From the NCBI GenBank assembly GCA_963784295.1, contig CAWAQL010000016.1, forward strand, positions 2,715-66,714: a DNA stretch of 64,000 bases, given 5' to 3'. The position numbers and the translations under genes were made by a program. Below the pieces are notes generated by a model. It was not told the origin of the DNA. It was given only the letters and a program-made list of their open reading frames with translations, and ran no database searches. Shown in pieces: positions 1 through 64,000 of this stretch. Source of the stretch: an uncultured beta proteobacterium (GTDB lineage Bacteria; Pseudomonadota; Gammaproteobacteria; Burkholderiales; Burkholderiaceae_C). Within the stretch, counting starts at the first letter, position 1. The number at the start of each line of letters is the position of its first letter.

Positions 1-1492
1 GGCGAGTTATCTGGCACAGGACCGTGAGGATCCGTACGAAGCGGCGCTGCTGCACAGCGACGGCCACGAGGTGCCGGTCGAAGTGGTCGGCAAGACGATC
101 CGGGAAGGAACCGGGTCCATCCGTCTGGCCGTGGTGCGGGACTTGACCGCGCGCCGCGCGGCGCAACGCCAGATCGAATTCCTTGCACACCATGACGCGT
201 TGACGGAGCTGCCCAACCGCACCTTCATGCTGCAGCGGCTCGAGCAGCTGCTGGCATTGGCACGCCGACACGAAACGCGGGTGGCGGTGTTGTTTGTTGA
301 TCTGGACAAATTCAAATCGGTCAACGATCTGCATGGCCACCATGTGGGCGACCAGTTGCTGCGCACGATCGCTCAGCGCCTTCGCAGTGGAGTGCGCGAC
401 AGCGACGTGGTGTGCCGGCTCGGCGGGGACGAATTCGTCGTGGTGTTGTCCGAGCTGGGCGTGGAGCACGACGCGGCGTTGGTGGCGACCAAGCTGCTGA
501 CGGCGATTGCTGCGCCGAGTGAGATCGAGGGGCACACGCTGAGCATCTCGCCTTCGATCGGTATCGGCGTGTTTCCCGACGACGGGACGAATGCCGACGA
601 GTTGATCCGGCATGCCGACGCGGCGATGTACCACGCGAAGGCAAACGGGCGCAACAATTATCAGTTCTTCGAGTCCAGCATGCGCGAGCACGCGCTGGAC
701 TTGGTGGTGCGCGAGCGCCGGCTGCGCGATGCGCTGGCCAGTGGCGAATTCAGCGTGCACTATCAGCCGCAGTGGCGTGTGGCAGACGGCACCTTGGCCG
801 GCATCGATGCGGCGCTGCGCTGGCAGCACCCCGAGCATGGGCTGATCGCACCCGAGCAGTTCGCCGAATTTGCCGAAGCGCGCGGCTTGCTCGGCTCGAT
901 CGGCATCTGGATGCTGCGGCAGGCGTGCACGCAGCTCGCGACCTGGCAACGGGCGGGATTGGCGCAGGTGCCGCTGGCCGTCAATCTCTCGGCCGGCGAG
1001 CTCCGCCAGCCTGGGCTGGTGCAGACGGTGCAAGGCATCCTGACCGAGACCGGCCTGCCCGCGCATCGGCTTGAGCTGGGTTTGAGCGAGGCGACGCTGC
1101 TCACGATGAGTGACCGCATGACGAAGTCGCTGCTGGATCTCAAAGCGACTGGCGTCGCGCTGGTGCTGACCGACTTCGATGCGGGCTACTCGTTCATGCG
1201 CTTCGCGCGGCGCTGTCCGCTGGACAAGCTGCGCGTGGACCACCGACTGATCCAGGAGCTCGAAACCGAGCAGAACGATTTCGAACTCGCCGTGGCGGTG
1301 GTTCAGGTGGCGGCCAACATGCACATGCTGACGGTGGCCGAACAGGTTGACACACCAGAGCAACTCGCCTCGGTGCGTCGCATGGGCTGCGACTACTGGC
1401 AGGGTGCGTTGGGCGCCGCATCGGGCCCGGCCGCTCAGGCACAGCGCTGGCTGGAAGCGGGCCATGTGGCGTTCGGCGACGTCACCGGCTGA
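1..1492 (+). CDS. GGDEF/EAL-domain c-di-GMP signalling protein (5' end lies outside the window)
   Basis: The frame is open from base 2, with a PAS-like tail (EVPVEVVGKTIREGTGSIRLAVVRDLT). GGDEF region has HDALTELPNR and RLGGDEFVVVL. The EAL-type C-terminal half has YQPQWRVADG, LAVNLS and VAEQVDTPEQL. Confidence 0.85.
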   Translation, partial: ASYLAQDREDPYEAALLHSDGHEVPVEVVGKTIREGTGSIRLAVVRDLTARRAAQRQIEFLAHHDALTELPNRTFMLQRLEQLLALARRHETRVAVLFVDLDKFKSVNDLHGHHVGDQLLRTIAQRLRSGVRDSDVVCRLGGDEFVVVLSELGVEHDAALVATKLLTAIAAPSEIEGHTLSISPSIGIGVFPDDGTNADELIRHADAAMYHAKANGRNNYQFFESSMREHALDLVVRERRLRDALASGEFSVHYQPQWRVADGTLAGIDAALRWQHPEHGLIAPEQFAEFAEARGLLGSIGIWMLRQACTQLATWQRAGLAQVPLAVNLSAGELRQPGLVQTVQGILTETGLPAHRLELGLSEATLLTMSDRMTKSLLDLKATGVALVLTDFDAGYSFMRFARRCPLDKLRVDHRLIQELETEQNDFELAVAVVQVAANMHMLTVAEQVDTPEQLASVRRMGCDYWQGALGAASGPAAQAQRWLEAGHVAFGDVTG

Positions 1493-1526
1493 CGCGCCCG
1501 CCTCGCTTGCTGCACTTGCAGGGCGC

Positions 1527-3008
1527 TCAACCTCCGCTGATTGACATCCCACCTGAGGTGCGCAACGAAGGAAAGCTCGGGTGGTTGCTCTCGATCCAGC
1601 GCCGCACGCGCTCGGCGTCACCGATCCGGCTGAGCTTGCCGGTCGAATCCAGAAACACCATGATCAATTTGCGCCCAGCAATGCGCGCCTGCATCACGAG
1701 GCACTGGCCGGCTTCTGCGATGTAGCCGGTCTTCTGCAGCCCGATTTCCCATTCGGGGTTGTTCACGAGTCGGTTCGTGTTGTTGAACTGAAGCAGCCGG
1801 CTGCCCACTTCGAGTTCGTAGCTCGGCGAGGTGGACAGCTCGCGCACCAGTGCGTTCTTGTAGGCAGCACCAACCAGCGTGGCAAGATCGAGCGCGCTGG
1901 ACTGATTCGCGCTCGACAGGCCGGTCGGCTCCACATAGCGCGTGTCGTGCATGCCCAGCATCGCGGCACGTGCATTCATCTGCGCAACAAAACGCGAGAT
2001 GCCGCCCGGATAAGTGCGACCCAACGCATGCGCTGCGCGGTTTTCGCTCGACATCAGCGCCAAGTGCAGCAGCTCGCCGCGGCTGAGCGTGGTGCCAACG
2101 CGCAGACGGGAGCGGCTGTGCTTTTCGGTGTCGACGTCTTCCTGCTCGATTGTGAGCTGCTCGTCGAGCGGCAGCCGCGCCTCACTGATGATGAGCCCGG
2201 TCATCAGCTTGGTGAGCGAGGCGATCGGCAACACCGCCGAATCGTTTTTCCTGAGCAGCACCTGGTTCGTTTCCTGATCGACCACCAGCGCAACGCTCGA
2301 CTTCAGGTCGAGCGCATCGGGCGTGCTGCGCAGCCCGGCCAGTTCGCCGAACGACACGTGCGGCACCGGTGGCTCTTCGGACTCGACGCGCAATCTCGGA
2401 TACAGATTTTGTTGCGCCGCGAATCCGCGCATCGGCGATGGCTGGCGCAGTGCGTAAGACACCGAATGAGGCGCTTTGGCGTCCGCCTGAGCGGCGCGCT
2501 TTTCGTGGCTTTGCCTGGCAGCGTGTTTGGCGAGCTGCCGTGCCGACATGGCTCGCCCGGCCAAGCGCTCATTTTTCATCGCTTTCGAGTTGGCTGTAGC
2601 CGACTTCGTTGCGGACGGCTTCGACGCCACCGACTTTGCCGGCAGTCCTTTGGCTGCCACCGGCTGGGACTTGCCCGATTTGCTCAATGCCCGTGCCATT
2701 TCCTGCTTCGCAGGCGCCGATCGCTCGGCCTTGCCGTTGGCCGCGCTGCCGGCCGCTTTGCCCGCGGACTTGCCCGCAACCGGGCGGGCCGCTGTCGGCT
2801 TCGCCACTGCATGCGCGGCAGCGCTTTTGGCGTGCGCTCCCGACTTTTGCGGTGCTGCGCCCGCCGACGTCGAGCTCAGCAGGAATGCGCTGGCCACCGC
2901 CAGCGCGATCAGGCCTTGCGGTTGCACTCGTGCAGGCACACGAAATTTACAAATGGAGGGGGTCGGCGAAGCAGCGTGGAAAAACAACGGCATGAACGAC
3001 TTTCGCAA
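1527..3008 (-). CDS. D-alanyl-D-alanine carboxypeptidase/endopeptidase (PBP7/PbpG-like) with a long Ala/Lys/Ser-rich N-terminal extension
   Basis: All three serine-PBP motifs are present: SLTK (SxxK), SSEN (SxN) and KTGY (KTG). A signal-like segment (LIALAVASAFLLSSTSAGA) is followed by about 180 aa of low complexity. The start codon is uncertain. Confidence 0.8.
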   Translation of the reverse strand: MRKSFMPLFFHAASPTPSICKFRVPARVQPQGLIALAVASAFLLSSTSAGAAPQKSGAHAKSAAAHAVAKPTAARPVAGKSAGKAAGSAANGKAERSAPAKQEMARALSKSGKSQPVAAKGLPAKSVASKPSATKSATANSKAMKNERLAGRAMSARQLAKHAARQSHEKRAAQADAKAPHSVSYALRQPSPMRGFAAQQNLYPRLRVESEEPPVPHVSFGELAGLRSTPDALDLKSSVALVVDQETNQVLLRKNDSAVLPIASLTKLMTGLIISEARLPLDEQLTIEQEDVDTEKHSRSRLRVGTTLSRGELLHLALMSSENRAAHALGRTYPGGISRFVAQMNARAAMLGMHDTRYVEPTGLSSANQSSALDLATLVGAAYKNALVRELSTSPSYELEVGSRLLQFNNTNRLVNNPEWEIGLQKTGYIAEAGQCLVMQARIAGRKLIMVFLDSTGKLSRIGDAERVRRWIESNHPSFPSLRTSGGMSISGG

Positions 3009-3307
3009 GGACCGGCGTGACGAGTTGCTGCCGAGTGTAGCGGCAGGAAAAAGTCGCGCAAGATCAGTCGCTTGCGAAAGAGTCTTGATAAACGAACTGA
3101 GCTTCCGCCAATTCTTGGGCCGGTCCGCGGATTTGTCGAGAACGGTTGCTGTGCGCGCCAGCTGGTGACGCCCGATCGATTGGTCTTGTCACGCTGCTCG
3201 GCGCGAGGCTTTCAGCCCTTCAGCCTTTTTTGATCGTTGGACAAACGATCCAGGGGCAGAACACCGACTGCTCGCCTGCAGCAGTCGCACGTCATGCCCG
3301 AGCGGCC

Positions 3308-6617
<3,310 letters not shown>

Positions 6618-6819
6618 GATGGCTGCTCTCGAATGGAAAACGCGCTGCCAGCAACCCAAAACAAAACGGCCCGTTGCTGGTGCAAACGGGCCGTGAGGAA
6701 CGATGAAACGCTGCGCGCGCTAATCCCCTAGCCCGTGGCAAGCCAGTAGTAGCGAGGAGATGGGCACAGCGAACATGTTTTTTCAGTTGGATGAGACGTG
6801 ACGATAGCACGACTCTCGA

Positions 6820-7635
6820 TCAGCGGTGCAAGCCTTCTTCGTCCGGCTCGTCGGTCGATGTGCTGATCACGCTGGTCGGGATGCCTTTGGTTTTGCGCCA
6901 GCCGTAGACGACGTAGCCGCTGATCGCGTAGCCGACGAACAGTGCGAACAGCACGGTCGGCGGGTGGATATTGATCACGGCAATGGCCAATGCAATCAGC
7001 ACGATCACCGCAAACGGCACGCTCTTTTTGAGCTTCACGTCCTTGAAACTGTAGTACGGCACGTTCGTCACCATTGTGAGTCCGGCGAACAGACACAGCG
7101 CGAACGTCGACCATGCAACCGTGCGCGACATTACTTCCGCGTCCGTCATCAGCCAGATGAAACCCGCCACCAGCGCGGCCGCGGCGGGCGAAGGCAGACC
7201 CTGAAAGTAACGCTTGTCGACCACACCGGTGTTCACGTTGAAACGCGCGAGCCGCAGCGCAGCGCACGCACAATAGACGAACGCCGCGATCCAGCCCCAC
7301 CGGCCCAGTGGCCGCAGCGCCCACTCGTACGCGATCAGACCCGGTGCCGCGCCGAACGAGACCATGTCGGACAGCGAATCCATCTGTTCGCCAAACGCGC
7401 TTTGCGTGTTGGTCAGGCGCGCGACCCGCCCGTCGAGGCTGTCAAGCACCATCGCGGCGAAGATGCCCGACGCAGCCAGGTCGAAGCGGCCGTTCATCGC
7501 CATCACGATCGCATAGAAGCCACCGAACAACGCTGCCACCGTGAACAGGTTCGGCAGGATATAGATGCCCTTGCGGCGGCGGCGGCCCGCCACCGCGCCG
7601 TCGGGGCGATCGGCTATTTCCGTGTCGTCATGCAT
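6820..7635 (-). CDS. pssA: CDP-diacylglycerol--serine O-phosphatidyltransferase
   Basis: CDP-alcohol phosphatidyltransferase motif DSLDGRVARLTNTQSAFGEQMDSLSD. The protein is multi-span hydrophobic and sits next to ilvC. Confidence 0.85.
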   Translation of the reverse strand: MHDDTEIADRPDGAVAGRRRRKGIYILPNLFTVAALFGGFYAIVMAMNGRFDLAASGIFAAMVLDSLDGRVARLTNTQSAFGEQMDSLSDMVSFGAAPGLIAYEWALRPLGRWGWIAAFVYCACAALRLARFNVNTGVVDKRYFQGLPSPAAAALVAGFIWLMTDAEVMSRTVAWSTFALCLFAGLTMVTNVPYYSFKDVKLKKSVPFAVIVLIALAIAVINIHPPTVLFALFVGYAISGYVVYGWRKTKGIPTSVISTSTDEPDEEGLHR

Positions 7636-7695
7636 GCGTTGCGGGCATTGGCAGTGATCGGCCAGCGCATTGCGAGAGCCGACGCCGCACGATGC

Positions 7696-8757
<1,062 letters not shown>

Positions 8758-9249
8758 TCAGACCCGCAGCACGCGTTCGCCGCGGCCAATGCCGCTGGCG
8801 CCGGTGCGCACGGTCTCCAGGATCGCTGCGCGGTCGATCGCGACCAGGAACGCATCGTTTTTGGATTTGTCGCCGGTAAGCTCTACCGTATAGCTCTTCT
8901 CAGTCACGTCGATGATGCGGCCGCGAAAGATTTCGGCCATGCGCTTCATCTCTTCGCGTTCCTTGCCCACCGCACGCACCTTGACCATCATGAGCTCGCG
9001 CTCGATGTAGGCGCCCTCGGTCAGGTCGACCACTTTGACGACTTCGATCAATCGGTTCAGGTGCTTGGTAATCTGCTCGATGACCTCGTCCGAGCCACTG
9101 GTCTCGATCGTCATGCGCGACAGGCTCGGGTCTTCGGTGGGCGCAACCGCCAGCGATTCGATGTTGTAGCCACGGGCCGAGAACAGCCCAACCACGCGCG
9201 ACAGGGCGCCTGGCTCGTTTTCGAGCAGCACCGCAATGATGTGTTTCAT
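8758..9249 (-). CDS. ilvH: acetolactate synthase small (regulatory) subunit
   Basis: MKHIIAVLLENEPGALSRVVGLFSARGYNIESL (ACT domain). 163 aa, located between ilvI and ilvC. Confidence 0.95.
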   Translation of the reverse strand: MKHIIAVLLENEPGALSRVVGLFSARGYNIESLAVAPTEDPSLSRMTIETSGSDEVIEQITKHLNRLIEVVKVVDLTEGAYIERELMMVKVRAVGKEREEMKRMAEIFRGRIIDVTEKSYTVELTGDKSKNDAFLVAIDRAAILETVRTGASGIGRGERVLRV

Positions 9250-9392
9250 GAAATACCCAACACAAGCCGCCGAACTTTTCGCTGCCCTCCCCGATGCGCA
9301 CGGTAGCGCACTGGCTCGGCAGGCAATGGAACGGGCGACTGGAAAAAGAAGCGGTTCTGAGGCCTGGGCGTCTGCTCGGGCCAATGACTGGT

Positions 9393-11174
9393 TCAGAGGT
9401 CTTCCGAGCCCAGAAGCATCTCGGTGATGCCTTTGCCGGCCTGCACCATCGGAAACACGTTTTCGGTCGGATCGGTGCGGAAGTCGAGGAACACCGTGCG
9501 GTCTTTCAGGCGGCGTGCTTCACGCAGCGCTGGCTCCACATCTTCCGGCCGCTCGATCAGGATGCCGACGTGGCCGTAGGCTTCGGCAAGCTTCACGAAG
9601 TTCGGCAGCGCATCCATGTAGCTCTGGCTGTAACGCCCTTCGTAGTCGAACTCCTGCCACTGACGCACCATACCGAGATAACGGTTGTTGAGCGAAACGA
9701 TCTTGATCGGCGTGTTGTATTGCAGGCAGGTGGAGAGCTCCTGGATGCACATTTGCACCGACCCTTCGCCGGTGATGCAGAACACTTCGCTGTCCGGCCG
9801 CGCCATCTTGATGCCCATCGCGTACGGGATGCCCACGCCCATGGTGCCGAGCCCACCGGAATTGATCCAGCGGCGCGGCTCGTCGAAGCGGTAGTACTGC
9901 GCCGCCCACATCTGATGCTGGCCCACGTCTGAAGTGATGTAGGTGTCGGCGTCGCGCGTCATGTTCCACAACGTCTCCACCACGTACTGCGGCTTGATGA
10001 CGGTGCCGTCGCCATGGTCGTACTTCATGCAGTCGCGTTTGCGCCAGCCGTCGACCGCTTCCCACCAACCGGCCAGTGCGCCTGCATCCTGCCGGTGTTC
10101 GGACTCGCGCACCATCGCGATCAGCTCGCTCAGCACGTCCTTCACGTCGCCGACGATCGGGATGTCGACCTTTACCCGCTTGGAGATGCTCGACGGATCA
10201 ATGTCGATGTGAATGATCTTGCGTTCGTTCTGCGCGAAGTGCTTCGGGTTGCCGATCACGCGGTCGTCGAAGCGCGCGCCGACGGCCAGCAGCACGTCGC
10301 AGTTTTGCATCGCGTTGTTGGCTTCCAGCGTGCCGTGCATGCCGAGCATGCCGAGGAACTTCGGATCGCTGGCCGGGTAAGCGCCCAGCCCCATCAGCGT
10401 GTTGGTGCACGGGCAACCGAGCATGTCGACCAGGGTGCGCAACTCGGCCGATGCGCTGGCGAGCAGCACACCACCGCCCGCATACACGTACGGGCGCTTG
10501 GCCGCAAGCAGCAGCTGCAGCGCTTTGCGGATCTGTCCGCCGTGGCCCTTGCGCACCGGGTTGTATGAGCGCATCGTCACCGTTTCCGGGTAGCCGAGAT
10601 ACGTCGTTTTATTGAACGACACGTCCTTCGGGATGTCCACCACCACCGGGCCCGGCCGGCCGCTGCGCGCGATATGAAACGCACGTTTCATCACGTCGGC
10701 CAGCTGGCGCACGTCCTTCACCAGAAAGTTGTGCTTCACGATGGGTCGCGTGATGCCGACGGTGTCGCACTCCTGGAACGCGTCGAGCCCGATGGCCGGC
10801 GTGGGCACCTGACCGGTCACGATGACCATCGGGATGCTGTCCATGTAGGCGGTTGCGATGCCTGTGATCGCATTCGTCACGCCAGGGCCGGACGTGACCA
10901 GCGCCACGCCGACTTCACCGGTTGCGCGGGCGTAACCGTCGGCCGCATGCACGGCTGCCTGCTCGTGGCGAACCAGCACGTGCTTGATCGTGTCCTGTTT
11001 GTAGAACGCGTCGTAGATGTGCAGGACGGCGCCGCCCGGGTATCCCCAGACGAACCGCACGTTTTCCGCCTGCAGCGTTTTGATCAGAATTTCGGCGCCG
11101 CGCAATTCCTGCGTGGGCGCGTGACCCGCTTCAGCCGCTGCGGCCGACGAGATTTCCGCTTGATTGATTTCCAT
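9393..11174 (-). CDS. ilvI: acetolactate synthase large (catalytic) subunit
   Basis: Intact 593-aa ThDP enzyme with GYPGGAVLHIYDA, GPGVTNAITGIATAYMDSIP and the ThDP motif GGLGTMGVGIPYAMG...NNRYLGMV. Confidence 0.95.
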   Translation of the reverse strand: MEINQAEISSAAAAEAGHAPTQELRGAEILIKTLQAENVRFVWGYPGGAVLHIYDAFYKQDTIKHVLVRHEQAAVHAADGYARATGEVGVALVTSGPGVTNAITGIATAYMDSIPMVIVTGQVPTPAIGLDAFQECDTVGITRPIVKHNFLVKDVRQLADVMKRAFHIARSGRPGPVVVDIPKDVSFNKTTYLGYPETVTMRSYNPVRKGHGGQIRKALQLLLAAKRPYVYAGGGVLLASASAELRTLVDMLGCPCTNTLMGLGAYPASDPKFLGMLGMHGTLEANNAMQNCDVLLAVGARFDDRVIGNPKHFAQNERKIIHIDIDPSSISKRVKVDIPIVGDVKDVLSELIAMVRESEHRQDAGALAGWWEAVDGWRKRDCMKYDHGDGTVIKPQYVVETLWNMTRDADTYITSDVGQHQMWAAQYYRFDEPRRWINSGGLGTMGVGIPYAMGIKMARPDSEVFCITGEGSVQMCIQELSTCLQYNTPIKIVSLNNRYLGMVRQWQEFDYEGRYSQSYMDALPNFVKLAEAYGHVGILIERPEDVEPALREARRLKDRTVFLDFRTDPTENVFPMVQAGKGITEMLLGSEDL

Positions 11175-11552
11175 GATGGCGCTTGAACCTTTGTGAATTT
11201 CTCTGACGAAATGACTTTGGTGCTTCTATGCCGGCCCTTGTGAGGCGGTATCGAAACTTGAGGCCTGCGGCCATGAGCGCTTGAGCGATGAAGCGACGCC
11301 GGACCAAGACCCGTTTGATATGCTTGAATTGCAGTGCGGATTATCGCATTGCGTCACACCCGGGCGACCTGCAACGTTTCAACGCGGCCTGCGGTCTGTG
11401 GACACCGATGCCATAATTCCGCGGACCAAAAAAATGAAATCGAGTGGCCTGCCATGCGATTCGGGCCCGGGTTTGTGGGTTTTTGAATTACAGGGCCATC
11501 TGGCGAGACAACTCCGACCTGCGCGCAGTCCAACCGACTTGCGACCCTTGAA

Positions 11553-12119
11553 TTGGCGACCGACCACGAACTGTCCGATTTCCTGAAGAGCGTGGAAAAG
11601 CGTGCGTTCAAGCGTTCGCTCTATCACGTGCGCAACGAGGAATCGGCGCTCGACATCGTGCAGGACAGCATGATGAAGCTGGCCGAGCACTACGGCGACA
11701 AGCCCGCCAACGAGTTGCCGATGCTGTTCCAGCGCATTTTGTCGAATTGCACGCTGGACTGGTTTCGCCGTCAGAAATCGCGCAATGCGCTGTTTTCCAA
11801 CATGAGCGATTTCGAGTCCGACGGGGGCGACGGCGACTTCGATCTGCTCGAGACCCTGGCGGCTCACGGCACGTCCGAATTGACCAGCAGCGCACAGTCG
11901 GTGACTGAGAAGACGCAGATATTCCACCAAATCGAGCTTGAAATCCAGCGGCTGCCCCTGCGTCAACGCGAAGCCTTCCTGCTGCGTTATTGGGAGGAAC
12001 TGGACGTCGCCGAGACGGCTGCGGCCATGGGTTGCACGGAAGGCAGCGTGAAGACGCATTGCTCGCGAGCTGTCCATGCATTGGCCAAGGCGCTGACCGC
12101 CAAGGGATTGACACTATGA
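11553..12119 (+). CDS. ECF-type RNA polymerase sigma-70 family factor (TTG start)
   Basis: Region 2-like ALDIVQDSMMKL...DWFRRQ and region 4 LPLRQREAFLLRYWEELDVAETAAAMGCTEGSVKTHCSRA. Its stop overlaps the next start as ATGA. Confidence 0.85.
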   Translation: MATDHELSDFLKSVEKRAFKRSLYHVRNEESALDIVQDSMMKLAEHYGDKPANELPMLFQRILSNCTLDWFRRQKSRNALFSNMSDFESDGGDGDFDLLETLAAHGTSELTSSAQSVTEKTQIFHQIELEIQRLPLRQREAFLLRYWEELDVAETAAAMGCTEGSVKTHCSRAVHALAKALTAKGLTL

Positions 12120-12574
12120 AACAGACACGGATGTCTGATGCCCGCCGTGTAGAGGCGCTCACCAACCGCTTCGGTCGCACGATGGCCGCGCATTTGTCGC
12201 AGGGGCTTGCAGACACTTCGCACGAAGTCGAAGAACGGCTGCGCGTGGCGCGTCTGCAAGCGGTCGAGCGCCGTCGCATTGCGCAGCGCGCCAGGGTGTC
12301 GCGACGCGTGGCCTCGGTGGTACGGGCCAATGGCGTGGCCACTCTGGGCGGCGATGAGGACGGCGGCTGGCGGATTCGTTGGGTGGCCGCGTTGCCGATT
12401 CTCGTGGTGGCCGCTGGGCTGTTGCTGATCAACGGCGTGCAAAGCGACAGCCGCGATGCCGAACTCGCCGAAGTGGACACCGCGCTGCTAACCGATGATC
12501 TGCCGCCGGCTGCCTATGCCGATCCGGGCTTCATGCAGTACCTGAAGTTGGCGCGAGATGGAACAGGCCACTGA
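12116..12574 (+). CDS. DUF3619-like membrane protein (possible anti-sigma partner)
   Basis: ATGA coupling to the sigma gene. It has a single TM segment (WVAALPILVVAAGLLLI). Its position matches the sigma/DUF3619/DUF3106/RDD order recalled for Burkholderiales. Confidence 0.6.
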   Translation: MKQTRMSDARRVEALTNRFGRTMAAHLSQGLADTSHEVEERLRVARLQAVERRRIAQRARVSRRVASVVRANGVATLGGDEDGGWRIRWVAALPILVVAAGLLLINGVQSDSRDAELAEVDTALLTDDLPPAAYADPGFMQYLKLARDGTGH

Positions 12575-13330
12575 TTCTGAGCGGATGGTGCCTGCGCAAT
12601 CCGGCGCTGCCAATATGAGGAAGCCCCGCTTTCGCCGACCCACCTTGCCATCGGCCGGAAGTTGCGTGTTTGCCGTGCTGTTGATCGGCGCGATGATGCT
12701 GTCTCCTGCTCGCACGCAGGCGCAACCGGCGGTCGCTGGTGCTGCTGCGTCTGCAGCGGCCCCAAGTCGCACGGTGGGCGGCAGCAAAGCTGCGGACGTC
12801 CAACGGCAATCATTCAGCATGGCGAAGCCACTCTGGAACCAGCTCTCGGATGCGCAGCGCGAAGCGCTCGCGCCGCTTTCCACGCATTGGGACGGGCTGA
12901 GCGTTTCGCAAAAGCGCAAATGGATTGCACTTTCCAAAAATCATGCCGAACTGAGCGTGCCGGAGCAGGCGTTGCTGCACGCCCGCATGGACGACTGGGT
13001 CAAGCTGAGCCCGCAGCAGCGCCGCACTGCGCGGCTCAACTTCGCGGAGACCAAGCGACTGAGCGCGGACGAGAAGCACCAGAGGTGGGAGGCGTACCAG
13101 GCGTTGTCACCCGATGCGCGACACAAGCTCAACGAGAGCGCGCCTGCAGTCCCGTCCGGCGCCGCGATGGCGGTGCGCCCAGTGCCGGCCCAGAAACTCG
13201 CCAATGTGCCGACCGCTGCGTCAAAACGGCAACGCGGCCCAGGCTGGCCGCACCCGACCAGATCAATCCCCACACCCTGCTGCCGCAGCACACACAAGGG
13301 ATGCGCGCTGGCGCAGCAGCCAAACCCTAG
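12558..13330 (+). pseudogene. DUF3106-like secreted protein, frame change near 13220
   Basis: The N-terminal signal and repeated W-x-L-S-PxQR helices (WNQLSDAQREAL, WIALSKN, WVKLSPQQRR, WEAYQALSPDARHKL) are in frame 0. The conserved-looking tail TATRPRLAAPDQINPHTLLPQ and a stop at 13328-13330 are in frame 2. Without the shift, the ORF runs on into the RDD gene. Confidence 0.5.
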
Positions 13331-13403
13331 TTGGCCGAGCGCCACTTGGCCAACTGCCCTTGCTCCAGCCGTGGCATCGGGCGTCGCATACGATGGCGGA
13401 TCG

Positions 13404-13943
13404 ATGCCGCCGACCACCCCCCCTCCACGTGCTCCACAGACCGCCAACCCGCCGGTTTATTTCACCCCAAGTCTTTTGCGCCGCATGGCCTGCTGGGTAT
13501 ATGAAGGTCTGCTGCTGTTCGGTGTGGTGTTCATTGCGGGCTATCTGTTCGGCACGCTGAGTCAGACGCGCAACGCGCTGGACAATCGGCATCTGTTGCA
13601 GCTTTTCCTGTTTCTTATTTTCGGCATCTATTTCGTCTGGTTCTGGAGTAAGGGACAAACGCTGGCGATGAAAACCTGGCGGATTCGCGTGGTCGATGGA
13701 GCTGGCAAGCCGCCTTCGCAGCCGCGTGCGATGTGGCGCTATGTCTGCAGCTGGCTCTGGGTGGTGCCGCCGTTTCTCGTCACGGCGCCGCTTGGGCTGC
13801 CTGCTGCCGAGCAAGCTGTTCTGTGGCTTGGCTGGGTAGGCGTATGGGCGCTGTTGAGCCGATTTCACCCGCATCGCCAGTTCTGGCACGACGCACTGGC
13901 CGGCACCTATCTGATCGGCACCGACCCGGATGCCAAACGATAG
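13404..13943 (+). CDS. RDD family membrane protein
   Basis: RRMACWVYEGLLLFGVVFIAGYLF, QTLAMKTWRIRVVD and three or more hydrophobic spans. The start is chosen as the first ATG after the inferred DUF3106 stop. Confidence 0.65.
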   Translation: MPPTTPPPRAPQTANPPVYFTPSLLRRMACWVYEGLLLFGVVFIAGYLFGTLSQTRNALDNRHLLQLFLFLIFGIYFVWFWSKGQTLAMKTWRIRVVDGAGKPPSQPRAMWRYVCSWLWVVPPFLVTAPLGLPAAEQAVLWLGWVGVWALLSRFHPHRQFWHDALAGTYLIGTDPDAKR

Positions 13944-14529
13944 CCCACGACCCTGGCTCAAAGCGACGCCTGCATTTTCGCTATGCGTGTACTGCGGGTC
14001 GCGACCGGGCGATTCACCCTCGTTTGCCGAACAGGCCCGTGCGGTGGGCCGATGGATCGGCACACACGGCGGGCAATTGGTCTACGGCGGCAGCCACAGC
14101 GGTTCGATGGGCATGTTGGCCGATGCGACGCTGGCCGCTGGCGGGCGAGTGGTCGGGGTGATTCCAGAAGCGTTGGTGGCGCTCGAGCATGCGCACCGCG
14201 GGCTGCATGAGCTGCAGGTGGTCGACACGATGCACGACCGCAAGCGGATCATGGCCGAGCGAAGCGACGCGTTTCTGGCGCTTCCCGGGGGCATCGGCAC
14301 GCTGGAGGAATTTTTCGAAGTCTGGACGTGGCGTCAGCTCAAATACCATGACAAGCCGATCGGCTTGCTGAATCATGCGGGCTACTATGATGCGTTGCTG
14401 GCTTTTCTGCGCAACGGCGTGGCCAGCGGATTCTTGCAGCCGTGGCAACTCAATTTGATTGACGTGGATGTGTTGGTGGTGCCGCTGCTGGCGCGACTCA
14501 CAGGTCTTCAGGTCCCGAACGGCGCTTGA
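13930..14529 (+). CDS. LOG family protein (cytokinin riboside 5'-monophosphate phosphoribohydrolase / TIGR00730-type)
   Basis: VYCGSRPG, LVYGGSHSGSMGMLAD and the hallmark PGGIGTLEEFFE motif. Confidence 0.85.
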   Translation: MPNDSPRPWLKATPAFSLCVYCGSRPGDSPSFAEQARAVGRWIGTHGGQLVYGGSHSGSMGMLADATLAAGGRVVGVIPEALVALEHAHRGLHELQVVDTMHDRKRIMAERSDAFLALPGGIGTLEEFFEVWTWRQLKYHDKPIGLLNHAGYYDALLAFLRNGVASGFLQPWQLNLIDVDVLVVPLLARLTGLQVPNGA

Positions 14530-14577
14530 GCAACGGCGGCAGGAAACACCGCTGCGGCACCAATGCGCACGGCCTTT

Positions 14578-16385
<1,808 letters not shown>

Positions 16386-16414
16386 CCGCTTTTTTCTGAA
16401 GAAGGAGCACACCG

Positions 16415-16660
16415 ATGTCTGCAACGACTCAGCAACCCACGGACTCAAAGGACGCGCCGCGAAGCGGTTTTGTCGAAGGCGGCGTGCATGGCCACGTTCC
16501 GGTGCCCGGTCAAGTACCACCAAATGGCAACCCACCGACGCCTGCGGTCCCACCGGGCGGACCCGCTGAGACGCCGCAGCCGGTACAGGACCCGCCTCGC
16601 CCCGACACCATTCCGCCGGTCGAAGACCCACCCGAGACACCGCCGCCGATCACGGTGTAG
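16415..16660 (+). CDS. small proline-rich hypothetical protein
   Basis: AAGGAG lies 8 nt upstream of the ATG. The 81-aa product is over 30% Pro (PPNGNPPTPAVPPGGPAETPQPVQDPPRPDTIPPVEDPPETPPPI). No family was recognised. Confidence 0.45.
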   Translation: MSATTQQPTDSKDAPRSGFVEGGVHGHVPVPGQVPPNGNPPTPAVPPGGPAETPQPVQDPPRPDTIPPVEDPPETPPPITV

Positions 16661-16792
16661 CCGCAGCCCGCACCGCCACGTTTGGGGTGCGCCTGGCCTG
16701 TTGCTTGCCGCGCCCGATCCGCTGGTTCATCTGGCCCAAGGGCAAGCGACCGATCGGCTGGCCGTTTTGGCGTCCGATCGATCTGGCTGGGC

Positions 16793-17335
16793 TCACGCCG
16801 CCGAGCCGCTGCCTGGATAGTTCCTAATGCCGTCCATGATTTCCTGGCGCGCCGACTCCGGGCCTTCCCAGCCGAGCACCTTGACCCATTTGCCGGGCTC
16901 CAGATCCTTGTAGTGCTCGAAGAAGTGAGCGATCGTCTTTAGCCGCAGCGGGTTCATGTCTTCGGGCTTCTGCCAATGTGTGTAGATCGCCAGCACCTTG
17001 TCGGTCGGTACCGCGAGCACCTTGCCGTCCATCCCCGCTTCGTCCTCCATCTTCAAAATGCCGATCGGGCGGCACGGCACCACCACCCCGGGAATCAGCG
17101 GCACCGGCGTGATCACCAGCACGTCCACCGGGTCGCCATCGCCGCTGATCGTCTGCGGCACATAACCGTAGTTGCACGGATAGTTCATCGACGTGCTCAT
17201 GAAGCGGTCGACGAAGATCGCCCCTGTTTCCTTGTCCACCTCGTACTTCACAGGGTCCGCATTCATCGGGATTTCGATGATCACGTTGAATTCGTGCGGT
17301 GCTTTGTCGCCAGGAGGAACACGTTCGAAAGCCAT
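16793..17335 (-). CDS. ppa: soluble inorganic pyrophosphatase (family I)
   Basis: [49 protein letters not shown] and KVLAVP motifs. 180 aa starting from MAFERV. Confidence 0.95.
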
Positions 17336-17580
17336 AGGAAAGATCAGGGGTTGATAGCGGGAAGGCGGCATTCTAGGCCGCGCAATTCGTGCTTTCCCGA
17401 GCATCCGGGCCGCCGATCGTTTCAGGTACATTGGCCGCGTTGGCCAATCGGCTGGGCCGCTTTCGTGGAGGCGGCCGAGGAAGCAACGAACGTGGCCGGC
17501 ATGCCTCTTCGTACAACGAGCGAACGGGCGGCGGGGCCACGAGGTCCCCAACCCTTATTCACTCATTCGAGGAGACGCAC

Positions 17581-19757
17581 ATGACAGGCACCGCTGCGCT
17601 GATGTTGGCGCTGGTCTGCGGACTGGTCGCTGTGGGCTACGGATTCTGGGCTCGCGGCTGGATTCTTTCGCAGGACCCCGGCAACGCCCGCATGCAGGAG
17701 ATTGCCGCCGCGATTCAGGCCGGCGCTGCGGCCTATCTGGCCCGCCAGTACAAAACGATCGGCATCGTCGGCATCGTGCTTGCAGTCTTGATCGCGATCT
17801 TTCTCGACCTGCGCACGGCGGTGGGTTTCGTGATCGGCGCAGTGCTCTCGGGCGCCTGCGGCTTCATCGGCATGAACGTGTCGGTGCGCGCCAACGTGCG
17901 CACCGCGCAGGCCGCCACGCGCGGCATTGGCCCGGCACTCGACGTTGCGTTCCGCGGCGGCGCGATCACCGGCATGCTCGTGGTGGGCCTGGGACTGCTG
18001 GGCGTCACGACGTTCTACTGGTTCCTGTCGGCCGGTGCCGATTTGACGAACGGCCCGGCACTCGCGCAGTTGCTCACGCCGCTGATCGGCTTTGCTTTCG
18101 GCTCGTCGCTGATCTCGATCTTCGCGCGGCTCGGTGGCGGCATATTCACCAAGGGCGCGGACGTCGGTGCCGATCTGGTCGGCAAGGTCGAAGCCGGCAT
18201 TCCGGAAGACGACCCGCGCAACCCGGCCGTGATCGCCGACAACGTGGGCGACAACGTCGGCGATTGCGCGGGCATGGCCGCCGACCTGTTCGAGACCTAC
18301 GCGGTCACGATCATCGCCACCATGGTGCTTGGCGCCCTGCTCGTCACCACGGCGCCGGTCAACGCGGTGCTCTACCCGCTCGCGCTGGGTGCGGTGTCGA
18401 TCCTGGGCTCGATCGTCGGCTGCTTCTTCGTCAAGGCCACGCCGGGCATGAAAAACGTGATGCCCGCGCTCTACAAAGGCCTGGCGATTGCCGGCGGCCT
18501 GTCGCTGATCGCGTTCTACTTCGTGACCATCTGGCTGATCCCCGACAATGCGATCGCCGCAAGCGGCAGCCAGCTCAAACTGTTCGGCGCCTGCTTCATC
18601 GGCTTGGCGCTGACCGCGGCGCTGGTCTGGATCACCGAGTTCTACACCGGCACCCAATACGCTCCGGTCCGGCACATCGCGCAGGCCTCCACCACCGGCC
18701 ACGGCACCAACATCATCGCGGGCCTGGGCGTGTCGATGCGCTCGACCGCTTGGCCGGTGCTGTGCGTCTGTTTGGCAATTCTGGCCGCCTACTGGCTGGC
18801 CGGTTTGTACGGCATTGCCATCGCAGCGACCTCGATGCTGTCGATGGCCGGCATCGTGGTCGCGATGGACGCCTATGGCCCGATCACCGACAACGCGGGC
18901 GGCATCGCCGAAATGGCCGAGTTGCCCTCGTCGGTGCGCGACATCACCGATCCGCTCGATGCGGTCGGCAATACCACCAAGGCGGTCACCAAGGGCTACG
19001 CGATCGGCTCGGCCGGTCTCGCCGCGCTCGTGCTGTTTGCCGACTACACGCACAAGCTCAAGGCTACGGGCACGCAGTGCGCTTCGATCTGTCCGATCCG
19101 CAGGTGATCGTCGGCCTTTTCATCGGCGGCATGATCCCGTATCTGTTCGGCGCTATGGCGATGGAGGCGGTCGGCCGCGCGGCCGGCGCGGTGGTGGTCG
19201 AAGTGCGGCGCCAGTTCCGCGACATCCCCGGCATCATGGAAGGCACCGCCAAGCCCGAGTATGGTCGTGCGGTGGACATGCTGACTTCGGCGGCGATCAA
19301 GGAAATGGTGATCCCGTCGCTGCTGCCCGTGGTCGTGCCGGTGATCGTCGGTCTGCTGCTCGGGCCCCGGCGCTGGGCGGGCATGTTGATGGGCACCATC
19401 GTGACCGGCCTTTTCGTGGCCATCAGCATGTGCACCGGCGGCGGCGCCTGGGACAACGCGAAGAAGTACATCGAAGACGGCAACCACGGCGGCAAGGGCT
19501 CGGAAGCGCACAAGGCGGCCGTCACCGGCGACACGGTCGGCGATCCTTATAAGGACACCGCAGGGCCGGCCGTCAATCCGCTGATCAAGATCATCAACAT
19601 CGTGGCGCTGCTGATCGTGCCGCTGGTGGTGCGCTTTCACGCAGACGACCTCGCGGCACCGCCGCATGCAACGGGCGCGGTCGTCGTGCCGACGCCGGCC
19701 GTGATGGTTCCGGTGGCGCCCACAGTGCGTGCGCCTGCGGCGAAAACGCCGGGCTGA
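17581..19757 (+). pseudogene. hppA: membrane H+(K+)-translocating pyrophosphatase, interrupted by a frameshift near 19068
   Basis: GAGGAG RBS followed by MTGTAALML. Conserved [56 protein letters not shown] is in frame 1 up to YTHKLKATG. The sequence continues as [31 protein letters not shown]...[12 protein letters not shown]...[20 protein letters not shown] in the frame of ORF 18264..19757. Confidence 0.85.
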
Positions 19758-20290
19758 TCAAAGGTACTGACCGGCGAAGTTGGGTTCCTGGTGCTGCAAA
19801 CTTCCCGGTCTGACATGGTCGGGCCAGCGCCTTGCTCTGGCACCTGGATACGCAAACGCTTTCAGCAGCGTTCAGCCTTCGATGCCCCTGGGCCGGACCG
19901 ACCCACCCAGGAGTGGCACGGCGGGGCGGGCAACTGTCGCATGCGCACCCATACGGGGCGTTAAAATCATCTCCCCATCAGCTTCCAACGATCGGCACGC
20001 GCTGTTGCCTGTGTGCCTTGAGATTCGCCACCGATGACTGAGCATGCGCCTGCCAGCCGCCACTGCCCGATCGGGACTCAGTCGACAGCCGACGACGCGC
20101 TGCCCCATGTGCGCCATACGTGGGCAAGCGGCGGCAGCCCATCCAATTCAGTTGGCGCAGCCTTGATCGCGCAAAACGTTTTCGACGTGGTGGTGTTTGA
20201 AAAAGCATATTCATCTCACGGTATGCACACGGCGACACCGGCCCGCGCGGCTCGATCAGGATACGGCCAATCGGTTTGCCCCACATTCCG

Positions 20291-21172
20291 ATGAGCGCCG
20301 TTCTTCCACAACACGAGACGGGTGCCCGCCCTGCACCGGCGTGTCCCGAGCCGTTCGGGCGGGTGCCGCGCCGTCGAGTGCTTGCCTGCTGGCATGCGTT
20401 GGCGTTCTATTTCTGTTTGATCGCGCTGGGCATGCTGATGCTGGGGAGCTGCTTGGTTGGTGGTCTGCTGTCGCGGACACTGGCGCCGGGACGGCGGTAC
20501 GCCAGCGGACGCGCACTGATCAGCTGGTGCGCACGCAGCTTTTTTCGGCTTGCCAGTGCGTTGGGTCTGGTGCGCTTGGACCTGTCTGCGCTGGACGCGT
20601 TGAATGCCGAGAGCGGCCTCATCATTGCCCCCAATCACCCGTCGATGCTCGACGCGTTGTTGGTTGCTTCGCGCGTGCGGCGCACCGGCTGCATCATGAA
20701 AGCCGGACTTTGCAGCAACCCTTTTCTGGGCGCCGGCGCCCGGCTTGCAGGCTATATCGGCAACGGTTCGGTCAACGGCATGATTCGACAGGCCGCAGCC
20801 GACTTGCGCAGCGGCGGCAAGGTGCTGATCTTTCCCGAGGCCACGCGCAGCCCCACGGCGACGTCGGTCAACGCGCTCACCGCCGGCATCGCATTGATTG
20901 CCCAGCGCGCGGAGGCGCCGATTCAGACGGTGCTGATCGAAGCCGAGTCGCCTTACCTGGGCAAGGGCTGGCCCCTGTTGCGGCTACCGGCGCTGCCCTT
21001 GCGCTACCGCGCCACGCTCGGCCCACGATTCGTCGTGCAGGCCGATCGCCGTCGGACCTTAAGTGCGATGCACCGCTTCTACGCCGATGCGCTGGGCAAC
21101 GCCGAGTGGCAGCGCGCGCCCGCTCGCGCCGGCGCCAGGGACCGCGTCGATGCGGCGTTGGCCGATGTCTGA
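20291..21172 (+). CDS. lysophospholipid (PlsC-type) acyltransferase
   Basis: NHPSMLD (the H-x4-D acyltransferase motif) and IFPEATRS (FPEGTR-like), plus an N-terminal TM segment. First gene of the operon. Confidence 0.8.
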   Translation: MSAVLPQHETGARPAPACPEPFGRVPRRRVLACWHALAFYFCLIALGMLMLGSCLVGGLLSRTLAPGRRYASGRALISWCARSFFRLASALGLVRLDLSALDALNAESGLIIAPNHPSMLDALLVASRVRRTGCIMKAGLCSNPFLGAGARLAGYIGNGSVNGMIRQAAADLRSGGKVLIFPEATRSPTATSVNALTAGIALIAQRAEAPIQTVLIEAESPYLGKGWPLLRLPALPLRYRATLGPRFVVQADRRRTLSAMHRFYADALGNAEWQRAPARAGARDRVDAALADV

Positions 21173-21941
21173 ATCCGCCGCATCGCTCACGCACCTGGTG
21201 CTGATTCCGAGCTACAACGCAGGCGGGCAGGCCGTGCAGACCGTCCGGGCGGCCTTGGCGCAGTGGCAGCCGGTCTGGGTCGTGGTCGACGGCAGCACGG
21301 ACGGCAGCGGCGCGACCCTCGAGCGGCTGGCCGCGACCGAGCCGGGTTTGCGGGTGTTCGCGCTGCCGTATAACCAGGGCAAAGGGGCGGCGGTGCTGCA
21401 TGGGCTCGAAGTCGCCCGGCGCGAAGGGTTCACCCATGCGCTCACGATGGATTCGGACGGGCAGCATCCGGCCGAACTGATCGGCGGCTTCATGGCCGAA
21501 TCGCGCGCGCGTCCGAACGCCATGATCCTCGGCAAGCCGGTGTTCGACGCCAGCGCACCCGCCATCCGCGTCAATGGCCGTAAGCTGTCGAACGGCTGGG
21601 TGCATCTGCAGACGCTGGGCGCCGGCGTCGGCGACTCGCTGTTCGGCTTTCGCGTCTATCCCATCGCGCCACTGATCGAGGTGATGCGCAACCGGCCCTG
21701 GATGCGGCGTTTCGACTTCGACCCGGAAGTGGTCGTGCGTCTGTGCTGGGCCGGCGTGCTACCGATCAACATCGACGCGCCAGTCAAATACCTGAGCGCA
21801 GCCGAAGGCGGTGTGTCGCACTTCCGATATGGGCGCGACAACGTGCTGCTGACCTGGATGCACGCGCGGCTGCTCGCGTCGTTTGTCGGTCGCCTTCCCT
21901 TGCTGCTGTATCGAAAGTTCGCGCGTCGGCATGCGGCCTGA
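21165..21941 (+). CDS. family 2 glycosyltransferase
   Basis: LVLIPSYNAGG...VVVDGSTDGS...NQGKGAAVLHG...LTMDSDGQH (DxD-type GT-A fold). The start overlaps the upstream stop by 8 nt. Confidence 0.85.
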   Translation: MSESAASLTHLVLIPSYNAGGQAVQTVRAALAQWQPVWVVVDGSTDGSGATLERLAATEPGLRVFALPYNQGKGAAVLHGLEVARREGFTHALTMDSDGQHPAELIGGFMAESRARPNAMILGKPVFDASAPAIRVNGRKLSNGWVHLQTLGAGVGDSLFGFRVYPIAPLIEVMRNRPWMRRFDFDPEVVVRLCWAGVLPINIDAPVKYLSAAEGGVSHFRYGRDNVLLTWMHARLLASFVGRLPLLLYRKFARRHAA

Positions 21942-22068
21942 CGCGTGCGGCGGCTTGCCCGCGCGACCCCCGACACGTCAGCCGCCATCAACTACCATCG
22001 CGATGCAGCCCATCGGGCTTGTTGCACCGCCCGGAACGCCAAGTTCGGCCACCGAAAACAACATAGAC

Positions 22069-22389
22069 ATGAGCAATCCCACCGCGTCTTCCGACTCCTC
22101 TGCCGAGCATCCGTCCGTTGACGGCACCGCCGACACCGTGCTGGTGCGGGAGGTGGCCGGGTTGATCGTCGCAGCGCTTAACCTCGAAGTCGACCCGCAG
22201 CAAATCGGCCCGTCCGACCCGTTGTACGGAGAAGGGCTCGGCCTGGACTCCATCGACATGCTCGAAGTCGCGCTGGTGGTGTCCAAGCAGTACGGCTTTC
22301 AGATGCGCGCCAACGACGAGAGCAACGTAGCGATCTTCGGCTCGCTGCAAAGCCTTGCCGACCACATCGCGGCGCACCGGACACAGTGA
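22069..22389 (+). CDS. acyl carrier protein (dedicated, with a Ser/Asp-rich N-terminal extension)
   Basis: The phosphopantetheine attachment context GLGLDSIDMLEVALVV is present. About 106 aa. Confidence 0.85.
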   Translation: MSNPTASSDSSAEHPSVDGTADTVLVREVAGLIVAALNLEVDPQQIGPSDPLYGEGLGLDSIDMLEVALVVSKQYGFQMRANDESNVAIFGSLQSLADHIAAHRTQ

Positions 22390-23195
22390 CCGTCTGCTGC
22401 GCGCCGCTCGGCGCGCCGCTGCGCAAGTTCTTTCGTGATCCATTCGGCCGCTCCGTGATGATCAGCCCCAACCCCACGCAGGCCAAATCCGATGCGACGG
22501 GCTCAGAGGCGCCGCTGTGGCGCAACCTGGCCACCGCGTTGGGAGCGGTCGCGTTGCTGGTGGGCTACCAAGTGATCGTGCATCGGCTGATCGATGACGG
22601 AGGCCACCCACTTGCGACCGTATTTCTGGGGCTCGTGCCGATCGCGCTGGTGCTCACGATGCTCGTACGCAGCGTGGGGTGGCGTGTCGATGCATGGTGG
22701 CTAACGCTCGCAATCGCTGCCGGTGGCTGGCTGTCGCGAGATCGCCTGCAGGCGCACATCGGCTGGATCTACCTGGTCGACCATGTCGGCACGCAGTGCC
22801 TGCTGAGCCTGATGTTTGCCCACACCCTGCGGCGTGGGCACACGCCGCTGATCACGCAGTTCGCGTTGCGGGTGCACGCGGGCGTCCTTAGCGCCGAGCA
22901 ATTCGTCTATACCCGGCACGCGACGCTCGCGTGGAGCGCATTCTTCGCGCTCGTTGCGATCGCCTCCGGTGTGTTGTTCGCATGGGCGCCATTGCCGGTC
23001 TGGTCGTCTTTCGCCAATCTGCTGACGTTGCCCTTGGTGGCTGCGATGTTCATTGGCGAGTATGCAGTGCGGCGGCTTGCGCTGCCGCATGAGCCGCACG
23101 TCTCGATCGCCGCCGGCGCGCGTGCGTTCTGGGCCAGTCGTCAATCGGCCGACCGATCGAACGCGTCCGGCCAGCCGCAACGATGCCCGCGCTGA
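22386..23195 (+). CDS. integral membrane protein (COG4648-like, as found in aryl-polyene-type clusters)
   Basis: GTGA overlap with the ACP stop. It has five or more hydrophobic spans. The alternative ATG at 22458 is equally possible. Confidence 0.55.
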   Translation: MTVCCAPLGAPLRKFFRDPFGRSVMISPNPTQAKSDATGSEAPLWRNLATALGAVALLVGYQVIVHRLIDDGGHPLATVFLGLVPIALVLTMLVRSVGWRVDAWWLTLAIAAGGWLSRDRLQAHIGWIYLVDHVGTQCLLSLMFAHTLRRGHTPLITQFALRVHAGVLSAEQFVYTRHATLAWSAFFALVAIASGVLFAWAPLPVWSSFANLLTLPLVAAMFIGEYAVRRLALPHEPHVSIAAGARAFWASRQSADRSNASGQPQRCPR

Positions 23196-24880
23196 TCGGC
23201 CACCGCCACCCGTGCGCATTGCTTGCGTGGCGCCAAGGCAAACCCATCACCGCTGCCAGATATCTGCACGACGTGGCGCGGGTTGCGGCGCTGCTGCCCC
23301 ATCGCGGCCCGGTCGTGAATCTGTGCACAGACCGCTACCACTTCGCGGTCGGCTTCGGTGCCGCGTTGCTGGCCGGCCACACTTGTCTTCTTCCGCCCAC
23401 ACACGGCGACGAGATGCTTGAGCGGCTGCGCCTCGAATACCCGGAGCTCTACCTGTTGAGCGATCGGCCGCAGCGTGCGCTCGCACTGACCCAGCTCGCC
23501 TACCCCTCGGACGATGCAGCGGCAGGCGCTGCAGCGCCGACGTTCGTGGTGCCCGACATCGATCCCACATTCGTCGCTGCGCGCGTCTTCACGTCCGGCT
23601 CGACCGGGCGGCCCACCGCCCACGACAAAACCTGGGGCAAGCTGGTGTCGAACGCACGCGCCGAACACAGGCGCCTGACGGCCGGTCTGACGCCAACGTT
23701 CACCGTCGTCGGTACGGTGCCCGCGCAGCACATGTACGGTTTCGAGTCGACGGTTCTGATGGCCCTGCTGAACGGCGCCGCGTTCGATGCGAGCCATCCG
23801 TTTTATCCGGCCGACATCGCCGCCACGCTGCGGCAGGTGCCGGCGCCGCGTCTGCTGGTGACCACGCCGTTTCATCTGCGCGCGGTGCTGGATGCAAAGG
23901 TGGTACTGCCGCCGCTCGCGCTGCTGGTCAGCGCCACCGCGCCGCTGGCGCCGCAGCTGGCGCACCGCGCGGAGCGCACGCTCGGCGTGCCGCTGCTCGA
24001 GATCTACGGCTGCACCGAGGCTGGGCAGCTCGCCACACGGCGCCCCGTCGACAGTGCCGTGTGGCAGACATTCGACGGCGTGCAGTTGGCGGCAGCACAA
24101 GACGGAGGCTGCATGGCGAGCGGTGGTCACGTGGAAGGTACGGTCCCACTGTCGGATCAGATCGAGCTGCAGTCGCCGCAGACGTTCCTGCTGCTCGGGC
24201 GCAGCGCCGACATGGTCAACATCGCCGGCAAGCGCACCTCGCTTGCGCATCTCAACCACCAGTTGAATTCGATCGACGGCGTGCACGACGGCGCGTTTCA
24301 CCTGACCGCGGCAGCAGCCGACGAAGGGCTCGCGCAGCGCGTGCAACGGACGCAGGCATTTGTGGTGGCGCCCGGGCTTGACGCCGCGCAGGTTTTGCGC
24401 GGCCTGCGCAGCCGGATCGACCCGGTGTTCATGCCGCGGCCGCTGCATTTCGTCCCCAAGCTGCCGCGCAACAGCACCGGCAAGCTGCCGACCGCGGCGC
24501 TCGATGCGCTGGCCGCCCGGTTCGCGTCGAAAGGCCGACCGCCGATGGAACCTGTCGAATACATGGTCGATCCCGCGCACCCGGCGTTGGCAGGCCATTT
24601 TCCCGGGCAGCCGATTCTGCCCGGTGTGGTGTTGCTTGACGAAGTCATGCGTGCGATCGAGGCGACGTCCGCGACTCAAGGCAACGCCTCCCCGAGCTCG
24701 AAGCCGTTGGTCGACCGCTGGACCTTGACGATGGCCAAATTCCATCGGCCTGCCGGCCCGGGTGCGCACTTACAAATCCGGCTTGATCCGCTGGCTGGCG
24801 GCGCGATCTCATTCGTGGTGCTGCAGGGCGAGCACAAAGTCGCGTCTGGCAGCTTTGCAACGCAGGCACGTGCCGAATAA
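23183..24880 (+). CDS. AMP-dependent synthetase/ligase (acyl-ACP/CoA synthetase-like) fused to a C-terminal FabA/FabZ-like hotdog dehydratase
   Basis: Adenylation motifs FTSGSTGRPTAH, YGCTEAG, GRSADMVNIAGKR and LPRNSTGKL come first. The same frame, with no stop, then gives VDPAHPALAGHFPGQPILPGVVLLDEVM (hotdog dehydratase His motif). Confidence 0.8.
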   Translation: MPALIGHRHPCALLAWRQGKPITAARYLHDVARVAALLPHRGPVVNLCTDRYHFAVGFGAALLAGHTCLLPPTHGDEMLERLRLEYPELYLLSDRPQRALALTQLAYPSDDAAAGAAAPTFVVPDIDPTFVAARVFTSGSTGRPTAHDKTWGKLVSNARAEHRRLTAGLTPTFTVVGTVPAQHMYGFESTVLMALLNGAAFDASHPFYPADIAATLRQVPAPRLLVTTPFHLRAVLDAKVVLPPLALLVSATAPLAPQLAHRAERTLGVPLLEIYGCTEAGQLATRRPVDSAVWQTFDGVQLAAAQDGGCMASGGHVEGTVPLSDQIELQSPQTFLLLGRSADMVNIAGKRTSLAHLNHQLNSIDGVHDGAFHLTAAAADEGLAQRVQRTQAFVVAPGLDAAQVLRGLRSRIDPVFMPRPLHFVPKLPRNSTGKLPTAALDALAARFASKGRPPMEPVEYMVDPAHPALAGHFPGQPILPGVVLLDEVMRAIEATSATQGNASPSSKPLVDRWTLTMAKFHRPAGPGAHLQIRLDPLAGGAISFVVLQGEHKVASGSFATQARAE

Positions 24881-24902
24881 GAGGCAACCAGACACGTCCG
24901 TG

Positions 24903-25904
24903 ATGCACGGCGAATCACAGCACGTCAGTTCCGCTTCTTCGGCGCCGGCTGCTCCGCACGCGGCTGGCCCAGGCTTGAGCAGCCGCACTGGTTGGTCGGC
25001 CGAGCGCGAGCGCGGCAGCGTCGCGATGCTGTCCGCGTTCGCCTGGGTGGCGTTGCGCTTCGGGCGGCGCTTCGCACGCCTGCTGCTGTGGCCGACCACC
25101 GCGTATTTCTTCTTGTTCGGCGGCGCGGCGCGGCACGCGTCGAAAAGTTGGCTGAACCGCGCGTTGCCGCGGCCAGCGACCTGGCGCGACGGCTTGCGGC
25201 ACGTGTTCGCGTTCGCCTCCGTGACGCTGGACCGGGTCTACTTTCTGAACGCGCGCTTTGATCTGTTCGACCTGCACGTGCACGGCGCCGAGCACTGCAT
25301 CGGCCATTCGCGCGTCCCGCCTGGCATCTTCATGCTGGGTGCGCACGTCGGGAGTTTCGAGGCCACGCGCGCAATCGCGCGCCGACAGCCGGGGCTCGAA
25401 GTCGCACTGCTGATGTATGAGGACAACGCCCGGATGATCGCCCGCGTGCTGGAGGCCATCAACCCGCAGGCGGCGCAGGAGATCATCGCGCTGGGCCGGC
25501 TCGACTCGATGCTGCACCTGCGCGACCGGCTTGATCAGGGCGTGGTGGTCGGCATGCTGGCCGACCGCACGCTGGCCGACAACGACGTGCTGATCGTGAC
25601 GTTCTTCGGGCGGCCGGTTGGGCTGCCGGCCGGGCCGTTCCGGCTGGCTGCGATCCTGCGCCGGCCGATCCTGCTGATGTTGGGGATGTATCGCGGCGGC
25701 AATCGGTACGATGTGCATTTCGAGCCAATCCACGATTTTTCCGTGCCGACGCAGGCACATGGCTCACGCGCCGAAGGCGTGCAGCAGGCGGCCGAACGGT
25801 ACGCCGCGCGGCTTGAACATTTCTGCCGCCTGCACCCTTACAACTGGTTCAATTTCTATGATTTCTGGCAACAAGGCCAAGCCGCTGCCAAGCCGCCGAC
25901 CTGA
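24903..25904 (+). CDS. LpxL/HtrB-superfamily (COG4261-like) acyltransferase
   Basis: An N-terminal TM region, an H-x4-E motif (GAHVGSFEA), and conserved GMLADR and FFGRPVGLPAGPFRLAA segments. Confidence 0.65.
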   Translation: MHGESQHVSSASSAPAAPHAAGPGLSSRTGWSAERERGSVAMLSAFAWVALRFGRRFARLLLWPTTAYFFLFGGAARHASKSWLNRALPRPATWRDGLRHVFAFASVTLDRVYFLNARFDLFDLHVHGAEHCIGHSRVPPGIFMLGAHVGSFEATRAIARRQPGLEVALLMYEDNARMIARVLEAINPQAAQEIIALGRLDSMLHLRDRLDQGVVVGMLADRTLADNDVLIVTFFGRPVGLPAGPFRLAAILRRPILLMLGMYRGGNRYDVHFEPIHDFSVPTQAHGSRAEGVQQAAERYAARLEHFCRLHPYNWFNFYDFWQQGQAAAKPPT

Positions 25905-26520
25905 ATTGCGGCGCCGGGCGAGTGCCCTGCTGCTCGCACTGGCTTGGGCGCTCGCGCTGCCCGCACCGAACGCATCGGCGCAACCGGCTCAATCAACGGG
26001 CGCGTTCGACTTGGCGGCATTGCTTTCGATGCTCGGCAAGGCCACGCCGTCGCGCGCCACGTTCAACGAACGCAAGTTTCTGCGCCAGCTCGACGCGCCG
26101 GTCGACTCCGCCGGCGAATTGTTGTTCGAGCCACCCGCCACGCTCACGATGCGCACGTTGGTGCCCAAAGTCGAGACGATGCGCGTGGACGGCCAGACCC
26201 TGACGCTGGAGCGCGCCCGGCTGCAACGCACGCTGCAACTGGCCGAGCACCCCGAGATCGCGGTGTACGTGGAGCCGATCCGCGCCGCGCTGGCAGGCGA
26301 CCGTGCGGCACTCGAGCGCGGTTACCGAGTCGAGCTGCGCGGCGATTCAGCGCAATGGAAGCTGCAGCTGACGCCCAAGGCTGGCGCAGTCGGGACGGTG
26401 CCCATCGCGGTCGAATCGCTGCAGCTGTCCGGCCGCGCGGGCGACGTGCGCCAGATTGAAGTGCGCCTGACCGACGGCGACTACTCGATCATGAACATCG
26501 AGCCGGCAGCGCCGCTCTGA
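25858..26520 (+). CDS. LolA-like outer-membrane lipoprotein carrier family protein
   Basis: Signal peptide (ALLLALAWALALPAPNASA), then F-E-R-K-type LolA-like beta-barrel text (ATFNERKFLRQLDAPVDSAGELLFEPPATL). Its position before the MMPL gene matches aryl-polyene clusters. The start is uncertain, with a 47-nt overlap. Confidence 0.6.
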   Translation: MISGNKAKPLPSRRPELRRRASALLLALAWALALPAPNASAQPAQSTGAFDLAALLSMLGKATPSRATFNERKFLRQLDAPVDSAGELLFEPPATLTMRTLVPKVETMRVDGQTLTLERARLQRTLQLAEHPEIAVYVEPIRAALAGDRAALERGYRVELRGDSAQWKLQLTPKAGAVGTVPIAVESLQLSGRAGDVRQIEVRLTDGDYSIMNIEPAAPL

Positions 26521-26539
26521 CGACCGCTGCCTCGCGTCG

Positions 26540-29122
26540 ATGAGTCCACTGCGCGCATCGGTCCGCCCGCCACATCCGCGCGGCCGCTGGTTCGCATTCG
26601 GCTTGTGGCTGGTGTTCGTGCTGGCTTGCACCATAGTGATCGCGCGCACCGAGTTCCGCGCGGATTTCTCCGCGTTCCTGCCCAGTCACCCGACGCCAGC
26701 GCAGCAGGTGCTGGTCGAACAGCTCAAAAGCGGCGCCGGCGCCGGTCTGCTGCTGGTGGGCATCGAGTCGGCTGCCAAAGGCACGCCGGCGGCCGCCGAA
26801 GTCGCCCGGCTCGCTCATTTAAGTGCGCAATTTGCGGCGCGGCTGCGGCAAAACGCCGCCATCCAGTCGGTGCAAAACGGCGAACCGCTGCGTGACGATG
26901 GCGGCGCGGCGACCGACCTGCTGTTCGTCAATCGATATCTGCTCTCACCCGCCGTCGACGCGCAGCATTTCGGCGTTGCCGGGCTGCACGAAGCGCTGCA
27001 GGCGAGCATCGATGCGATCGCATCGGGCAGCGGTCTGATGGTCAAGCAAATGCTCGCGCGCGACCCAACCGGAGAGATGCTGCAGTTGGTCGACCGGCTG
27101 CTGCCCACCGGCGGCGGCCCCGCCGTGCGCAACGGCCGCTGGTTCGATGCGAGCGGGCGCACCGCGTTGCTGCTGCTGCAGTTGCGCGCCGGCGGCGACG
27201 ACATCGACGCACAGCAGCGCGCGATGGGGCAGGTGCGCAGCGCGTTCACGACCACCCTGGACGAGGACGGTACCACGCCCGCTGCGTCCGCCGGTGGTGC
27301 CGCGCAGGCGGCGCCGACGCTGTTGATCAGCGGCCCCGGCACGTTCGCAGTCGCCTCGCGCGACGCGATCAAGGGCGCGGTGGAGCGGTTGTCGATCGTG
27401 GGCTCGGTGCTGATCCTGTCGCTGCTCTACACGATCTATCGGTCGTTGGCCGCCCTGCTGCTGGGCGTGCTGCCGGTGTTGACCGCGGTGCTTGCCGGCA
27501 TCGCGGCGGTCTCGCTCGGGTTCGGCACCGTGCACGGCATCACGCTGGGGTTCGGTGCGACGCTGGTCGGCGAGGCGGTGGATTACGCGATCTATCTGTT
27601 CGTGCAACGTGGCGGCGGCGGTTCCAACGCGGCCGATGCGGCGATGACGGCCGATGGCTATGCGCGCCACTTCTGGCCGACGATTCGGCTTGGCGTGCTG
27701 ACGTCCGTCTGCGGCTTCGGTGCGCTGCTGCTGTCGGGCTTCCCGGGCTTGTCGCAGCTCGGCTTGTTCTCGATCGCGGGCATCCTGAGCGCGGCGGTCG
27801 TCACGCGCTGGGTGCTGCCCGGCCTGCTGCCGGTCCGTTTTTCGGTGCGCAACACGGCGACGCTGGGTGCGGCGCTCGCCCGCGGAATCGTCCAGGCGCG
27901 CCGGCTGCGCGTCGCGGCGCTGCTGCTCGCCGGGGCGGCCTTGGTGGTCGTGCTCCTGGGTCAGCGCCAGCTGTTCAACGCCGAGCTGCTGTCGCTAAGT
28001 CCGGTGCCGCTCGCTGCGCAACGGCTCGACGGGCGGCTGCGCGGCGAAATGGGTGCGCCCGACGTGCGCCACCTGATTGTGTTGCGCGGCGACAGTGCAG
28101 AGGACGCGCTGCAACGCTGCGAGGAAGTGGCCCCGACGCTCGACCGCGCGGTGGCTGAGGGCGTGCTTGCCGGATGGCGGGCGCCGTGCACGTACCTGCC
28201 GAGCGTGCGCACGCAGCTGGCCCGCCAAGCCGCCCTGCCAGCCGATGCCGAACTGCGCGCGCGGCTGTCGCAGGCGCTTGCCGGGCTGCCGCTCAGGGCG
28301 ACCACGATCGAGCCGTTTTTCGCCGATGTCTCAGCCGCGCGTACAGCTGCGCCGCTGACCCTGGCCGATGTGCAGCGCGCGCCGTTTGCCGCCGCGTTGG
28401 AGGCCATGTTGAACGAAATCGACGCCGACGACGGCCGTCCCGCGCACTGGAACGCGTTGGTGCAGCTGCAGCCGCCGCACCCGCGGCTCAACGCAGCCGC
28501 TGGTCGGCAATCGGCAGGCAACGATCGTGAAAATATCGACCGCAGAGATGTCGCCCGCGAAGGCATCGACGCCAATGTCCTGCGCCTGCGCCTCGCACCG
28601 CTGCTGAACGCCGATACGGTGCTGCTCGACTTGAAGACCGCCTCCGATGATCTCTATCAGGACTACCTGCGCCAGGCGCTGCGGCTGTCGGCCGTGGGGA
28701 TGGTTGCGATCGCACTGGTGCTGGCGGCCAGCCTGCGCTCGGCCCGACGGGTAGCGGCCGTGTTCCTGCCGCTGCTGGCCTCGGTCGCGCTGGTGACGGC
28801 CGGGCTGCATCTGCTCGGCGTGCCCCTCACACTGCTGCATCTGGTCGGGTTGCTGCTGACGGTGGCAGTGGGCTCCAATTACGCGTTGTTTTTCGAAGCC
28901 CAGAGCCGCCCCGGACCGCAAGACCCGCGCATCCACGCCTCGCTGCTGTTCGCGGTGCTGACCACCGTGGCCGGCTTCGGGGTGCTGGCGTTCGCATCCG
29001 TGCCGGTGCTGGCGGCGATCGGCATGACGGTCGGGCCCGGTGCGGTGTGCGCCTGGTGTTTGTCGGCTATTCTGAGCCGGGCGCCCGACGCCGCGACGCC
29101 CACCACCCCGCCGCCGCGATGA
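26540..29122 (+). CDS. MMPL/RND-superfamily exporter (COG4258-like)
   Basis: Intact at 860 aa. Two hydrophobic bundles (around aa 270-440 and 700-850) are separated by large soluble domains, which is typical MMPL architecture. Confidence 0.8.
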   Translation: MSPLRASVRPPHPRGRWFAFGLWLVFVLACTIVIARTEFRADFSAFLPSHPTPAQQVLVEQLKSGAGAGLLLVGIESAAKGTPAAAEVARLAHLSAQFAARLRQNAAIQSVQNGEPLRDDGGAATDLLFVNRYLLSPAVDAQHFGVAGLHEALQASIDAIASGSGLMVKQMLARDPTGEMLQLVDRLLPTGGGPAVRNGRWFDASGRTALLLLQLRAGGDDIDAQQRAMGQVRSAFTTTLDEDGTTPAASAGGAAQAAPTLLISGPGTFAVASRDAIKGAVERLSIVGSVLILSLLYTIYRSLAALLLGVLPVLTAVLAGIAAVSLGFGTVHGITLGFGATLVGEAVDYAIYLFVQRGGGGSNAADAAMTADGYARHFWPTIRLGVLTSVCGFGALLLSGFPGLSQLGLFSIAGILSAAVVTRWVLPGLLPVRFSVRNTATLGAALARGIVQARRLRVAALLLAGAALVVVLLGQRQLFNAELLSLSPVPLAAQRLDGRLRGEMGAPDVRHLIVLRGDSAEDALQRCEEVAPTLDRAVAEGVLAGWRAPCTYLPSVRTQLARQAALPADAELRARLSQALAGLPLRATTIEPFFADVSAARTAAPLTLADVQRAPFAAALEAMLNEIDADDGRPAHWNALVQLQPPHPRLNAAAGRQSAGNDRENIDRRDVAREGIDANVLRLRLAPLLNADTVLLDLKTASDDLYQDYLRQALRLSAVGMVAIALVLAASLRSARRVAAVFLPLLASVALVTAGLHLLGVPLTLLHLVGLLLTVAVGSNYALFFEAQSRPGPQDPRIHASLLFAVLTTVAGFGVLAFASVPVLAAIGMTVGPGAVCAWCLSAILSRAPDAATPTTPPPR

Positions 29123-29128
29123 GTTCCG

Positions 29129-29935
29129 ATGAATCTTTTTTCGAGCCACCCGCTGTTGGCCGCTTTGACGCGGCGTCTGGCCATGGCCCTGCTGCTGGCG
29201 CTGGGCGCTGCATCGCTCAGCGGCTGTCTGCCACGGCGCGCGATCACCACTCCGATGGAACGAATCGCTGACCCCGTCCGAGCGGACCAGCGCAGCGACA
29301 CGTTGCTCGTGCTGCTGCCGGGCGCATTCGACGTGCCGAACGACTTCGTGCGCGAAGGCTTCGTCGACGCGGTGCGCGCCCGTCGCATCGACGCCGACGT
29401 GCTGATGATGGACGCACACACCGAGTACTACATGCAGCGCATCGTGCTGGACCGGCTGCTCGACGAGGTGGTGCGACCGGCCCGCGGGCAAGGCTACCGC
29501 ACGATCTGGTTTGCAGGCATTTCGCTCGGCGGCTATGGCTCGTTGTTGTTTGCCAAGGAGCACGGCGAACTGATCGATGGCGTGTTCGTGATGGCGGCCT
29601 TTCTGGGACGGCGCGACATTCCGGCGGCGGTTGCCGCAGCCGGCGGCTTGGGCAATTGGCAGCCCAGCGCCACCACCCCGGACGACCCGGACCGCTACCT
29701 GTGGCAGTGGCTCACCGGCTATGCGCAAACCCCGACCGGTGCCTTCGGCCGCCCGCCGCTCTACGTCGGCTACGGCCGCAGCGACCGATTCGCCGGCAGC
29801 AACGAACTGCTGGCGCGCGAGCTGCCCGAATCGCGTGTTTTCACCACCGAAGGAGGGCACGACTGGGGGCCCTGGCGGCGGCTGTGGGACGCATTCCTGG
29901 ACCGTGCGCCCCTGCCCCGGTTGAATCCTTCGTGA
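29129..29935 (+). CDS. alpha/beta-hydrolase lipoprotein (esterase/lipase-like)
   Basis: Lipobox LSGC after a signal peptide, and the nucleophile elbow GISLGGYG. The start lies 6 nt after the MMPL stop. Confidence 0.7.
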   Translation: MNLFSSHPLLAALTRRLAMALLLALGAASLSGCLPRRAITTPMERIADPVRADQRSDTLLVLLPGAFDVPNDFVREGFVDAVRARRIDADVLMMDAHTEYYMQRIVLDRLLDEVVRPARGQGYRTIWFAGISLGGYGSLLFAKEHGELIDGVFVMAAFLGRRDIPAAVAAAGGLGNWQPSATTPDDPDRYLWQWLTGYAQTPTGAFGRPPLYVGYGRSDRFAGSNELLARELPESRVFTTEGGHDWGPWRRLWDAFLDRAPLPRLNPS

Positions 29936-30786
29936 CCGAAGTCGCCGCGTCGGGCCCGCGGCGAATGAGCGCGCTGCTGCGCGGCTCGATCGGCTTGCAT
30001 CTGGGCGCGGTGGCCGTCACCGCATGGGCGCCGACGCTCTGGCCCTGGACGCTCGGGGCGATCGGCGCCGACCATGCGCTGTTGACGGCCAGCGGACTGT
30101 GGCCGCGCAGCACCTGGCTGGGGCCCAATCTGCTGCGCCTGCCGCCGTCGGCCTGCGCCCGCATCGCGATCACGATCGACGACGGGCCGGACCCGGCCGT
30201 CACGCCGGCGGTGCTCGACCTGCTCGCGCAGCGCAGGGTGCAAGCCAGTTTTTTTTGCATTGGAGAACGGGTGCGCGCGCATCCGGCGCTGGCGCGCGAG
30301 ATCGTGCGCCATGGCCATCACATCGAAAACCACAGCCATCGGCATGCGCACCACTTCTCGTTGTCGGGCCCACGCGCGCTGCTGCGCGAACTGGGCGATG
30401 CGCAAGCCGCCATCGCGGACGTCACCGGCCGCCCACCGGTGCTGTTTCGTGCGCCTGCCGGTTTGCGCAATCCGCTGCTGGAGCCGGTGCTGGCCCGCCT
30501 CGGACTGCACCTGACCAGCTGGACGCGGCGCGGCTTCGACACGCGTGTGCCGGACCCGGACCGCATACTGGCTCGGCTGACGGCCGGCCTGGGTGCAGGC
30601 GACATCCTGCTGCTGCACGACGGGCACTGTGCCCGCACGCAGACCGGCCTGCCGGTGTTGCTGGATGTGTTGCCCCGCCTGCTGGACCGCGCGGAAACGC
30701 TCGGATTGCGCTGCGTTCGCGTCGCCGATGCGCTGGACGACGCGCCTGGGGCTTCACGGGCTGGCGCTTCCTTTCACTCCGGATGA
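29932..30786 (+). CDS. polysaccharide deacetylase (NodB homology domain)
   Basis: ITIDDGPDP (the TFDDG-type motif), SFFCIG and IENHSHRH (the His-His metal motif). GTGA overlap with the upstream stop. Confidence 0.85.
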   Translation: MTEVAASGPRRMSALLRGSIGLHLGAVAVTAWAPTLWPWTLGAIGADHALLTASGLWPRSTWLGPNLLRLPPSACARIAITIDDGPDPAVTPAVLDLLAQRRVQASFFCIGERVRAHPALAREIVRHGHHIENHSHRHAHHFSLSGPRALLRELGDAQAAIADVTGRPPVLFRAPAGLRNPLLEPVLARLGLHLTSWTRRGFDTRVPDPDRILARLTAGLGAGDILLLHDGHCARTQTGLPVLLDVLPRLLDRAETLGLRCVRVADALDDAPGASRAGASFHSG

Positions 30787-31553
30787 CCGACAGGCTGCGG
30801 CTGCCGGCCGCGTTGCTCGCGCGCGCGGCGGCGCCCTACCGCAGCGCCGGACTGCACCCATGGTTGTTCGCCTGCGGCAAGTTGCGTGGCGATCCGGTGT
30901 TTGCGGCGTTGCTGCGGCTGGGGCTGATTCCGTCGCACAGCCGCCTGCTCGACTTGGGCTGCGGTCAAGGGTTGCTGGCGGCGTTGCTGTACGCAGCGGC
31001 GGACGCCGACACGGTCGCTTGGCCTCACGGGTGGTCCGACGCCCCGCGGGCGATAGCGCTGCAAGGGATCGACCACGCTGCGCGCGATGTGCGCTGGGCA
31101 CGTCACATGGCGGCATCGAGTCGAGATCGCCGCGCGTCGATGGACTTTGTGCAGGCCGACATCCGGCGCGTGGCGTTCGCCGAGCAGGACGTCGTCGTGT
31201 TGCTCGATGTGCTCCACTACTTGGCGCCGAACGCGCAAGAAGCGTTGCTTGCGCGCGTGCGCGATTGCCTGGTACCGGGCGGCAGGCTGCTGGTGCGCGT
31301 GGCGGATGCGCGGGCGGGTTTTGGCTTCGCGGCCGGCCTGCTCGTTGACCGGCTGGTGCTGGCGATGCGGGGGGCGCTGCGACCTCGGTTGCATGGCCGG
31401 CCGCTGGCCGAATGGCAGCTGCTGCTGCAGTCGCTTGGGTTTTCGCTGCACACGCATCCGATGCACGCTGGCACACCCTTTGCAAACCTGTTGTTGGTCG
31501 GGCAACTCGATCGATCCACCGAACCGTCCGAGAGGCTAGCCACATCTTCATGA
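30783..31553 (+). CDS. class I SAM-dependent methyltransferase
   Basis: Motif I LLDLGCGQGLL, plus DVVVLLDVLHYL and PGGRLLV. ATGA overlap with the deacetylase stop. Confidence 0.8.
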   Translation: MTDRLRLPAALLARAAAPYRSAGLHPWLFACGKLRGDPVFAALLRLGLIPSHSRLLDLGCGQGLLAALLYAAADADTVAWPHGWSDAPRAIALQGIDHAARDVRWARHMAASSRDRRASMDFVQADIRRVAFAEQDVVVLLDVLHYLAPNAQEALLARVRDCLVPGGRLLVRVADARAGFGFAAGLLVDRLVLAMRGALRPRLHGRPLAEWQLLLQSLGFSLHTHPMHAGTPFANLLLVGQLDRSTEPSERLATSS

Positions 31554-31933
31554 GCACCGAATTAAAATTCTCAGGCAGCAAGGCCGTAATCGTGTTTGCA
31601 CACGGTTCGCGCGATCCGCTGTGGCGGCGTCCGGTCGAGGCGGTCGCACAACGGGTGCGCGAGCTGCAGCCGGCGGCCGCCGTCGCATGCGCTTATCTGG
31701 AGATGAGCGAGCCCGACCTGATCCAGGCGGCCGATGCGTTGATTGATGCCGGCGCGCGCCGGGTCGTGGTGCTGCCGCTGTTCATCGGGGTGGGCAAGCA
31801 CGCACGCGAAGACCTGCCACGGCTGATCGAGCAGCTGGCGCATGCGTATCCGGACGTGGTCATCTCGGTGCGGCCGGCGGTGGGCGAGGATCCGGGCTTG
31901 GTCGACGCAATGGCGCGGTTGGCGATCGGCTGA
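31550..31933 (+). CDS. CbiX/SirB-like (sirohydrochlorin chelatase fold) small protein
   Basis: VIVFAHGSRDPLWRRPVE and VVLPLFIGVGKHAREDLP are typical of the single-domain CbiX fold. ATGA overlap with the methyltransferase stop. Confidence 0.7.
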   Translation: MSTELKFSGSKAVIVFAHGSRDPLWRRPVEAVAQRVRELQPAAAVACAYLEMSEPDLIQAADALIDAGARRVVVLPLFIGVGKHAREDLPRLIEQLAHAYPDVVISVRPAVGEDPGLVDAMARLAIG

Positions 31934-31954
31934 GCACGGCTCCATGGCCTTCGG

Positions 31955-32362
31955 TCAGCTGCGCGTCCAGGCCGAGACGCCGAGCCAGCCGACCAAGGTC
32001 ATCGCCACCGAGCCGATGCCGTGCGTGAGCATCGCCCCACCGGCCGCCCACGGCCTGCCGGCGTGCAGCAGGCCAGCGACTTCAGCCGAAAACGTCGAAA
32101 AAGTGGTCAGGCCGCCCAGAAATCCCGTCACGATGAAAAGCCGCCAGGCGGGTGCAATCTGTGGGTGTCGGGAGAACACAGCCAGCGCCACCCCGATCAG
32201 AAAGCCGCCGAGCAAATTGGCGACCAGCGTGCCAGGGGGTAACGCCGGCCAAAGCGCGTTGAGCCACAGGCCGAGCAGCCAACGCAGCAATGCACCGAGC
32301 GCGGCCCCGGCGCCGATCGCAAGCACAGAGCCCAACAGGCTGGAAGGAAATGGCGCGCCCAA
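31955..32362 (-). CDS. crcB: fluoride ion channel CrcB/FluC
   Basis: [29 protein letters not shown] and [13 protein letters not shown] are the canonical CrcB motifs. The start is uncertain (TTG at 32362 or an internal codon). Confidence 0.9.
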
Positions 32363-32463
32363 GCCACGGATTATGCGGCTCGCGTGCGCCTCGGGACGGC
32401 GTGCTTAATCGCCCGACACAGGCGGCTTGCACCGCTCGAATGGGTCGTTCGACCCAAACGCGC

Positions 32464-32865
32464 TCAATAGCGCCAGCCGGCCCCCGGGCCGCGCCCGTGG
32501 CGGTGCCGCCAGTGTCCCCGCGGAGCCCAGCCGATCGGATACACCGCCTGCGGCGCGGCAAAGATCGGCGGGGGCGCGACGACCGCGCCGCCGTAGTACG
32601 GCGGTGCGACGTAGACCGGCCGGGGCTGCACGTAGATGGGGCGGGGTTGCACATACACCGGCTGCGGCTGCACGTAAATCGGCTGCGGCTGGATGTATGG
32701 CTGCGCATACACCGGCGGCGGTGCGCGATAAGTCGGCACGCCGGTGGAGATGCCGACAGACCATGAGACGTGGCCCCCCGCTTGGGCCGCCGCCGGCAAC
32801 ACCATCGCGGCCAGGGCCAGCGCGGCGCTGCCACAGCCGAGCGCGAATCGTCGGATTGAGTTCAT
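32464..32865 (-). CDS. secreted PXPV-repeat protein
   Basis: GGAGAA RBS and signal peptide ([15 protein letters not shown]). A 7-aa repeat Q-P-x-P-[IV]-Y-V follows ([28 protein letters not shown]), and the protein ends in a basic tail. Confidence 0.7.
32608..32720. repeat. imperfect 21-bp tandem repeat (about 5 units) inside the PXPV-repeat gene
   Basis: The plus strand reads ctgcacgtagatggggcgggg / ttgcacatacaccggctgcgg / ctgcacgtaaatcggctgcgg / ctggatgtatggctgcgc... Confidence 0.7.
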
Positions 32866-33046
32866 TGAGGTTCTCCGTTCAAAAACAATTTTCGCAGCCG
32901 TCGGTGCGTCGGACGGGTTGTCCGAAAGCCTTCGTTCTGCTTGGCTTTCCATTCAACGCGACAGCCGCCAATGCGCGCACAACATTGCGTGTGAAACCCG
33001 TCGCAAAAGGTTACCGCAGGTGCGGCAATTTAAACTCTGTGTGCTT

Positions 33047-34886
33047 ATGACCACCGCCATGCACCCGACCGGATCGATCGTCGCTCGGCCCTCCGAGCCC
33101 GCCGACGCCGCCATCAGCCCCTCGAACAATTTTCTGCGACATGTGATTGAACAGGATCTGGCCAGTGGCCGCTACGCGGGGCGGCGGTTTGCGGGTCACC
33201 CGGCCGATGCGGCGGGGCACCGCGAAGGTCCGCTGGACGCCGCGCGCATCCGGACGCGCTTTCCACCGGAGCCGAACGGTTTTCTGCACATCGGCCACGC
33301 CAAAAGCATCTGCGTGAACTTCGGCCTGGCGCGCGACTACGGCGGCGTTTGCCACTTGCGGCTCGACGACACGAACCCGGAGAAGGAAGACGCCGCGTAC
33401 GTCGCAAGCATCGTCGATTCGGTGCACTGGCTCGGCTTCGACTGGACCGAAGGCGGCGTGAGCCACCTCTATCAGGCAAGCGACTATTTTGATTTCATGC
33501 ACCGCGCGGCTGTGTATCTGATCGAAGCCGGGCTCGCTTACGTGGACGAGCAAAGCGCAGTCGAGATGCGCGCCAACCGCGGCGACTTCAACACGCCGGG
33601 GACGGACAGTGTGTTTCGCCAACGCACGGTCGGCCGACAACCTCGCCCGCTTCGCCGAGATGAGAAGCGGCCAGCTGCCCGACGGCGCCGCGGTGCTGCG
33701 CGCGAAGATCGACATGGCCTCGCCCAACATCAACCTGCGCGATCCGGCGATCTACCGCATCCGGCATGCGACGCACCACAACACCGGTGACCGTTGGTGC
33801 ATCTATCCGATGTATGCGTTCGCGCACCCGATCGAGGATGCGCTCGAAAACATCACGCACAGCATTTGCACGCTTGAGTTCGAGGATCAGCGACCGTTCT
33901 ACGACTGGCTGCTGGCGCGACTCATCGAAGGCGGCTTGCTGGACGCCCCGGCACCGCGGCAGTATGAATTCGCGCGTCTGAACCTGACTTATGTGGTGAC
34001 GAGCAAGCGCAAGCTCAGAACGCTGGTCGAGCAAGGGTACGTCTCGGGCTGGGACGACCCGCGGCTGCCGACCATCGCGGGCATGCGCCGGCGCGGCTAC
34101 ACGCCCGAAGCGGTGCGCCTGTTCGCCGACCGCAGCGGCGTCAGCAAGGCCGGCGGCTGGATCGACTATTCAAGCCTTGAGATTGCTCTGCGCGACAGCC
34201 TGGACCCGATTGCGCCGCGCGTGATGGCGGTGATCGATCCGGTCCGGCTCACGATCACCAATTGGGATGAACTGATGGGCGCGGGCACGCTCGACGATTG
34301 CAGCGCGCCAGTGCATCCGCACCGTCCGGAAATGGGCAGGCGCAACTTCAGATTCGGCCGTGAGCTGTGGATCGAGCGCAGTGACTATGAAGAAGCACCG
34401 GCAAAAGGTTTTTTTCGGATGTATCCCGGCAACCGGGTACGCTTGAAGTACGGTCATGTCGTGCGTTGCACCGGTGCCGAGCGCGATGCCGACGGCCGCG
34501 TGGTCAAAGTGCTGGCCGAACTGGTCGAAAACACCAAAAGCGGTACGCCGGGCGCCGATGCGGTCAAGGTCAAGGGCGTCATCACCTGGGTCGGCGCGAC
34601 CGATGCGATCGGCACGGAAGTGCGACTGTACGACCGGTTGTTCACGCTCGCACAACCAGATGCCGGCGGGCAGGATTTTCTGGCGGCCTTGAATCCGGAA
34701 AGTCTCAGGGTCGTGCGTGGCTGGATCGAGCCTTCAGTGGGTACGAGTGGCGCGATTGCCGCACACCCCGACGCCAGATATCAGTTCGAGCGCCACGGCT
34801 ACTTCGTTGCGGACCGGGTCGATCATTCGGCTGCGGCGCCGGTGTTCAACAGGATCGCCGATCTAAAAGACAGCTGGGGGAAATGA
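33047..34886 (+). CDS. glnS: glutamine--tRNA ligase, carrying a +1 frameshift near 33631
   Basis: The class I motifs are present: [16 protein letters not shown] (HIGH) and VVTSKRKL (KMSKS-like). The N-terminal part is in the frame of ORF 32744..33790 up to FRQRTV. The rest ([14 protein letters not shown]...[16 protein letters not shown]) is in ORF 33609..34886. Removing one g from gtcggccgac restores RTVADNLARF. Confidence 0.9.
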
Positions 34887-35003
34887 CTGGATCACCGCCG
34901 GCACCACGCGACTGCATCGGCGCCTTCAAGCATGTCCGAGCCCGCAGCCACGCCGGCCTGAAACACACACACACACTAAGAGTCCGGAAGTCACAACTGA
35001 AAT

Positions 35004-35020
35004 GGGCGCCCAAGGCGCCC
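35004..35020. terminator. putative bidirectional hairpin between convergent glnS and the Tat-signal protein gene
   Basis: GGGCGCC-CAA-GGCGCCC forms a perfect 7-bp GC stem. Modestly T-containing tails follow on both strands. Confidence 0.4.
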
Positions 35021-35052
35021 GCGTTATTGCTGCTGTGCAATCCTGCCCGGTG

Positions 35053-35676
35053 TCAAGCGGCCAGTTGGTTAAAGTAAGTGTCGATCTGGGCGCTTGTATA
35101 AGTCTTATCGCCAATCGACGTTTTCACCGTGTAGCTGCCATTGTTGTAGCGCGCTTGAGCCAGTCCGATGATTTGCGCTGTCGTCAGGGGCACCAGATCG
35201 TTCGGCGGAGGATAAACCAGCGCGTTTTTGTACAACACGACAGCCTGCTTCAATGGAACCAAATTGGGTACCGGATTGTTGCCACTGAACGTCGCGTTCG
35301 TCAGCTTCAGCACCTGAAGCAGGGTTGCCTCGGGCAATGGGTTGTTATTGCTGTCGATAGCGCTTGTCGTCAGCGTGTTGTTGGTACGGACGTAAATTTT
35401 GATACCGAAGACGGAGCTGAATGTCGTTCTGTCGTTCTGCAGCGCTGACTGAACCCGGGCGTTGTTCAATGGCAGCGTGCACGACTGGTTTGCCGTTTGC
35501 TGATTAGGGCCGAACGCCGACTGATTGTTGGAGAGTTGGCCGGAAACGAAGCAGTGATAAGGCAGCGCGGCGAATGCGTTCTTGCTGGTGAGACTGGCAA
35601 GCACCACGGGCACGGCCAGTCCACCCTTAGCCAAACGGCGCCGGCTTGGGTTGGTAAGGGTAGTTTGATCGTTCAT
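35053..35676 (-). CDS. Tat-signal secreted hypothetical protein, Asn/Thr/Gln-rich, in a low-GC gene
   Basis: Twin-arginine motif SRRRLAKGG, then an h-region and AFA cleavage site. Hand-counted 60-nt blocks give about 47-58% GC against roughly 65% in the flanks. No family was recognised. Confidence 0.65.
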   Translation of the reverse strand: MNDQTTLTNPSRRRLAKGGLAVPVVLASLTSKNAFAALPYHCFVSGQLSNNQSAFGPNQQTANQSCTLPLNNARVQSALQNDRTTFSSVFGIKIYVRTNNTLTTSAIDSNNNPLPEATLLQVLKLTNATFSGNNPVPNLVPLKQAVVLYKNALVYPPPNDLVPLTTAQIIGLAQARYNNGSYTVKTSIGDKTYTSAQIDTYFNQLAA

Positions 35677-35710
35677 ATTTGGATTACCGGTCAGTGCTTA
35701 GCGATTACGC

Positions 35711-35727
35711 ATGCACTATTTGTGCCA
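35711..35727 (-). promoter_or_regulatory. candidate sigma-54 (-24/-12) promoter upstream of the Tat-signal protein gene
   Basis: The minus strand reads TGGCAC-AAATA-GTGCAT, against the consensus TGGCAC-N5-TTGCW. It lies about 35 nt upstream of the ATG at 35676. Confidence 0.5.
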
Positions 35728-35822
35728 CGAAAATATCTTCTGCTTAATCAACGACTTGGATAGACCGAAGCGCGTGCATCGCTTCGACTGTAAAAAAATC
35801 CGACACGATCTGCGCCGACCCT

Positions 35823-36896
35823 TCAGGCAACAACTTCCTGTTTACGCAGCAATGCTTTGTGCAGCAGATGCGGCGCTAGCAGGTGCAGCGGCATGCGCAG
35901 CCAGTGGCTGCGGATATATAGCAGGCCCTGCGCACTTGCGGTCCAGCGCGTGCGCAGACTGTGATGTGCCGCGGTCAAGCCGTTCATGAACAAAAAGTCC
36001 ATCCGCGGCGTCGATTCTGACGCGAATTCGCGCAGCGAGGCGTCCGGCACCGGAGTCTGCAGCACGCGCCGGGCATAGCGCAGCGCATAGGCCAGCGGCT
36101 GGCGCAGATTCATTTCGTCGGCGCGCGCCGCCAGCCGCGTCCAGAAATCATGATCATCCGAGGCGTAAGCACGCAGCAGCAGATCGAGGTCGCTCAGATC
36201 GCGCAGCCCGTGCTCCCATTCGCCCTCGTGGAACAGGTGGGTCGCGGAATGCAGTACCTGATCGAGCGCGCTTGGTATCAAGACCTGTGTCTGGCCGGCC
36301 AGCGCAGCAGCCGCCGTGATGATGCGCTCAGGGTGGGTGCGAATGCGCGCGGTCTCCGGCAGGATGTTGTGGTGCACGTCGAGCGGCGTGCGCCGGCGGT
36401 AATGCAGCATCGGCGGCAGTTCGTGCATCCAACGCCGGTAATAGCGCTGGTCGTATGCGTCGAGCTTGGCGCTGATCCAGCCAGCCATCGTCAGCGCGTG
36501 CTCGACCTCTTGGATGCGCGCCCTGGGCACCAGGATGTCGACGTCGGAAAAGGTTCGCCCGAGCGCCGCCGGCAGCCCCGCTGCCGCATACGCAGCGCCC
36601 TTGAGCAGCACGATCGGCGCGCCGGTGCGAGCAAGTGCCTGGGCGATCTGCTTGACTTCCCAATGCACGGCGCGCGTCTGCAACCGGACGCCGGTTGTGG
36701 CCGCCGTCATGTGGCGCAGCGCTGCGTCCGGAATCTGCCGCACGACGTCCAGCGCAGCCGCCTGCGCATGCAGCCGGCCGAGCAGTCCGGCGCCGTTTGC
36801 CTGCCGCACCAGCAGATCCCATTCGCCGGCGGTGAAGCCGGGCATCACACGCGCATCACGCAGTGCACGCAAAAGCGGGGAATCGAGCCAATTCAT
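35823..36896 (-). CDS. uncharacterised nucleotidyltransferase family protein (NTP_transf_5/PF14907-like)
   Basis: LLKGAAYAAAGL...GRTFSDVDILVP (G-x-x-x-S-D-x-D polymerase-beta-type NTase motif). ATGA overlap with the upstream kinase gene. Confidence 0.7.
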   Translation of the reverse strand: MNWLDSPLLRALRDARVMPGFTAGEWDLLVRQANGAGLLGRLHAQAAALDVVRQIPDAALRHMTAATTGVRLQTRAVHWEVKQIAQALARTGAPIVLLKGAAYAAAGLPAALGRTFSDVDILVPRARIQEVEHALTMAGWISAKLDAYDQRYYRRWMHELPPMLHYRRRTPLDVHHNILPETARIRTHPERIITAAAALAGQTQVLIPSALDQVLHSATHLFHEGEWEHGLRDLSDLDLLLRAYASDDHDFWTRLAARADEMNLRQPLAYALRYARRVLQTPVPDASLREFASESTPRMDFLFMNGLTAAHHSLRTRWTASAQGLLYIRSHWLRMPLHLLAPHLLHKALLRKQEVVA

Positions 36897-37801
36897 GCAA
36901 GGACCTGCGAAAACAGTCGCACTGCTTCGTCCAAGCTCGAATACTCGAAGTCGAAACACTCGCAGGCGTCGATCAGTGCCGCGTTCAGGTCGTAGCCGAC
37001 GCTGCCCAGCAACTCGTAGTTGAACGCATGGCCGGCCACGTGCATGAACGAATCGGCCCTTGGTCGCGGCGTCAGGCGCGTGGCGGCACCGGCGCGCCAG
37101 CGCGGAAACGCAATCAGGGCAGGTTTCGCCTTCTCCGCCGCGCGCCGCACACTCTCAGCCGAAGGTTTCAGGTGCGCGACAGTTCCCTTGTGCGTGTCGT
37201 GCGCGGCGTCGCCGAACACCGCCTGCGGCTCGAATGCGCGGATGATCGCGATCGAGTCGTTCTTGAGATTGATCGGCCGCGCCAGCGGTACCAACAATCC
37301 GTCATCGCGATCGAGCATGGCCATTTCGTCGGACAACAGCCGAAAGCCGGACAACGCAAGCGCCGCGGTCAACGTGCTTTTGCCCGCACCCGGATCGCCA
37401 GGCAGGATCAAGGCGCGGCCATTTTTTTCCAGCACCGCTGCATGGAGCAGCAGATAGTGATGCGCGTGTGCCGCAATGCACCAGTTCAGACCCCATTCGA
37501 GCGATGCAAAAGCGTGATCGGCCGGCAGCGGCTTGAACGGCGTCATCCCATCGAACTTGAAGACAATCTGCGGCCGCCAGAAGGCGCGCGGCCCACTCAC
37601 ACGGTCCACGCTGACCGAGAAGTCGGCGAATTCTTCGGCGGGATGCACTTCGAAATCGGCATACAGCCGCGCCAGCCCTTCGCGCACCGTTGCTTCGTGC
37701 GACACGATGCGCGTGCGAAACGGCCCGGTCTGCAACAGCAGCCCTTCTTGCAACCGTTCGCTCAGTTCGGGCCGCGTCAGATCGGCCAGCCGATGGATCA
37801 T
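36893..37801 (-). CDS. HPr-kinase-related P-loop kinase (HprK-related kinase A-like)
   Basis: HAAVLEKNGRALILPGDPGAGKSTLTAAL has a Walker A loop in an HprK C-terminal-like context, with LLSDE downstream. ATGA overlaps occur at both ends. Confidence 0.7.
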   Translation of the reverse strand: MIHRLADLTRPELSERLQEGLLLQTGPFRTRIVSHEATVREGLARLYADFEVHPAEEFADFSVSVDRVSGPRAFWRPQIVFKFDGMTPFKPLPADHAFASLEWGLNWCIAAHAHHYLLLHAAVLEKNGRALILPGDPGAGKSTLTAALALSGFRLLSDEMAMLDRDDGLLVPLARPINLKNDSIAIIRAFEPQAVFGDAAHDTHKGTVAHLKPSAESVRRAAEKAKPALIAFPRWRAGAATRLTPRPRADSFMHVAGHAFNYELLGSVGYDLNAALIDACECFDFEYSSLDEAVRLFSQVLA

Positions 37802-38220
37802 GGAACCAACTCCACGATGCCCATCTGTTGAAGTTGGGCCAGCGCTGTCTGCACGTCATCCAGATGCAGATCCACTTCCTCGGACAACACCAACGCGCTG
37901 GCCGGTGCCTCCAGGAGCCGCTGCAGCAACTGACCCACCGCTTCAGGCAAGCGATGGGTATCGCCCGAGGCCCCATGCCAGACCACATACTCGGAGTCCC
38001 AGCAGCGGAACTGCAAGCCAGCATCGGCGGCAACTTGCCAAGGGAGGCCTGGACTCACAGGAAATTTAGGATCAGACAATTGGATGGCGCGCCAACGGCC
38101 TATGGATGTCGATGAGACGATCGCCGCTGACGACGTAGGCACCCATCGCTTGGGACGCATGCCATGATTGTGTGGTCCAAGCGATCGTTGGGCAGAGACC
38201 TGCAGCATAGCGTTCGTCAT
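37798..38220 (-). CDS. PqqD-family (RiPP recognition element-like) small protein with an apparent N-terminal extension
   Basis: The C-terminal 85 aa (FRCWDSEYVVWHGASGDTHRLPEAVGQLLQRLLEAP...LHLDDVQTALAQLQQMGIVELV) have the PqqD/RRE winged-helix pattern. The start is uncertain (38220, 38160 or further in). Confidence 0.65.
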   Translation of the reverse strand: MTNAMLQVSAQRSLGPHNHGMRPKRWVPTSSAAIVSSTSIGRWRAIQLSDPKFPVSPGLPWQVAADAGLQFRCWDSEYVVWHGASGDTHRLPEAVGQLLQRLLEAPASALVLSEEVDLHLDDVQTALAQLQQMGIVELVP

Positions 38221-38270
38221 GCCGTCAAACGCGCCACTCAGCCGATGCTCGCGCTGTGTTTACATGATTT

Positions 38271-39584
38271 ATGCCCGAAAGCTCCCCCATCAAATCATTC
38301 GATGTCGCCATCATCGGCGCCGGCGCTGCCGGGCTGTACTGCGCTGCGATTGCCGGCCGGCTCGGGCTGTCGGTGCTGTTGCTGGACCACGCACCGAAGA
38401 TCGCCGAGAAGATTCGGATATCCGGCGGAGGACGCTGCAACTTCACGAATCGCGCCATCGATCCAGCCGCGCCGGAACGCCACTTCGTGAGCAACACTCC
38501 GAAATTTTGCCGGTCTGCGCTGTCACGTCACACCGCGCAGGACTTCATCGATCTGCTGCAGCGGCACGGCATTGCTTATCACGAAAAGCACAAAGGCCAG
38601 CTCTTTTGCAACCGATCGGCTCAAGACGTGATCGATTTGTTGCTGGCCGAATGCGCGGCGGGTGGCGTCACCCGCTGGCAACCCTGCAATGTCAAACGCA
38701 TCGATCAAATCAGCTCGGGCGCAGACAGCATCTCGGGATCCAGCTATAGTATCAATAGCGACACAGGCACGATTCGTAGCCGATTCGTCGTCATCGCGAC
38801 GGGGGGTTTGTCGATACCGAAGATCGGCGCGAGTGGCTTTGGCTATGCGGTGGCGCGGCAATTCAAGCTGCGCGTGGTCGAGCCGCGGCCGGCGTTGGTT
38901 CCCCTGACCTTCGACGGGCCGCAGTGGCGGTCTTTTGCCGAGCTCGCCGGTCTTGCGCTGGCGGTGCGCATCGAAACCGCGCAGGACAAAAAACGCCGAG
39001 CCAGCTTCAGCGAAGACTTGCTGTTTACCCACAAAGGGCTGAGCGGGCCGGCGGCGCTGCAGATCTCGAGCTACTGGCACGCAGGGCAAGCGTTGACGGT
39101 CGACCTGTTGCCCAGCATCGACGCAGCAGCTGCACTGTCGCGCGCCAAGACCGCGTCGCAACGCACGTTGGCGAACGAGCTCGCAGCGCTGCTTCCCGCG
39201 CGGCTTGCGGCTGCCTGGGCGCAAAACACGCCCACGGCGACGCGCCGCATGAACGAAGTGCCTCAGAAGGCGATCGAGGCGCTGGCGCAGCAGCTGTCGG
39301 CTTGGCAACTCACGCCGAACGGCACTGAGGGCTGGAACAAGGCGGAAGTCACGGCCGGCGGGGTCGATACCCGGGATCTGTCGTCCCGCACGATGGAGTC
39401 GCGTCAGCGTGGGCTGTACTTCATCGGCGAAGTCGTGGACGTCACTGGTTGGCTGGGTGGCTATAACTTTCAATGGGCGTGGTCAAGCGCGCATGCCTGT
39501 GCGCAGGCGATGGCTGAAGCACTTGCCGACGAAGCCGCTGGGAAGGCGCCGGCGGCTGCTGGAAACCAACCCGCTACAATCTAG
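38271..39584 (+). CDS. HI0933/BaiN-family FAD-dependent oxidoreductase
   Basis: FDVAIIGAGAAGLYCA (dinucleotide-binding fold), ISGGGRCNFTN and GEVVDVTGWLGGYNFQWAWSS are family hallmarks. Confidence 0.85.
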   Translation: MPESSPIKSFDVAIIGAGAAGLYCAAIAGRLGLSVLLLDHAPKIAEKIRISGGGRCNFTNRAIDPAAPERHFVSNTPKFCRSALSRHTAQDFIDLLQRHGIAYHEKHKGQLFCNRSAQDVIDLLLAECAAGGVTRWQPCNVKRIDQISSGADSISGSSYSINSDTGTIRSRFVVIATGGLSIPKIGASGFGYAVARQFKLRVVEPRPALVPLTFDGPQWRSFAELAGLALAVRIETAQDKKRRASFSEDLLFTHKGLSGPAALQISSYWHAGQALTVDLLPSIDAAAALSRAKTASQRTLANELAALLPARLAAAWAQNTPTATRRMNEVPQKAIEALAQQLSAWQLTPNGTEGWNKAEVTAGGVDTRDLSSRTMESRQRGLYFIGEVVDVTGWLGGYNFQWAWSSAHACAQAMAEALADEAAGKAPAAAGNQPATI

Positions 39585-39859
39585 GGCTTTGCTGCAATTC
39601 GCTGGCGCGCAACCGCAAAGGCGGCCAGGGGCCAATTGAACCGATGCCGAGCACGCCCTTCCAGCCAGCTGAGGCCGGTTGACTGAAGAGACGGGCCGAA
39701 GGCAGACCGCACTTTTGGTCTGTTCTGGCTGCGCCTTGCATTGCATTTCCTGGTTCCGAGTGCGCAGGCCGTTCTATTAGATCTTGGCGGTTGAGAAGTC
39801 GGCGCACCCGAACGAGTTTCCTTGTTGTTTCAGATTCAGATCCACACTCATTCCTACCG

Positions 39860-40072
39860 ATGACCACCATTCGCGTCAAAGAAAACGAGCCGTTCGACGT
39901 TGCCCTGCGCCGATTCAAACGCACCATTGAAAAACTGGGCCTGTTGACGGATTTGCGTGCGCGCGAGTTCTATGAGAAGCCGACCGCTGAGCGCAAGCGC
40001 AAGAAGGCGGCGGCAGTAAAGCGTCATTACAAGCGCGTGCGCAGCATGCAGCTGCCGAAGAAGCTTTACTGA
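39860..40072 (+). CDS. rpsU: 30S ribosomal protein S21
   Basis: [49 protein letters not shown]. 70 aa. Confidence 0.95.
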
Positions 40073-40190
40073 TTCTTTCGAACGGCTGGAGTGGTTTTGT
40101 GAAGCCACTCTGGGTGATTCTTCCGGTTCACAAGCTGGCTCGCCTGGTGGACACTCGGCGGGCTTTTTTGACTTCTCGCCAAGGGCCAAG

Positions 40191-40640
40191 ATGCTCAAAG
40201 ACCAAATCACGGAAGACATGAAAACCGCGATGCGCGCCCGTGATGCGCATCGGCTGGGCACCATTCGGTTGTTGCTCGCGGCAGTCAAGCAAAGAGAAAT
40301 TGATGAGCGAGTCGAACTCGACGACGCCGCCGTGGTGCAGATCGTGGACCGCCTGCTCAAACAACGCAAAGACAGCGTGGCTGCGTTCACCCAAGCGGGT
40401 CGCATCGATCTTGCCGACAACGAACGCGCAGAAATGACGGTGCTCGAGGCCTACCTGCCACTGCGGCTGGATGCCGCCGCGGTCGAGTCGGAAGTTCGGG
40501 CGATCATGGCCGACATCGGTGCTGCCGGCCCGGCCGACATGGGCAAGGCCATGGCCGCTGCGAAGGCAAAACTTGGCGGTCAGGCCGATTTGGCGTTGGT
40601 GTCTGCGGCGGTCAAACGGGCATTGGCGCCGAACCCTTGA
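40191..40640 (+). CDS. yqeY: GatB/YqeY domain protein
   Basis: MLKDQITEDMKTAMRARD..LGTIRLLLAAVKQREID...LEAYLP...MGKAMAAAKAKLGGQAD. Confidence 0.9.
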   Translation: MLKDQITEDMKTAMRARDAHRLGTIRLLLAAVKQREIDERVELDDAAVVQIVDRLLKQRKDSVAAFTQAGRIDLADNERAEMTVLEAYLPLRLDAAAVESEVRAIMADIGAAGPADMGKAMAAAKAKLGGQADLALVSAAVKRALAPNP

Positions 40641-40922
40641 GCGCATTCTCGGAGCAACGGCCCGGCAACGCCCGCTTCCACGTTTCAAGTCGATAGCACA
40701 AGGAAAGCGGCACAGCTTCCAACCCACCCGCCACGGCAATTGTTCGTCGATGCGAGCCTGTCGTTCAGAACGCGTACTACCATGTGGCACGGCTCTGGAT
40801 CGACGCCGCACTGGAATGAGCTCTGCTGGGCAATCTGCGGCGTCGCTGCCCTCCCAATCTCAAAATGCCGCTTCAGGCAACCGGTTGCGAAACGCCAGGT
40901 TCGACGCGCCGGCCTCCTGGGT

Positions 40923-41651
40923 TCAACGGGTCTTCGGGCGACGCGCCGAGGTCGCTGGGGCCACAGACGCGGCGGGGACTTCAGCGGGCGTAGTGGTCGC
41001 GGCCGACGTCGGCTCGTCAAACAGGCTCTGTGCCGGGGTGCGCTTCATCGAATCGGCAACCTGCAACTGGCTGGGGTTCTGGCATTCGTCGGCGAGCCGT
41101 TGGCCCACTTTCTGATTCATCAGCATTGACTTGTTGGCCAGTTGCAGCCAGACCACGCCCGATTGTTCGTCTTCGAGCCGAATGGCACCGGTCTTGGTCT
41201 CGACCGGAGACATGCGAAAGTGCAGTTTCTGCAGCTCGAGCTCGAAGTGACCGGGTGCCTTCGGATCGGGGGTCAGACTCACGACATTGCCGAGTTCGCA
41301 TGGCATCCGGCCTGTGTACACGCGGTCTGCCAACTCGAGTTCTGCAGGCGTCAGTGCCCGGTCGGCTGCCCGCGTGCCTGCGGCCACTTGTCCAGCCATG
41401 CTGCGCAGTTCGTCGCGGTCGCTGGCATCGTTCAGCGATGTCGCTTTTTTGCTCCTCGTCTTGGTGCTGCCCGCACTGCGCTTGGAAGTGGCCGTGGCCT
41501 TGGTGGATTTCGCTACTCCCGATTTGGTTGCCGGGTTGGCGCTGGCGCGCGTGGACGTCTGGACAACTTTCTTTGGCGTCGGATTGGCGGTTTCGGCGGT
41601 CGCCAGGACCGGGGCCAGCGCGATCAATGTGGCGATGAGCAGTGACTTCAT
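40923..41651 (-). CDS. secreted hypothetical protein (signal peptide, Lys/Ser/Thr-rich linker, C-terminal globular part)
   Basis: MKSLLIATLIALAPVLATAE is a signal peptide. No family was recognised. Confidence 0.55.
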   Translation of the reverse strand: MKSLLIATLIALAPVLATAETANPTPKKVVQTSTRASANPATKSGVAKSTKATATSKRSAGSTKTRSKKATSLNDASDRDELRSMAGQVAAGTRAADRALTPAELELADRVYTGRMPCELGNVVSLTPDPKAPGHFELELQKLHFRMSPVETKTGAIRLEDEQSGVVWLQLANKSMLMNQKVGQRLADECQNPSQLQVADSMKRTPAQSLFDEPTSAATTTPAEVPAASVAPATSARRPKTR

Positions 41652-41754
41652 GGGTGGGTTCTTGCTGAAGGGATTGGAAAACGAATGAATAGAGGGGTCG
41701 GTGGGGCGATGTGAGCGAACGCTGCAGCTCCATCGCAGACCATCCCCGGACGGT

Positions 41755-42762
41755 TCAAGCGGCGGCTCGCTCAGTGGCCGGCTCGAAGTACCGCGCCGCC
41801 TCACTCGGCAAGCGCCTGCCGGTCCGATGTGCGCGTTCGAGCACCTGCCAGAAATAGCGATAGCTCGCGCGGTCGTGCAGCTGCCCGTCCATGGCGATGG
41901 GGGCAAAGTCGGCCTGCTGGGCGGCTGTCAGGATGCGCGTGGCAGCATCGATTTCCTTTGCGCCGGGTGCCATGGCCTCAAGAATCGGGCGGATTTGCGC
42001 GGGATGAATGCTCCACATCCGGGTGTAGCCGAATTCATCGGCGGCACGGGCCGCTGCGTCGCGCATTGCCGTCGCATCGGAAAATTCGGTGACCACGCAG
42101 TGGGAAGGCGTCTTGGCCGACGCATGGCAGGCCGATGCAATCTCGAGCTTGGCGCGCCGCACCAACGGATGCGTGAACTGGCCCGCCGACGACATGCCGG
42201 AGGCGGGGATGGCGCCGCCATGGGAAGAGACGAAGTCCATCAGCCCGAAGCTCAGCGATTGCACGCGCGGATGCACAGCGATCTCATGCGCGCGGTGTAC
42301 CGCACCAGGCGACTCGATCAGCGCATGCACCGGGATCTGGCAGTGCACACCGTGCTGTGCGTCAATCGACCGAAGCGCGCGTTCCACTTCCTGCACGGAC
42401 TCGACTTTTGGCAGCATGAGGTGCGAAAGACGCGCGCCCGCCTGGCCGACAATGAGCGCCACATCCTGCTCGAACGCGGGGTGATCGATCGGGTGCACGC
42501 GCACTGCGACCCGTGCGTTGGCCGGGGCTTGCAGCAACAGCTCGATCACCAGCGCCGCGTGTTCGGCTTCCCCGCCCACAGGCGCACCGTCTTCGCAATC
42601 GAGGCTGACGTCGAACACGCAGGTGCCGAATTCTTCGGTCATCTCGGCTTGCAGCTGCAAACTCTTGCGCATGCGGGCTTCGACCCCGCTGTAGTGGTCA
42701 CAGACCGGCAGCACCATCGTCGCGGCTTGCGGCCCGAGCAGGACGTCGCGGGGATGGCTCAT
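41755..42762 (-). CDS. HpcH/HpaI aldolase / citrate lyase beta (CitE)-like family protein
   Basis: DCEDGAP, LMLPKVESVQEV and WSIHPAQI are motifs typical of the CitE/malyl-CoA lyase superfamily. Confidence 0.75.
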   Translation of the reverse strand: MSHPRDVLLGPQAATMVLPVCDHYSGVEARMRKSLQLQAEMTEEFGTCVFDVSLDCEDGAPVGGEAEHAALVIELLLQAPANARVAVRVHPIDHPAFEQDVALIVGQAGARLSHLMLPKVESVQEVERALRSIDAQHGVHCQIPVHALIESPGAVHRAHEIAVHPRVQSLSFGLMDFVSSHGGAIPASGMSSAGQFTHPLVRRAKLEIASACHASAKTPSHCVVTEFSDATAMRDAAARAADEFGYTRMWSIHPAQIRPILEAMAPGAKEIDAATRILTAAQQADFAPIAMDGQLHDRASYRYFWQVLERAHRTGRRLPSEAARYFEPATERAAA

Positions 42763-42817
42763 ATGCTTAGCAAACTCTGCTCCAGGGCATGCCACCGACG
42801 CGCGCTTCGTGGCCCGC

Positions 42818-43804
42818 TCAAAGCAGATGCGCAACGCCGGCTTGCTCGTCGGTCAATTCCTTGAGCGTCTTGTCGATGCGCTGCTGGCTGAACTCGTCGA
42901 TCGTCAACCCTTGGACGATCCGATACTTGCCGTCTTGGGTGGTGACGGGAAAGCCGAAAATCACGTCTTTCGGAATGCCGTATTCGCCGTTCGACGGCAC
43001 GCCCATTGTGACCCAATTGCCGTTGCTGCCGAGCGCCCAGTCGCGCATGTGGTCGATCGCCGCATTGGCGGCCGAGGCAGCCGAGGAACTGCCGCGCGCA
43101 TCGATGATGGCCGCACCGCGCTTGCCCACCGTCGGCAGAAACACATCGGCGTTCCACACCTGGTCGTTGATCAGGTCCTTGACGGCCTTGCCTTTCGCGG
43201 TGGCGAACCGGTAGTCGGCGTACATGGTGGGCGAATGGTTGCCCCAGACGGTCAGCTTTTCGATGTCCGCCACGGCGGCGCCGATCTTCTCTGCCACTTG
43301 GGACAGCGCGCGGTTGTGGTCGAGGCGCAGCATCGCCGTGAAGTTCTCGCGCGGCAGATTCGGCGCGCTCTTCATCGCGATGTAGGCGTTGGTGTTGGCC
43401 GGGTTGCCCACCACCAGCACCTTCACATTGCGGCTGGCCACCGCATCCAGCGCCTTGCCCTGCGCGGTGAAGATCTTGCCGTTGACGGCCAGCAGCTCGG
43501 CCCGCTCCATCCCTGCCTTGCGCGGCATCGAGCCGACCAGCAACGCGTAATCGGTGTCTTTGAACGCAGCCATCGGATCATCGTGGGCTTCCATGCCGAC
43601 CAACAGTGGAAACGCGCAGTCCTGCAGCTCCATCATCACGCCCCGCAACGCTTTCTGCGGGCCTTCGACCGGCACTTCGAGAAGTTGCAAGATGACCGGC
43701 TGGTCTTTGCCCAGCATTTCGCCCGAGGCGATGCGAAACACCAGCGCATAGCCGATCTGGCCTGCGGCGCCGGTCACGGCCACGCGTACGGGTTTTTTGC
43801 TCAT
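42818..43804 (-). CDS. mdh: malate dehydrogenase
   Basis: [32 protein letters not shown] and [12 protein letters not shown]. 328 aa, LDH-like MDH type. Confidence 0.95.
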
Positions 43805-43941
43805 CTTGTTGCCACTCCATTGGGTTGTGTCGGGACAGGTCGGGGATCGCGCTGCGCCTTGGGCGTACGAGCATTGGACCTGCGAAAAGTGCGGGTTAGT
43901 TTAGCGCCGAGGTCACCCTGCCACCGGCGGGTTATCTTCTG

Positions 43942-43953
43942 TCTTATATAAGA
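43942..43953. promoter_or_regulatory. perfect 12-bp palindrome TCTTATATAAGA, candidate GntR-family operator in the mdh/gntR divergent region
   Basis: It lies in an AT-rich patch 25 nt upstream of the GntR start. A GTCTTAT half-site recurs just before the sdhC start (about 44946-44952). Confidence 0.4.
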
Positions 43954-43977
43954 TAAAGGATAGGATTACCGACCGCC

Positions 43978-44820
43978 ATGAAACCCGCATCCGCACCCTT
44001 CCACCCCCCCGAAGACTTCGCAGGGCAGAGGCCTGCGCGCCTTTCAGACGGGGCCGAGGGCGCTGCAAGCGACCCGGGCTCGGTGGCCGCCGCAACGCCG
44101 TCGTTCAGCCCGCTTTATCGTCAAATCAAATTGTTGGTGCTGGGCGACTTGGAGACTGGGCAATGGCGGCCCGGAGAAGCCATTCCGAGCGAACTCGAAC
44201 TGGCGGCACGTTTTCGGGTGAGTCAAGGCACCGTGCGAAAAGCCATCGACGAACTTGCTGCCGACAACCTGCTGATTCGTCGCCAGGGCAAGGGCACGTA
44301 CGTCGCCACGCATGCCGAGCGGCAAACCGAATATCGCTTCTTGAAGTTGGTGCCCGATCACGGGGATCCATCGAGCGAAGGGCCGGCCGAGCGACGCATC
44401 GTCGGGTGCTGGCGGCTGCCGGCGGATGCAACGGTGGCCATGGCACTCGGCTTGGGCCACGGCCAATCGGTGGTTCAAGCGCGGCGCGTTTTGTCATTTG
44501 CAAATGTGCCGACCATCCTCGAAGACATCTGGTTGCCAGCGGAGCCTTTCGAAGGCCTGACGACCCGACGCTTGGCCGATTACCACGGCTCGATGTATGC
44601 GCTGTTCGAAGCGGAATTCGGTGTGCGCATGGTGCGTGCCGATGAAAAAATCCGCGCCGTGGTGGCCGACGCCGCACAGGCGCAACTGTTGCAGATGCTG
44701 CCTGGCGAGCCACTGCTTCAGGTCGAACGGGTTGCGTGCACTTATCAGGACGTGCGAATGGAGTTGCGCCGTGGATGGTATCGCACCGACACCCATCACT
44801 ATCGCAACGAACTCGGTTGA
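43978..44820 (+). CDS. GntR-family transcriptional regulator (HutC/UTRA-type)
   Basis: The wHTH is PSELELAARFRVSQGTVRKAIDELAADNLLIRRQGKGTYV, followed by a C-terminal UTRA-like domain. It lies upstream of sdhCDAB. Confidence 0.85.
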   Translation: MKPASAPFHPPEDFAGQRPARLSDGAEGAASDPGSVAAATPSFSPLYRQIKLLVLGDLETGQWRPGEAIPSELELAARFRVSQGTVRKAIDELAADNLLIRRQGKGTYVATHAERQTEYRFLKLVPDHGDPSSEGPAERRIVGCWRLPADATVAMALGLGHGQSVVQARRVLSFANVPTILEDIWLPAEPFEGLTTRRLADYHGSMYALFEAEFGVRMVRADEKIRAVVADAAQAQLLQMLPGEPLLQVERVACTYQDVRMELRRGWYRTDTHHYRNELG

Positions 44821-44955
44821 ATGTTCGAATTCGCAATCCGCTCAAGTAGCTAGCAAGGCAATCGGGTGATTGCGCTTGCAATAAAATTTTGCAAATGGCA
44901 ACGCCGTCTTCACAAGGCGGCGTGCCGATAATTTTTTCCCATCAAGGTCTTATTC

Positions 44956-45381
44956 ATGGCACAGCCAACGAGGAAGCGGCCGGTCTACCGCAACATCAAC
45001 ATCTTCAAGGACGTGATCGGCTACCGGCTGCCGGTTGCAGGCATCGTGTCCATCCTGCACCGGATCAGTGGGTTGCTGATGTTCGTGCTGTTGCCGTTCG
45101 TCATCTGGATGTTCGATGCTTCGGTGACTTCCGAACTCTCATATGCCCACTTCACGAGCGTGTTCAATACCGGATTCGGCGGTTTCCTGCTGAAGCTGGT
45201 TGCATTGGCACTGCTGTGGGCGCTGTTGCACCACTTTTTCGCGGGCCTGCGCCACATCCGGATGGACGTGGTCCCGGCCGCGGCCGTGAAAGAGGACGGC
45301 AAGGTTACCGCGATTGCGACATTGGCATTGAGTCTGGGGCTGACGGTAATTCTTGGCGCCAAGCTGTTCGGGCTCTATTGA
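44956..45381 (+). CDS. sdhC: succinate dehydrogenase cytochrome b556 subunit
   Basis: RPVYRNINIFKDV...SILHRISG and HHFFAGLRHIRMD. Confidence 0.9.
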   Translation: MAQPTRKRPVYRNINIFKDVIGYRLPVAGIVSILHRISGLLMFVLLPFVIWMFDASVTSELSYAHFTSVFNTGFGGFLLKLVALALLWALLHHFFAGLRHIRMDVVPAAAVKEDGKVTAIATLALSLGLTVILGAKLFGLY

Positions 45382-45422
45382 TCGCCGCTTCGCCGCTGTC
45401 CAATAACAAGGGGAAATTCCAA

Positions 45423-45794
45423 ATGTCCACCGTCAACTATGGAACCGGCCGCACCGTCGTGGGCGCGCATTACGGCACGCGCGACTGGCTGGCCCAACGC
45501 GTGACTGGCGCCATCATGGCGCTGTTCACGGTTGTGGTCGTGCTGTCGTTGTTGTTCACGTCGGGGCCGATAGGCTATGGAGCGTGGGCCGGGCTGTTCG
45601 CGTCGCAATGGATGAAAGTGCTGACGTTTGCCGTGATCGTCTCGCTGCTCTGGCATGCCTGGGTGGGCGTGCGCGATGTGACGATGGATTACGTCACTTC
45701 GCCGGTCTGGTTGCGGCTGGTGCTGCAGATCTCGGCATTGGTCTGGCTGATCGGCTGCGTCGGTTGGGCCGTGCAAGTGCTTTGGCGAATCTGA
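45423..45794 (+). CDS. sdhD: succinate dehydrogenase hydrophobic membrane anchor subunit
   Basis: GAHYGTRDWLAQRVTGAIMA and HAWVGVRDVTMDY. 123 aa. Confidence 0.9.
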   Translation: MSTVNYGTGRTVVGAHYGTRDWLAQRVTGAIMALFTVVVVLSLLFTSGPIGYGAWAGLFASQWMKVLTFAVIVSLLWHAWVGVRDVTMDYVTSPVWLRLVLQISALVWLIGCVGWAVQVLWRI

Positions 45795-45866
45795 TCGGTC
45801 CATCCGGGAACCGTCCATACTGGCCGATTGCCCTTTTCCCACATTCAACAGAAAACAACTCCGCGC

Positions 45867-47675
45867 ATGACGTTTACCAAGCAGAACATTACCCGGCGCA
45901 AGTTCGACGTCGTGATCGTTGGTGCCGGTGGTTCCGGCATGCGGGCTTCGTTGCAGCTGGCGCGGGCCGGACTTAACGTGGCGGTGCTCTCCAAGGTATT
46001 CCCGACCCGATCCCATACAGTGGCCGCGCAAGGTGGCATCGGCGCGTCGCTCGGGAACATGTCGGAAGACAACTGGCACTATCACTTCTACGACACGATC
46101 AAGGGCTCCGACTGGCTCGGCGACCAGGATGCGATCGAGTTCATGTGTCGCGAAGCGCCGAAGGTGGTCTATGAGCTCGAGCATATGGGCATGCCATTCG
46201 ACCGCAACGCCGACGGCACGATCTACCAGCGTCCGTTCGGCGGGCACACCGCGAACTACGGCGAAAAACCGGTGCAGCGCGCTTGCGCCGCGGCCGACCG
46301 AACCGGCCACGCGATGCTGCACACGCTGTATCAGCAGAACGTGCAGGCGCGCACGAGCTTCTTCGTCGAATGGATGGCACTCGACTTGATCCGCGACGCC
46401 GATGGCGACGTGCTCGGTGTGACCGCGCTCGAGATGGAAACCGGCGACGTGCACATTCTCGAGGCCAAGACCACGCTGCTGGCCACCGGCGGGGCAGGTC
46501 GCATCTTTGCCGCATCAACCAACGCCTACATCAATACCGGTGACGGCATGGGCATGGCCGCGCGCGCGGGCATCGCGTTGCAGGACATGGAATTCTGGCA
46601 GTTCCACCCGACTGGCGTGGCCGGCGCCGGCGTGCTGCTGACCGAAGGTTGCCGCGGTGAAGGGGCGATTCTGCGCAACAGCAACGGCGAGCGCTTTATG
46701 GAGCGCTATGCGCCGACGTTGAAAGACCTGGCACCGCGGGATTTCGTTTCGCGCTCGATGGACCAGGAAATCAAGGAGGGCCGTGGTTGTGGACCAAACA
46801 AGGACCACATCCTGCTCGACATGACGCATCTGGGCGTGGCCGACATCATGAAACGACTGCCGAGCGTGTTCGAGATCGGGCACAACTTTGCCAACGTCGA
46901 CATCACGAAGGAGGCCATCCCCGTGGTGCCGACGATCCACTACCAGATGGGCGGCATCCCGACCAACATCCACGGGCAGGTTGTGGAGAAAACAGGCGAG
47001 GCAAACAGCGCGCCGATCAACGGCTTGTATGCGGTCGGCGAATGCTCATGCGTCAGCGTGCACGGCGCCAATCGGCTCGGCACCAATTCGCTGCTCGACC
47101 TGTTGGTGTTTGGTCGTGCGGCCGGCAATCACATCGTCGACTTCATCGCGACAGCGAAAGCGCACAAGGCGCTGCCGGCCGACGCCGGCGATGTGTCGCT
47201 GGCCCGTTTGAACCGCCTGCAGGAGTCGGATGCCGGCGAGTATTCGCAGGACGTTGCCAATGACCTGCGCGCGACCATGCAGCTGCACGCGGGCGTGTTC
47301 CGCACGCAAGCCAGCCTGGACGAAGGCGTGCACAAGGTGGAGACACTGCGCGAGCGTGTCGAGGCGATCGGTTTGAAGGACAAGTCACTGATCTTCAATA
47401 CGGCCCGCGTGGAAGCGCTGGAAGTGCAAAACCTGATCGAATGCGCGCAGGCCACGATCGTATCGGCCGCCGCGCGCACCGAATGCCGCGGCGCGCATAC
47501 CGTGAACGATTACGAACACGACGCCGACCACCCCACCGCGCCGCTCGGGCGCGACGACACCAACTGGCTCAAGCACACGCTTTGGTATAGCAAAGGCAGC
47601 CGGCTCGACTACAAACCCGTGCAGCTCAAACCGCTGACCGTCGACAGCGTGCCGCCGAAAGTCCGAACGTTCTGA
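45867..47675 (+). CDS. sdhA: succinate dehydrogenase flavoprotein subunit
   Basis: FDVVIVGAGGSGMRASL, the SHTVAAQGG FAD-attachment His, and HPTG...LTEGCRGEGA. Intact. Confidence 0.95.
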   Translation: MTFTKQNITRRKFDVVIVGAGGSGMRASLQLARAGLNVAVLSKVFPTRSHTVAAQGGIGASLGNMSEDNWHYHFYDTIKGSDWLGDQDAIEFMCREAPKVVYELEHMGMPFDRNADGTIYQRPFGGHTANYGEKPVQRACAAADRTGHAMLHTLYQQNVQARTSFFVEWMALDLIRDADGDVLGVTALEMETGDVHILEAKTTLLATGGAGRIFAASTNAYINTGDGMGMAARAGIALQDMEFWQFHPTGVAGAGVLLTEGCRGEGAILRNSNGERFMERYAPTLKDLAPRDFVSRSMDQEIKEGRGCGPNKDHILLDMTHLGVADIMKRLPSVFEIGHNFANVDITKEAIPVVPTIHYQMGGIPTNIHGQVVEKTGEANSAPINGLYAVGECSCVSVHGANRLGTNSLLDLLVFGRAAGNHIVDFIATAKAHKALPADAGDVSLARLNRLQESDAGEYSQDVANDLRATMQLHAGVFRTQASLDEGVHKVETLRERVEAIGLKDKSLIFNTARVEALEVQNLIECAQATIVSAAARTECRGAHTVNDYEHDADHPTAPLGRDDTNWLKHTLWYSKGSRLDYKPVQLKPLTVDSVPPKVRTF

Positions 47676-47718
47676 TCGCGCATCAGGCCTCGCATCAAGT
47701 CATTTCGAAGGACCACTT

Positions 47719-48423
47719 ATGGACAAGCGCAAATTTCAGATCTATCGCTACGACCCGGAAAAAGACAACAAGCCATACATGCAGACGATCGAGGTGGAGT
47801 TGGACGGTCACGAACGGATGTTGCTCGACGCGCTGATGAAATTGAAGGCGCAAGACCCAACGCTGTCGTTTCGGCGGTCCTGCCGCGAAGGCGTTTGCGG
47901 ATCGGACGCCATGAACATCAATGGCAAGAACGGCCTGGCCTGCCTGACCAACATGCGCACGCTGCCGGGTGCCATCGTGCTGAAGCCACTGCCCGGGCTG
48001 CCCGTGGTACGCGATCTGATCGTCGACATGACACAGTTTTTTAAGCAGTACGAGTCGATCAAGCCGTATCTGATCAACGACGACATTCCGCCGGAGCGTG
48101 AGCGGTTGCAAAGTCCGGAAGAGCGCGATGAATTGAACGGCCTCTACGAGTGCATCCTGTGTGCAAGCTGCTCGACCAGTTGTCCGAGCTTCTGGTGGAA
48201 TCCGGACAAATTCGTTGGTCCCGCCGGTCTGCTGCAGGCTTACCGGTTCATCGCCGACAGTCGCGATCAGGCGACCGCCGAGCGCCTCGACAATCTCGAA
48301 GACCCGTATCGGCTCTTCCGCTGCCGCAGCATCATGAACTGCGTTGATGTGTGTCCGAAAAATCTGAATCCGACCAAGGCCATCGGCAATATCCGAGAGA
48401 TGCTGGCGCTGCGTTCGATTTGA
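47719..48423 (+). CDS. sdhB: succinate dehydrogenase iron-sulfur subunit
   Basis: CREGVCGSDAMNINGKNGLAC, CILCASCSTSCP and CRSIMNCVDVCPK cysteine clusters. Confidence 0.95.
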   Translation: MDKRKFQIYRYDPEKDNKPYMQTIEVELDGHERMLLDALMKLKAQDPTLSFRRSCREGVCGSDAMNINGKNGLACLTNMRTLPGAIVLKPLPGLPVVRDLIVDMTQFFKQYESIKPYLINDDIPPERERLQSPEERDELNGLYECILCASCSTSCPSFWWNPDKFVGPAGLLQAYRFIADSRDQATAERLDNLEDPYRLFRCRSIMNCVDVCPKNLNPTKAIGNIREMLALRSI

Positions 48424-48475
48424 CCGGTGTAAAGCGGGCGATTTGGGTCGTTATCGCTGAATAGGGGATCCGTCG

Positions 48476-48757
48476 ATGGCAGTTTCCAGTGAATTCATCA
48501 ACGAGCGCGCGTTGAGCAAGTTGCGCTGGCGTTGCCGCCGCGGTCTGCTCGAAAACGACCTGTTCATCGAACGATTCTTCGCCAAGTACGAGCATCTGCT
48601 GACGCCTCGGCGCGCCGCGGCGCTGGGCCGTTTGATGGAGTTGGATGATCCCGAACTGCTCGACTTGTTGATGGCACGAAAATCGCTCCACGACATCGAC
48701 CCTGCGCTGGTGTCGGATGCAAACCAAGAACTATTGAATCTGTTGAAAGAACATTGA
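48476..48757 (+). CDS. sdhE: FAD assembly factor SdhE (DUF339/YgfY)
   Basis: The [13 protein letters not shown] motif (RGxxE). 93 aa, between sdhB and gltA. Confidence 0.85.
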
Positions 48758-48759
48758 CC

Positions 48760-50070
48760 ATGAAGTCAGCCGATTACAAAGCCACGCTGTCGTTCAGCAA
48801 CGGCAGCCCAAGCGTCGAGTTCCCGGTGTATCAGGGCACCGTGGGCCCGGACGTGCTTGACATCCGGAAACTCTATGGTCAAACCGGATTGTTTACGTTC
48901 GATCCAGGCTTCATGTCAACGGCAGCTTGCGAATCGGCGATCACTTACATCGACGGCGACAAAGGCGAACTGCTCTACCGCGGCTATCCGATCGAGGAAC
49001 TCGCAGTCAACTGCGACTACTTGCAGACCTGCCACTTGCTGCTGTACGGCGACTTGCCGAATCCAGCGCAGAAAGCGTCATTTGAGCAGCTCGTGACCAA
49101 CCACACGATGGTCAACGAGCAGATGCAGTTTTTCTTGCGCGGCTTTCGGCGCGACGCGCATCCGATGGCGATCATGACGGGCTTGGTCGGCGCGATGTCG
49201 GCGTTCTATCACGACAGCACCGACATCAAGGACCCGAAACACCGTGAGATCGCAGCGATCCGGCTGATCGCCAAGTTGCCGACCTTGGTGGCCATGGCAT
49301 ACAAGTACACCCAGGGCCAGCCCTACATGTACCCGCGCAATGCATTGTCCTATGCGGGCAACTTCCTGCACATGATGTTCGCGGTGCCGTGCGAAGAGTA
49401 CGTGGTGCGCCCCGTGCTGGAGAAGGCGATCGATCGCATATTCATCCTGCATGCGGACCACGAACAGAATGCATCAACCTCGACGGTGCGTCTGTGCGGC
49501 TCGTCCGGTACCAACCCGTTTGCGGCCATTGCAGCAGGCGTGGCGTGCTTGTGGGGTCCAGCACACGGCGGTGCCAATGAAGCGGCGCTGAGCATGCTCG
49601 GGGACATTCAGCGCGCGGGCGGCGTCGAAAAAATCGGTGAATTCATCAAGCAGGTCAAAGACAAGAATTCGAACGTTAAATTGATGGGCTTCGGCCACCG
49701 GGTGTACAAGAACTACGACCCGCGCGCCAAGTTGATGCAGGAAACCTGCAAAGAAGTGCTGGCCGAGATGGGGCTCGAAAACGATCCACTGTTCAAGCTC
49801 GCGATGGCGCTCGAGAAAATCGCGCTCGAAGACGAGTATTTCGTTTCCCGCAAGCTCTATCCAAACGTTGACTTTTATTCTGGCATCGTGCAGCGCGCGA
49901 TCGGCATCCCTGTACCGCTCTTCACCGCCGTGTTTGCGCTGGCCCGCACTGTGGGCTGGATCGCTCAGCTGAACGAGATGATCGGTGAGCCGGATTACAA
50001 GATCGGCCGCCCGCGTCAGCTGTACGTGGGCGCGGCACGCCGCGAAGTCAAACCCGTCGCGCAACGCTGA
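48760..50070 (+). CDS. gltA: citrate synthase (type II)
   Basis: [49 protein letters not shown] and [14 protein letters not shown]. Confidence 0.95.
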
Positions 50071-50105
50071 CCCCCGCTTGCCCAAGCGCCGCAACCTGCC
50101 GGCGG

Positions 50106-51155
50106 ATGGCGGACGTAGGGTCGGGGATTACAGTTGACAGGATGACGACGATCTCCTCGCCTCCTGCCCATCTGTCCACCTGTCCGGACTCAATCGCACC
50201 GTTCGTGTCGAGTGCGTGCTATCCGGACGCTGCTATCCAGATCATCGATCCGGCGTTTGCCAGCTACCGGCTGTTCAGCAGCGCGGTCGAGCGCATCGTT
50301 TCTGGCCTGCGCTGGGCCGAAGGGCCGGTCTGGTTCGGCGACGGGCGCTACCTGCTGGTCAGCGATATTCCCAACAACCGGATCGTGCGTTGGGACGAGG
50401 CCAGCGGCCAATGCGCTGTGTTTCGCAGCCCATCGAATCACGCCAATGGCCTGGCGCGCGACCACCAGGGCCGGCTGCTGGCGTGCGAGCACCTGACGCG
50501 GTGCGTCACCCGCACCGAATACAACGGTCGCATCACGGTGCTGGCCGATCGCTTTGAAGGCCTGCGCCTCAATTCACCGAACGACCTCGCGTGCGACGCC
50601 AGCGGCTCCATCTGGTTCACCGATCCTCCTTTCGGAATTGGCGGTGACTACGAAGGCGAAGAAGCCGTATCCGAGCGGGTCGAGGCGGTCTATCGGATTG
50701 ACGGCAGCAGCGGCCAACTCGCCATGGTCTGTGACGATTTGTTGGGTCCCAACGGCCTGTGCTTTTCGCCGGATGGCCATGTGCTCTACATCGTCGAGAG
50801 CCGCGCGAAGCCCAGTCGTCTGATCTGGGCCTACGATGTGGCTTCAAACGGCCGGCTTTCGAACAAGCGCCTGCACATCGATGCCAACGGTCCTGGTGCG
50901 TTCGACGGCATTGCCTGCGACCGCGACGGCAATCTGTGGTGCGGCTTCGGGAGCAACGGCGCATCGGGCGTGGACCCGCAGGCGCTTGACGGGGTCATGG
51001 TCTACGACCGCGGCGGCAAATCGATCGGTCGCATCGTGCTGCCGGAGCGCTGTGCAAACTTGTGCTTCGGCGGCGCGCGTGGCAATCGACTCTTCATGGC
51101 AAGCAGCCAATCGGTCTACAGCCTGTTCGTGAACACGCGCGGTGCCGGGTATTGA
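50106..51155 (+). CDS. SMP-30/gluconolactonase/LRE family protein
   Basis: EGPVW, NRIVRWD, SNHANGLARDHQGRLLACEH, NSPNDL, PNGLCFSPDG and FDGIACDRDGNLW beta-propeller repeats. The start may be at 50142. Confidence 0.8.
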   Translation: MADVGSGITVDRMTTISSPPAHLSTCPDSIAPFVSSACYPDAAIQIIDPAFASYRLFSSAVERIVSGLRWAEGPVWFGDGRYLLVSDIPNNRIVRWDEASGQCAVFRSPSNHANGLARDHQGRLLACEHLTRCVTRTEYNGRITVLADRFEGLRLNSPNDLACDASGSIWFTDPPFGIGGDYEGEEAVSERVEAVYRIDGSSGQLAMVCDDLLGPNGLCFSPDGHVLYIVESRAKPSRLIWAYDVASNGRLSNKRLHIDANGPGAFDGIACDRDGNLWCGFGSNGASGVDPQALDGVMVYDRGGKSIGRIVLPERCANLCFGGARGNRLFMASSQSVYSLFVNTRGAGY

Positions 51156-51259
51156 GCGGTCGACGTCGAACATTCCCGATTGCAACCCACCCCGCAGCGC
51201 CGCGCGCGGCCTAAAATCACGGGTTTTCTGCGCTGTTGGTTACCAAGAAGGGCCGTATC

Positions 51260-52711
51260 ATGGCACGCACCCTGTACGACAAAATCTGGGACGAGCACGT
51301 CGTCCACACCGAAGACGACGGCACGTCGGTGCTCTACATCGACCGGCATCTCGTGCACGAAGTGACGAGCCCGCAGGCGTTCGAAGGCTTGCGCGAAGCC
51401 GGCCGCAAGGTCTGGCGCATCAGCTCGATCGTGGCCACCGCCGACCACAATACGCCCACCACCGGTTGGGAGCGCGGCTACGACGGCATCACCGATCCGA
51501 TCAGCAAGCAGCAGGTCACCACGCTCGATGAGAACATGGCCGAGTTCGGCTCAGCCGCCTATTTTCCGTTTCTGTCGCGCCGCCAGGGCATCGTGCACGT
51601 GATCGGTCCGGAGACCGGCGCGACGTTGCCCGGCATGACGGTGGTGTGCGGTGACTCGCACACCTCGACGCACGGCGCGTTCGGCGCGCTCGCGCACGGC
51701 ATCGGCACCAGCGAGGTCGAGCACGTGCTGGCCACGCAAACGCTGCTCACCAAGAAAGCGAAGAACCTGCTGATCAAGGTCGAAGGCACGCTGTTGCGCG
51801 GCTGCACCGCCAAAGACATCGTGCTGGCGATCATCGGCCGGATCGGCACCGCGGGGGGCACCGGCTGCACGATCGAATTTGCCGGCAGTGCGATCCGTGC
51901 GCTTTCGATGGAAGGCCGCATGACGGTCTGCAACATGGCGATCGAAGCCGGCGCGCGCGCCGGGCTGGTTGCCGTCGACGACAAGACAATCGCGTACCTC
52001 AAAGGCCGACCGATGGCGCCCGGCTACGACGCCAAGACCCGCAGCTTCGTGGGAGGCGTCGAATGGGACCAGGCGGTCGCGTACTGGAAGACTTTGCAGA
52101 CCGACCCGGGCGCCAAATTCGACCGTGTGGTCGAACTCGATGCGACGCGCATCGTGCCGCAGGTCACCTGGGGCACGTCGCCCGAGATGGTGCTGGGAGT
52201 GGATGCGCGCGTGCCCGATCCGGAAGACGAAAAAGATCCGAACAAGCGCGATGCGATCGAGCGCGCACTCAGCTACATGGCACTCACCCCCGGCAAGCTG
52301 CTCGCCGATGTGCACGTCGACAAGGTGTTCATCGGCTCGTGCACCAACTCACGCATCGAGGACATGCGCGAAGCGGCGGCGCTGGTCAAGAAGATCGGCC
52401 AGAAGGTGGCGCGCAACGTGAAGGTTGCAATGGTCGTGCCGGGCTCGGGGTTGGTCAAGGAACAGGCCGAGCGCGAAGGGCTCGACAAGATTTTCAAGGC
52501 GGCCGGTTTCGAATGGCGCGAGCCCGGTTGCTCGATGTGCCTGGCGATGAACAGCGACCGGCTTGAGCCTGGTGAGCGCTGTGCATCCACCAGCAACCGG
52601 AATTTCGAAGGCCGCCAGGGTGCCGGCGGCCGCACGCACCTGGTCTCCCCTGCCATGGCCGCTGCGGCGGCGGTTCATGGTCACTTCGTCGATGTCCGCA
52701 AACTGCTCTAA
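51260..52711 (+). CDS. leuC: 3-isopropylmalate dehydratase large subunit
   Basis: [41 protein letters not shown] and CSMCLAMN (aconitase-family Cys ligands). Confidence 0.95.
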
Positions 52712-52732
52712 CGCAACTTCAAGAAAGAGGAA

Positions 52733-52879
52733 ATGCAAATGAAGAAAGTGACTGCCATCCTGATGCTCGCCGCGGGTTTTCTGCTGGTGGGTTGCAACAC
52801 CATGAGCGGCTTCGGCAAGGATGTGTCCAAGGCCGGCGACAAGATCGAAAACAAGGCGGACAAGGAAAAGAAATACTGA
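52733..52879 (+). CDS. entericidin EcnA/B-family small lipoprotein (absent from the supplied ORF track)
   Basis: AGAGGA RBS. MQMKKVTAILMLAAGFLLVGCNTMSGFGKDVSKAGDKIENKADKEKKY has lipobox LVGC followed by the G-x-G-K-D entericidin pattern. Confidence 0.75.
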   Translation: MQMKKVTAILMLAAGFLLVGCNTMSGFGKDVSKAGDKIENKADKEKKY

Positions 52880-52982
52880 CCGTCCGACCGATGCCGCAAG
52901 CGACGCGCCAGCACCCATGCAGGCGCCACTGCGAGCCTCTTTACTTTCCACTTGAGATACGCCGACCGGCAGCCCAATCGCC

Positions 52983-53633
52983 ATGCAGAAATTCACCGTA
53001 CATCAGGGGCTGGTCGCGCCGATGGACCGCGAGAACGTCGACACCGACGCGATCATTCCGAAGCAGTTTTTGAAGTCGATCAAGAAGACCGGCTTTGGTG
53101 GCAACCTGTTCGACGCCTGGCGCTATCTGGACCCGGGCGAGCCTGGGCAAGACATCGACAGCCGGCGTCCCAACCCGGACTTCGTATTGAACCAGCCGCG
53201 CTACGCGGGTGCATCGATCCTGCTGGCCCGCAAGAATTTCGGCTGTGGTTCCTCGCGCGAACATGCGCCCTGGGCGCTCGATCAATACGGCTTTCGCGCG
53301 ATCATCGCGCCGAGTTACGCCGACATCTTTTTCAACAACTGCTTCAAGAACGGCTTGTTGCCAATCGTGCTCAGCGAGTCGCAAGTCTCGAAGTTGTTCG
53401 ACGAGGTGTATGCATTCGCCGGCTACCAGCTCACGATCGATCTGGGCCGCCAGACGGTGATCCTTTCCGACGGCAAGGAAATCGCATTCGACCTCGAGCC
53501 GTTTCGAAAATACTGCCTGATCAACGGCTTCGACGACATCGGCCTGACGATGCGGCATGCGGACAAGATCAAGGCGTTCGAAGCGCAGCGACTGGCCAGC
53601 AAACCCTGGCTCGCGCACACGCTGACCACCTAG
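52983..53633 (+). CDS. leuD: 3-isopropylmalate dehydratase small subunit
   Basis: [31 protein letters not shown] and [15 protein letters not shown]. Confidence 0.95.
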
Positions 53634-53789
53634 CGTTGCGACGACCACGCTTGGCCGATTGCGCCGGGTGGCCGTCCCGCAGCCGATGACCGGTGCGGCT
53701 GCAGGTGCAGCGTTGCCTCACGTCGCAAAAGTGCATTCGACACCATACGCAAGTGTCGTCCCTTCTTCTTTCAAACGCTTCAGTTCCTC

Positions 53790-54872
53790 ATGAAAATCGC
53801 AGTCCTCCCCGGCGACGGCATCGGCGTCGAAATCACGGCCGAGGCGGTCAAGGTGCTGCACGCACTTGAAATGCCGTTCGAGCTTGAGTCCGCGCCGGTC
53901 GGCGGTGCTGCCTACGACGCGCACGGCCACCCGCTGCCCGACGCGACGCTGAAGCTCGCGCTGCAGTCCGATGCCATCCTGTTCGGCGCCGTCGGCGACT
54001 GGAAATACGACAAGCTCGAACGTGCGCTGCGGCCCGAGCAGGCGATCCTTGGCTTGCGCAAGCACCTGGGCCTGTTTGCCAACTTTCGTCCGGCGATCTG
54101 CTACGAGCAGCTGGTGGGTGCATCGAGCCTGCGACCCGAGCTCATTTCCGGACTCGACATCCTGATCGTGCGCGAGCTGACCGGCGACATCTACTTCGGC
54201 CAGCCGCGCGGGCGCCGCACAGCAACCGACGGCCCGTTCGCCGGCAGCGAAGAGGCGTTCGACACGATGCGCTACACGCGGCCCGAGGTCGAACGCATCG
54301 CGCACGTTGCGTTCAAGGCCGCGCAGGCGCGCAGCCGGCGTGTGACCAGCGTCGACAAAGCCAATGTGCTGGAAACGTTCCAGTTCTGGAAGGATGTGGT
54401 CACGGAAGTCGGCACGCAGTACCCGGACGTCGCGCTCGACCACATGTACGTCGACAACGCCGCGATGCAGCTCGTGAAAGCGCCGAAGAAGTTCGACGTG
54501 ATCGTGACCGGCAACATGTTCGGCGACATCCTGTCCGACGAAGCGGCGATGCTGACCGGCTCGATCGGCATGCTTCCGTCGGCCAGCCTGAACGACAAGC
54601 GCCAGGGTCTGTACGAGCCGAGCCACGGCAGCGCGCCAGACATCGCGGGCCAGGGCATCGCCAACCCGTTGGCCACGATCCTGTCGGCGGCGATGATGCT
54701 GCGCTTTTCGCTAGCGCAACCGCATGCCGCCGACCGCATCGAAGCGGCGGTGCAGGCGGTGCTCGCGCAGGGCCTGCGCACCGCCGACATTCATTCGGAC
54801 CGCACCAGAAAAGTCGGCACCGTCGAAATGGGCGATGCGGTGGTGGCTGCGTTGCGGCGCGCCGCGGGCTGA
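53790..54872 (+). CDS. leuB: 3-isopropylmalate dehydrogenase
   Basis: [53 protein letters not shown] and [15 protein letters not shown]. Confidence 0.95.
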
Positions 54873-54906
54873 TGCCCGAAGACGAACAACGAAGGGAACA
54901 CAAACA

Positions 54907-56077
54907 ATGAACGCAACCACAACCGGCCGCCTGGTTGGCATCGTCGGCTGGCGCGGCATGGTCGGCTCGGTGCTGATGGACCGCATGCAGGGAAGGCGAC
55001 TTCGAGCTGATCGAGCCGATCTTTTTCTCGACCTCGAACGCAGGCGGCACCGCACCGGCTTGCGCGAAGAACGAAACCACACTGCGCGACGCGCACGACA
55101 TTGACGCGCTGAAGCGCTGCGACATGATCGTCACCACGCAAGGCGGCGACTACACGAGCGCGGTGTTCCCGAAGCTGCGCGCAGCCGGCTGGAAGGGCCA
55201 CTGGATCGATGCTGCGTCCACATTGCGCATGGAAAGCGATTCAGTGATCGTGCTGGATCCGGTCAACCTGCCGGTGATCGAGCATGCGCTGCAGCGCGGC
55301 GGCCGCAACTGGATCGGCGGCAACTGCACCGTGAGCTGCATGCTGATGGGCGTGGGTGCGCTGTTCAAGGCCGGCCTGGTCGAATGGATGAGCACCATGA
55401 CTTATCAGGCCGCATCCGGCGGCGGCGCCCAACACATGCGCGAGCTGATCGCGCAGATGGGCACCTTGCACGCCGAAGTGCGGGACCTGCTGGCCAACCC
55501 CCACGCGTCGATCCTCGAGATCGACCGCCTGCTGCTCGCGCGTCAGCGATCAATGTCGACGGCCGAGACGGCGAACTTCGGCGTGCCGTTGGCTGGCAGC
55601 CTGATCCCGTGGATCGACAAAGATCTGGGCCAGGGCAAGCAGCCCGGCGACGACGGCTGGGGCACCAGCAAAGAAGAGTGGAAAGGCGGCGCGGAAACCA
55701 ACAAGATCCTGGGCCAGGGCGCCGGCTTCGACAGCGCGGCGGTGCCGGTGGACGGATTTTGCGTGCGGGTCGGCGCGATGCGCTGCCACAGCCAGGCGCT
55801 GACGTTCAAGTTGAAGCAGGACGTGCCGCTGGCCGACATCGAAGCGCTGATCCGGGCGGACAACGACTGGGTCCGCGTGGTGCCCAACACCCGCGAGGCC
55901 ACCGTGCACTCGCTCACGCCGGTGGCCGTCACCGGCACGCTCGACATCCCCGTTGGCCGACTGCGCAAGCTGGCGATGGGGCCCGGATATCTGGGCGCGT
56001 TCACGATCGGTGACCAGTTGCTCTGGGGTGCGGCCGAGCCACTGCGTCGCATGCTGCGGCTGTTGTTGACGCGCTGA
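54907..56077 (+). CDS. asd: aspartate-semialdehyde dehydrogenase, carrying a +1 frameshift near 54990
   Basis: [18 protein letters not shown] is in one frame. [18 protein letters not shown]...TTQGGDYT...[11 protein letters not shown] (active-site Cys)...HSQAL is in the next frame. The sequence atgcagGGAagg reads as MQEGDF once one g is removed. Confidence 0.9.
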
Positions 56078-56261
56078 CCAACGCCGGAGGCGGGGCGCAG
56101 GCAGCAGGCGCACGCCGTCTGCCCGGTGTTCGGTGCCGCGCGACCGGCCCGGCCGTGAGCAAATTCTCGATCCCGTGCGCCACCGCTGCGGCGCAACTGG
56201 CGGGCGCCGCACCTTGCTGCCAACTTCTGAGCTAGATTTTTTTGCAAAGCGGGATCAGCAC

Positions 56262-59218
56262 ATGTTTTACAAAATGCAGGCAGCAAGCCAACACGCCGCG
56301 GCGACGCGATCGAATGCACGGCGTCGCTTGGCCGACTGGCCGCTGACCGCTGCCGCCGCCGCGGTGGCTGCCGTGATGGCATTCGGCGCGGTCGATGCGA
56401 ATGCAATGGCGCTCGGCCGCATCAAGGTGCTGTCCACGCTTGGCGAGCCGTTGCGCGCTGAGATCGACATTCCCGAGATCACGGCGGCCGAAGCCGAATC
56501 GCTGCGCGCGAGTCCCGCTTCGCCCGAGACGTTTCGCGCTGCCGGGCTGGAATTCGATTCGGTCGTCTCCAGCGTGCGCGTGGCCGTGCAACGGCGAGCG
56601 AATGGGCGGCCGTTTCTGCGGTTGTCCAGCGGTGCCCGGTCAGCGATCCGTTCATGGATCTGATCCTGAACGTCAGTTCCTCGTCCGGTCAGATCTCGCG
56701 CGACTTCACGATGCTGTTTGACCCGCAGGGCAGCCGGGGCAGCGCGCCCCGTGCAATCCCGCCGGTCGCACAGAGCGCGACGCGTGCTGGCGCCGTTGCC
56801 GCGACCACTGGGGACCGCTCCCCCGCGCCCCGCGCGGCTGCCGATGCGAATGGCGAAGCCGGTGCTCGCAGCAACGACCGCGCAGCGCCCGAAGATGGGG
56901 CAGCCGCCAGCCCACGCCGCGCCCGCAACGTGGCCGCGGCAACAGCACGCAACAAGCGCGCTGCGCCATCGGTTGCCACACCGGCCGCTGAAGGCGCCAG
57001 CCGCGTCAAGGTCCGCCCGGGCGACACGGCCAGCAGAATCGCCAACGCCAACCTGCCGGCCGATGTGTCGCTCGACCAGATGCTGGTGGCGATGCTGCGC
57101 ACCAACCCGGGCGCATTTGTCGACGGCAACGTGAACCGCATCAAGGCCGGCGCCGTGCTCGATATGCCCAGCGCCGCCCAGACCGAGCAAACCGCACCGC
57201 AAGCGCGCGATGCACTGAACGCCCAGAGCAAGGACTTCAACGCGTTTCGCCGCAAATTGGCCACTGCGGCGACGCCCGCCTCCGCGCAAGCGGCGAGCCG
57301 CACCGACGGCGGCAAATTGCAAGCCGCCGTGCAAGAAGCCAATTCGGCGACCGCATCGCCCGACAAGCTCACGCTGTCAAGAGGCGCGGTTGACCGACCG
57401 GCTGCATCGACCGGCACGGCCCCAAGCGCCACCACACCTGCAACGGCTTCACCGGCCGCAAATGGAAGTGCAGGCGGCACGGGCGCTCCAGTGGCCGGCG
57501 CAAGCAGGCGTGGCCAGCGCCAACTCCGGCGGCAACTCGACCACAGCAAATCCGACAACCGCACCGGTTGCGGGCACGTCCACCCTTCCTGCGGCAACCG
57601 CTGGCGATGTGCCCGCTGCAACGCCGACACCCGGCCCCGCATCGCTCGGCACGGACCGTCCCGGCGCCCCGACCGCGGGCACGTTGCTGGTGAATGGCGG
57701 CACGGCAAATGCAACCAATGGCAGCGTGGCCCCGGGCGGCACGCTTGCTGCAGGCACGAAGCCGGGTTCGGCAAACACCGGAGGCACCCCGGCCGCCGAG
57801 TCGGGGGCTGGTCGATCAACTGCTCGACGAGCCGGTGGTGCCGGCCGCCGGTCTCGGCCTGCTTGCGTTGCTTGCCGGTTTCGGCATCTGGCGCTCGCGC
57901 CGCAACAAGCGCACGGTGGAGACACAAGCGGTTGCCGCCGACCCGCAAACCGGCTCGGAGTCGATCTTCTCGATGACCGGTGGCGGCAGCATCGACACCC
58001 TGCACGGTTCGACCGGCGTGGCATCAATCGGCTACTCGCCGAGCCAGCTCGACTCGGGCGGAGAGGTCGACCCGGTTGCCGAAGCGGACGTCTACATGGC
58101 CTATGGCCGTGAAGACCAGGCGCTCGAAATCTTGAAGGAGGCGCAGCGCACCAGCCCGGCGCGCGCCGATGTGCGCGTCAAACTGCTCGAAGTGCATGCG
58201 CGCCGGCGCGAAGTCAAGGCGTTCGAAGCGCTGGCCAAAGTCACCCAGGGCCTGGTCGGCACCGACAGCCGTGAGTGGCGCCACATCTGCGAAATCGGCC
58301 GCGAACTCGACTTCAAGAACCCGCTCTACCAAGCGCCCATCAGCGCATCCGTCCCGTTGCAGGGCGCAGCTGCCACCGTCGCAGCACTTGCCGCGGAAGG
58401 CGCAGCGGACAGCACGCATTCGGGCGCCATGTCGTCGATCATGCCGACCCAGCGCATCGCCGCCAGCGGCTTCGGTGGATTGACGGGCGCTGCCGGTACG
58501 CTCGCCGCCGCGCCCTGGCAGACGTCGCAGAGCCTCGACCTCGATCTGGACTTCGGTGCGATCCGGCAGTCGGCCACGCCGGCCATGCAGCCAGCATCGC
58601 TGACGCACCCGGTCAATCTGGACCTGGATCTGAGCGACTTCGGGGGGCTCGAAGCTGGTGCCGATCGGCACCCGGCCGGCGCGCACCAGAGGATGCCGGT
58701 CTGGCTGGCCGAATCCGACGGCAGCAAAGACAAGCCTGCGTTCACTGCGGCAAACCGAATCCCCGTGTCGGCAGCACCGAAGGCGACCGCGCCGAAGCCG
58801 GCGACCGAACCCGCACCTTCGCCTGCACCGATGCAGATGGCGCGTCCAGCGGTGCCGGACGCCAGCGTGATTGATTTCGACTTCTCCTCGTTGCGGCTCG
58901 AACTTGACGACCCCGCCGATCCGGCACCCGCCGCGTCGCTGCCGGCCGCGTCCCCGGTGATTGCAGCACCCCTCATGAAGCCGGAGCGCAGCACGTCGGC
59001 GGATCTCGCAATTGATGCAATACCGACCACGCGAGCCGCAGCATCGGCGCCGCCCTCGGCGACGACGCCGACTCGCTGTCGACCAAGCTGGCGCTGGCCG
59101 AAGCGTTCAGCGCGATCGGCGACGTCGACGGTGCCCGCAGCCTCGCGCACGAAGTGATCGGTGAATCGTCCGGCACCTTGAAAGCCAAGGCGCAACGCTT
59201 CCTGGCATCGATCGACTG
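56262..59218 (+). pseudogene. fimV: FimV-like peptidoglycan-binding (LysM) protein, at least 4 frame changes
   Basis: The N-terminal FimV text (LGRIKVLSTLGEPLRAEIDIPEI) comes first. PVSDPFMDLILNVSSSSGQISRDFTMLFDP plus the LysM domain (VKVRPGDTASRIA...NRIKAGAVLDMP) is in a second frame. A low-complexity stretch is in a third frame, and the TM segment plus TPR-like part (DVYMAYGREDQALEIL) is in a fourth. The FimV C-terminal motif LSTKLALAEAFSAIGDVDGARSLAHEVI ends at the stop 59216-59218 in yet another frame. Shifts lie near 56635, 57490, 57805 and 59050. Confidence 0.75.
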
Positions 59219-59278
59219 AACACCGACACAACGGCTGCAGCGGCGCTTTCTCTGGGCAGACAGCGGCTTGCGCTCGGC

Positions 59279-60055
59279 TTGAGCTACGGCGGCGAGGCCT
59301 ACCAGGGCTGGCAGAGCCAACGCAGCGGCCTGACCGTACAAGACCGTCTGGAAGCGGCGCTGCAGCGGTTCGCCTGCGGGCCGGTGGCAACGCGCTGCGC
59401 AGGGCGCACCGACGCGGGCGTGCACGCATTCATGCAGGTGGTGCATTTCGACACCGAACTGCAGCGCACGGCCGCCGCCTGGGTGCGGGGCACGAACCGT
59501 TATCTGCCGCCGGACATCGCGGTGCAGTGGGCGCAAGCCGTGCCGCCCGAATTTCATGCCCGCGGCAGCGCCAGGTCGCGCCGCTACGGTTACCGATTGC
59601 TCGAGTCTTCCGTGCGCCCGAGCGTCGAGGCCGGCAAGGTCGGCTGGTGTTTTCGCCCGCTCGACGGCGCGGCGATGGAAGCCGCCGCCGCGCGACTGAT
59701 CGGCGAACACGACTTCACCTCGTTTCGTGCCGCCGCATGTCAGGCGGACTCACCCGTCAGAACCCTGCATTCGATTCGAATCCGCGCGCAAGGCCCTCCC
59801 GGCGGCCGCTACTGGTGGTTCGAATTCGAAGCCAACGCGTTCCTGCATCACATGATCCGCAATCTCATGGGTTGCCTGATCGCCATCGGCCACGGCGCAC
59901 AGCCGGTCGCCTGGATCGACACGGTGCTCGCCGCACGCAGCCGGGCGGTGGCCGCGCCGACGTTTTCTGCAGCCGGGCTCTACTTTCTCGGCCCGGTCTA
60001 CGACGCGCATTGGGGATTGCCGCAGCAAACGGCTGCGTATCATTGGTTCGGCTAG
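59279..60055 (+). CDS. truA: tRNA pseudouridine(38-40) synthase
   Basis: YQGWQSQ, the GRTDAGVHA catalytic Asp motif, HDFTSF and FLHHMIRNLMG. The start codon is unclear (see findings). The TTG at 59279 would clip the conserved first strand RLALGL. Confidence 0.85.
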   Translation: MSYGGEAYQGWQSQRSGLTVQDRLEAALQRFACGPVATRCAGRTDAGVHAFMQVVHFDTELQRTAAAWVRGTNRYLPPDIAVQWAQAVPPEFHARGSARSRRYGYRLLESSVRPSVEAGKVGWCFRPLDGAAMEAAAARLIGEHDFTSFRAAACQADSPVRTLHSIRIRAQGPPGGRYWWFEFEANAFLHHMIRNLMGCLIAIGHGAQPVAWIDTVLAARSRAVAAPTFSAAGLYFLGPVYDAHWGLPQQTAAYHWFG

Positions 60056-60113
60056 CCGGCGAGCGGTCACCATCCGGGCCGCGTTGGCAGCGTCACAGCA
60101 AACGATCGCCGAC

Positions 60114-60851
60114 ATGAACCCCGCACTCAGCATCCCGCAGCGCACCCGAATCAAGATTTGCGGCATCACACGCGAGGCGGACCTGGACGCTGCCGTGGCG
60201 GCCGGTGCCGATGCGGTCGGATTCGTGCTCTACGCATCCAGCAAGCGCCATGTCACGCTGCAGCGTGCCACCGAACTTGCGCGCCGGCTGCCGCCGTTCG
60301 TCACGCCGGTGCTGCTGTTCGTCAATGCAAGTGCTACGGAAATCGAAGCAGCCATCGCACGCCTGCCGGGCGCTTTGCTGCAATTTCATGGGGATGAGAC
60401 ACCCGAGCAGTGCGTCCAGGCGACCCACTACGGCGCCCACGGCTGGATTCGCGCCGCGCGCCTGCCCGCCGGACGCGAGCAAGACTTCGACTTGATAAAA
60501 TTCGCGACCGACTTCCAACTCGCCCAAGCCATCCTGCTCGACACGCATGTCGAAGGGTTTGGCGGCGGCGGCACCGCATTCAATTGGTCACAGCTTCCAC
60601 CAAGCGTCAACGCTCACCTCGTTTTGAGTGGTGGGTTGCATGCTGCCAACGTGATCGATGGCCTGCAGCAAGTGTGGCCGCGTTGCAAAAAAACGCTGGC
60701 CGTTGACGTGAGCTCCGGCGTCGAAGGCCCTGTCAAGGGACTCAAGGACGCCACCCGAATTCATCAATTCGTCGCCGCCGTCCGCGCGGCCGACGAGCAA
60801 CGACTTGCCAAGGCTTTTTCCGATCATGCAAACCCAATACAGCCAACCTGA
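60114..60851 (+). CDS. trpF: phosphoribosylanthranilate isomerase
   Basis: [35 protein letters not shown] and [11 protein letters not shown]. Confidence 0.9.
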
Positions 60852-62091
60852 CGCGAGCGGCCATTTCGGCCTGTACGGCGGCAGCTTCGTCAGCGAGACG
60901 CTGACCCATGCGATCAATGAGTTGAAAGACGCCTACGCGCGCTATCAACACGACCCGGAGTTCCTTGCCGAATTCCAGTGGGAACTCAAGCACTTCGTCG
61001 GCCGCCCTTCTCCTGTCTATCACGCGGCGCGCACCAGCCGCGACATCGGCGGCGCGCAGATCTACCTGAAGCGTGAAGATCTGAACCACACTGGCGCACA
61101 CAAGATCAACAACGTGATCGGCCAAGCCATGCTCGCGCGCCGCATGGGCAAGCCGCGCATCATCGCCGAGACGGGAGCCGGCCAGCACGGTGTGGCAACG
61201 GCCACGATCTGCGCGCGCTACGGGCTGGAGTGCGTGGTCTATATGGGCAGCGAAGACGTGAAGCGTCAGAACCCGAACGTCTACCGCATGAACCTGTTGG
61301 GGGCGACCGTGGTGCCGGTCGAGTCCGGCAGCCGCACCTTGAAGGATGCGCTGAACGAAGCGATGCGCGACTGGGTGGCGAATGTGGACCGCACGTTCTA
61401 CATCATCGGCACCGTGGCCGGCCCGCACCCGTACCCGATGATGGTGCGCGACTTTCAGCGTGTGATCGGCGAAGAGTGCTTGGTGCAGATGCCCGAGCAA
61501 ACCGGCGGGCGGCAACCCGATGCGGTGGTCGCGTGCGTGGGCGGCGGCAGCAACGCAATGGGAATCTTTCACCCATACATCCCGTATGCAGACACGCGGC
61601 TGATCGGCGTCGAAGCGGCCGGCAGGGGCATCGACAGCGGCAAGCATTCGGCTTCGCTGCAACGCGGCAGCCCCGGCGTGCTGCACGGCAACCGCACCTA
61701 CATTCTGCAAAGCGAAGACGGCCAGATCACCGAAACCCACAGCGTGAGCGCGGGACTCGACTACCCCGGCGTCGGGCCAGAACACGCATGGCTGAAGGAC
61801 ATCGGCCGTGCCGAGTACGTCGGCGTGACGGACGATGAAGCGGTCGCCGCATTCCATCATCTGTGCCGCACCGAGGGCATCATCCCGGCGCTTGAATCGG
61901 CGCATGCGATCGCGTATGCGATGACGTTGGCCAAAACGATGCGCAGCGATCAATCGATCCTCGTGAACCTGTCCGGGCGCGGCGACAAGGACATCGGCAC
62001 CGTGGCCGACCTGGCCGGCGCCGATTTTTACGATCGGCCGTCGATGCGCGGGCACCAAGTCAAGGGCGGCGTGCCGTCGCAGCCGACATGA
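60826..62091 (+). CDS. trpB: tryptophan synthase beta chain
   Basis: [31 protein letters not shown] (the PLP Lys) and [10 protein letters not shown]. Intact. Confidence 0.95.
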
Positions 62092-62897
62092 GTCGCATCG
62101 ATGCCGCGTTCGCCGCACTGAAAAAACGCGGCGCAAAAGCGCTCATTCCGTATGTGACGGCTGGCTTTCCACAAGCCGACATCACACCGAAGCTGATGCA
62201 CGCGATGGTCGAGGCCGGTGCCGACGTGATCGAGCTCGGCGTGCCGTTTTCCGACCCGATGGCCGATGGCCCGGTGATCCAGAAAGCGGGCGAGCAGGCG
62301 CTCGCCGCCGGCATCGGCATGAGCCAGGTGCTCGCAATGGTGCGGGACTTTCGCGCTGGCGACGACCGGACGCCGGTGGTGCTGATGGGCTATGCGAATC
62401 CGGTCGAGCGCTACGACCAAAAGCACGGCACGCATGCGTTCGTGCATGACGCCGCCGCGGCCGGTGTCGACGGCGTGTTGATCGTTGACTACCCGCCCGA
62501 AGAATGTGCGGACTTCGCGGCGCGACTGAAGGCTGCTGGCATCGACCTGATCTTTCTGCTCGCGCCCACCAGCACCGAAGCGCGCATGCAGCAGGTCGCG
62601 GCGCTGGCCAGCGGCTACGTCTACTACGTCTCGCTCAAAGGCGTGACCGGTGCCGGCACGCTGGACACGGCTGCGGTGGAGTCGATGCTGCCGCGCATTC
62701 GCCAGCATGTGCAGATTCCGGTGGGGGTCGGCTTCGGCATTCGCGATGCGGCCAGCGCGCGTGCGGTCGGCAAAGTGGCCGACGCGGTCGTGATCGGCAC
62801 GCGGTTGATCCAGCTGCTCGAAGCCGCGCCGGTCGACCAGGCGACGGCAGCCGTCGCCGACTTCCTCAAAGAGATTCGGGCGGCGCTGGACCAATGA
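62088..62897 (+). CDS. trpA: tryptophan synthase alpha chain
   Basis: [29 protein letters not shown] and [14 protein letters not shown] overlap with trpB. Confidence 0.95.
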
Positions 62898-62934
62898 GCG
62901 GTTTTTCAACGCACAGGAAACGGACCCCCGATTC

Positions 62935-63816
62935 ATGAGCTGGCTCGGCAAACTGATCCCCGCAAAGCTGCAGCGCAGCGCCAACCTGGAGGCTCGGCGC
63001 GGCGTGCCCGAGGGCGTCTGGGTCAAGTGTCCAAACTGCGATGCGGTGCTCTACAAGAACGATCTCGAGAAAAACCAGAACGTCTGCCCGACTTGTGGCC
63101 ACCACCACCGCATCGGGGCGCGTGCGAGGTTGAACGCGTTCCTCGATCCGGAAGGCCGCAAGGAGATCGGCCAGCAGATCACGCCGATCGATCCGCTCGG
63201 CTTCAAAGACAGCCGCGGCTACCCCGAACGCGCAAAAGAAGCCGCCAAAAACAGCGGCGAGACCGATGCATTGGTCGTGTTGAGTGGCAGCGTGCACGAC
63301 GTGCAGTTGGTCGCCGCCGCGTTCGAGTTCGATTTCATGGCCGGCAGCATGGGCAGCGTGGTCGGCGAGCGCTTCGTGCGCGGCGTGGACGCTGCCGTCG
63401 AGCAAAAGGTGCCGTTCGTCTGCTTCACCTCGACCGGCGGCGCGCGCATGCAGGAAGGCCTGTTGAGCCTGATGCAGATGGCCAAGACCAACTCGGCGTT
63501 GACCTTGCTTGCGCGGCAGAAACTGCCGTACGTGAGCGTGTTGACCGACCCGACCACCGGCGGCGTCAGCGCAAGTTTTGCGTTCATCGGCGACGTGGTG
63601 ATTGCCGAGCCGCGTGCGCTGATCGGCTTTGCGGGTGCGCGCGTGATCGAGTCGACCGTGCGAGTGACGTTGCCGGAAGGGTTTCAGCGTGCCGAGTTCC
63701 TGCTGGAGAAAGGCGCGATCGACATGATCTGCGACCGCCGCGCGATGCGGCGCACGGTGGCCGATGTGCTCGGGCTGCTGCTGAACCGGACGAGCGCGAC
63801 CGCTGCGGTCGGCTGA
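62935..63816 (+). CDS. accD: acetyl-CoA carboxylase carboxyltransferase beta subunit
   Basis: Zinc ribbon CPNCDAVLYKNDLEKNQNVCPTCGHH, then GGARMQEG. Confidence 0.95.
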   Translation: MSWLGKLIPAKLQRSANLEARRGVPEGVWVKCPNCDAVLYKNDLEKNQNVCPTCGHHHRIGARARLNAFLDPEGRKEIGQQITPIDPLGFKDSRGYPERAKEAAKNSGETDALVVLSGSVHDVQLVAAAFEFDFMAGSMGSVVGERFVRGVDAAVEQKVPFVCFTSTGGARMQEGLLSLMQMAKTNSALTLLARQKLPYVSVLTDPTTGGVSASFAFIGDVVIAEPRALIGFAGARVIESTVRVTLPEGFQRAEFLLEKGAIDMICDRRAMRRTVADVLGLLLNRTSATAAVG

Positions 63817-63844
63817 CCGACGCGGGCAGCGTCGAAGGCCGCCT

Positions 63845-64000
63845 CAGGCCGCCAGCGCGCGCAGCCAGTCGGGCAGCGTGGCGGCCTTCTGATTCGCGTG
63901 GTCGACCCAGATCATCGTCGCCCCACCGGCGGCGCGAATCACGCCCGGCTCGCTCGCGTATGCCATCGTTGCCCAGCTCTCGATCGTGGTGCGGCCCGGG
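63845..64000 (-). CDS. 3' end of an unidentified minus-strand gene (possibly a hotdog-fold thioesterase)
   Basis: The reverse frame reads ...ESWATMAYASEPGVIRAAGGATMIWVDHANQKAATLPDWLRALAA-stop. The C-terminal pattern resembles YbgC/4HBT-type thioesterases, but only 51 aa are visible. Confidence 0.3.

Follow-up and report, generated by a model that had tools for sequence, protein, structure and literature searches.

An aryl-polyene (APE)-like operon without a ketosynthase (KS) raises the question of whether it makes a product by itself or serves as one part of a pathway encoded in two places. Such an operon, consisting of 12 closely spaced, co-directional genes, occupies positions 20291-31933 on the + strand of the 64,000-nucleotide stretch of Burkholderiales DNA analyzed here (the window). 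A preliminary description read it as an uncharacterized, self-sufficient compact variant that starts from a pre-formed acid. The evidence presented below favors a different reading, at a probability of roughly 0.6: the operon would supply starter activation, assembly of the lipid anchor, and export to the outer membrane, one half of a split xanthomonadin/arcuflavin-type pathway to a yellow aryl-polyene lipid pigment, with the KS/CLF, ApeP-dehydratase, and KR genes located elsewhere and acting in trans. A XanB2-type hydroxybenzoate synthase is probably encoded at that other locus as well.

Gene Content and Organization

Pfam and NCBIfam profile searches found the domains originally claimed for the 12 genes (Table 1). 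Nine products match Ape proteins from the characterized Escherichia coli CFT073 cluster (BLASTP, reciprocity not tested), which supports the proposed homology to those genes of APE/xanthomonadin clusters that serve lipid attachment and export. The GT2 and LpxL-like enzymes, encoded by two genes in the window, together correspond to the fused ApeJ of CFT073. Nearly all gene junctions were described as tight, and 4-nt start/stop overlaps were confirmed at 22386, 29932, 30783, and 31550, the last placing the CbiX start over the methyltransferase stop codon; the GT2 and ACP genes, however, are separated by about 127 nt when the ACP start is set at 22069, in agreement with its orthologues.

Table 1. 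Features of the operon and its upstream border, with BLASTP matches to E. coli CFT073 proteins.
Feature	Position	Strand	Evidence	CFT073 match
FAD-dependent (Trp-halogenase-type) halogenase remnant	20034-20294	+	tblastn with halogenases of L004, L007	
PlsC-type lysophospholipid acyltransferase; ApeD/ArcD counterpart	20291-21172	+	Pfam PF01553, E 3e-13	ApeD, 31% identity, E 2e-22
Family-2 glycosyltransferase (GT2); counterpart of ApeJ N-terminal half; ArcE	21165-21941	+	Pfam PF00535, E 3e-17	ApeJ residues 2-242, 39%, E 4e-52
Acyl carrier protein (ACP); ApeE/ArcV counterpart	22069-22389	+	NCBIfam NF006617, 121 bits (cutoff 70)	ApeE, 44%, E 3e-18
Polytopic membrane protein, ApeG/COG4648-like; ArcU position	22386-23195 (start 22386 or 22458)	+	weak BLASTP	ApeG, 22%, E 2e-5 (weak)
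Ligase-dehydratase fusion, in frame	23183-24880	+	Pfam AMP-binding plus FabA	
Aryl-acid adenylating enzyme/ACP ligase part; ApeH/ArcT counterpart	roughly 23183-24532	+		ApeH, 27%, E 9e-25
ApeI-like hot-dog dehydratase part	roughly 24533-24880	+		ApeI, E 6e-7
LpxL-family acyltransferase; counterpart of ApeJ C-terminal half; ArcR	25026-25904 (alternative starts 24903, 24870)	+	Pfam PF03279, E 3e-10	ApeJ residues 272-550, 31%, E 2e-38
LolA-like periplasmic lipid carrier; ApeL/ArcQ counterpart	25858-26520 (alternative start 25906)	+	Pfam LolA_3, E 3e-20	ApeL, 25%, E 9e-6
MMPL/RND-type exporter; ApeM/ArcP counterpart	26540-29122	+	Pfam MMPL, E 3e-6	ApeM, 25% over 640 aa, E 3e-17
Lipoprotein alpha/beta-hydrolase; ArcO position	29129-29935	+	LSGC lipobox, GISLGG nucleophile elbow	
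Membrane-anchored NodB-type de-N-acetylase; ArcN counterpart	29932-30786	+	Pfam PF01522, E 2e-28	
Class I SAM-dependent methyltransferase (MT); ArcM position	30783-31553	+	Pfam Methyltransf_23/12/25/11	
Small CbiX-type chelatase	31550-31933	+	Pfam CbiX, E 5e-26	

The ACP carries the GLDSID serine motif, and all of the NodB catalytic motifs (TIDDG, HSHRH, RAPAG, and LLLHD) were found. The membrane protein matches neither Pfam nor NCBIfam models, and its slot between ACP and ligase is kept across all related loci. The LolA-like carrier weakly matches the NCBIfam flexirubin LolA2 model, while the lipoprotein hydrolase scores below threshold against Pfam Esterase/Abhydrolase_1 and weakly matches an alpha/beta hydrolase, PDB 7dq9. 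A single gene encodes both ligase and dehydratase in the window and related locus L004; L006, L007, and L008 have them as separate genes. The fusion product has a weak match (E 1.3e-4) to chain A of PDB 6qsr, which we take to be ApeI despite the label of the entry, AMP-dependent synthetase/ligase. Identification of the MMPL exporter as HpnN was rejected, since no HpnN model comes near its cutoff (TIGR03480, 50 bits against 752), and a hopanoid or ornithine-lipid locus was rejected as the identity of the operon.

Absence of the Polyketide Synthase Genes

The reported lack of polyketide synthase (PKS) genes was confirmed: tblastn searches with cluster proteins of B. multivorans and E. coli CFT073 found no KS, CLF, ApeP-like second dehydratase, or KR in the 64 kb, a span that takes in about 20 kb before the operon and 32 kb after it, and Pfam assigned the other sizeable open reading frames to housekeeping genes alone. 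XanB2 is missing beside these four genes. Nor were these four PKS functions found within 10 kb on either side of the locus in five relatives.

Colinear Relatives and the KS-Less Clade

The same gene order occurs in distant relatives, including Burkholderia, Ralstonia, Curvibacter, and gammaproteobacterial MAGs, where NodB or MT is followed by KS, KS2, an ApeP-like dehydratase, and KR. In L081 the order is Hal..GT2, ACP, Lig, ApeI, LpxL, LolA, MMPL, lipoprotein, NodB, MT, KS, KS2, ApeP, KR; in L063 and L083 it is PlsC, GT2, ACP, Mem, Lig, ApeI, LpxL, LolA, MMPL, lipoprotein, NodB, KS, KS2, ApeP, KR. The window thus corresponds to this cluster without the module at its end. Among genome loci L006-L085 whose contigs extend beyond the exporter, all have the KS module except those of the window's clade. 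Orthologues of the lipoprotein hydrolase, which is present in a subset of related clusters, occur in KS-containing L063, L078, L081, L083, and L085 (37-48% identity), and those of the MT in KS-containing L081, L078, L042, L047, and L020 (43-49% identity), lying immediately 5' of KS in L081 and L042. NodB is kept in nearly all related loci and is joined to the ligase as a fusion in Comamonadaceae.

This colinearity bears on the suggestion that the operon directs a different envelope glycolipid pathway, for example one making an N-acylated hexosamine lipid from an ordinary fatty acid, with enzymes drawn from the same families. PlsC, GT2, LpxL, NodB, LolA, and MMPL are generic lipid or glycolipid families, and the substrate of the ligase is not established. 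Nevertheless, identities of 35-70% and identical gene order relative to KS-containing APE-type clusters indicate orthology beyond family likeness, each product has its expected CFT073 Ape counterpart (in those BLASTP matches of untested reciprocity), and aryl-tailoring genes are present at the locus (methyltransferases, and the halogenase in relatives). Such a pathway is most improbable.

The KS module is absent only from a small clade of uncultured Burkholderiales, comprising the window, five other full-length loci, and one contig-truncated locus. The five full-length loci show ligase identities of 67-82%, and the clade shares a chromosomal context in which the operon adjoins CbiX, CrcB, and GlnRS. 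This neighborhood comparison, proposed in the preliminary description, and the purifying selection described below show, in line with its view, that no recent strain-level deletion is involved. Its inclusion of CbiX among the cluster genes fared less well: a neighboring CbiX is confined to the KS-less clade, with CrcB and GlnRS always next, and none of the KS-containing related loci carries a copy, so that CbiX is probably chromosomal context and not a cluster member.

All 12 genes of the clade are under purifying selection, with dN/dS of 0.06-0.5 and mostly below 0.3; values of 0.3-0.5 are confined to comparisons with L086, the most distant member, and to one ApeI pair. By gene, dN/dS is 0.06-0.19 for GT2 (86-90% identical in the clade) and 0.10-0.17 for ACP; within the inner clade it is 0.06-0.16 for the LpxL-like acyltransferase and 0.06-0.10 for the lipoprotein hydrolase (82-88% identical in the clade), rising to 0.28 and 0.26, respectively, against L086. 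Compared with pairs from Burkholderia, Ralstonia, or Hylemonella that carry KS, the ACP, ligase, and ApeI genes show no greater relaxation.

Such constraint is hard to reconcile with a relic cluster, one whose PKS module was lost by deletion in the ancestor of the clade and whose other genes are slowly decaying or lack a coherent function. The missing four-gene terminal module would fit a relic, as would the fate of the halogenase. Most relatives retain an intact gene, which at 444-464 aa occupies the position upstream of PlsC in L003, L004, L005, L086, and L087, while in the window only the N-terminal ~60 codons are still recognizable (L004 and L007 halogenases are 37-40% identical to 20034-20210, with E values of 2e-6 to 3.5e-4), and the L006 gene has an internal deletion of ~125 aa. 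Some gene loss is therefore still under way at the locus, a point that counts against the split reading as well. However, the window and the five full-length loci retain each of the 12 genes intact even though protein divergence among their ligases reaches about 33%, dN/dS is equal to or under that of KS-containing lineages, and ApeI, NodB, ACP, and the hydrolase all keep their catalytic motifs. We consider a relic very unlikely.

A Self-Sufficient or a Split Pathway

Published systems provide precedents for a KS encoded elsewhere. In Azoarcus sp. BH72, the arcuflavin locus azo0253-0262 (arcM-arcV) lacks a KS and lists an MT, a PS-deacetylase, a hypothetical protein, an exporter, LolA, an acyltransferase, a dehydratase, an AMP-ligase, a second hypothetical protein, and an ACP (PMC3949708). 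Compared by published annotation and gene order alone, positions 22069-31553 of the window share these ten functions in the same order. The unlinked Azoarcus genes azo3910-3921 encode KS, a protein with an N-terminal KS domain, DH, KR, GT, AT, XanB2, and a halogenase; arcT and arcK mutants, each disrupted in one gene of one locus, are both colorless, and ArcT adenylates 3-HBA and 4-substituted benzoates (PMC3949708). In Variovorax paradoxus S110, KS/CLF (vapar_0261-0262) lie apart from the main cluster, vapar_2669-2682 (PMC3949708), which retains DH and KR, whereas the window lacks all four PKS genes and XanB2.

Alternatively, the operon might function independently of a dedicated KS. In one version the ligase would charge the ACP with a pre-formed aromatic acid, either hydroxybenzoate or cinnamate/coumarate, and the acyl group would pass, with no dedicated polyketide extension, to a glycosylated, de-N-acetylated phosphoglycerolipid for export; in another, extension would rely on housekeeping FAS II FabF/FabG, with ApeI as a specialized dehydratase. 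The 64 kb free of KS, CLF, KR, and ApeP are consistent with this possibility, as are the layout kept under purifying selection in five other full-length loci and the top NCBIfam model of the ligase, TIGR02372 (4-coumarate-CoA ligase; 119 bits, far under its cutoff). Yet an ApeI-type dehydratase has no known role outside a KS/KR cycle, and the FabZ-type motif HPALAGHFPGQPILPGVVLLD is intact in eight of eight clade sequences, the dehydratase having a dN/dS of about 0.2; retention of this enzyme under selective constraint argues that chain elongation continues. In addition, wider relatives with enough flanking sequence all couple these genes to KS-KS2-ApeP-KR, and KS genes are unlinked in the two published betaproteobacterial cases (PMC3949708). 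No aromatic-acid source is encoded at the locus, so trans-acting genes would be required under either reading. Given the colinear KS-bearing relatives, the Azoarcus and Variovorax precedent, and the constrained ApeI, we regard a self-sufficient variant, as first described, as unlikely.

Proposed Mechanism and Implications

For the split pathway, a series of steps is suggested by homology to ApeH/ArcT, ApeE, ApeI, ApeD, ApeJ, and ApeG/L/M, together with the published structure of APEL and roles of ApeD, ApeJ, and ApeG/L/M (bioRxiv 10.1101/2020.12.19.423268). The ligase would adenylate a hydroxybenzoic acid and load it onto the ACP, and the methyltransferase would O-methylate the aryl head, which ancestrally may also have been halogenated, before loss of the halogenase gene in the window. 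KS/CLF and KR supplied in trans would then build the polyene on the ACP, together with the ApeI-like dehydratase, the usual partner of ApeP. PlsC is predicted to acylate a lysophospholipid, GT2 to add an N-acetylhexosamine head group, from which NodB may remove the N-acetyl, and the LpxL-like enzyme to acylate the sugar with the aryl-polyene chain carried by the ACP. The ApeG-like membrane protein, MMPL pump, and LolA-like carrier would convey the lipid to the outer membrane, where the lipoprotein hydrolase may remodel it. The locus would thus represent a further case of the KS-less split layout already published for Azoarcus and Variovorax.

Gene content and organization of the operon

ORF listing, GC3 frame analysis, and inspection of start codons placed 12 co-directional genes in the operon, and searches of Pfam and NCBIfam bore out the domain assignments that the preliminary description had made for all of them. 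The acyl carrier protein (ACP) belongs to the NF006617 subfamily (121 bits against a cutoff of 70 in NCBIfam), while the membrane protein encoded after it falls in no Pfam or NCBIfam family. The AMP-ligase is fused to a FabA/ApeI-like dehydratase (Pfam), and P0001, a database protein identical to this ligase-dehydratase, carries the ApeI-like domain PF22818; the NCBIfam model TIGR02372 gave only a weak family-level match to the ligase, below the cutoff of that model. The lipoprotein, of 268 amino acids, has an alpha/beta-hydrolase nucleophile elbow, and all catalytic motifs are present in the NodB deacetylase. The four 4-nt overlaps reported earlier are real, and the GT2-to-ACP gap is ~127 nt, assuming the ACP start that is consistent with its orthologues. 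A promoter and terminator scan of positions 19500-32600 yielded nothing above shuffled expectation, and no Rfam family, the fluoride riboswitch included, reached its gathering score in the whole 64-kb window.

Coordinates of features in the window and comparison loci, with the operon genes in order and BLASTP matches to Ape proteins of E. coli CFT073
Feature	Position	Strand	BLASTP match
leuA-like ORFs	3189-6156	-	
H+-translocating pyrophosphatase gene	17389-19757	+	
1-nt indel in pyrophosphatase gene	near 19060		
Halogenase remnant	20034-20294	+	
Recognisable halogenase codons (~60)	20034-20210	+	
Whole operon (12 genes)	20291-31933	+	
PlsC-type acyltransferase		+	ApeD, E 2e-22
GT2 glycosyltransferase	21165-21941	+	ApeJ N-terminal half, E 4e-52
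ACP	start 22069	+	ApeE, 44% identity, E 3e-18
Membrane protein		+	ApeG, E 2e-5
Ligase-dehydratase, ligase part		+	ApeH, 27% identity, E 9e-25
Ligase-dehydratase, in-frame junction	24500-24560	+	
Ligase-dehydratase, dehydratase part		+	ApeI, E 6e-7
LpxL-like acyltransferase	25026-25904	+	ApeJ C-terminal half, E 2e-38
LolA-like carrier (LolA_3)		+	ApeL, E 9e-6
MMPL exporter		+	ApeM, E 3e-17
Lipoprotein hydrolase		+	
NodB deacetylase		+	
SAM methyltransferase		+	
CbiX-like protein		+	
4-nt overlaps	22386, 29932, 30783, 31550	+	
ACP-to-methyltransferase block	22069-31553	+	
crcB (fluoride channel)	31955-32362	-	
Glutaminyl-tRNA synthetase gene	32744-34886	+	
Overlapping frames in synthetase gene	around 33650-33750	+	
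asd ORF	55124-56077		
ApeJ gene in L088 (E. coli CFT073)	41212-42888		
UbiE-type methyltransferase gene in L086	4048-4815		
Halogenase gene in L006	about 6097-7133		
Ligase-dehydratase junction in L004, L006, L007, L008	~11300-11360		

The operon is preceded by a FemAB-like gene and genes for a soluble and an H+-translocating pyrophosphatase and is followed by the crcB fluoride-channel gene, which is convergent with it, and the glutaminyl-tRNA synthetase gene; the remainder of the 64 kb encodes core metabolism (ilvBHC, leuA, pssA, mdh, sdhAB, gltA, leuCDB, asd, trpFBA). Several of these neighbors are interrupted. A 1-nt indel breaks the H+-pyrophosphatase gene into two ORFs in different frames, which cover positions 2-466 and 465-645 of the Pfam profile, respectively. 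L004, a closely related uncultured Burkholderiales locus, has the orthologous gene intact (725 amino acids), and the break in the window reflects either an error of assembly or pseudogenization. The glutaminyl-tRNA synthetase gene, intact in relatives (612-622 amino acids), lies in two overlapping frames, the leuA-like ORFs are fragmented, and the asd ORF is without its N-terminus. Together, these last three defects point to errors in a long-read MAG consensus rather than to true pseudogenes.

Counterparts of the enterobacterial ape genes

Comparison of the window proteins by BLASTP with the characterised ape cluster of E. coli CFT073 matched nine gene products or domains to Ape proteins, with no Ape counterpart in CFT073 for the lipoprotein hydrolase, NodB deacetylase, methyltransferase, or CbiX-like protein. 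By these matches, the locus does correspond to the part of aryl polyene (APE) clusters that serves lipid attachment and export, as proposed earlier. Relative to the apeA-R cluster of E. coli CFT073 and Xenorhabdus doucetiae, which makes aryl-polyene lipids (APELs), the window has counterparts of ApeD, E, G, H, I, J, L, and M, is without those of ApeC, O, R, P, Q, K, N, F, A, and B, and adds a NodB deacetylase, a lipoprotein hydrolase, and a different methyltransferase. ApeJ is split in the window: the E. coli protein is a fusion of a GT2 domain in its N-terminal half with an LpxL-like acyltransferase in its C-terminal half, whereas in the window these are separate genes with three others between them.

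The enterobacterial end product has been solved as a glycerol-phosphate-GalNAc lipid with the aryl polyene attached to its sugar, for which ApeD serves as a lysophospholipid acyltransferase, ApeJ as a glycosyl- and acyl-transferase, and ApeG, ApeL, and ApeM as the export machinery (Grammbitter et al., 2020; bioRxiv 10.1101/2020.12.19.423268). This model fits the enzyme set of the window. In the stepwise pathway predicted from homology, NodB may act between the GT2 and the LpxL-like acyltransferase, by analogy with the logic of NodC/NodB/NodA and LpxC/LpxD.

Absence of the ketosynthase module

The core set of APE biosynthetic gene clusters comprises the ketosynthases (KS) apeO/R, ACPs apeE/F, chain-length factor (CLF) apeC, dehydratases apeI/P, ketoreductase (KR) apeQ, and transporter apeM (Grammbitter et al., 2020; antiSMASH). 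From this set, the window holds an ApeE-type ACP, an ApeI-type dehydratase, and an ApeM-type MMPL/RND transporter with its LolA-like partner. Searches of the 64 kb by tblastn found no KS of the ApeO/ApeR type (queries Burkholderia multivorans KS and E. coli ApeO/ApeR), no chain-length-factor-like protein of the PF13723/ApeC type (KS2; queries B. multivorans KS2 and ApeC), and neither an ApeP-type second dehydratase nor an ApeQ-type KR (queries from B. multivorans and E. coli CFT073), and no scanned ORF in the window matched the ketoacyl-synt Pfam family. Sequencing error as the cause of the missing KS was ruled out by an identical end junction in five other assemblies; moreover, the operon ends 27 nt before crcB, and KS fragments are undetectable.

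Two other identities for the locus were rejected on NCBIfam scores. The MMPL protein is not the hopanoid transporter HpnN (TIGR03480, 50 bits against a cutoff of 752; NF052374, 20 bits against a cutoff of 1100), and the locus is not one for ornithine lipids.

Distribution of the compact form

Homologues of the ligase-dehydratase number in the thousands in the database. Eighty loci from GTDB species genomes and several metagenomic contigs were compared, each being scored by tblastn for the 12 window genes and for halogenase, KS, KS2, ApeP, and KR, with flanks of 10 kb. Outside the clade of the window, each genome locus whose contig extends past the exporter has KS, KS2 (PF13723), and an ApeP-like dehydratase, and most also have KR inside the 10-kb flanks. 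This module, which usually lies directly after NodB or the methyltransferase, was seen in Burkholderia, Paraburkholderia, Ralstonia, Curvibacter, Hylemonella, Propionivibrio, and several gammaproteobacterial MAGs. The contiguous APE-type clusters (L001, L010-L085) share gene order with the window, and their orthologues are 35-70% identical to those of the window. In Burkholderia, Ralstonia, L063, L081, L083, and L085, the genes for KS, KS2, and the ApeP-like dehydratase come right after NodB or the methyltransferase and are followed by KR, except that in Burkholderia KR is instead upstream; Hylemonella (L047, L020), L078, and L079 carry the module in other arrangements.

The closest layouts are those of L063 and L083 (PlsC, GT2, ACP, membrane protein, ligase, ApeI, LpxL, LolA, MMPL, lipoprotein, NodB, KS, KS2, ApeP, KR) and of L081 (halogenase..GT2, ACP, ligase, ApeI, LpxL, LolA, MMPL, lipoprotein, NodB, methyltransferase, KS, KS2, ApeP, KR). 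All three share the lipoprotein hydrolase with the window, and L081 also shares the methyltransferase and halogenase. The window locus is a cluster of this type minus its final four genes. An unrelated glycolipid pathway is contradicted by this orthology and colinearity and is very improbable.

The KS-less form was found only in the clade of the window, namely in L006, L007 (the L003 contig), L004, L008 (the L005 contig), L086, and the partial L087, whose ligases are 67-82% identical to that of the window. In every case, the cluster ends at the methyltransferase and adjoins genes for CbiX, CrcB, and glutaminyl-tRNA synthetase, whereas most of the contiguous clusters continue into the KS module. 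The KS-less layout is thus common to the clade, and the compact form plainly derives from a KS-containing ancestor; since the loss is not a recent, strain-specific deletion, the scenario of a clean recent deletion in this strain, named in the preliminary description as one that would refute its reading, does not apply. CbiX accompanies the cluster nowhere outside this clade and was therefore treated as chromosomal context rather than as a cluster member. L086, the most divergent KS-less locus, has an extra UbiE-type methyltransferase gene between GT2 and ACP, comparable to the UbiE-like methyltransferase annotated in the cluster of Variovorax S110.

In the Comamonadaceae, the NodB-type deacetylase and AMP-ligase of Curvibacter and Hylemonella are fused in proteins of ~720 amino acids (P0024, P0026, P0037, and others), and the Hylemonella loci L020 and L047 place NodB and methyltransferase genes between the ligase and ApeI. 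These fusions and placements strongly suggest that the deacetylase is integral to the pathway.

Selection and gene decay

Pairwise Nei-Gojobori dN/dS within the clade was 0.06-0.5 across the 12 genes and mostly below 0.3, although these estimates are rough because dS was 0.4-1.3; the higher values came from comparisons with L086 and from one ApeI pair. For ACP, ligase, ApeI, LpxL, MMPL, and NodB, clade values were no greater than those of KS-containing pairs (Burkholderia, Paraburkholderia, Ralstonia, Hylemonella, and gammaproteobacterial MAGs). The FabZ-type catalytic motif of the ApeI-like domain, HPAxAGHFPGxPILPGVVLLD, is kept in all eight clade sequences. The window, L004, Burkholderia, and Ralstonia encode ligase and dehydratase as a single in-frame fusion, and L006, L007, L008, L086, and L087 encode them as two overlapping genes; fusion and fission have been recurrent events among close relatives.

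The sole sign of decay at the KS-less locus concerns the halogenase gene with which the cluster begins. L003, L004, L005, L086, and L087 have an intact copy, L006 has one with an internal deletion of ~125 amino acids, and the window has a short remnant. This gene has been degraded independently in the window and L006, and part of the clade appears able to dispense with halogenating the aryl head. Extension of such decay to the operon as a whole, which would make it a relic, is very unlikely and is contradicted by the purifying selection on its genes.

A probable split aryl-polyene pathway

There is precedent for clusters that are divided in this way. The arcuflavin genes of Azoarcus sp. BH72 reside at two unlinked loci, of which azo0253-0262 encodes a methyltransferase, PS-deacetylase, hypothetical protein, exporter, LolA, acyltransferase, dehydratase, AMP-ligase, second hypothetical protein, and ACP, with no KS, while azo3910-3921 encodes KS, a protein with an N-terminal KS domain, dehydratase, ketoreductase, glycosyltransferase, acyltransferase, the chorismatase XanB2, and a halogenase (Schoner et al., 2014; PMC3949708). 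Insertions in arcT (ligase) or arcK (KS) both abolish the pigment, and ArcT adenylates 3-HBA and 4-substituted benzoates (PMC3949708). Variovorax paradoxus S110 offers a second case, with its KS and CLF-like genes (vapar_0261-0262) at a locus unlinked to the main cluster, vapar_2669-2682 (PMC3949708, Table S2).

Read from azo0262 to azo0253, the KS-less Azoarcus locus and the ACP-to-methyltransferase block of the window share ten functions in the same order, as compared by published annotation and gene order. The two also differ: of these loci, only that of the window has ligase and dehydratase fused, and the PlsC acyltransferase, GT2, and halogenase, which in Azoarcus accompany KS, CLF, dehydratase, KR, and XanB2 at azo3910-3921, are joined in the window to the ACP-to-methyltransferase block, the halogenase as a remnant. 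The main cluster of Variovorax S110, also a member of the Burkholderiales, resembles the window in having ACP, a transmembrane protein, ligase-dehydratase, acyltransferase, exporter, PS-deacetylase, methyltransferase, GT2, and PlsC, but it retains a second dehydratase, KR, and chorismatase, all three of which are missing from the window.

The window locus is probably an Arc-type split system with a rearranged partition of genes. The reading favored here, at a probability of about 0.62, is that the operon forms one half, responsible for starter loading, anchor assembly, and export, of a split xanthomonadin/arcuflavin-like pathway to an aryl-polyene lipid, with KS, CLF, ApeP, and KR encoded elsewhere; we infer a KS locus acting in trans in this lineage, and the hydroxybenzoate synthase is probably also encoded elsewhere. 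The preliminary description, which presented the operon as a bona fide compact variant with a product probably built from a pre-formed acid, is accordingly upheld only in part. Its APE lipid-attachment and export homology is supported; a self-sufficient variant of this kind is not, and a KS-less layout, which it did not know to be characterised, had already been described for Azoarcus (PMC3949708).

A pathway that is genuinely independent of KS is unlikely. Somewhat less likely still is that this Burkholderiales clade is without a dedicated aryl-polyene KS genome-wide and exports an outer-membrane glycolipid in which a short aroyl or FAS-extended acyl group replaces the polyene, for which the ApeI-like dehydratase would have been repurposed. 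If true, the family of biosynthetic gene clusters most widespread in Gram-negative bacteria would have given rise to a naturally "de-pigmented" derivative, and if clade genomes hold no KS, the locus would define a new, non-polyene class of lipid.

Implications

Few biosynthetic gene clusters of Gram-negative bacteria are as widespread as those for APEs and xanthomonadins, whose products give protection from oxidative stress. Split architectures evidently extend beyond Azoarcus and Variovorax to an uncultured soil clade of Burkholderiales, and cluster rules that require a KS, such as that of antiSMASH for arylpolyenes, will miss the lipid-assembly and export half of split pathways. The late-stage genes for PlsC, GT2, the LpxL-like acyltransferase, NodB, the hydrolase, LolA, and MMPL are here naturally set apart from the PKS, an arrangement that could aid the assignment of their functions.

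Follow-up and report, generated by a model that had tools for sequence, protein, structure and literature searches.

The locus analysed here raises the question of what an enzyme cassette acts upon when its target is not apparent. Within a 64 kb stretch of DNA from an uncultured beta proteobacterium (hereafter the window), three ORFs in the same direction encode a PqqD-like protein, an HprK-related kinase and a PF14907 nucleotidyltransferase, and these had been described in the initial annotation as an orphan set with no visible precursor on either side. Reading the sequence, we confirmed that the genes are joined by ATGA overlaps as annotated, with the stop codon of the PqqD-like gene (37800–37798) overlapping the ATG of the kinase (37801–37799), and the stop codon of the kinase (36895–36893) overlapping the ATG of the nucleotidyltransferase (36896–36894). 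The two motifs pointed out earlier, GDPGAGKST and GRTFSDVDILV, were likewise present in the translations. The trio is the enzyme half of a widespread four-gene module, the fourth gene of which, p207, adjoins it in the window (Table 1). This gene encodes an uncharacterised secreted protein, which is probably the substrate of the cassette.

Table 1. Features of the cassette, the adjoining p207 gene and its putative control elements in the window
Feature	Position	Strand	Evidence or remark
PqqD-like RRE protein (HPr-rel-A system peptide chaperone)	37798..38058 (long ORF 37798-38220)	(-)	TIGR04353
HprK-related kinase A, 302 aa	36893..37801	(-)	TIGR04352; P-loop GDPGAGKST; PEPCK/HprK-type fold
PF14907 (NTP_transf_5) nucleotidyltransferase, 357 aa, ATG at 36896	35823..36896	(-)	GRTFSDVDILV
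PEP-CTERM box motif 1, putative PrsR enhancer site, TGTCGGATTTTTTTACA	35789..35805	(-)	TGTCGG-N5-TTTACA
Sigma-54-type -24/-12 promoter, TGGCACAAATAGTGCA	35712..35727	(-)	One mismatch to TGGCAC-N5-TTGCW
p207, Tat-signal protein, 207 aa, proposed cassette substrate	35053..35676	(-)	146 nt downstream of nucleotidyltransferase gene
Twin-arginine leader of p207, codons 1-36	35569..35676	(-)	Presumed RRE-binding region and Tat signal
Conserved 'core' of p207, codons 42-66	35479..35553	(-)	S45, S49, S53 are proposed modification sites
GC-rich hairpin past p207 stop, GGGCGCCTTGGGCGCCC	35004..35020	(-)	Would close the unit; terminator-like by consensus match only; T-tail weak

HMM searches placed all three cassette proteins in the families originally assigned to them. 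The kinase scored 396.7 bits against TIGR04352 (cut-off 200), with 279 of the 280 profile positions covered, the nucleotidyltransferase 188.7 bits against PF14907 in a Pfam search (cut-off 31.2), and the PqqD-like protein 41.2 bits against TIGR04353 (cut-off 35); as these scores lie well above the curated cut-offs, the family matches are not due to chance. With both TIGR04352 and TIGR04353 passed and PF14907 as the third gene, the locus is an HPr-rel-A-type cassette, as had been proposed; among the papers searched, none names it. For the kinase, H120, G135–T143 (GDPGAGKST) and S157-D158-E159 were invariant among 26 homologues, and in an alignment with L. casei HprK/P (1jb1) its His, Walker A and D158-E159 fall on the corresponding His, Walker A and Asp-Asp. 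The concern that catalytic residues might be missing is thus removed. The AF2 model of the kinase (pLDDT 89) had as its best PDB folds the ATP-dependent PEP carboxykinases (E 5e-8), followed by HprK/P (E 1e-4). In sequence, it falls under the HprK thresholds, both for TIGR00679 (16.5 bits, threshold 240) and for Pfam Hpr_kinase_C (16.1 bits, threshold 33.3). Its precomputed Pfam family is PF27840 'ScmC', and it matches weakly to SynChlorMet ScmC TIGR04249 (E 1e-3, 18 bits, cut-off 125) and to the GAK-system HprK-related kinase B TIGR04355 (E 7e-6, 25 bits, cut-off 200).

The nucleotidyltransferase retains K99, G100, R114, D118, D120, E132, D173, H175, H216 and D236 without exception in 34 homologues. 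Its Pol-beta-type G-[SR]...D-x-D signature and third acid are therefore kept, with G113 present in at least 90 % of these sequences and R114, D118, D120 and D173 in all of them. A PDB search returned no significant sequence relative, the best being the MenT3/TglT Rv1045 toxin nucleotidyltransferases (E 0.35–0.68), and in Pfam the C-terminal domain of MdcG was matched weakly (17.6 bits, cut-off 26.5; E 0.0038). The conservation of all catalytic residues argues against decay of the cassette. Neither the kinase nor the nucleotidyltransferase carries an N-terminal signal when the sequences are read directly, and all three cassette enzymes appear to be cytoplasmic.

The match of the smallest protein to TIGR04353 covers residues 74–136 of a 140 aa ORF. 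Because the profile aligns to these residues only and similarity to homologues begins from 'PWQV', the GTG at 38058 is the probable start codon, for a product of 86 aa, rather than the ATG at 38220 to which the gene had first been extended; an alignment of homologues puts the start close to 'SPGLPWQV'. PF05402 (PqqD) was not matched, the protein being without any Pfam family at E ≤ 0.01, and the small ORFs at the PqqD position in L081–L085 had no precomputed Pfam match. The family profile (A5) gave weak, approximately full-length matches to two lasso B1 RREs, TfuB1 (6jx3_B, E 1.1e-3, positions 13–83 of 90) and TbiB1 (5v1u_A, E 1.4e-3, positions 9–87). Together, TIGR04353 and these profile matches at E ~1e-3 point to a PqqD-like RRE, in agreement with the original description.

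The neighbourhood comparison that had been recommended for finding a conserved partner ORF was run over 80 species-level cassette loci (kinase identity 37 % to 72 %). The gene immediately before the kinase codes for a PqqD homologue in 72 of the 80 loci, and the nucleotidyltransferase directly follows the kinase in 77. A match to the HMM of the p207 family is found next to the cassette, and in its orientation, in 70 of the 80, as well as in the window; the partner opens the operon, ahead of PqqD, in 53 loci, and follows the nucleotidyltransferase in nine loci and the window. In six loci where the HMM match was missed or weak, a twin-arginine ORF still stands beside the PqqD gene, and five of these ORFs have a Cys just past the signal. 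Moreover, when three divergent partner proteins served as starting points for reverse look-ups, the cassette was reached every time, in the gene order partner, 84–101 aa ORF, PF27840 kinase, PF14907. As such, neither the label of orphan nor the reported lack of a visible precursor is supported. By contrast, the reported lack of lasso genes was borne out: a Pfam scan of the flanks of the window found no Asn-synthetase-like lasso cyclase, transglutaminase-like B2 peptidase or ABC exporter, and none is among the families that recur as neighbours in the 80 loci.

The partner family is large, with 6,133 representatives at E ≤ 1e-3 in a profile search, and relatives of the cassette, which number in the thousands, have it as a constant fourth partner. 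No Pfam or NCBIfam model describes the family, for which only weak Tat-signal matches were obtained. Its members, of 190–290 aa, combine a Tat signal with a folded domain, and the partner is thus not a short lasso-type precursor with a leader and a core of ~20 aa. In the AF2 model of p207, residues 70–207 form a block with pLDDT 84–97, for which Foldseek found no PDB match, whilst the N-terminal 66 residues are of low confidence. The C-terminal domain also stands alone as six tandem copies in another protein (P0243), where Cys residues occur at the borders of every copy and the Ser motif described below is absent.

In the window, the leader of p207 reads N-P-S-R12-R13-R14-L-A-K-G-G-L-A, followed by an h-region and A-F-A36. 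It thereby contains the Tat S/T-R-R-x-F/L-x-K pattern (S11-R-R-R-L-A-K) ahead of a hydrophobic region, and cleavage is predicted after A36. Among 319 family members, the RR pair is preceded by [VP][DN]xS and followed by R in 80 %, then by L or F in 90 %, and K or R stands two residues further on in 60 %. R12 is invariant in one partner alignment (A2), and R12 and R13 are present in at least 90 % of sequences in this and a second alignment (A3). The Tat HMMs match only weakly, with TIGR01409 detecting seven of 66 members (best E 0.013) and TIGR02811 six of 66; p207 of the window is matched by neither.

Just past the signal, the family shares the motif C-x2-3-S-x3-S-G-N-x-S...C, which in p207 takes the form C42-F-V-S45-G-Q-L-S49-N-N51-Q-S53 ... 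C66. C42, S45, S49 and C66 were invariant in 48 sequences from the loci; in 66 database proteins C42, S45 and C66 were invariant, and S49, N51 and S53 were present in at least 90 %. Across 319 proteins, the motif frequencies were 82 % for G+1, 90 % for N+2 and 95 % for S+4, and paralogous partner copies in three loci (L004, L008 and L066) all retain the motif. The rest of the protein has a mean column identity of 15–22 %, the only invariant or near-invariant residues in the partner being RR, C42, S45, S49, N51, S53, C66 and N151, a pattern suggestive of a substrate. The Ser/Cys motif falls in the low-confidence stretch of the model, beside the confidently folded domain. Weighing against p207 as the substrate, the window protein departs from the consensus, with SNNQS in place of SGNxS and PGYW missing, and a folded protein of 207 aa is atypical of RRE-dependent systems.

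Upstream of p207, TGTCGGATTTTTTTACA is the sole exact match to TGTCGG-N5-TTTACA in the window. A spacer of 61 nt separates this box from a sigma-54 element, which ends 35 nt before the p207 ATG; in an earlier description (Haft 2006; PMC1569441), a 17 nt motif ending in TTTACA precedes the -24/-12 motif by a mean of 62.8 nt. Of 66 partner genes, 35 have a comparable sigma-54 element in the 300 nt before them (~3.5 expected), and in 26 of these 35 TTTACA lies 50–94 nt upstream of the element, as against 0.007 expected by chance per search window. The box itself precedes 29 of the 66 partner genes, and these account for 29 of the 63 box matches in 2.67 Mb; other box matches in the loci precede ORFs with PEP-CTERM tails. 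The box and the sigma-54 promoter would place p207 in the PrsK/PrsR regulon alongside the XrtA-system PEP-CTERM proteins, and p207 would thus be switched on by the same putative control element as these biofilm surface proteins. In the clade of the window, the box does not precede the genes for the cassette enzymes, so that any co-regulation of these with p207 would be presumptive. In 38 of the 80 loci, PrsR, PrsT and exopolysaccharide genes of the XrtA system are located no more than 10 kb from the cassette. The 64 kb of the window contain no XrtA, PrsK, PrsR or PrsT gene, nor the markers that recur elsewhere (PrsR, PrsT, the TIGR03013 glycosyltransferase, and the export, chain-length, Tyr-kinase and ATPase genes). 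p207 ends in ...DTYFNQLAA, with no PF07589 match and no C-terminal PEP-CTERM sorting domain. Among the papers searched, none that deals with PEP-CTERM or exosortase also mentions PqqD or HprK, and these papers describe no link to the HPr-rel-A cassette.

We regard the following reading of the locus with moderate confidence. In the cytoplasm, the PqqD-like RRE would hold the twin-arginine leader of p207 and offer the disordered C-x2-S-x3-S-(G/N)-N-x-S stretch. The HprK-like kinase would then use ATP to place a phosphate on at least one of Ser45, Ser49 and Ser53, and the PF14907 enzyme may join a second group to that phosphate, either a hexose in phosphodiester linkage, as is the case for pseudomycoidin, or a nucleotide. 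Modified and folded, p207 would be exported by Tat and its leader cut after A-F-A36, such that the modified stretch would form the mature N-terminus ahead of a ~140 aa domain of unknown fold. The PEP-CTERM box and sigma-54 promoter would drive p207 transcription under PrsR control, within the regulon of the XrtA exopolysaccharide and floc system. If correct, this would represent a new variant of RRE-guided modification. A bolder form of the same idea, which we consider decidedly doubtful, has the Tat leader double as a RiPP-style leader and the phosphoserine of the S-x3-S-G-N-x-S stretch carry a glycan or nucleotide handle, linked by a phosphodiester, that primes, anchors or accepts XrtA-system material once p207 has been exported. 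Such a handle could be an attachment point for exopolysaccharide, or the long-sought nucleophile for exosortase transfer of PEP-CTERM proteins, which would make p207 the core of a phosphoglycosylated 'proteoglycan' of bacteria.

Conserved linkage is by itself no proof of an enzyme–substrate relation, and a somewhat unlikely alternative is that p207 is a co-regulated periplasmic companion serving a shared process, whilst the trio acts on another target, be it a small unannotated peptide, the PEP-CTERM proteins, or an XrtA-pathway carrier or glycan. This would suit the position of the cassette inside or beside XrtA/PEP-CTERM loci in 38 of the 80 cases, the conserved folded domain of the partner that is also free-standing in P0243, and the ambiguity over PsmN, which leaves room for a nucleotidyltransferase that makes or transfers a group derived from a sugar nucleotide. 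An RRE, however, implies a peptide or protein substrate; the strictly conserved residues sit in the disordered Ser/Cys motif behind the leader, outside the folded domain; and the linkage holds where no XrtA genes are nearby, including in the window and in locus L001. Additionally, clustering of ORFs of ≥ 70 aa, by which shorter peptide genes are missed, revealed no other family conserved across the loci.

Should the conserved leader instead be read in terms of export control, the PqqD-like protein would be a Tat-signal chaperone, and reversible phosphorylation or nucleotidylylation of a Ser close to the signal would time the export of p207, leaving no lasting functional modification. The leader is of Tat type with the motif abutting it, the cassette enzymes all appear cytoplasmic, and HprK/P enzymes are bifunctional kinase/phosphorylases. 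We nevertheless judge such gating to be quite improbable: three enzymes for one small protein would be uneconomical, the motif belongs to the mature part beyond the predicted cleavage site and is conserved more than the leader, and the lasso homologues produce stable adducts. The invariant Cys residues suggest a further route, in which the kinase, with or without the nucleotidyltransferase, activates Ser for elimination and attack by Cys42 or Cys66, yielding a thioether ring at the N-terminus of mature p207. Class II–IV lanthipeptide synthetases do work by phosphorylation followed by elimination, and two invariant Cys flank the invariant Ser with C-x2-3-S spacing. A crosslink of this kind is very unlikely all the same, as a lyase/cyclase domain is absent from the cassette and its conserved neighbours, a disulfide is the simpler account of two Cys in a Tat-exported periplasmic protein, and the P0243 repeats keep their border Cys without the Ser motif. 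Lastly, there is next to no chance that the trio is an orphan or remnant of lasso tailoring with its precursor and core enzymes lost or elsewhere, as had been raised initially; the same three protein types do occur together in Firmicute lasso clusters and the RRE profile is nearest to lasso B1 proteins, but a cyclase, B2 peptidase and exporter are found neither in the flanks of the window nor among the recurrent neighbours of the 80 loci, where XrtA/PEP-CTERM exopolysaccharide genes are, and the fourth partner is fixed across thousands of relatives.

The closest known systems are nonetheless those of paeninodin and pseudomycoidin, which likewise hold an HPr-type kinase (PadeK/PsmK), a nucleotidyltransferase (PsmN) and a B1 RRE side by side. 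PsmK phosphorylates a Ser of the lasso precursor, and PsmN is required for the +162 Da of a hexose to be added to the phosphate (PMC6993621); co-occurrence of an HPr-type kinase, PqqD and an uncharacterised nucleotidyltransferase in lasso clusters has also been described (PMC7533575). The cassette differs in having no cyclase, B2 peptidase or exporter, in a candidate substrate that is a 207 aa Tat protein with an N-proximal Ser motif rather than a short peptide with a C-terminal Ser, in a kinase that belongs to TIGR04352/PF27840 and scores below Pfam Hpr_kinase_C, in its proteobacterial host and in its sigma-54 regulation. With HprK/P, the kinase shares the His, Walker A, acidic pair and PEPCK/HprK fold class, and both would be Ser-directed protein kinases, as proposed here for the cassette enzyme; its N-terminal half, however, is nearer to the PEPCK N-domain than to that of HprK, and there is no HPr or PTS context. 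The 17 nt box, the spacer of ~62 nt and the -24/-12 promoter are those of the XrtA/PEP-CTERM and PrsK/PrsR/PrsT regulon (Haft 2006; Xia 2023), whereas p207 has a Tat leader and no C-terminal sorting signal, unlike the PEP-CTERM proteins. SynChlorMet ScmC and GAK-system kinase B also belong to uncharacterised, peptide-modification-like cassettes with an HprK-like kinase, although their partners are radical SAM/SPASM proteins, or ATP-grasp plus CofD. MdcG/CitX-type holo-ACP synthases, which have the NTase fold, link a group to a Ser of a protein as a Ser-O-phosphodiester; their likeness to the PF14907 enzyme is by analogy only, and dephospho-CoA pathway genes are absent. Finally, TorD, DmsD and NapD are small cytoplasmic proteins thought to bind the twin-arginine leader whilst cargo matures prior to export. 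The PqqD-like protein may be analogous to these Tat proofreading chaperones, albeit with the unrelated fold of a PqqD/RRE winged helix, and with covalent modification of Ser, rather than cofactor insertion, as the maturation step that it would oversee.

Using curated profiles, all three proteins of the minus-strand cassette were placed unambiguously in the families proposed by the initial annotation: the kinase scored 396.7 bits against TIGR04352 (HprK-related kinase A; cut-off 200), the RRE protein 41.2 bits against TIGR04353 (HPr-rel-A system PqqD-family chaperone; cut-off 35) and the nucleotidyltransferase 188.7 bits against PF14907 (cut-off 31.2). The ATGA joins between the three co-directional ORFs, as well as the GDPGAGKST and GRTFSDVDILV motifs described there, are present in the sequence (see table). 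The proposed extent stands as regards the three genes but not the PqqD-like start at 38220, as this gene is probably shorter: TIGR04353 aligns to residues 74–136 only of the 140-aa ORF, and because similarity to homologues begins at 'PWQV', a GTG at 38058, yielding 86 aa, is its likely start. Pfam PqqD did not match this small protein; the profile of its family matched the lasso B1 RREs TfuB1 and TbiB1 over almost the whole length of the profile (E about 1e-3). Across 26 homologues of the kinase, neither H120 nor the Walker A loop nor S157-D158-E159 varies; these residues correspond to the His, P-loop and Asp-Asp of HprK/P from L. casei, and the loss of catalytic residues considered in the initial annotation is therefore not borne out. 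The AlphaFold model of the kinase (pLDDT 89) best matched ATP-dependent PEP carboxykinases (E 5e-8) and next HprK/P (E 1e-4), so that the predicted fold is the expected PEPCK/HprK phosphotransferase fold. For the nucleotidyltransferase, K99, G100, R114, D118, D120, D173, H175, H216 and D236 are invariant among 34 homologues, and neither single-sequence nor profile searches returned a significant solved relative. Rv1045/MenT3 were rejected as relatives, the E-values of 0.35–0.68 being non-significant even with two motifs lining up. None of the three proteins carries a signal sequence.

Downstream of the nucleotidyltransferase, after 146 nt, the same strand carries p207, the gene for a putative Tat-signal protein of 207 aa. 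P0121, a database protein, is identical to its product. We searched for homologues, by tblastn and then with an HMM made from the first matches, in 80 loci from different species (mostly MAG contigs, with mechanically called ORFs) whose encoded kinase relatives are 37–72 % identical. Isolates that carry the cassette include Herbaspirillum sp. SJZ107 and Pelomonas cellulosilytica. Of these loci, 70 have a p207 homologue adjoining the cassette in the same orientation; the PqqD-like gene is present in 72 and the nucleotidyltransferase in 77. Amongst the ten loci lacking an HMM match, three (L049, L062 and L064) possess a twin-arginine ORF, followed by a Cys, shortly before the PqqD gene; in three others (L059, L077 and L078) the fetched contig begins with the kinase, and two (L007 and L065) are short contigs. 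Three loci with only weak HMM matches likewise have a twin-arginine ORF at this position, with a subsequent Cys in L079 and L068 and without one in L036. In the commonest arrangement (53 loci) the partner comes first, followed by PqqD, kinase and nucleotidyltransferase; within the clade of the window (nine loci plus the window itself) it has shifted to the 3′ end. A reverse look-up from three divergent partner proteins (Aliiglaciecola, Polaromonas and a JGI metagenome) reached the cassette in every case, the partner being followed by an 84–101-aa ORF, a PF27840 kinase and a PF14907 gene. The linkage is near certain. The neighbourhood analysis advised by the initial annotation yielded a conserved partner ORF, and the cassette is not the 'orphan' without a visible precursor that it had been taken for. 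In one locus, L003, the partner gene occupies two overlapping frames, probably owing to a frameshift in the MAG assembly.

Coordinates of features in the window and in related loci
Sequence	Position	Strand	Feature	Detail
Window	35823–38220	−	Three-gene cassette	PqqD-like, kinase, nucleotidyltransferase
Window	37801–37798	−	ATGA stop/start overlap
Window	36896–36893	−	ATGA stop/start overlap
Window	35053–35676	−	p207
Window	35805–35789	−	Putative PEP-CTERM box	TGTCGGATTTTTTTACA; in the 146-nt spacer; 61 nt before the sigma-54 element
Window	35727–35712	−	Putative sigma-54 element	TGGCACAAATAGTGCA; ends 35 nt before the p207 ATG
Window	35800–35818	−	Weak terminator-like hairpin and T-run	Directly after the nucleotidyltransferase stop
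Window	31469–31484	+	Perfect sigma-54 consensus	TGGCACACCCTTTGCA
Window	32464–32952	−	162-aa secreted protein	Tandem P-[IV]-Y-V-Q-P-[QR] repeats
Window	32744–34886	+	Split glutaminyl-tRNA synthetase gene	Two overlapping ORFs in different frames
Window	32744–33790	+	First ORF of the split gene	tRNA-synt_1c positions 2–126
Window	33609–34886	+	Second ORF of the split gene	tRNA-synt_1c positions 124–311
L003	12169–13166	+	Partner gene in two frames	12169–12672 and 12540–13166
L019	15736–16587		Protease neighbour
L081	7048–7854		Protease neighbour
L082	11080–11970		Protease neighbour

No model in Pfam or NCBIfam covers p207, the sole recurrent matches being weak ones to Tat-signal models, and its family is listed as 'hypothetical' in every source. 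Searched with a profile, 1.84 billion representatives yielded 6,133 relatives at E ≤ 1e-3, of which 2,405 at E ≤ 1e-10. Overall conservation is low (15–22 % column identity). The 48 locus sequences agree fully at R12, C42, S45, S49 and C66. A set of 66 database proteins shows no variation at C42, S45 and C66 and conserves R12, R13, S49, N51, S53 and N151 to at least 90 %. Across 319 members the leader follows the pattern [VP][DN]xS-RRR-[LF]-x-[KR]-GGLA, an h-region and S[KR]PVLG/A, and the core after it reads C-(x)-[TS]-x-S-[GA]-x-x-S-G-N-x-S, 7–8 residues and C, from which the window copy departs slightly (SNNQS). As judged from these alignments, a predicted Tat-type leader runs directly into a segment rich in serine with a cysteine at either end. 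In the AlphaFold model (pLDDT 80) residues 1–66 are of low confidence and residues 70–207 form a high-confidence domain (block pLDDT 84–97); Foldseek found no fold match to the model in the PDB (best E 0.38, TM below 0.2). One database protein from the family profile search, P0243 (808 aa), is built from six copies of the C-terminal domain (CSPGFW...AALLNA...) in tandem, without Tat leader or Ser motif, an arrangement which shows this domain to be an independent module. Additionally, the divergent Tat-leader proteins just 5′ of the PqqD gene in L049, L062, L064 and L079 retain the leader and first Cys but differ in the core, e.g. QCIVASREASPSD, which suggests that the leader is the constant recognition element and that cores diversify.

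The spacer preceding p207 contains elements with a known precedent. Haft et al. (2006; PMC1569441) described, for PEP-CTERM genes, a 17-nt cis-element ending in TTTACA that averages 62.8 nt upstream of a −24/−12 sigma-54 motif and was attributed to the enhancer-binding regulator PrsR; sigma-54 dependence has been demonstrated experimentally for one PEP-CTERM-box gene (PMC9850573). The box upstream of p207 is the sole exact match within the 64 kb. Sigma-54 elements were found within 300 nt of 35 of 66 partner genes (about 3.5 expected), 26 of them with TTTACA 50–94 nt further upstream, where chance predicts 0.007 per search window. A search of 2.67 Mb of the loci for TGTCGG-N5-TTTACA, allowing at most one mismatch, gave 63 matches: 29 stand shortly before partner genes, and at least nine others precede ORFs with terminal PEP-CTERM sorting signals, which identifies the motif as the PEP-CTERM box. 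By its upstream sequence, p207 matches the PrsR regulon as defined by cis-elements. A sigma-70 scan of the region found nothing for the trio. As the hairpin behind the nucleotidyltransferase overlaps the box, the shared bases may serve both as terminator of the trio and as enhancer site for p207. The perfect sigma-54 consensus elsewhere in the window has no accompanying box and precedes the CbiX-like gene, whose likely start (Met47, about 31550) is about 66 nt away.

Clustering of the locus ORFs, confirmed with NCBIfam, revealed recurrent genes of the XrtA/PEP-CTERM exopolysaccharide system: PrsR (TIGR02915), PrsT (TIGR02917), a glycosyltransferase (TIGR03013), an exporter (TIGR03027), a chain-length determinant (TIGR03007), a tyrosine kinase (TIGR03018) and an ATPase (TIGR03015). 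Of the 80 loci, 38 have at least one of these within 10 kb, as do 24 of the 46 that span at least 18 kb. The partner might be only a co-functional periplasmic protein, with the trio acting on another target in the XrtA pathway, a reading that we consider unlikely. The window itself holds none of these genes, is syntenic only with L001 (a Burkholderiales MAG) and has unrelated, largely housekeeping-type neighbours (MMPL-like protein, polysaccharide deacetylase, methyltransferase, CbiX, CrcB, glnS and an HI0933-type flavoprotein). Because tRNA-synt_1c positions are divided between its two frames, the split glutaminyl-tRNA synthetase gene points to a frameshift, whether assembly error or pseudogene. 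The repeat-containing secreted protein of the window belongs to no Pfam family. A trypsin-like serine protease family occurs near the cassette in 14 loci, directly upstream of the partner in L081, and in L082 and L083 (JGI contigs of one metagenomic context) the gene right after the nucleotidyltransferase encodes an M10 metallopeptidase; both are candidate maturation proteases that were set aside for their inconsistent position and occurrence.

The simplest fit to these computational results, and one towards which we lean slightly, is that the trio modifies p207 before its export. The RRE would bind the conserved twin-arginine leader, the kinase would phosphorylate one or more of Ser45, Ser49 and Ser53, the nucleotidyltransferase would elaborate the phosphate, and the product would leave via Tat with removal of the leader. 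Since the three proteins of the trio lack signal sequences and need nucleotide triphosphates, the cytoplasm must be their site of action; proteins finished in that compartment use Tat for export. In the pseudomycoidin lasso cluster, source of the only studied homologues, the kinase PsmK phosphorylates a precursor Ser and attachment of a hexose to that phosphate depends on the nucleotidyltransferase PsmN (PMC6993621). Linkage, motif, cis-elements and catalytic residues are seen in the sequences themselves; the role of p207 as substrate, the modification site and the second adduct are inferred. That p207 is the substrate we regard as probable; the specific chemistry is proposed more tentatively. 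Gating of Tat export by the modification, in the manner of TorD-type chaperones, appears improbable. A kinase-driven thioether between the conserved Ser and Cys is more doubtful again, as no lyase or cyclase is present, and this lanthionine reading is ranked low for want of the required enzymes. On the same grounds a lasso remnant, the alternative named in the initial annotation, is very improbable, being contradicted by the conserved catalytic residues and by neighbourhoods in which, as that annotation had reported for the window, clustering of all locus ORFs found no lasso genes.

The trio alone comprises already named families and is by itself nothing new. We know of no substrate or role for the curated HprK-related kinase A and PqqD partner families, which account for well over 2,000 sequence clusters; their TIGRFAM notes could refer to an exosortase association. 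The fourth component, its motif and its tie to the PEP-CTERM box and XrtA system appear undescribed, being absent from Pfam, NCBIfam and the literature searched; queries on the HPr-rel-A cassette, PF27840, PF14907 and PEP-CTERM with HPr kinase or PqqD returned nothing on the system, and the RRE-Finder paper does not mention kinases. Our analysis proposes a specific candidate substrate, a member of a large protein family that no model covers, names its likely modified residues, and ties the cassette through regulation and genomics to PEP-CTERM/XrtA floc formation. On computational grounds we marginally favour the unit being an RRE-guided post-translational modification system applied to a Tat-exported protein; if true, such modification reaches beyond short peptides, and a secretion signal doubles as recognition leader. 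With regard to known systems, the kinase belongs to TIGR04352, outside HprK/P proper, and p207, unlike PEP-CTERM genes of the PrsR regulon, encodes no PEP-CTERM domain. In its way of working the unit would resemble the kinase/nucleotidyltransferase/RRE tailoring set known from lasso clusters of Firmicutes, yet it passes none of the tests that define such a cluster.
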